16,393 nucleotides of DNA, from the NCBI GenBank assembly GCA_041178085.1, contig JBEGVZ010000076.1, positions 1 through 16,393 of the forward strand, given 5' to 3'. The position numbers and the translations under genes were made by a program. The DNA is from Pseudomonadota bacterium. Its GTDB lineage: Bacteria; Bdellovibrionota_B; Oligoflexia; Oligoflexales; RGVZ01. Of the stretch, positions 1-16,393 are shown one piece after another. The notes beneath the pieces were generated by a model. It made no database searches and had not been told where the DNA came from. It saw only the letters and a program-made list of their open reading frames with translations. Position 1 is the stretch's first letter. Every line of letters starts with the position of its first letter.

Positions 1-32
1 GGCACAATGGCGTCAATTGGCAGTTTTTTCAT
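1..32 (-). CDS. 5' tip of a gene running off the left edge; possibly ATP-dependent helicase HrpB
   Basis: Minus-strand ATG at 32 reads MKKLPIDAIVP... with no stop before the edge. LPIDA[IV] resembles typical HrpB N-termini. Only 10 full codons are visible. Confidence 0.35.
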   Translation of the reverse strand, partial: MKKLPIDAIV

Positions 33-388
33 CTTTTACCAATCGTAGTTGCCGCAAAAACCTGCTGACCGGATGAAGGGAATTTTTTTCGCATGATCTA
101 TACAGTTAGCACAACTTTACTCTGTTTTGCAGGAGGCAAGCCAGGCAAAGGCTGATCAGAGGAAGAACGATACTGGGATTGGTTGCGGGCACGGCCATCG
201 CGGCATCGCGTTCACTGGTACCACCGCTGAACTGAATTACCTGACCATCGGCGCTGCGCACGATGCCTTCAACAGCTCCCGCGCTGCAATCCAGACTTGG
301 CTTGAAAATGGTGGGAATCCATCCTTCACGGAATTCACCACGGACGTTTCCCTGTAACGATGATCGCACTGTGTCTGCTCCTGCAAGG

Positions 389-425
389 CCGCCGCACTGG
401 AATCCAGTGCGGCGGTTTTGCTTTT
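389..425 (+). terminator. Intrinsic-terminator-like hairpin
   Basis: Perfect inverted repeat CCGCCGCACTGGA (389-401) / TCCAGTGCGGCGG (403-415) followed by TTTTGCTTTT. The transcript it would end is unclear. Confidence 0.5.
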
Positions 426-542
426 GAACGGATCCGCATCGCCTTGAGTGACATATGAAGTCACTTCATCCAAGGCTCCAATAAAGCCAAACTGCATCCG
501 TATCGCAGGCTGGGTTACCGCCTGGATGCGGGCTATTTCGGA

Positions 543-586
543 TTGACCCAGTATGCATATAACGTGCATCATTATATGCATATTGG
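543..586 (+). promoter_or_regulatory. vapBC promoter and palindromic autoregulatory operator
   Basis: 15-bp inverted repeat CCAGTATGCATATAA (548-562) / TTATATGCATATTGG (572-586), 1 mismatch, 9-bp spacer. It overlaps a TTGACC -35-like hexamer (543-548) and abuts the GGAGG RBS (585-589) of vapB. Confidence 0.7.
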
Positions 587-597
587 AGGGTTAAGCG

Positions 598-789
598 ATG
601 CGCACCACCGTTATCCTGAAGGACGAACTCGTCAAAAAAGCTATGGAAGTTACTAACATCAAAGAGAAAACGGCCCTGATCCACGCCGGACTGCAGGCTC
701 TAATTGACATGCACGCACGTCATCGTTTGATTGCGCTGGGCGGATCGGATCACAAAGCCAAGCCGGGAAGCAGAAGGAAAGCATTCTGA
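598..789 (+). CDS. vapB: Type II TA antitoxin, VapB family (ribbon-helix-helix, MRTT type)
   Basis: 63 aa. MRTTVILKDELVKKAMEVT..EKTALIHAGLQALI...RLIALGGS pattern, GGAGG RBS, and the TGA overlaps the ATG of a PIN gene. Confidence 0.9.
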   Translation: MRTTVILKDELVKKAMEVTNIKEKTALIHAGLQALIDMHARHRLIALGGSDHKAKPGSRRKAF

Positions 790-1151
790 TGATGGTCCTG
801 GTTGACACATCCGTCTGGATTGATCATTTCAGATCGGCAGACCAAAAGCTGTCGGAACTTCTGGTGGACAACCTTGTGCTGGGCCACCCCATGGTCACAG
901 GCGAGCTGGCTTGTGGATCCCTTCGGCAGCGAGATGAGATATTGCCACTACTGAAGTTACTACCCCAGGCAGGCTCGGTTGAGTTTGAGGAAATGCTCGA
1001 ATTTATCGAAAACCGTCGGCTGTATGCTGTGGGATTAGGCTGGGTTGACGCGATGCTACTTGCATCTGCCCTTACATCGAACGCGCAGATCTGGACTAAA
1101 GACAAAAACCTGATTCGCGCGGCAAAATCACTGAAAATTAATTTCCACTAG
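789..1151 (+). CDS. vapC: Type II TA toxin, VapC PIN-domain ribonuclease
   Basis: 120 aa. PIN acidic motifs VLVDTSVWIDH, GELACG, GWVDAMLLAS, WTKDK. Translationally coupled to vapB (start 789 or 792). Confidence 0.93.
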   Translation: MMVLVDTSVWIDHFRSADQKLSELLVDNLVLGHPMVTGELACGSLRQRDEILPLLKLLPQAGSVEFEEMLEFIENRRLYAVGLGWVDAMLLASALTSNAQIWTKDKNLIRAAKSLKINFH

Positions 1152-1175
1152 CTCTGTCGCGCGGCGATTTTGTCG

Positions 1176-1751
1176 TTAAACGCCAGCCTGTTTGCCGTAG
1201 CAACTTGCGCAGGCCGGCAAATATTTTTCTTCGCACCCAAGATCCACCACCGGACTATCATCATCAGGCCCCACAGCTCGGCCGTTGACCATCTTCAAGT
1301 TATAAATGGCCTTCCTGTTGCAGAAGTAACAAGTGGTCTTCACTTCTTCGATGGAATCCGCAAGCTCCAAGAGGCGCTTGCTGCCGGGAAAGAGAAACCT
1401 CTTGTAATCAGTCCTCAGGCCGTAACAGATCACCGGGATATTTTGCTTTGTTGCGATGACGCGCAACTGCCCGACAAGATCGGTCGACAGGAACTGCGCC
1501 TCATCCACGAGCAGACAATCGACCCCCGTAACGCGGGACTCGTCTATCCTTTGCCCTTCTACAAGAAGGATGTCCGCCTCCTGCTCAAGTCCGGCGCGGG
1601 AACGCACCTGCTTTTCACCAAAGCGCGTGTCGAGGGCGGGCTTCAGGATCAGAACGCGCTTGTTTTGTTGGCGGTAGTTGTGCGCAACGGCCAGCAGGTT
1701 GAGGGTCTTGGCGCTGCCCACCGCACCGTAACGAAAATATAACTTGGCCAT
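1176..1751 (-). CDS. tdk: Thymidine kinase
   Basis: 191 aa from ATG 1751. MAKLYFRYGAVGSAKT (P-loop), KPALDTR, VDEAQFL, CYGLRTD, LADSIEEVKT, Zn pairs CYFC and CASC. Confidence 0.96.
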   Translation of the reverse strand: MAKLYFRYGAVGSAKTLNLLAVAHNYRQQNKRVLILKPALDTRFGEKQVRSRAGLEQEADILLVEGQRIDESRVTGVDCLLVDEAQFLSTDLVGQLRVIATKQNIPVICYGLRTDYKRFLFPGSKRLLELADSIEEVKTTCYFCNRKAIYNLKMVNGRAVGPDDDSPVVDLGCEEKYLPACASCYGKQAGV

Positions 1752-1782
1752 TTGCGCCGCCCGCCCTGCTATTCCTGAGTGT

Positions 1783-2517
1783 TCAACTGCGTTGCAGGCA
1801 TTCAAACACGACATCCAGGCGCAGCGAAGGGAAAAGCGAGGGATGCAGGCTTTCGCGGTTATCCAACAGAAAACGGGATAACTGGCGGTCGGCCAAAGCA
1901 CGCAACGTAGGACCACCCTCATCAGCCGGCAGGATGACGGCAAACGCGCCAACGCTGGCCATGCGCCCCGGCTGGACCCGCGCTGTCTCCATCAACGCAT
2001 GACCAAGCACATGCATGCTGACCCGCGCTTCCTCAAGTATCCTCGTGATTACGGATGGGTAGTCCATTTCTGACGCCTGCTGCCGGATGCGGCGTATCTC
2101 TCCTGCAAGCGTTGCGACGTCGGTGGTCGGGTCCACCAGCAAAAGGACACCGGCCTCGTCGAGAATCGTCAAGAAATCCCGCCGCGGGCCGCGACCTGGC
2201 CTTTCACCCGCGGCCGCGCTCGACTCCGCTTCTATCGCTTCATGATGGATCTGATTGATAGCGACCTTCGACCGGGGAAACAACGACCATGCCATAAGGT
2301 TGTAATAATCATGAAGCGACCCCCGGCGAACCGCCAGCACCCCTTCTGTAAAAATCCGCTCCTCGTAATTGCCACGGGTGCGGCCAAAATCGACTGTGCG
2401 CGGCACACCGGAGACACCAACATTGCTTAAAAAACTGGCAATGAAATGCACGTCACCAGACTCAACCGCCCGCCACAGGGCTGGATGCTCCTGCAACAAT
2501 GTCCCCGGAAGTCGCAA
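1783..2517 (-). CDS. DUF3025-like protein
   Basis: Motifs YEERIFTEG..VRRGSLHDYYNLMAWSLFPRSKVAIN, RGPRRDFLTILDEAGV and HVLGHALME match my recollection of the DUF3025 family. Start codon (TTG 2517) is uncertain. Confidence 0.75.
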   Translation of the reverse strand: MRLPGTLLQEHPALWRAVESGDVHFIASFLSNVGVSGVPRTVDFGRTRGNYEERIFTEGVLAVRRGSLHDYYNLMAWSLFPRSKVAINQIHHEAIEAESSAAAGERPGRGPRRDFLTILDEAGVLLLVDPTTDVATLAGEIRRIRQQASEMDYPSVITRILEEARVSMHVLGHALMETARVQPGRMASVGAFAVILPADEGGPTLRALADRQLSRFLLDNRESLHPSLFPSLRLDVVFECLQRS

Positions 2518-2600
2518 TGCAAGAATTCCCGCAAAATTGGTATCGAACCTTCGGACATTCCGGTAAGTTCTCTGCTCAACTTTTGCAGGAGGACCGTCAC

Positions 2601-2819
2601 ATGGATCAACCAGAACTTTGGTGGAGCAAGGTTTTTGGCCCCGCAGATCCAGACACTATCCTGAACCGGGTCGATGAATCCGTGGAACTGGAAGACTACT
2701 GCGACCGCGCCGAAGGCTTCATGGACCTTGTTGAAGAGGCACTTGGCAAAAGCGTGCCGACAGGCCAGATCAAGGAAATCGCCCTTGGACTGTTACAGTG
2801 GGCCGAAGCCCAGGAGTGA
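2601..2819 (+). CDS. Small acidic hypothetical protein (72 aa)
   Basis: Strong AGGAGGA RBS (2587-2593) 7 nt before ATG 2601. It fills the gap between the DUF3025 gene and the lipoprotein gene and ends 6 bp from the convergent stop. Confidence 0.7.
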   Translation: MDQPELWWSKVFGPADPDTILNRVDESVELEDYCDRAEGFMDLVEEALGKSVPTGQIKEIALGLLQWAEAQE

Positions 2820-2825
2820 CGGAAT

Positions 2826-4781
2826 TTAGGGCATGTAAATGTGGCCCCAACCGTCTTTGATTTCCAGACCTGTTACCGAAGGTTTTGCATACTTGAAGGC
2901 AAGCTGCCCGAAGTTTGCCATGGCCTGCCAACCTGACCCAAGACTGATCGACGGTCCGTATTGGTAGGTTGTATCGCCAAATGCTGCAGGCAAAAAAGCC
3001 GTCACTTTGGCGACATCCAGCGAAGCGCCGTACATGAGTCCCGCACTGTCGGCCCATGAATTGTTGATGCCTAAATAAAGTTTTCCGCCACTGACTGGAT
3101 TAGCCGGGTTATCAACCTGGACAAAGACCCGGATCACGTCCCCCGCCTTCAACGGAGGCAACAGTTCATCACCTGATAACTTCAGCCTTTTCGCTGTCGA
3201 TCCCTGAGGAAGCAGCGAAGCGCCAAGATCGATACCTGCTTCGAATGTACTGGCCAGAGGTAAATTCAGGTCTGCTCCGAATTTGAAAGCCCCAGCAGTC
3301 GAATTGCAGGAACGCGTGACGAGGACCTCGAAGTACCAGGCGCCTGAAGATTTCCGCGATGCCGCGACGAACCCTTTGGGCTGTGCTGCCTGCACAATAC
3401 TTGCGTTTGCGACGTGACGGCAATTTGCCTGCGCTGTCGCAACATCCTTGCAGGCATATCCAAGCGATCCCAAAGTGAATCCAACGTCGGGAGTGAAACC
3501 ACTGGATTGCGCAGCGCTGGCGGGGTACGCGCTGGCAACAGCATCCTGACACAACAACTCGCTGGGAGGCGTTGGTTCTGGAATCGGCGGAACGACGCGG
3601 GGGTCATTCGCTGTTTCGATGCGCCCTGAGATTTTTTCGCCTGGCTGATCGATCCTGGTCAATGAATAAGCCGGTTGGTTCCTGTCGTTAAGGTCGTCAA
3701 AGTCGATAACCCCTTTCCAGTTGTTGACCTGCACATCCGCCTTCCCGCTGCGGTAACGCCCAAGCTCCCCGGAGGGCAGCCTTTCAACGATCAACTTTGA
3801 GCGGTCGATCAAAATCAGAACTTTGAGCATCTCATCCCCTGCAAGAGAAAGCTGCGCGCCACCACCCGCCATCGACAGGATGGAATGCAGAGAAGGGGTC
3901 AACATCCTTCGCGGGATGCCAAAACTGCTCGATGTGCTCAGGCCCAGGTTCGCTCCGGCTTCAGACCGCGGAGGCAGTAAAGTTATCTTCTCGTTGAAAT
4001 CGACGCAGGCACCGTCGACGACGGCCTTTTTCTCGGGACCAATTTTCCGGCGGCATTTGCCCCCGTCAGGACTGCCGAAAAACCGCCGGGACTCCTCGTG
4101 GAACTTCGCTTGCAAACTGGCAGCCGGCGCCCCCTGACCATTTAATTTTTTCAACGCCTCAGAAATGTCGACTTCAAAAAGGGAAGCATGGGAGACGCGA
4201 GATTCCACTACGGAGGTACTTTTTCCACAGCTGCTCAACCGTTCGCTAAAGACGCTGTTCATCGGCTCCAGGGGAGACGAAAGCCCGGAAAAATCGCCGC
4301 CCCCACAGCGCCCCTCCATGAGAATTGCGAAATGGCCGGAAATCCTGGCACCTGATTTCATGAGGGGGTCTTCCGTGCACGTATTATCTGCCGAAAGTCC
4401 AATCGAACCCCTTGCCTTATAAGTGTCCCCAGCACCTTCGATCGTGATCTGCTGACCGATTTTGTCGCAATTTGATTCCTGGTCGTCTGGTTTCTCCGGA
4501 GCATTGGAGGCGTTAGGCCCGGTGTTGTCCTCACTGTCCGCCCGGTCGTTGATGAAGTCCCCTTCTTTGCGCAGGACTTCTTCGACCATGCTTCTGCTCA
4601 ACACTGTTTTGCCGGTAAAACTGAAAGACGCGCCGCTGGTTGGTAACGCCACGGAGGCAGGCTGCTCGCCCCCTTTTCGCCGCCCTTCGATCTTTCGGCG
4701 CTGACTGTCCAGAGAACAGCCCGTCAAGCCTGCGATCATAAAAACCAGAAACCTGGCTATGCGATGCGATGCATGAGGCAT
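2826..4781 (-). CDS. Cys-rich lipoprotein with C-terminal SPRY/B30.2-like domain (651 aa)
   Basis: AGGAG RBS before ATG 4781. Signal peptide ends in the lipobox LTGC. Pro-rich linker VVPPIPEPTPPS. C-terminal SGAWYFEV...GDVIRVFV...GKLYLGINNSW...YGPSIS...ANFGQLAFKYAKP follows the SPRY pattern. Confidence 0.75.
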   Translation of the reverse strand: MPHASHRIARFLVFMIAGLTGCSLDSQRRKIEGRRKGGEQPASVALPTSGASFSFTGKTVLSRSMVEEVLRKEGDFINDRADSEDNTGPNASNAPEKPDDQESNCDKIGQQITIEGAGDTYKARGSIGLSADNTCTEDPLMKSGARISGHFAILMEGRCGGGDFSGLSSPLEPMNSVFSERLSSCGKSTSVVESRVSHASLFEVDISEALKKLNGQGAPAASLQAKFHEESRRFFGSPDGGKCRRKIGPEKKAVVDGACVDFNEKITLLPPRSEAGANLGLSTSSSFGIPRRMLTPSLHSILSMAGGGAQLSLAGDEMLKVLILIDRSKLIVERLPSGELGRYRSGKADVQVNNWKGVIDFDDLNDRNQPAYSLTRIDQPGEKISGRIETANDPRVVPPIPEPTPPSELLCQDAVASAYPASAAQSSGFTPDVGFTLGSLGYACKDVATAQANCRHVANASIVQAAQPKGFVAASRKSSGAWYFEVLVTRSCNSTAGAFKFGADLNLPLASTFEAGIDLGASLLPQGSTAKRLKLSGDELLPPLKAGDVIRVFVQVDNPANPVSGGKLYLGINNSWADSAGLMYGASLDVAKVTAFLPAAFGDTTYQYGPSISLGSGWQAMANFGQLAFKYAKPSVTGLEIKDGWGHIYMP

Positions 4782-4878
4782 GGAGAGCTCCTGATCCCAA
4801 TGAGAACTGCCAGATGGTTCGGTTTTTCTACGGAAACCTTGAAGGCGTTTTGCCACGTACGACGATTATTCAAGTCGC

Positions 4879-4887
4879 TGATATAAT
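4879..4887 (+). promoter_or_regulatory. Extended -10 (sigma70-type) element
   Basis: TGaTATAAT in an AT-rich intergenic region upstream of the zinc-ribbon gene. No well-spaced -35. Confidence 0.4.
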
Positions 4888-4905
4888 GAGGTTTTTTAAT
4901 TTTTC

Positions 4906-4932
4906 TAAGGCTTTTGCCAATACCGCCGATCC
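4906..4932 (+). promoter_or_regulatory. Sigma28 (FliA)-type promoter
   Basis: TAAG (4906-4909)-N15-GCCGATCC (4925-4932) against the consensus TAAA-N15-GCCGATAA, about 100 bp upstream of the zinc-ribbon gene. Confidence 0.7.
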
Positions 4933-5034
4933 CCAATTCATAGGGCTTGGGTGTTCCCGGCCGGGGTGAATGATTTTTTGCCCCAAGCCGGATCAAGGTC
5001 GCCCGGTCCGCCAAAAAGGAGGCATCGAAGGACT

Positions 5035-5340
5035 ATGAGGAAGCCGCTGACGTATAACGAAAATGTGTACTTCTTCCAGCGCGATCGCGAGCTCATCCAT
5101 GAAATGGAGGAGAAGCGTCGCCAGGTGCAGCATCGCCGCGAGACGCACAATCACGTGGGACATTGCACCGCCTGCGGGGAAGACACCATCGAGGTCACGC
5201 TTGAGGCAGCTCACATGCATGTCTGCCCGTCGTGCCACGGTGTGTTTGTCGAAGGCGAGGCTGTATCGGAGCTTCTGCGCCGTGATGCGGTCACCATGGT
5301 GACCGGCGGCAAGAAGCGCAAGCGGAACCAGGCTGCCTGA
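5035..5340 (+). CDS. Zinc-ribbon (zf-TFIIB-like) protein
   Basis: 101 aa. ENVYFFQRDRELI charged helix, then CTAC...CPSCHGVFVEGE (CxxC-x16-CxxCxGV[WF] pattern). AGGAGG and GAAGGA RBS candidates upstream. Confidence 0.8.
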   Translation: MRKPLTYNENVYFFQRDRELIHEMEEKRRQVQHRRETHNHVGHCTACGEDTIEVTLEAAHMHVCPSCHGVFVEGEAVSELLRRDAVTMVTGGKKRKRNQAA

Positions 5341-5378
5341 CAAGCAGGCTGGTGCGGGGCATGCAGCCCGCAAAGACA

Positions 5379-5413
5379 AAGGGCCGGGTGCGCAATTCAT
5401 GCATCCGGCCCTT
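5379..5413. terminator. Hairpin between convergent genes, probably a bidirectional terminator
   Basis: AAGGGCCGGGTGC (5379-5391) / GCATCCGGCCCTT (5401-5413), one G-U pair or mismatch, with weak T-rich tails on both strands. Confidence 0.6.
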
Positions 5414-5436
5414 GGCTTTCAACTCATATTGCTCGA

Positions 5437-6204
5437 TCAGAAGGCGTAGCCGAGACCCATGCTAAGCTCCGGAATTGGTCGAAGCGCAAGCCGCGTGTCA
5501 GGAAGCGTGTTGATCATTGACTCATAATCCGCAACGGCCTGGGAGTCCTTGCTATCCACGTTGACGCTGCGACGGAAGTAGTGCGAGATGCCGGCACCCA
5601 CCGTTACCGAAAGACTCTGACTGTTAACCAGCCAACGGTTGCCCATGCCCAGGGACAGTCCGTGCCGCATGTCCGTGATCAAGTCGGTTTCGTCCATCGG
5701 CGATTCTGCGGAGACATCCACCGGCAATGCATTCGCGGAATCGAGAGATTCCGTGTAACGGTTGGCGCGGGAGTTGACCCGAACGTAGTCATAGCTCATC
5801 CGGGCATAGAAGCCCCGCATCGATTCCGGCACTTCCCAGAAGCTGACATTCCAGCGCAAGCGCACGGCATCGAGCTTTTGCCGCTCACCAGGAAAAAGGT
5901 CCTCGCGACGAACGAGACCTTCGGAGTCGCCCTTCGCAAGGAAGGTTCCGCTCCAGATCTCAGGCCCCATGGAAAAGCGCTCACCGACATTGAAGTCCAC
6001 CGCAGCACCGAATTTACTGGTTGAGATTCCACTGGCACGTTCCTCGTAGAGAGCGGACGAAGGCGCCACCGGATCGATTTCCGCAACGAGGCGGCGGTTG
6101 ACGTTGGCGGCGAGAGCCTGCCCTGAAACGATCCCACCAAGGACAGCAAATGCTGCGTATGAAAACGTCACTGACATTGCCTGCCTGGTCCTGATGCAGT
6201 GCAT
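5437..6204 (-). CDS. Predicted outer-membrane beta-barrel protein (hypothetical)
   Basis: 255 aa. GGAGG RBS, signal peptide ending ALA, alternating amphipathic strands, C-terminal LSMGLGYAF (YxF beta-signal). Confidence 0.75.
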   Translation of the reverse strand: MHCIRTRQAMSVTFSYAAFAVLGGIVSGQALAANVNRRLVAEIDPVAPSSALYEERASGISTSKFGAAVDFNVGERFSMGPEIWSGTFLAKGDSEGLVRREDLFPGERQKLDAVRLRWNVSFWEVPESMRGFYARMSYDYVRVNSRANRYTESLDSANALPVDVSAESPMDETDLITDMRHGLSLGMGNRWLVNSQSLSVTVGAGISHYFRRSVNVDSKDSQAVADYESMINTLPDTRLALRPIPELSMGLGYAF

Positions 6205-6256
6205 TTCGTATCCTCCGTAACGTTAAGTCCCAAGGCTAAACGCCCTACTGCCAAAG

Positions 6257-6283
6257 GGATCGGCAGAAGAAAGGGGGAGGTTA
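6257..6283 (-). promoter_or_regulatory. Sigma28 (FliA)-type promoter
   Basis: On the minus strand, TAAC (6283-6280)-N15-GCCGATCC (6264-6257), about 50 bp upstream of the OMP start. The -10 octamer is identical to that of the promoter at 4906. Confidence 0.65.
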
Positions 6284-6358
6284 GCCGGCTTCCGAATGTA
6301 TCCCTTGGTGCCCTCTGCAAGCTCGCCGGTTAAAACTCGCTATTCAGGAGGTTAGCCG
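6276..6358. repeat. 12-bp direct repeat GGAGGTTAGCCG, two copies
   Basis: Exact copies at 6276-6287 and 6347-6358 in the divergent OMP/crtE intergenic region. Confidence 0.6.
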
Positions 6359-6429
6359 CGCACCCCAACGGGACCCTGTTTCCGGACTGATCCTGTTTTT
6401 GGGAGGGCGAGAGCCAGACGGGATACATG

Positions 6430-6458
6430 TTGATCCATCAATAGCCATGCACTATCTT
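6430..6458 (+). promoter_or_regulatory. Candidate sigma70 promoter of the carotenoid operon
   Basis: TTGATC (6430-6435)-17 bp-TATCTT (6453-6458). Confidence 0.45.
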
Positions 6459-7535
6459 TTCTCAGTGACTATCTTCAATAACGACCTCTTTACGCGTGCC
6501 GCGAGCCTGAGCAATTGGCCGGGTGTCGGATCCTATTTGCCGACGAAAAAGGACCGCGGTAGCGTCGATGTCCCGTCCGATGCTTTCCTGCCCCCGCCAC
6601 AGGCGTTCGATGCTTTGATCAAACCGGTTCGTGAATTTGTCGGGCGTGACTCAAAACAAGTGCGCGCCCAATTGGTCGGGATCGGTTTTGATCTTTCCCG
6701 GGACTCAGAAGCCGCAGCAACGGGGCGCGGCCCCCTCCTCGAATGTCTGGCTTGCGTGGTCGAGGCGCTACACGCTGGATCGCTCGTCATTGATGACATC
6801 CAGGATGCCAGCGACGTTCGCCGCGGCGAACCTTCCCTCCACCGCCAGATCGGAGTTCCGCTCGCCATAAATGCTGCCAACTGGCTGTACTTCTGGCCCG
6901 CCGAATTGATCAGGAAGCAAAACCTCGACTCCGGTATGGAGTTGGAAATATACCGGCTGTTTCATGCCACCATGACCCGGGCGCACTACGGGCAGGCTCT
7001 GGATCTTGGACACGACATGACTCAAGTGCCCCAGGATCATGTGCGGGACATTTCATTGGCGACAATAGAACTCAAAACCGGGGAGCTCATGGCCATGTGC
7101 GCTGAGCTCGGTGCTATCGCCGGTGACGCAAGTCCGGAGCGGCGAGCGAACCTGGCCATGTTTGGCCGGCGCTTTGGCGTGGCGCTACAAATGTTCAACG
7201 ACATCGCTGAAGTGGCTGGCGCAGCAACTTTCACGGAATCGCAAGTGTCGTTCAGGCGACCTTCCTGGCTCTGGGCTGTGGCCGCGAACGAACTTGATCC
7301 GGATGAATACAGTCAATTTCAATTGCTGATGAAGATACCCGACGTACGTGACGATCACACGACTCTTTCACAGCACCCAGTTGTAGCCCAAGCCATCACG
7401 CTGGCTTGTGCAGAAATGAAAAACACGATGAATCTTGTGGCAGAAATAACCGGAGATCCAAAATCAGCCAGCCATGAGAAAGCTCTTCACGTCATCAAGG
7501 AACTTGCCCGGAAAGTCATGAGTGCCTATGCGTAA
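6447..7535 (+). CDS. crtE: Polyprenyl (geranylgeranyl) diphosphate synthase
   Basis: LHAGSLVIDDIQD..RRG (first Asp-rich motif), AINAANWLYF, GQALDL, KTG, LQMFNDIAE. First gene of the crt cluster and overlaps the crtI start. Start uncertain (ATG 6447 or GTG 6465). Confidence 0.88.
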   Translation: MHYLFSVTIFNNDLFTRAASLSNWPGVGSYLPTKKDRGSVDVPSDAFLPPPQAFDALIKPVREFVGRDSKQVRAQLVGIGFDLSRDSEAAATGRGPLLECLACVVEALHAGSLVIDDIQDASDVRRGEPSLHRQIGVPLAINAANWLYFWPAELIRKQNLDSGMELEIYRLFHATMTRAHYGQALDLGHDMTQVPQDHVRDISLATIELKTGELMAMCAELGAIAGDASPERRANLAMFGRRFGVALQMFNDIAEVAGAATFTESQVSFRRPSWLWAVAANELDPDEYSQFQLLMKIPDVRDDHTTLSQHPVVAQAITLACAEMKNTMNLVAEITGDPKSASHEKALHVIKELARKVMSAYA

Positions 7536-9090
7536 GACCAGAGAACCAGCAAAGGTGGCCGTCATTGGCAGTGGTTTTGGCGGACTTGCTGCAGCGATCC
7601 GGCTGCAGGCGGCAGGCCACCAAGTCGTCCTGTTTGAAAAACGGGACCAACCTGGTGGCAGGGCCTATGTATACCGGGACAAGGGATTCACGTTTGACGC
7701 AGGTCCGACTGTGATAACCGCTCCGGACTGTTTACGTGAACTGTTCGATTGTGCCGGCAAGAAGCTGGATGATTATGTCGAACTCTTGCCAGTCACCCCA
7801 TTTTACCGGCTATTCTGGGAAAGCGGCTTCCGCTTCGACTACTCGAATGATCCGGACAGCACATTCGATCAAATCCAGAGAAAATCCCCGTCTGACGCCA
7901 AGGGGTACAGGGATTTCCTGGAATACTCGAAAGAAGTTTTCGACGAAGGATACACCAAGCTGGCGCATGTCCCGTTCCTTGACTGGTGGAGCATGATTCG
8001 TGTGGCTCCCCAGTTACTTCGCCTGAGTGCCTATCGATCGGTATTCAAGACCGTGGCTCGCTTCATCAAAGACCGGGAGCTGCGCCAGGCTTTCAGCTTC
8101 CATACCCTGCTGGTCGGTGGAAACCCCTTCAAGACATCTTCCATCTATACGTTGATCCATTATCTCGAGCGCAACTGGGGAGTCTTTTTCCCGCGCGGCG
8201 GCACTGGAGCCCTCGTGAGGGCGCTGGTCCGGGTTTTTGAAGAAATGGGTGGCGAGGTGCGGCTTTCCACCCCGGTTGAGGAAATCGTCACGCAGGCTGG
8301 AGTCGTAACAGGTGTCAGAACGGCCAGCGGAACCTGGCCTTGTGATGTCGTGATCTCCAACGCCGACGTGGTGCACAGTTACAGCCACTTGTTGCGCAAC
8401 GCCGCAGAGGCGGAACCATCCAGAAAAAAAGCGCTGCGGCAATCGCAGAGCATGTCCCTTTTCCTGATCTATTTCGGCACCAAACGGCAATACCCGGAAC
8501 TGGCGCACCACAACATTCTTTTCGGCAAATCATACCGTGGTCTGCTGAAAAAAATATTCAGCAAGGCAGATGCCATTCCCGAAGAATTTTCTCTCTATCT
8601 TCATGCGCCAACGCGATCAGACCCGGGTATGGCCCCAGACGGCTGTGAGGCATTTTATGTGCTGTCACCTGTCCCGCATCTTGGCCATCTGGACATTGAC
8701 TGGAAAAAAGAAGGGCCTGCCTACGCAGACAGGATCCTCGATTATATTGAGAAGCACTACGCCCCGGGGCTGCGACAGGAAATTGTGACGCAGCGGATCT
8801 TCACACCGGAGGACTTCAAGCTTGAACTGAACGCCCACCTGGGATCTGCATTCTCCAGTGAACCTGTGCTCTGGCAAAGTGCGTATTTCCGTACGCACAA
8901 TCGCTGCGACCAGCTCAAAGGCATGTATTTCACGGGAGCCGGAACCCATCCCGGTGCCGGGGTGCCCGGTGTCGTCAATTCCGCAAAAGCAACCGCAACA
9001 CTGGTGATCCAGGACTTGATGTCGGAAAAGATTCCCGCAGGCAGCCGACCGGATGAAGGCCTTGAACAACTCAGTATCATCCCAAGTTGA
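7528..9090 (+). CDS. crtI: Phytoene desaturase
   Basis: 520 aa. VIGSGFGGLAAAIRL FAD-binding motif, FDAGPTVIT, LLVGGNPF, SAYFRTHNR, GAGTHPGAGVPGV. Confidence 0.97.
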   Translation: MRKTREPAKVAVIGSGFGGLAAAIRLQAAGHQVVLFEKRDQPGGRAYVYRDKGFTFDAGPTVITAPDCLRELFDCAGKKLDDYVELLPVTPFYRLFWESGFRFDYSNDPDSTFDQIQRKSPSDAKGYRDFLEYSKEVFDEGYTKLAHVPFLDWWSMIRVAPQLLRLSAYRSVFKTVARFIKDRELRQAFSFHTLLVGGNPFKTSSIYTLIHYLERNWGVFFPRGGTGALVRALVRVFEEMGGEVRLSTPVEEIVTQAGVVTGVRTASGTWPCDVVISNADVVHSYSHLLRNAAEAEPSRKKALRQSQSMSLFLIYFGTKRQYPELAHHNILFGKSYRGLLKKIFSKADAIPEEFSLYLHAPTRSDPGMAPDGCEAFYVLSPVPHLGHLDIDWKKEGPAYADRILDYIEKHYAPGLRQEIVTQRIFTPEDFKLELNAHLGSAFSSEPVLWQSAYFRTHNRCDQLKGMYFTGAGTHPGAGVPGVVNSAKATATLVIQDLMSEKIPAGSRPDEGLEQLSIIPS

Positions 9091-9091
9091 A

Positions 9092-10036
9092 ATGACACCC
9101 GGCCAGGCAATCCGGCAGGGCTCAAAAAGCTTTGCGCTTGCGTCGCTCTTCTTGCCGTCAGCCTCCCGCCAACGCGCACTGATCCTCTATCAATGGTGCA
9201 GGAACTGCGATGACGCGATTGACGAAGCGCCTGACGCTGAATCTGCACGACTTCAACTTTCCAGGATGGAGGACCGGGATTTAGCCGGCCCCACCCTCGC
9301 AGGGCCGGAGTGGCTCGACGACTGGCAGCGATCAGAATTCATAGCCGGGATGCGCATGGACGTCGAGGGACGGTCCTACGAGCACCTGGAGGACCTCGAG
9401 CAATATTGCTTCCGCGTTGCCGGGGTCATCGGACTTATGATGTGTCCGCTTTTAGGGGCGCATCCTGAGATGGCTCCTCCGCATGCCGTCTCACTTGGCT
9501 GCGCCATGCAATTGACTAATATTGCGCGGGACGTACAGGCAGACGCGCGCCTGGGGCGGGTTTATATTCCGCAAAAGTTACTGCCAAACTTGATAGATGA
9601 TCAGGCGAATTCCCTTTGCGCCCACCCTGAACTCACGCACGCAGCCGTGCGGATTCTTCTGAGTCGCGCGGACGAACTCTACGAAAACGGATTTCATGGC
9701 CTCGCGTGGTTGCCTTGGCGCGTTGCATTCGCGATCGCAGTTGCAGGCAAGGTCTACCAGCGAATTGGACACAAACTCCTGCGTACAGCTGCAGTAAACC
9801 CCTGCCGGGCGTTCGGAAACAGGACCGTCGTTTCCTTACCCGGCAAGCTGTCTGCCGTTGCATCAGCTGGATTGCTGGTGCTGAAAATCAAAATTATCCG
9901 GTCACGGAGCGGATTGAGACCGGTCACCATTCCGGCTTTTGGTCCCAATCGTGGCGGCAAGAAATCCAGCCACCGCGAACCACCACCAGGTCTCCTGGAT
10001 GCCACGACTCATTTCGGGCCCACCCTGAAAGATTGA
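9092..10036 (+). CDS. crtB: Phytoene synthase
   Basis: GSKSFALAS, YQWCRNCDDAID, GMRMD, YCFRVAGVIG, QLTNIARDVQADARLGRVYIP. ATG 9092 lies 1 bp after the crtI stop (alternative start 9053). Confidence 0.95.
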   Translation: MTPGQAIRQGSKSFALASLFLPSASRQRALILYQWCRNCDDAIDEAPDAESARLQLSRMEDRDLAGPTLAGPEWLDDWQRSEFIAGMRMDVEGRSYEHLEDLEQYCFRVAGVIGLMMCPLLGAHPEMAPPHAVSLGCAMQLTNIARDVQADARLGRVYIPQKLLPNLIDDQANSLCAHPELTHAAVRILLSRADELYENGFHGLAWLPWRVAFAIAVAGKVYQRIGHKLLRTAAVNPCRAFGNRTVVSLPGKLSAVASAGLLVLKIKIIRSRSGLRPVTIPAFGPNRGGKKSSHREPPPGLLDATTHFGPTLKD

Positions 10037-10128
10037 CGCCAACGCGCCAAATAATACTCCAAAAGCTGCTCCGCCTGCCGTCCACGATGCGATTTGGACT
10101 ATGGCCTTAGGCCTGGGAAATAAGCCTC

Positions 10129-10893
10129 TCATGAATTCCTCCTGCTCGCGGGCAGCCGGAACCATGGCAAGCCCGGATGCTTGTGATGGGTCAGATGATA
10201 ACCGAAGTGCCAGCAGGAAATCAGCGACAATAACCACGGGTAGCCTGAATCCCGTGCATGATGCCGGTCTGCAAAAGGCTTTCCGGCCTTGGGGCGATGT
10301 GGCAGCCACGTACCGAAAAAAAACAATTGGATCCCGCTCAAAACCGCCGGCAGAACCCAGAACTGGATCACATTTCTTTCGGGGATTTTCAGCACATGAA
10401 AGAAGACCTGTGCCACAGCCATCAAGACCAGGACCTGGCGAAGGCCCAGATACTGCCGGAAGAATCGCCAGCCCCACCCTACGAAACCAGCTCCACCGGG
10501 TGTCGACTGATCGTAAAAATCGGGATCTTGTGAGGATGCCACGTGCAAGTGATGGGCAGCGTGTTTCGGGACCAGCTGGTCAAAGTCGAAAGCAGCATAA
10601 AGCGCTGCCGTGATACGGCCAAGCCACCGATTCAGGCGTGGATTCCCTGGGCAGGCCGTTCCGTGGCAGGCGTCGTGGGTGACGATAAACATTCCACAAT
10701 AGAGAAACTGGATCCACAACACCAAGGCAAGTGCGGCTGGCGAGTCCGGCAAAATCCCCGTCTGGAATTGAAAAAAAGCGTAAAAAATACTTCCTGCCCA
10801 CAAACCGATGACAGCAACCGCCAGAAAGGGGGCAAGCAGATCGCGTTTATCAGACAGAAAAATGCTGGAATTTCCTTGTTCAGGGCGGATCAG
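10129..10893 (-). CDS. crtW: Beta-carotene ketolase (CrtW type, fatty-acid-desaturase superfamily)
   Basis: His boxes GMFIVTHDACHG, KHAAHHLH..DPDF and CWHFGYHLTHH, plus LFFFGTWLPHRP and PWFRLP. The frame stays open upstream of the called TTG (10803), through a hydrophobic helix, to a CTG at 10893 preceded by AGAAAGGA. Confidence 0.9.
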   Translation of the reverse strand: MIRPEQGNSSIFLSDKRDLLAPFLAVAVIGLWAGSIFYAFFQFQTGILPDSPAALALVLWIQFLYCGMFIVTHDACHGTACPGNPRLNRWLGRITAALYAAFDFDQLVPKHAAHHLHVASSQDPDFYDQSTPGGAGFVGWGWRFFRQYLGLRQVLVLMAVAQVFFHVLKIPERNVIQFWVLPAVLSGIQLFFFGTWLPHRPKAGKPFADRHHARDSGYPWLLSLISCWHFGYHLTHHKHPGLPWFRLPASRRNS

Positions 10894-10927
10894 GTGCTAT
10901 CCTTTCTGGATTAAAAGGGTCCCGGCC

Positions 10928-11773
10928 ATGTGGGCATTGTTTATCATCAATGCGATATCAATCTTCGGATACGCAACTTTTACGCTACATCCGGAATTGC
11001 TGGCGCGCTACCCCTGGTCACCGCCGATCTACGCCGTGTCTTATCCCCTGTTTGCTCAACTGCAGATTTTTTTGGGGTTCTGGCTGTGCATAAGGGCCTG
11101 CCACAAGGCGATGAAATGGCGCTGGATCAGTTATTTCATCCCGGCATTTCTCATCAGTTTTGCGATGGAGTATGGCGGCACAACTTATGGCATTCCGTTT
11201 GGAAAATATACCTACACAAGCCTGCTTGGTTGGAAAATCGCCGACAAGGTGCCACTGCTGATTCCAATTAGCTGGTTTTGCATGTCCTTGTGTTGTTACC
11301 TGCTATCGGCCCTCATCACAGGCGGGACACGCCGCCCGATCTTTCACCAGCCATCCAGGCGATGGCAGCCATCCCTGGAACGCATCGGTCTTGCGGCGCT
11401 TTTGATGATTGCCTGGGATTTTACCCTCGAACCAGCAATGAGCCAATTGACCCCTTACTGGGTCTGGGAGGAATCTGGTGTCTTTGTTTTTGGCGTTGCA
11501 GTGCGTAACCTGCTCGGCTGGCTGATTACTGGTCTGATGATTTTTTCCAGCTTTGAAGCGCTTCGCCTGGGTGATTATGTCTCCCTCTTCGCGGCAGAGT
11601 GGCCAGGGCATTTTTACCTGCTAAACCTATTTCTTCCCCTCGGACTCGCAATGGCTGGCGGAGCGTGGGTCCCCGTTTTCCTGACGACTGCGGTTCTTGT
11701 GGCCTGCCTTGTCTTTGCCTTGACGAGGGGAACCCTGCGACGCGGGCTGCTGATCCGTGGCACCGCAACATAA
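10928..11773 (+). CDS. cruF: Carotenoid 1,2-hydratase (CruF family)
   Basis: 281-aa multi-TM protein. EYGGTTYGIPFGKYTY..LG....VPLLIPISWF, WDFTLEPAM, YWVW, NLLGW. Located in the crt cluster. Confidence 0.88.
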   Translation: MWALFIINAISIFGYATFTLHPELLARYPWSPPIYAVSYPLFAQLQIFLGFWLCIRACHKAMKWRWISYFIPAFLISFAMEYGGTTYGIPFGKYTYTSLLGWKIADKVPLLIPISWFCMSLCCYLLSALITGGTRRPIFHQPSRRWQPSLERIGLAALLMIAWDFTLEPAMSQLTPYWVWEESGVFVFGVAVRNLLGWLITGLMIFSSFEALRLGDYVSLFAAEWPGHFYLLNLFLPLGLAMAGGAWVPVFLTTAVLVACLVFALTRGTLRRGLLIRGTAT

Positions 11774-12413
11774 CAGGACAATCCGCTGGTTATGGGACCG
11801 CTACCTGGCATTCAGGTACCGCGGGGCTTTCGCCGCCATTCACTTCAATCTTTCTGCCGCCGAGGGCAACCTCGATCCTTCACTGCCGGTCATCCTGATT
11901 CCCAACCACATCAGCTGGTGGGATGGATTTATGTGTTTCGAGATCCAGCGGCGGCTGCGGCCAGGTTCGGGAATTTATTCGTTGATGCTCGAAACCGAAT
12001 TGCGGAAGTTTCCGGTTTTAAGACAGGTCGGATGTTTCGGGATACATCCAGGCAACCCGGCAAGTGTGCGCAGGGCATTCATGCAGTTTCGGGACCTCGT
12101 CACCGCAGACCCATACCGTACCTTGACTTTTTTTCCGCAGGGACGGATTTCGCCAATGCGCCAACGGCCTTTGCGATTCTCACGCGGCATTGAACTTCTG
12201 GTCAGGCTTTCCGGACGTGTCCAGTGCATCCCTGTCGCCTTGCACATCGAACCCTTGAACGCGGCCAAGCCAACATTTTTTGTTCATGCCGGGAAACCTA
12301 TCGACAGCCGTGACCGGAAAATCACTAGCAAACTGCTGGAAGAAGAAGTCACCAATCTTTTGGATCAAGTCTCGATCACCAGTCCGATGAAGTTCCTTAC
12401 GGAGGGAACCTGA
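11757..12413 (+). CDS. PlsC-family acyltransferase, probable carotenoid-glycoside acyltransferase (CruD-like)
   Basis: 218 aa. NHISWWD (HxxxxD) and FFPQG motifs. The GTG start overlaps the end of cruF by 17 bp and the stop overlaps the GT2 start. Confidence 0.85.
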   Translation: MAPQHNRTIRWLWDRYLAFRYRGAFAAIHFNLSAAEGNLDPSLPVILIPNHISWWDGFMCFEIQRRLRPGSGIYSLMLETELRKFPVLRQVGCFGIHPGNPASVRRAFMQFRDLVTADPYRTLTFFPQGRISPMRQRPLRFSRGIELLVRLSGRVQCIPVALHIEPLNAAKPTFFVHAGKPIDSRDRKITSKLLEEEVTNLLDQVSITSPMKFLTEGT

Positions 12414-13576
12414 TGTCGCAGTGGACAGTCATGCTGCTAAACGGGCTGGCCTGGCTTTCCCTCGGGATGTTGATTGTCGCCGCCATCATGGCGGTCCTCA
12501 ATGCGATCTTTACGGGCCGGCTTCGTCTGGATGCAAAGCCTGTCGCCGACGGCCCACTGGTCAGCGTACTGATCCCAGTTCGCAATGAGTCAGATAACCT
12601 CCGGAATCTTTTACCCGCGCTCATGGCGACTACATTCAAAAACATTGAGGTGATCGTCCTTGACGATGAATCCACCGATGGATCCCATGAAATTGCCTTT
12701 TCGATCCTTCAGAACGCCAGCTTCCCCGCGCAAGTCGTTAACGGCCAGCCGTGGTCGCCGTCGCTAGGTCTCTCGGGCAAGACACATGCGTGTGCACAGC
12801 TCGCGGAATTGGCACGTGGAGAGATCCTGATTTTCTGTGACGCTGATGTACTGCCTTCCCCCGACGCTGTGGGACTCACATCTGCCCATTTGTCGAGCCC
12901 TGGGTTTCGTGATCATGCGGCCGGCCTGTCCGCACTTCCTGGGCAGTCCTGTCGGGGGTGGCGCGAACGCTCACTTATCCCCTGGGTCATGCACTTGCCG
13001 CTCATGATCACGGTACCTCTTTTTTGCTCGTGGCGATTGCCAACTGAATCCATCCAGATCGCCAACGGCCAGTGGCTCGCGTTGTATGCGCGTGACTACA
13101 TCGCCAGCGGCGGCCATCGAGCCCTGGGCGCGACTCCGTTGGAGGACGTCACCCTGGCAAGGCAGGTCCAGCGCAAAACCGGACGTGGAGTCCGCCCAGT
13201 GTTTGCTGCCAGCGACATTACTGCCGCGATGTACGTCGATTGGCACTCAATGGTGAATGGATTCTCGAAAAACCTTGTCTCAATTGGCGGCGGGACGCCG
13301 GGACGGTTCCTGGCCGTAATCATGTTGCTAAACATTGTCTTCCTGTTTCCCATGTGGGGTTGGCTGGTTCAACCCGGTTTGGCAGCAACCGGACTTCTGG
13401 CGTGCGTGCTTTTGCGCCTTGTGACGGCCACCGTTTTCAAGATGCCAGCCTGGGATTTGTTGAGGCACCCAGCTAGTTTGTTTTTGCTCGACCTGGCAGC
13501 CTGGAAAGCGATCAAGACCAGCTTGCGCGGCGCTTATGAATGGAAAGACCGGGTGGTTAAATGGTCCGCAACATGA
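12413..13576 (+). CDS. Family 2 glycosyltransferase, probable hydroxy-carotenoid glycosyltransferase (CruC/CrtQ-like)
   Basis: 387 aa. N-terminal TM, VSVLIPVRNE, DDESTDG, GKTHAC, FCDAD (DxD), ANGQ, LEDV, C-terminal TMs and WKDR. Located in the crt cluster. Confidence 0.88.
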   Translation: MSQWTVMLLNGLAWLSLGMLIVAAIMAVLNAIFTGRLRLDAKPVADGPLVSVLIPVRNESDNLRNLLPALMATTFKNIEVIVLDDESTDGSHEIAFSILQNASFPAQVVNGQPWSPSLGLSGKTHACAQLAELARGEILIFCDADVLPSPDAVGLTSAHLSSPGFRDHAAGLSALPGQSCRGWRERSLIPWVMHLPLMITVPLFCSWRLPTESIQIANGQWLALYARDYIASGGHRALGATPLEDVTLARQVQRKTGRGVRPVFAASDITAAMYVDWHSMVNGFSKNLVSIGGGTPGRFLAVIMLLNIVFLFPMWGWLVQPGLAATGLLACVLLRLVTATVFKMPAWDLLRHPASLFLLDLAAWKAIKTSLRGAYEWKDRVVKWSAT

Positions 13577-15615
13577 ATGCGCGCGATCCAGATTTTGATG
13601 TGATCATCATCGGTGGCGGGCTTGCCGGGATGATGCACGCTGATTTTATCGCGGATGACAAGTCGCCGGATCTTCGCGTGGCGATAATCGATCCCGACCC
13701 GGATTTGCTGGCACAAAAGACCTTCGCTGCGTGGCGTCTGAAGTCCTCGCTGCCGCATCGATACTCCAATTGCGTCGAAAATCGCTGGGGGCATTTTCGG
13801 ATCACCTGCCAGGACGGCCAGCAGGTTTTGCGGGACTTCGGCGCACATTGCTATGAGCGAATCCCAGGCGAGCGATTGATGACCAGGATCCGGAGCAGGC
13901 TCGAAGGGGATTCCCGCTTTCAAATCCTTCGGGATGAAGTCACCACCATCTTGGACGCGGGCACTTCGCAAAATCCCGGCCAGGCTGGACAAGTTACGAC
14001 TGCGTCTGGAGAAGTTCTGTCCGCAAAGCGGATTATCAGCTCCGTGACGGCAGGAGATCCAGAAGTCCTGCAGTATTTCCTTGGCTTTGAAGTGGAAACG
14101 ACAGTGGACCACTTTGATCCCGACGTGGTGGACTTGATGGACTTTCGCGTTGAGCAAGAGAGCGACGTCAGATTCGTCTACATACTTCCGTTCACGAAGC
14201 GGCAAGCACTGGTGGAGTTCACAGTTTTCTCCGCGACACGGATATCGGCACCGGAATGCGAAGCTATCCTTCGCGATTACATTGGAAAAAGCCTGGCATT
14301 GCCGGATTTCACGATCACAAAAGTTGAATCGGGAGCAATCCCCATGACGCTGAACGCACAGCCACGTTTTCCAGCGGCCAGCATGCGTTCGGTCATCGAG
14401 GTTGTGGGGGGCGCTGCCGGCATGGTCAAACCAAGCACAGGATATTCTTTCCAGCGCAATTTTGAATCTCTCAATGACCCGTCGCGCCTGACCTCAACGA
14501 CTTCATACTGGCATTTCCGTTTCCAGGTATACGACGCCTTGCTGCTACGGATCATACAGGCCAAGGGCGCGATGATCTCAAAAATTTTCCCTGTGCTATT
14601 CACCGCGAATGCACCATCCAGGATCTTCGCATTTCTTGACGAAAAATCTGCGTTCTTCGATGAAATAAAAATTTTTTTTCGACTTCCGTGGATCCCGTTC
14701 CTTGGCAGCCTTGTGGTTTTATACCCGTTTTTGTTCGCTTCGTCGGCCAGCGCCATTCTTTACCACACGGTCGGCGGCGCATCCGTCTGGGTCATTCCAG
14801 TCATTGGCTTGCTGACAACTGGAATTGCGCACGGAAGCCTGGATCACTTGCTCGACCGCGAAGACCGAAGCCGCATTCCGTTTTACACCCGATATATCGG
14901 CTCCATCGCGGCATTCCTGTTCGTCTGGTACATCTATCCGCCTCTGGCATTTGCTTTTTTTATTTTTCAATCAGCGGATCACTTTGGTGAGGCCAACTGG
15001 ATACGCGCCCTGCGGAATTCCGGGTATGCGGCTTGGACGCGTGCGCTTGCCTGGATTTGGGGAATGTTTGCCGCGCTTTTTGGCGTTCTCGTCCATTGGC
15101 AAGAGGCCAGCCCCATTGTCCAACGGATTCTGCAGGACTCCGTACCTGTCTCTGCCCTTTCAGCGAGTGTCGCCCGCGGGGCTGGTCTGCTTATTTTCGT
15201 TGCCGCCTTGCTGGCGTCATGGACACTCGACCGCTATGAACGCAAGGTACTGGGGCGGGCAGTTTGCGGCCTGCCGGCGACCGCGATGCTTGGCATGTCC
15301 ATCCTGGCTTTGCCGTTACTGCCCGGCTTTTTCTGCTTCTTCGCTTTCTGGCATGGATGGGACTCGATCGTAGCGCAGCGGGCTGCCACGGGCTGGACAT
15401 CAAAGGAGTATGCACTCCGGGCGGCGCGCTATACGTTTATCAGCGTTACAGGGATTTTCCTGCTGTTCGTGTTGTATTCAGCGTGGTCTGAGCACGACCG
15501 TATCTGGCAAATACTCTTTGTCATGATTGGCGCATTGACTGCCGCACACGCGCCAGTCATGAAGGGTTTTCTGAAAAGAAAACCGCCCCGCTTTTGGAGC
15601 GGGGCGGTTAGCTGA
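13573..15615 (+). CDS. crtY-blh: Fusion protein: lycopene beta-cyclase (CrtY) plus Blh/Brp-family beta-carotene 15,15'-dioxygenase
   Basis: One 680-aa frame with an ATGA overlap on the GT2 stop. N-half: DVIIIGGGLAG, LMDFR, FVYILPF, ALVEFT, ESGAIPM, GGAAGMVKPSTGYSF. C-half is multi-TM: GIAHGSLDH, SADHFGE, FFAFWHG, ALTAAH. Confidence 0.9.
   Translation: MNARDPDFDVIIIGGGLAGMMHADFIADDKSPDLRVAIIDPDPDLLAQKTFAAWRLKSSLPHRYSNCVENRWGHFRITCQDGQQVLRDFGAHCYERIPGERLMTRIRSRLEGDSRFQILRDEVTTILDAGTSQNPGQAGQVTTASGEVLSAKRIISSVTAGDPEVLQYFLGFEVETTVDHFDPDVVDLMDFRVEQESDVRFVYILPFTKRQALVEFTVFSATRISAPECEAILRDYIGKSLALPDFTITKVESGAIPMTLNAQPRFPAASMRSVIEVVGGAAGMVKPSTGYSFQRNFESLNDPSRLTSTTSYWHFRFQVYDALLLRIIQAKGAMISKIFPVLFTANAPSRIFAFLDEKSAFFDEIKIFFRLPWIPFLGSLVVLYPFLFASSASAILYHTVGGASVWVIPVIGLLTTGIAHGSLDHLLDREDRSRIPFYTRYIGSIAAFLFVWYIYPPLAFAFFIFQSADHFGEANWIRALRNSGYAAWTRALAWIWGMFAALFGVLVHWQEASPIVQRILQDSVPVSALSASVARGAGLLIFVAALLASWTLDRYERKVLGRAVCGLPATAMLGMSILALPLLPGFFCFFAFWHGWDSIVAQRAATGWTSKEYALRAARYTFISVTGIFLLFVLYSAWSEHDRIWQILFVMIGALTAAHAPVMKGFLKRKPPRFWSGAVS
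15571..15609 (-). terminator. Intrinsic terminator of the rhodopsin transcript, embedded in the crtY-blh 3' end
   Basis: Perfect 12-bp stem AACCGCCCCGCT (15581-15592) / AGCGGGGCGGTT (15598-15609) with a 5-nt loop. On the minus strand it is followed by TTCTTTT and starts about 45 nt after the rhodopsin stop. Confidence 0.8.
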
Positions 15616-15652
15616 TTTTGAATCAGTTCTTCGCGGGTGTTTTACCCGGGAA

Positions 15653-16393
15653 TCAGTGAGCTGCTGCGGTGAAGCCTTCCGCCTCAGACTTGGCGCGCGC
15701 GATCCAGTAGATCATCACGCCATAGAATGCCTTGGCAAGCACATCAGCGATCGCATAACCAACCTGGATACCCACAACGGATGACTGAGGGTTGATGCCA
15801 AACATTGGCAGCATGTAGGTGATCGGATAGAAGCCCCAAGTCAGGAGAAGAAGAAGACGGATATTGACCAGCAGGACCTTGGCTTCACCCGGTTGGGTCT
15901 CGATGGCTTTGCCCAGTTTGCCCCAGAGTACCATCAGGATGTAGACGAACGGGATGGAAGACAGGGTTCCCCAAATCGCGCGGGTCGTGTTGTCCGTTGC
16001 AATTTCACCCGGGTAACCGAGAGCGATCATGAGGAAAGCTGCGATTGCGAGCTTGCCAAAAAGGCCTTCACGCTGATTCTTCGGCAGCGCCAGAACGGCA
16101 ACGAGTTCGACGAGGAGGAGGGGCACCGTGAGGAGCCAGTCAACATAACGGTAGGCATCGTTGAACGGCTTGCCAGATGGCGTGTACATGTTGCCATTCA
16201 TGGTGAAAGCTTCGTTCCAGCTATTAAAGATACGGAAGTAGTGGTAGCACGCGATCGCGACGACAATCGAAGAGACCAGCAACGCGCCACGATACTTCGG
16301 GGCTACTTGCGAACGGCCTGCCAGGAAAAAAATAAAGGCAGCACCCATGCTCGCAATGGTGAAAGAAAACACGTTATAGACCAGATAAAATTG
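15653..16393 (-). CDS. Xanthorhodopsin-family light-driven proton pump (N-terminus beyond window)
   Basis: Frame open to the edge (QFYLVYNVFSFTIASM...). Motifs YHYFRI, PFNDAYRYVDWLLTVPLLLVEL (D-T-E), LGYPGE, WGTLSSIPF, TWGFYPI, and retinal Lys in ADVLAKAFYG. Confidence 0.96.
   Translation of the reverse strand, partial: QFYLVYNVFSFTIASMGAAFIFFLAGRSQVAPKYRGALLVSSIVVAIACYHYFRIFNSWNEAFTMNGNMYTPSGKPFNDAYRYVDWLLTVPLLLVELVAVLALPKNQREGLFGKLAIAAFLMIALGYPGEIATDNTTRAIWGTLSSIPFVYILMVLWGKLGKAIETQPGEAKVLLVNIRLLLLLTWGFYPITYMLPMFGINPQSSVVGIQVGYAIADVLAKAFYGVMIYWIARAKSEAEGFTAAAH

Follow-up and report, generated by a model that had tools for sequence, protein, structure and literature searches.

Does this locus, in which a xanthorhodopsin gene stands among carotenoid genes, provide a light-driven pump together with both of its chromophores, retinal and a keto-carotenoid antenna? 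There are two organisms for which energy transfer from a keto-carotenoid to a xanthorhodopsin has been demonstrated: one is an extreme halophile and the other a terrestrial cyanobacterium. The xanthorhodopsin of Salinibacter ruber (SrXR) is difficult to express and salinixanthin is difficult to make. If the answer were affirmative, freshwater heterotrophs would produce their own keto antenna, a ready two-chromophore module would be available, and a keto-versus-hydroxy antenna rule could be tested on native pairs by means of one clonable block with pump, retinal and a salinixanthin-like pigment. The host of the locus (genome G000) is an uncultured bacterium, likely a freshwater relative of the Oligoflexales.

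Gene content and organization of the block

The window, which is the whole stretch of 16,393 nucleotides that was analysed, corresponds to the entire contig C76. The first seven codons of the rhodopsin gene, its 5' end, are located on contig C127, with a 120-nt overlap between both contigs, and the join is bridged by a single 5,688-nt contig from run X1 that extends to both sides, on the basis of which a truncated opsin as assembly artefact was rejected. The earlier note described nine genes in about 10 kb with little spacer DNA, and this description has been confirmed: all nine were found in the order given, every Pfam match being over the cut-off, with overlaps of 1-38 nt between same-strand neighbours and with blh and the rhodopsin gene separated by 37 nt. 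Among the NCBIfam models, crtI_fam (659 bits) and blh were over the cut-off, and CrtW, CruF and the CrtE and CrtB equivalogs were the best or near-best matches, all under their cut-offs. A single same-strand operon is ruled out, since the minus strand carries crtW, the small gene described below and the rhodopsin gene; crtW and cruF are divergent, with 34 nt separating their starts. Promoter and terminator scans were at chance level (3 versus 5.1 expected and 14 versus 11.1, respectively). The longest stem in the terminator scan, a hairpin of 13 bp (15581..15609) that has a T-rich tail on each strand, is a possible shared terminator near the convergence of the blh and rhodopsin genes, the total count of 14 falling within the shuffled range (11.1 +/- 3.3). 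The idi gene is found outside the block, in a mevalonate operon on contig C80.

The predicted GGPP synthase gene crtE (6399..7535, plus strand; PF00348, 124 bits, under the NCBIfam CrtE cut-off) is 49-60% identical to those of family relatives, and its start codon is uncertain, 6399 being the longest option. It is followed by crtI (7522..9090, plus strand; TIGR02734, 659 bits), coding for a predicted phytoene desaturase and the sole CrtI-family gene over the cut-off in the host genome, and by crtB (9053..10036, plus strand; PF00494, 173 bits), coding for a predicted phytoene synthase, whose 3' tail was not conserved in a tail comparison and overlaps the small gene on the opposite strand. The CrtY-Blh fusion of 684 aa (13561..15615, plus strand; PF05834 168 bits, PF15461 86 bits) consists of a predicted lycopene beta-cyclase (about residues 1-390) and a predicted beta-carotene 15,15'-dioxygenase (about residues 410-670). 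An assembly artefact was rejected for this fusion on account of the two-domain architecture, which is present in 45 of 48 matches, counting the query's own entry. The Blh half passes TIGR03753 (104 versus a cut-off of 95 bits) and keeps the four His that 42-43 of 43 Blh proteins share, a fifth position (His in 15/43) being Ser. The second His of the HxxxH motif, catalytic in the marine Blh, is missing from the block's protein.

The tailoring genes include crtW (10129..10893, minus strand), which encodes a predicted beta-ring 4-ketolase of 254 aa. Its CTG start is located 7 nt past a Shine-Dalgarno-like site, and TTG or ATG occupies the same place in relatives in an alignment of 16 rows, one of which (L045) is out of register. 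The three His boxes are all intact, relatives at 44-78% identity carry the source label 'beta-carotene ketolase (CrtW type)', and NF045690 is the best family although its 213 bits are below the cut-off of 350, CrtR scoring 55 bits. The predicted carotenoid 1',2'-hydratase gene cruF (10928..11773, plus strand; PF04240 148 bits, cut-off 25; NF045693 141 bits, cut-off 400) shows homology starting at the ATG at 10928. The acyltransferase (11757..12413, plus strand; PF01553, 27 bits) and GT2 glycosyltransferase (12413..13576, plus strand; PF00535, 61 bits) likely play the CruD and CruC roles, respectively, as judged from their families and their position in the cruF-acyltransferase-GT2 triad; the acyltransferase gene has cruF and GT2 as its neighbours in the cluster loci, in L112-L115 and in L147.

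In the host genome, crtZ was not found with PF04116 or with a profile built from seven local CrtZ proteins, a profile that gave no score for the PF04116 matches in G008, G135 and G339. Neither crtO (the CrtO model scores on crtI only, 47 bits) nor the 3',4'-desaturase gene crtD (one CrtI-family gene over the cut-off) was found in this 96% complete genome. The predicted pigment is therefore a 4-keto-gamma-carotene 1'-glycoside ester rather than salinixanthin, with the 4-keto group as the only ring oxygen predicted. Thus, the salinixanthin-like product proposed in the earlier note holds as a 4-keto acyl-glycoside pathway and not as salinixanthin itself. The single P450 of the genome is presumably CYP51-like, judging by its motifs.

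A gene missed in the first reading (9902..10132, minus strand) codes for a small glycine-rich, hydrophobic membrane protein of 76 aa that belongs to an unnamed family. It lies where crtB and crtW are 92 nt apart, its start overlapping the crtW stop (ATGA), and third codon positions hold 52% of the differences in the same 16-row comparison, with L045 out of register. The protein had no Pfam match at E<=0.1; at E<=0.001 it matched 63 representatives, of which about 60 are 42-107 aa long, and the gene is found directly 3' of the rhodopsin gene in L045, L049, L072 and L162-L165. A match in the ESM Atlas (best score 0.85, unnamed clusters; 10 clusters labelled 'hypothetical protein' only) is taken as a lead. 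Both this pump-linked protein and the CrtY-Blh fusion constitute leads separate from the antenna question.

The xanthorhodopsin and its candidate antenna site

The rhodopsin gene (15653..16393, minus strand; 253 aa in total) codes for a protein that is assigned by its sequence to the subgroup-I xanthorhodopsins. The top PDB sequence matches were 3DDL, 6NWD, 7YTB and 9WFA (E 1e-84 to 1e-86), and the protein is about equally near the Gloeobacter rhodopsin GR (E 1e-85) and SrXR (E 2e-86). SrXR, GR and TR are the nearest relatives in sequence and in fold, the fold search having been carried out with the predicted model of the G002 orthologue (93% identical), which matches 3DDL with a TM of 0.94. 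The DTE motif and the equivalents of the proton-pump residues His62, Asp96, Thr100, Glu107, Asp236 and Lys240 are present, and an outward, green-absorbing H+ pump is predicted.

Equivalents of the fenestration Gly156 and of Tyr207, Met208 and Met211 are also present, and both Gly156 and Met211 are conserved in 10/10 family members. In the helix-F slot named by Vollmers (T160, L194, L197, A198, G201, I205), four of the six residues are identical to SrXR, the changes being T160S and A198L, with Leu as in GR. At the four positions of Das et al., the block pump has Y-M-M-F, SrXR Y-M-M-A, GR Y-L-M-L and Kin4B8 Y-A-S-Y, so that the pocket floor at Kin4B8 positions 208/209 is Met/Phe, hydrophobic and without Ser/Tyr. 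A hydrophobic floor is not sufficient for the use of a keto antenna, because psXR, which has Y-L-M-L as GR does, bound lutein and did not bind canthaxanthin (PMC12779958).

A relation between residue 211 and the linked enzymes was observed among 70 xanthorhodopsin loci, crtW being nearby in 18/28 loci with Met211 versus 0/23 with Ser or Thr211, and three Thr211 loci carrying crtZ instead of crtW. These counts leave out loci redundant with others (L001-L016, L031-L039, L109, L110 and L125-L127), L080-L093, and those with rhodopsins under 250 bits; the motifs of L141 and L100 were pattern artefacts. L050, which is nested within the xanthorhodopsin clade, has Thr211 and its genome lacks crtW and cruF; Met211 without crtW or cruF in the locus was found in L045, L051, L162, L164 (a 2-kb contig) and L165. 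Loci with the Y-A-S-Y motif of Kin4B8 (L132-L134) form a separate branch and are linked to blh only. A test of correlated evolution of Met211 with crtW or cruF was not significant, the well-supported branches offering no more than two independent pairs (p=1 in a sign test); the xanthorhodopsin trees were quick trees.

Distribution and mobility of the block

Genomes of the family have the block either complete or not at all: this xanthorhodopsin, crtW and crtI are found in 10/22 genomes, and crtW, crtI and cruF are absent from the other 12; among 131 genomes of the phylum, crtW is confined to those 10. The synteny survey has revealed the same gene order in nine family relatives carrying the block, as far as the contigs extend, which argues against a chance arrangement, and rearranged versions in Bdellovibrionaceae and Bacteriovoracaceae. 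The linkage is thus conserved in related genomes, as the earlier note had proposed. In nine loci outside the family with xanthorhodopsins 73-78% identical, cruF-acyltransferase-GT2 is beside the rhodopsin gene in 8/9 and crtW in 6/9, in other gene orders.

The same note regarded the locus as a portable cassette, and the part of this view that has held is old movement as a block, supported by the patchy presence (10/22), the different sites and the discordant CrtI tree. Gene order is maintained across six different flank contexts, with empty sites in G000; crtI clusters with those of the Bdellovibrionaceae clusters, apart from the crtI of the same order, and monophyly of the latter was disfavoured in an AU test (p=0.021). 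Signs of a mobile island were lacking: no integrase, transposase or other mobility gene was found among the flank ORFs scanned in G000, and no tRNA in the window or in L030 (3/21 loci hold one). For the site used in G000 itself no unoccupied counterpart was found; in G001 and G002 the two flank genes fall on separate contigs. Composition is host-like (GC 55.2 versus 56.4%; of 228 windows, 19% have a larger tetranucleotide distance), and a recent foreign island was rejected on this basis and by the absence of mobility genes.

Proposed function and known systems

The evidence supports the presence, next to a fenestrated xanthorhodopsin, of two pathways, one to retinal and one to a keto-carotenoid acyl glycoside. 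In the proposed mechanism, CrtE, CrtB and CrtI would produce lycopene, as expected from their families, and the CrtY part of the fusion would close a ring at one end of it or at both. Beta-carotene would pass to the attached Blh to give retinal, and the predicted ester, equivalent to the salinixanthin ring and anchor minus the 3',4' double bond and the 2'-OH, would sit in the side window of the pump and hand blue-green light energy to retinal. It is probable that the pump uses some home-made keto-carotenoid as antenna; that the block makes retinal plus a monocyclic 4-keto-carotenoid sugar ester serving as this antenna is a proposal whose chances are about even.

The block could be instead a co-transferred light-adaptation package, with retinal for the pump and the ester as a membrane or photoprotective pigment without antenna function. 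This reading, which we consider unlikely, although deserving serious weight, draws on the occurrence of crtW and cruF-acyltransferase-GT2 without rhodopsins in the same phyla: the triad is away from any rhodopsin in L112-L115, and in a 401-genome sample 6/12 crtW genomes have no rhodopsin, including G361 with back-to-back crtW and cruF. In addition, R. marinus makes salinixanthin and has no rhodopsin, G131 (L040) has lost crtW and retained the rest of the cluster, a common requirement for lycopene would be enough to favour linkage, and psXR is a case where the pocket rule can fail. However, the tailoring genes stay by the pump in L043, L044, L046 and L048, where the locus has no crtEIB, cruF is found in 12/20 xanthorhodopsin genomes versus 7/381 others (kin, and so not independent), and Gly156 and Met211 are kept throughout the family. 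Furthermore, crtZ adjoins crtW in 4/4 loci examined away from this xanthorhodopsin and is absent from all cluster loci but L043, where it is beside crtW.

A bicyclic keto-carotenoid (echinenone or canthaxanthin) formed by CrtY and CrtW may also be the antenna, as in Gloeobacter, the acyl glycoside then being a separate membrane pigment. CrtY must supply a beta-ring product to Blh, probably beta-carotene, a CrtW substrate, and GR, to which the pump is about as near as to SrXR, binds both carotenoids; nevertheless, linkage of cruF-acyltransferase-GT2 to the xanthorhodopsin clade is no rarer than that of crtW (20 versus 18 of the 28 Met211 loci), and the fusion would tend to route beta-carotene into retinal. 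We regard this antenna as improbable. More doubtful still is a second pigment obtained by another route, either hydroxylated xanthophylls from the environment, as in Kin4B8 and psXR, or 4-oxo-retinal formed by a divergent Blh cleaving CrtW products. Lutein binding by psXR despite its hydrophobic floor, the Blh clade without the His seen in 15/43 proteins and the promiscuous Blh cleavage described in the accessible part of a 2026 preprint (10.64898/2026.08.06.743266) are in its favour. Uptake would leave the linkage unexplained, the pump has no Ser/Tyr at Kin4B8 positions 208/209, where S208A reduced zeaxanthin binding to 2%, and the same fusion adjoins proteorhodopsin in G044 and G051, both without crtW.

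With the keto-carotenoid ester as antenna, a broader and more tentative proposal can be made. The block would be one transferable 10-kb two-chromophore photosystem and the third native keto-antenna xanthorhodopsin system, with CrtW replacing CrtO, a natural CrtY-Blh fusion dividing the flux into a retinal and an antenna branch, and a small membrane subunit, so far undescribed, that travels with the pump clade. In Bdellovibrionota-related bacteria, Met211 pumps would go with ketolase genes and Thr211 pumps with hydroxylase genes, the linked genes thus predicting the native antenna.

Among known systems, SrXR with salinixanthin (PDB 3DDL) is the best PDB sequence match and shares the DTE motif, His62, Gly156 and Tyr207-Met208-Met211, the predicted pigment type (monocyclic 4-keto acyl-glycoside) and an opsin-associated ketolase gene, crtO in S. 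ruber and also in T. aquaticus according to the available part of PMC3646047. It differs in that the block ketolase is CrtW and in that no CrtD was found, a shorter chromophore being predicted. Moreover, the retinal operon (crtE, crtI, crtB, crtY-blh) adjoins the block xanthorhodopsin, unlike the subgroup-I clusters, which lack these genes in the part of Vollmers et al. 2013 available; this is a genomic and not a protein difference. GR (PDB 6NWD) shows near-equal similarity, equal helix E-F lengths and, retained in the block pump, the equivalents of Gly178, Thr179, Phe185, Pro226 and Ile227, with Thr182 replaced by Ser, but its antenna is bicyclic, its host cyanobacterial and the accessible source text shows no carotenoid cluster beside it. 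Kin4B8 (PDB 7YTB, 8I2Z) is likewise a freshwater, fenestrated DTE pump from a related host, also Bdellovibrionota, and differs in its polar Ser208/Tyr209 floor and hydroxy-carotenoid antenna; it binds salinixanthin without energy transfer, a point against antenna use by the block pump.

Proteorhodopsin and subgroup-II xanthorhodopsin operons (opsin, crtEIBY, blh) also place a full retinal pathway by the opsin and undergo horizontal transfer (PMC7701988, in the part accessible), but they are without crtW, cruF, GT2 and acyltransferase, and in the clusters described there crtY and blh form two genes. Enzymes of the same types, for the 4-keto ring as well as the psi-end, occur in the CruF-CruC-CruD pathway of Chloroflexus and Rhodothermus, where the ketolase is CrtO, and in the CrtW plus CruF flexixanthin pathway of Algoriphagus, where CrtZ and CrtD are present and there is no acyl glycoside; in the papers on these pathways the genes are not linked to rhodopsin, and Rhodothermus makes its salinixanthin without one. 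Myxococcus, with CrtW and myxobactone, is reportedly a further precedent. The CruF-CruC-CruD route functions in E. coli together with a CrtY that is a bicyclase, as stated in the available part of PMC13704108, and a CrtW plus CruF route to monocyclic 4-keto carotenoids had already been proposed for Algoriphagus (PMC10784355). Consequently, CrtW as the ketolase route is retained from the earlier note with its novelty reduced by the Algoriphagus precedent and by crtO beside xanthorhodopsin genes.

Gene content and organization of the block

Scans of 16 ORFs of the window against Pfam and NCBIfam identified crtE, crtI, crtB, crtW, cruF, a PF01553 acyltransferase, a GT2 gene, a CrtY-Blh fusion and a rhodopsin gene, which confirmed the complete gene set claimed for this locus of about 10 kb in an earlier note. 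The window spans all of contig C76 of a genome of 3.0 Mb (136 contigs, 96% complete). The closest records, with rhodopsins 90-93% identical, are mostly from Oligoflexales, and related records suggest a freshwater habitat. Neighbouring genes on one strand overlap by 1-38 nt, and crtW and the rhodopsin gene lie on the minus strand. Rhodopsin codons 1-7 are located at the end of contig C127, and this join is bridged by a 5,688-nt contig of run X1, which contains 2,027 nt from the C127 side together with window 12612-16393. The left flank (789-6204), unrelated to the block, encodes VapC/PIN, thymidine kinase, DUF3025 and zinc-ribbon proteins, a 676-aa protein without Pfam match and a 255-aa protein conserved in 16/22 genomes of the family set around this genome.

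The crtW gene starts with CTG at 10893, where the TTG or ATG starts of its relatives align, and back to back with cruF, 34 nt apart (10893-10928) and even closer in relatives. With this spacing, the promoters of both genes would lie inside each other's coding regions, or cruF would be read through from crtE; the variable start codon and the back-to-back starts could possibly reflect overlapping transcripts or a tuned ketolase level. Upstream of the rhodopsin gene, a motif TTGACC, about 18 nt, GAC(A/C)AT-like is conserved in most of 8 aligned family genomes (L030:15840-15870, on C127), and its sequence is likely the rhodopsin's own sigma-70 promoter. Further upstream on C127 are hemH and then, about 1.5 kb from the rhodopsin start, a MerR/B12-binding regulator (L030:13394-14434), which we take to be CarH/LitR-like; none was seen next to the cluster in the relatives' loci.

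Clustering of neighbouring ORFs revealed a gene at 9902-10132 coding for a hydrophobic protein of 76 aa, without Pfam match and with about 60 representatives. Eight of nine metagenome loci with this gene hold a xanthorhodopsin (XR), the ninth contig stopping 450 nt past the gene; in 4 metagenome loci it comes after the XR gene, and cruF and crtW are absent from the locus. The protein is likely a putative pump accessory, and it is not essential because it is absent from loci L043, L046-L048 and L050. Another protein without Pfam match, of about 306 aa, recurs near rhodopsin/carotenoid genes in 7 loci (L041:5227-6144, L042, L043, L044, L075, L138 and L139) and is absent from the window.

Predicted pigments and the CrtY-Blh fusion

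CrtW retains 3/3 His boxes, and the genome has one CrtI-family gene above cut-off, no CrtO-level match and no CrtZ. The type 2 idi is located in a mevalonate operon on contig C80, away from the block, so that isoprenoid precursors come from the host. A P450, presumably CYP51-like by its motifs, is fused to a C-terminal ferredoxin-like domain in the same genome (C4:1-1335, L111). In the available text of one report, Chloroflexus CruF, CruC and CruD, when produced in E. coli together with a bicyclase CrtY, yielded OH-gamma-carotene glucoside ester beside beta-carotene (PMC13704108). By this logic, the block would yield a 4-keto-gamma-carotene 1'-glycoside fatty-acyl ester and retinal, and some echinenone or canthaxanthin would probably be made alongside. 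A precedent for this chemistry is the action of CrtW with CruF on monocyclic carotenoids proposed in Algoriphagus, as far as the accessible text goes (PMC10784355). The two-chromophore interpretation made earlier was sustained in part, for the predicted retinal and keto-carotenoid acyl glycoside genes. The predicted pigment is not salinixanthin.

The Blh domain scores above its TIGRFAM cut-off. Four His residues shared by 42-43 of the 43 local Blh are retained, and one that 15/43 have is missing. The fusion is a real family, with both domains found on 45/48 matches. It also adjoins proteorhodopsins (L028, L029, L130), and its occurrence is therefore not restricted to the ketolase block. In L044:7209-8534 the CrtY part is mostly eroded and Blh is intact. 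Published fusions, in the texts available, are CrtIB, CrtBY, CrtIBY and protist CrtI-B-Yc/d-Blh (PMC10284914, PMC10016063). A bacterial CrtY-Blh fusion or the 76-aa protein was found described nowhere in a literature search, subscription papers being mostly outside it.

Distribution and transfer of the block

The window-type XR, crtW and crtI occur in 10/22 family genomes, with cruF in 9 of those (in G006 the sequence is interrupted at that point). None of crtW, crtI and cruF occurs in the 12 remaining genomes, one of which carries a different XR with blh. The linkage survey proposed earlier has revealed an identical gene order among family carriers and, beside XRs 73-78% identical in nine loci of Pseudobdellovibrionaceae, Bacteriovoracaceae and other Bdellovibrionota, cruF-acyltransferase-GT2 in 8 and crtW in 6, in arrangements differing from the window and with crtEIB absent from four loci. 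Four of these nine MAGs are listed as rhodopsin-bearing in a paper whose main text, in the portion available, lacks the term 'crtW' (PMC7701988). Of the 131 genomes of the phylum, the 10 block carriers were the only ones in which crtW was found.

The window CrtI is 68-69% identical to CrtI of Bdellovibrionaceae clusters versus 55-57% to four same-order CrtI, and groups with the former in the tree (SH-aLRT 97); the AU test rejects same-order Oligoflexales CrtI as one group (p=0.021, the group being defined after the first tree). The block is flanked by six different contexts, both flanks of two of them being contiguous in this genome. Six other genes from the flanks of L040, L043 and L046 match this genome at only 26-63%. 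The block is host-like in composition, and neither a tRNA nor a mobility gene was observed adjoining it in this genome. Taken together, these data point to an old inter-lineage transfer and repeated relocation as a block, so the suggested portable cassette is retained only in that sense.

The pump and its probable antenna

The best PDB matches of the window rhodopsin, with nearly equal scores, are the XRs of Salinibacter ruber (SrXR), Kin4B8 and psXR and Gloeobacter rhodopsin (GR), to which the predicted model of the G002 orthologue (pLDDT 91) fits at TM 0.93-0.95. Equivalents of His62, Asp96, Thr100, Leu104, Glu107, Asp236 and Lys240 (SrXR numbering) are kept, which predicts a green-absorbing outward proton pump, and position 156 is Gly. 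G002 also has a second cruF (48%) convergent with a second rhodopsin of 213 aa with the middle helices deleted (L027:8788-10337, on contig C2), probably a decayed copy. XRs of L132-L134 have the Kin4B8 motif Y-A-S-Y, but Ala at position 156, not Gly. A separate XR clade (L094-L099, family f19, G105-G112) shows the motif F-M-Y-I. Neither blh nor crt genes occur in its loci, its genomes gave no crtI match, and its retinal may be scavenged.

An acyl-glycoside keto-carotenoid serving as pump antenna has, in our estimation, an even chance of being correct. Strong cruF matches occur in 12/20 XR genomes versus 7/381 others in a 401-genome Bdellovibrionota sample (rhodopsin in 35, 20 of XR type). The four pocket positions are Y-M-M-F in 10/10 family members, and those given by Das et al., in the text available, are Y-A-S-Y in Kin4B8, Y-M-M-A in SrXR and Y-L-M-L in GR (PMC12308411). 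A keto group is contacted by the sulfur of Met 233 in the accessible part of another report (PMC13093654), a residue that would correspond to position 211 in SrXR numbering. A pocket-residue rule is insufficient: psXR has the pocket Y-L-M-L and yet, in the available text, binds lutein and not canthaxanthin (PMC12779958). A bicyclic keto-carotenoid as antenna, which the echinenone or canthaxanthin predicted alongside could provide, is considered quite unlikely.

A carotenoid without antenna role is somewhat unlikely, although less so than the bicyclic antenna. R. marinus makes salinixanthin and lacks rhodopsin, according to the text available (PMC5822342), and crtW in 12/401 Bdellovibrionota genomes is beside this XR in 4, with another rhodopsin in 2 and without rhodopsin in 6. 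Any other explanation is regarded as improbable.

At the unlinked crtW loci examined, crtZ adjoins crtW in 4/4. Among 70 XR loci, crtW is near XR in 18/28 with Met211, 0/23 with Ser/Thr211 and 0/19 others; with 2 independent pairs (p=1), this association nearly comes down to a single clade. Exceptions to it are G131, without crtW, L045 and others, with Met211 and without the genes, and L043, which adds crtZ. Three Thr211 loci sit within crtE-I-B-Ycd-Z clusters.

In L072 and L073, fasciclin, cruF, acyltransferase, GT2 and XR genes are on one strand without crtW, and their genomes have CrtO-like matches of about 320 bits elsewhere; fasciclin genes near XR recur in 6 loci. In G361 (L128:10585-12888) cruF is in frame with a C-terminal region that we take to be NfeD-like, ahead of an SPFH/Band 7 gene, in a cluster with crtY-E-I-B, crtZ and crtW in which rhodopsin is absent and crtY is split across two frames.

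In acI actinobacteria, actinorhodopsin genes are reportedly linked to cruF-type genes. No paper on an XR-crtW-cruF-GT-acyltransferase block was found in the literature search, and supplements of lake/glacier surveys may show such clusters. By its sequence the window rhodopsin belongs to subgroup-I xanthorhodopsins, from whose clusters, in the available text of Vollmers et al., retinal genes are missing; that text also notes an association of crtO with the opsins of S. ruber and T. aquaticus (PMC3646047). Kin4B8, from Bdellovibrionota, is a hydroxy-antenna pump in the accessible text of Chazan et al. (bioRxiv 2022.08.24.505090). Compared with SrXR and salinixanthin, the window pump is predicted to work probably like that pair.

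Follow-up and report, generated by a model that had tools for sequence, protein, structure and literature searches.

Positions 13573-15615 of the DNA analysed here are confirmed as a genuine in-frame CrtY-Blh fusion. The encoded protein (P0001) is probably one bifunctional enzyme, predicted from its sequence to convert lycopene to retinal for the adjacent xanthorhodopsin. The window, meaning the whole 16,393-nt stretch, covers positions 1 to 16,393 of the forward strand of contig JBEGVZ010000076.1 (assembly GCA_041178085.1). It comes from a freshwater Pseudomonadota bacterium (GTDB lineage Bdellovibrionota_B; Oligoflexia; Oligoflexales; RGVZ01), whose genome, G000, is an assembly of 136 contigs and is 96% complete.

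The crtY::blh gene and its two domains

The frame runs for 680 codons from the ATG at 13573 to the TGA at 15613-15615 and contains no stop, as the original prediction had claimed; its ATG shares bases with the TGA of the upstream glycosyltransferase gene (ATGA overlap). In-frame start codons are present within residues 330-424 (ATG 334; GTG 341 and 381; TTG 387 and 413), none of those at the junction having a clear Shine-Dalgarno sequence, in agreement with the earlier view that no obvious internal RBS/ATG exists there. The motifs also lie where they had been placed, in both the cyclase half (GGGLAG 13612, MDFR 14137, F.Y.LP 14173, Glu215 14215, KPSTGY 14428) and the Blh half (His codons 14830, 14980, 15352 and 15547).

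The number of contigs in G000 could point to an assembly or sequencing artefact that joined two genes, but this is extremely improbable. The junction was checked on assembled contigs, not raw reads, from other runs: those of X2 (whole 13300-16393, 48 differences), X4 (14039-15581, 30 differences) and X7 (14603-14975, 3 differences) each bridge it with 0 gaps. A contig of run X1, possibly the source of the assembly itself, also does so. No RNA run carrying the sequence was listed among 22 runs. Furthermore, nine relatives match P0001 across both halves, from residues 3-12 to 668-679, with no internal stop, and the two domains occur together in 169 other clusters. An assembly error is thus refuted.

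Table 1. Features of the window, with the basis of each assignment
Feature	Position	Strand	Basis and remarks
crtE, polyprenyl (GGPP) synthase	6399..7535	+	PF00348; start uncertain
crtI, phytoene desaturase	7522..9090	+	PF01593; 76-85% identical in relatives
crtB, phytoene synthase	9053..10036	+	PF00494
crtW-type carotene ketolase	10129..10803	-	PF00487; NF045690 213 bits, below cut-off 350; divergent from cruF
cruF, carotenoid 1',2'-hydratase	10808..11773	+	PF04240 148 bits; best NCBIfam NF045693, below cut-off
PlsC-type acyltransferase, predicted CruD-like	11757..12413	+	PF01553; function inferred from context
GT2 glycosyltransferase, predicted CruC-like carotenoid glucosyltransferase	12413..13576	+	PF00535; function inferred
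crtY::blh fusion gene (P0001, 680 aa)	13573..15615	+	Single frame, Pfam and NCBIfam, junction bridged, kept in relatives
Lycopene cyclase domain (residues 9-297)	13597..14463	+	PF05834; Pfam, motifs, fold match
Cyclase helical C-terminal part, beyond the PF05834 match	to about 14697 (about residue 375)	+	
Junction (residues 373-407)	14689..14793	+	Predicted helices with pLDDT >90, hydrophobic, without flexible linker
Blh domain (residues 412-664)	14806..15564	+	PF15461; Pfam, NCBIfam, conserved His, hydrophobic segments
Xanthorhodopsin	15653..16393	-	DTE motif (about 15982), Gly at the XR-156 fenestration site; convergent with fusion

Both domains named in the original prediction score above their Pfam cut-offs. 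The cyclase half matches PF05834 with 168 bits (cut-off 23.4), whereas the CrtY equivalogs TIGR01789 (61.3 vs 215.2 bits) and TIGR01790 (97.6 vs 209.5 bits) remain below their NCBIfam cut-offs; this half was classed as PF05834 only, not as a canonical CrtY equivalog. It contains the N-terminal dinucleotide-binding motif, F.Y.LP, the conserved Glu and KPxTGY. Glu215, which we take to be the catalytic acid of lycopene cyclase, is present in all 117 aligned cyclase domains. The fold most resembles the flavoproteins geranylgeranyl reductase and squalene epoxidase, and the domain is placed among Bacteroidota-type sequences. It belongs to the only full PF05834 match in G000 and is the sole cyclase found there in profile searches for PF05834 and PF18916, the latter giving no match. 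The half is likely to be a lycopene beta-cyclase, forming rings at one or both ends.

The Blh half, the only PF15461 match in G000, scores 85.5 bits (cut-off 28), and TIGR03753 (Blh) gives 104 bits against a cut-off of 95.25. Ten hydrophobic segments, some overlapping, span residues 365-662, consistent with about nine membrane helices. This half is all-helical in the whole-chain AlphaFold model; a model of the half alone (pLDDT 72) gave only generic helical-bundle matches in the fold search (Z <=6.3). His420, His470, His594 and His659 occur in every one of the 119 aligned Blh domains. By motif order and spacing they would correspond to the four coplanar histidines of 66A03 Blh (21/78/188/256), the proposed iron plane (bioRxiv 10.64898/2026.08.06.743266). 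His192 of Blh is an iron ligand in the older assignment and second-shell in the newer proposal; a review gives an activity of <5% for the H192A variant of the 66A03 enzyme. The corresponding residue is Ser598 in P0001 and Ser/Thr in all 21 near fusions, while His occupies this column in none of 21 Bacteroidota-type fusions and in just 23 of 46 standalone Blh proteins from genome loci; His192 was therefore not treated as defining Blh. This divergent Blh offers a natural test of His192 as an iron ligand.

In the whole-chain AlphaFold model the two domains pack compactly and no flexible linker separates them (pLDDT 91.9, pTM 0.91). A sequence search matched P0001 to none of the solved structures. 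The dN/dS is 0.055-0.163 for the cyclase half and 0.074-0.147 for the Blh half in 9 of 11 genome pairs, the other two being saturated, and 0.00-0.35 for junction residues 377-407. Both halves are under purifying selection and the junction is under constraint. The loss of the His192-position histidine and the divergence of the subfamily, visible in its Pfam score, could suggest a catalytically dead or altered Blh half that merely anchors the cyclase in the membrane. This is very improbable: the four plane histidines are invariant, dN/dS is equally low in both halves, the same motif occurs in 7 standalone-length proteins, the co-occurrence of Blh with rhodopsin is strict, and G000 has neither another Blh nor, in the profile search, any RPE65. 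Fe/O2-dependent 15,15' cleavage by this half is likely.

The carotenoid-rhodopsin island

The fusion is the last gene of a cruF-acyltransferase-glycosyltransferase run within an island that also holds crtEIB, crtW and the xanthorhodopsin gene (Table 1). This gene order is conserved in nine relatives, complete in five and cut by contig ends in four. The true start of cruF may lie up to about 40 codons downstream of 10808. The GT2 glycosyltransferase gene comes downstream of cruF, a position that matches the Rhodothermus pathway. The rhodopsin gene is cut at its 5' end by the contig end, and seven further codons were located on contig C127. Its product belongs to the XR clade and has the DTE motif and Gly at XR position 156, as an antenna-binding xanthorhodopsin should; its best solved relatives are XR (3ddl), GR (6nwd) and Kin4B8 (7ytb), with E of about 1e-84 to 1e-86. 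Lutein and zeaxanthin are bound by Kin4B8, which comes from a Bdellovibrionota bacterium, and for freshwater xanthorhodopsins of this group binding has been demonstrated with these two carotenoids and with lake extract.

A salinixanthin-type gene set (CruF, glycosyltransferase, acyltransferase, ketolase and cyclase) is present at the family level, CruF and CrtW being below NCBIfam cut-offs. No CrtZ-type PF04116 was detected in G000, and no second CrtI-like (CrtD) gene was found. Retinal and a salinixanthin-like antenna are likely both products of the island; the antenna structure is suggested by gene content only, and the binding of lutein and zeaxanthin by Kin4B8 weighs against it. The original prediction had not included this branch, which is predicted to yield a monocyclic keto-antenna for the fenestrated xanthorhodopsin.

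Distribution and origin of the fusion

In the same family, the fusion is in open frame in 9 of 21 other genomes. Blh and rhodopsin occur in an identical set of 11 of the 22 family genomes; ten of the 11 Blh proteins are fused, and crtB is present in exactly those ten genomes. Across the phylum sample, 12 of 15 Blh-bearing genomes keep the fusion, at identities down to 44%. The original prediction knew of no characterised fusion, and our search of the openly accessible literature likewise found no bacterial CrtY-Blh fusion characterised or described. The architecture itself is common, with both domains in one protein in 169 other 90%-identity clusters, so the idea of a rare fusion was rejected; it recurs in many uncultured bacteria. 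Of the refuting condition set by the original prediction, an architecture both common and described, the first half therefore applies.

Bacteroidota Blh is mostly standalone (53 of 55 places), and in Bacteroidota loci L075, L082 and L088 a standalone crtY directly precedes blh. A word-indexed search with the Blh half yielded five near-length proteins on contigs of 0.7-1.7 kb, probably fragments. A profile search revealed standalone-length relatives, and the notion that this Blh never stands alone was rejected. Because standalone and fused Blh proteins of one subfamily are interleaved in the tree, fusion or fission appears labile. In quick LG+G4 trees (32 of 117 rows for the cyclase domain, 33 of 119 for Blh), a single-origin constraint gave an AU p of 0.019 for the cyclase domain, rising to 0.20 when standalone L088 may sit within the fusions as a fission product. 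For the Blh domain p was 5e-5, a value that stems from standalone rows lying inside the near fusions. These trees thus disfavour one common origin of the fusions; a second, Bacteroidota group probably arose separately, giving two origins in all. The fusion likely arose via stop loss between adjacent crtY and blh.

Function of the fusion and its relation to known systems

The two passing HMMs, the preserved key residues and the purifying selection on each half together make a bifunctional enzyme, raised in the original prediction as a possibility, likely. In the proposed mechanism, CrtE, CrtB and CrtI would supply lycopene, and the N-terminal domain, held at the membrane by the Blh half, would convert it to gamma- and then beta-carotene. 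The iron site formed by the four plane histidines would split the 15,15' bond with O2. CruF, the glycosyltransferase, the acyltransferase and CrtW would divert part of the flux to a 4-keto monocyclic acyl-glycoside, a salinixanthin-like product that would occupy the Gly156 fenestration as antenna. The fusion likely pays by keeping cyclase and Blh together and locked at 1:1, rather than by forcing channelling. Both beta- and gamma-carotene are substrates of Blh, whereas lycopene is not, and how much Blh there is relative to the ketolase pathway decides between retinal and 4-oxo-retinal (preprint bioRxiv 10.64898/2026.08.06.743266).

It is unlikely, though the rigid whole-chain model and conserved junction would suit it, that a rigid interface hands beta-carotene from the cyclase to the Blh cavity before CrtW or CruF acts. 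This is the channelling idea of the original prediction, widened to include CruF. In E. coli, Blh does compete with ketolation. PF04240 has a match in 13 of the 14 fusion genomes checked, namely 9 of 10 family members (the one without it being 77% complete) and all 4 others (two with an internal stop); among Bacteroidota genomes whose Blh is standalone the figure is 17 of 49, a comparison in which the kin are not independent. However, those 17 genomes carry CruF alongside unfused Blh, and a search with one CrtW query found no CrtW in the four other fusion genomes (G042, G043, G143 and G215). The competitor more often common to fusion genomes is the psi-end hydratase CruF rather than CrtW, and the proposal that the fusion exists because of CrtW is weakened. 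Strict channelling is ruled out, since the antenna enzymes also depend on product from this one cyclase. A twice-evolved, rigidly docked enzyme that channels carotene as the branch-point valve of a self-contained antenna-rhodopsin island, securing pure retinal while CruF and CrtW build a native salinixanthin-like antenna for a Kin4B8-kind freshwater xanthorhodopsin, is equally doubtful.

Somewhat less improbable is a monocyclase that makes gamma-carotene only, which Blh would cleave to one retinal and an acyclic C20 aldehyde, the rest becoming monocyclic antenna. With cruF, GT and AT, the gene cluster is geared towards a psi-end product, and gamma-carotene is cleaved by Blh. The Rhodothermus cyclase, a different enzyme in a different organism, acts only on substrate that CruF has modified, and when CruF is missing lycopene is all that is made. 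Against this, sequence does not separate mono- from bicyclases here and the halved retinal yield seems costly; moreover, except in stoichiometry, such an enzyme fits the lycopene-to-retinal reading. There is a comparably modest chance that the join, a stop lost between overlapping operon neighbours, is neutral and confers nothing extra, as the common adjacency of crtY and blh, the mostly standalone Bacteroidota Blh and the lability of fusion would allow. The retention of the fusion across the phylum sample, its probable double origin and the constrained junction argue otherwise.

In rhodopsin-crtEIBY-blh clusters, crtY and blh are separate genes (PMC10284914; for 66A03 Blh, PMC9227343 and bioRxiv 10.64898/2026.08.06.743266). 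Such systems share with the fusion the same consecutive enzyme families, the adjoining proton-pump rhodopsin and crtEIB genes, the four conserved histidines and the multi-helix membrane domain. They differ from the present single polypeptide, with its Bacteroidota-type cyclase and divergent Blh lacking the His192-position histidine, encoded at the end of a cruF-AT-GT run and convergent with rhodopsin. Thecamonas CrtI-B-Yc/d-Blh likewise carries a lycopene cyclase with Blh directly behind it at the C-terminus of a single chain, but is a four-domain eukaryotic protein whose membrane CrtYc/d cyclase is unrelated to the PF05834 flavoprotein. CrtIBY, fungal CrtYB, verrucomicrobial CrtIB and Rhodothermus CruF-CrtB, in which truncation abolishes activity, are likewise consecutive carotenoid enzymes fused by stop-codon loss, but none joins a flavoprotein cyclase to a cleavage enzyme. 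Fusions among carotenoid enzymes are well known. With the Salinibacter xanthorhodopsin-salinixanthin system, Gloeobacter rhodopsin, Kin4B8 and the acyl-glucoside pathway of Rhodothermus, the present system has in common Gly156 and a gene set of CruF, glycosyl- and acyltransferase, ketolase and cyclase. In contrast, the freshwater Oligoflexales island has a CrtW-type ketolase instead of CrtO, lacks a detected CrtD and gathers its genes, with the fused cyclase-Blh, within 10 kb.

Full-length fusion proteins are annotated as 'lycopene beta-cyclase'; since a single name hides blh, surveys may class such rhodopsin bearers as dependent on others for retinal. As a single natural gene, the fusion is a candidate lycopene-to-retinal module for use in vitamin A engineering. 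Comparing its fused and split forms would show cleanly whether a peripheral flavoprotein channels product to a membrane dioxygenase whose structure is unsolved. The island also suggests a candidate native keto-antenna for the freshwater xanthorhodopsins of this group.

An intact fusion frame and its distribution

The crtY-blh fusion is real and conserved. As the original prediction claimed, the gene is one uninterrupted frame (680 residues, zero stops), whose start overlaps the upstream glycosyltransferase stop, and every motif and histidine codon was located at its predicted position. Pfam Lycopene_cycl (residues 9-297) and BCD (residues 412-664) both match far above cut-off. Among the NCBIfam models, TIGR03753 accepts the Blh (beta-carotene dioxygenase) half, but the cyclase half is not accepted as canonical CrtY. 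The assembly error that had been considered at the junction is contradicted by contigs of three other public runs, which span it indel-free; the contig of a fourth run, which may itself be the assembly source, also spans it without an indel. The sole difference listed in the junction region is A14670T in one of these three runs (X2), a third-position Lys-to-Asn change and not a stop.

Full-length matches in one open frame were found in 9 of 40 relatives searched (63-72% identity), and three further relatives matched only in part, the genes concerned being two standalone cyclases and one standalone Blh. By record title, Oligoflexales MAGs make up most of the closest named loci. In a protein search, 41 other clusters matched over their full length with both domains, at 39-76% identity; a second group lay lower, at 24-30%. 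A profile built from 16 members of the second group retrieved 972 proteins with E-values no higher than 1e-30; both Pfam domains are present in all 120 of those listed, of which three are named, all Bacteroidota. Counted from the top 120 matches of each search, at least 169 clusters besides the query combine both domains with a length of at least 600 residues. Blh was found in 15 of 127 sampled genomes of the window's phylum: 12 in fused form (in one case divided between two contigs), two standalone and one cut by a contig end. In a 401-genome sample of the phylum to which a Cytophagales genome belongs, Blh was found in 51 genomes, with fusion-length frames at 2 of 55 Blh places. The fusion is therefore dominant in this lineage (12/15) and a minority form in Bacteroidota (2/55). 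Another cyclase fusion was observed in P0119 and P0183, a protein of 641 aa in which Lycopene_cycl is linked to PF00487, the latter part being desaturase-type and possibly a ketolase or hydroxylase.

The fusion is common in databases and familiar in kind, and apparently undescribed so far. No account of a CrtY-Blh fusion in bacteria emerged from the literature listings and the available main-text passages of open papers (among them PMC10016063, PMC6789865, PMC5877348, PMC10284914 and PMC7701988), though some figure or table may mention one. Four yeast-engineering papers among the listed hits mention fusions. The nearest precedent is Thecamonas CrtI-CrtB-CrtYc/d-Blh, whose cyclase type is unrelated to that of the window fusion (PMC10016063).

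Origin and function of the two halves

Two origins of the fusion are favoured by the phylogenies. In cyclase trees, fusions of the window's type (near fusions) and Bacteroidota fusions form distinct clades (SH-aLRT 100 and 98), and the Bacteroidota clade has a standalone cyclase as its sister. In Blh trees, near fusions group in their own subfamily with 6-7 proteins of standalone length, some of which may be fragments. A single origin with later fissions is less likely but plausible (AU p 0.019, and 0.20 when the standalone locus L088 is allowed inside).

Estimates of dN/dS are 0.055-0.163 for the cyclase half and 0.074-0.147 for the Blh half (9 of 11 pairs, two being saturated). All 117 of the 117 cyclase domains keep Glu215 and the F.Y..P motif, and all 119 of the 119 Blh domains keep His420, 470, 594 and 659. 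The available text of a 2026 preprint (10.64898/2026.08.06.743266) assigns the iron plane to His21/78/188/256, with His192 outside. By motif order and spacing (50/124/65 versus 57/110/68), and not by alignment with the reference protein, the four fusion histidines correspond to this plane. The 192 position (66A03 Blh numbering) is Ser in the window's fusion and Ser/Thr in 21/21 near fusions. If older mutagenesis holds, in which H192A activity was <5% as cited in the accessible part of a review (PMC9227343), this absence counts against an active Blh half; however, the position varies among standalone Blh as well. The AlphaFold model of the fusion (pLDDT 91.9, pTM 0.91) has helices unbroken through the junction, and in its N-terminal half the fold is similar to that of geranylgeranyl reductase and squalene epoxidase.

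Gene neighbourhood and genome context

In the window, crtE-crtI-crtB comes first, next to a divergently oriented crtW. There follow cruF, an acyltransferase, GT2 and the fusion, genes that overlap end to end, and finally a rhodopsin gene in convergent orientation. This order is kept in nine relatives and complete in five. The rhodopsin has its nearest counterparts in xanthorhodopsin, Gloeobacter rhodopsin and Kin4B8, and bears DTE and the fenestration Gly (criterion from the available text of bioRxiv 10.1101/2022.08.24.505090). Its conservation is unusually strong, at 90-93% identity across two genera (relatives L002-L010) versus 53-85% for adjoining genes.

Coordinates of the fusion, the rhodopsin and other ORFs of the window
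Feature	Position	Strand	Remark
PIN-domain (VapC-like) ORF	789-1151	+	
Thymidine kinase	1176-1952	-	flanks island
DUF3025 protein	1783-2517	-	flanks island
ORF 676 aa	2826-4856	-	signal-peptide-like N-terminus, no Pfam match
Small Zn-ribbon protein	4951-5340	+	flanks island
ORF 255 aa	5437-6204	-	signal-peptide-like N-terminus, no Pfam match, C-terminal Phe (as in outer-membrane barrels)
crtY-blh fusion	13573-15615	+	ATG start, TGA stop
Xanthorhodopsin	15653-16393		

In the source genome G000 (96% complete), no other PF05834 cyclase, CrtYc/d, RPE65, CrtZ-type hydroxylase or second CrtI-like gene was found. The last 120 bases of the window (16274-16393) recur at G000:C127:21950-22069, the end of a contig that holds the start of the rhodopsin and is probably the neighbour of the window's contig. 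Of the 22 family genomes, the same 11 have rhodopsin and Blh, and crtB tracks the 10 fusion bearers. Within the family, genome G018 carries a standalone Blh, with His at the 192 position, and a different xanthorhodopsin (56% identity) at L030/L094 (G018:C163:1002-2763); since neither crtB nor cruF was found there (91% complete), its carotenoids may come from outside. In G002, of the window's genus, a second cruF (49% identity) at L093:7818-9322 (G002:C2) lies in convergent orientation to a second rhodopsin paralogue, which is shortened (213-codon frame, 42% identity, middle helices absent, helix C acid and Arg altered); the pair might be a copy of both ends of the island, either decayed or put to another use. 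At L023:9093-12079, L102 and L103, from another family of the same order, a near-type fusion accompanies a non-fenestrated proteorhodopsin, and cruF-AT-GT is sited elsewhere in the genome.

Carotene supply and the predicted antenna branch

The idea that the fusion exists to steer carotene away from CrtW is opposed by G042 and G043, two genomes of that other family in which a near-type fusion adjoins a non-fenestrated proteorhodopsin; moreover, one query found no CrtW in these or in the Bacteroidota fusion genomes G143 and G215. crtB is present in G043 and was not found in G042. A CruF-family match was found in all four, two with an internal stop, versus 17/49 genomes with standalone Blh, an enrichment that is suggestive only because kin are not independent. 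Internal stops were observed in several Bacteroidota PF04240 matches (G143:C6, G215:C84, G431, G351, G044, G319), which could be disrupted genes, or short genes of cruF type whose frame was read on into the adjoining gene.

According to the 2026 preprint text, the substrates that Blh cleaves are beta-carotene, gamma-carotene and canthaxanthin, whereas lycopene is left uncleaved, and the Blh level determines retinal versus 4-oxo-retinal; enzyme proximity could therefore matter. The product expected of the island is a 4-keto monocyclic acyl-glycoside, a structure we infer from its gene set. The antenna prediction draws on the available accounts of the Rhodothermus pathway (PMC7414004) and the acI proposal (10.1101/367102). 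Most likely, the fusion would be a bifunctional enzyme supplying retinal, whose cyclase is predicted also to feed the antenna branch, which would exclude obligatory channelling.
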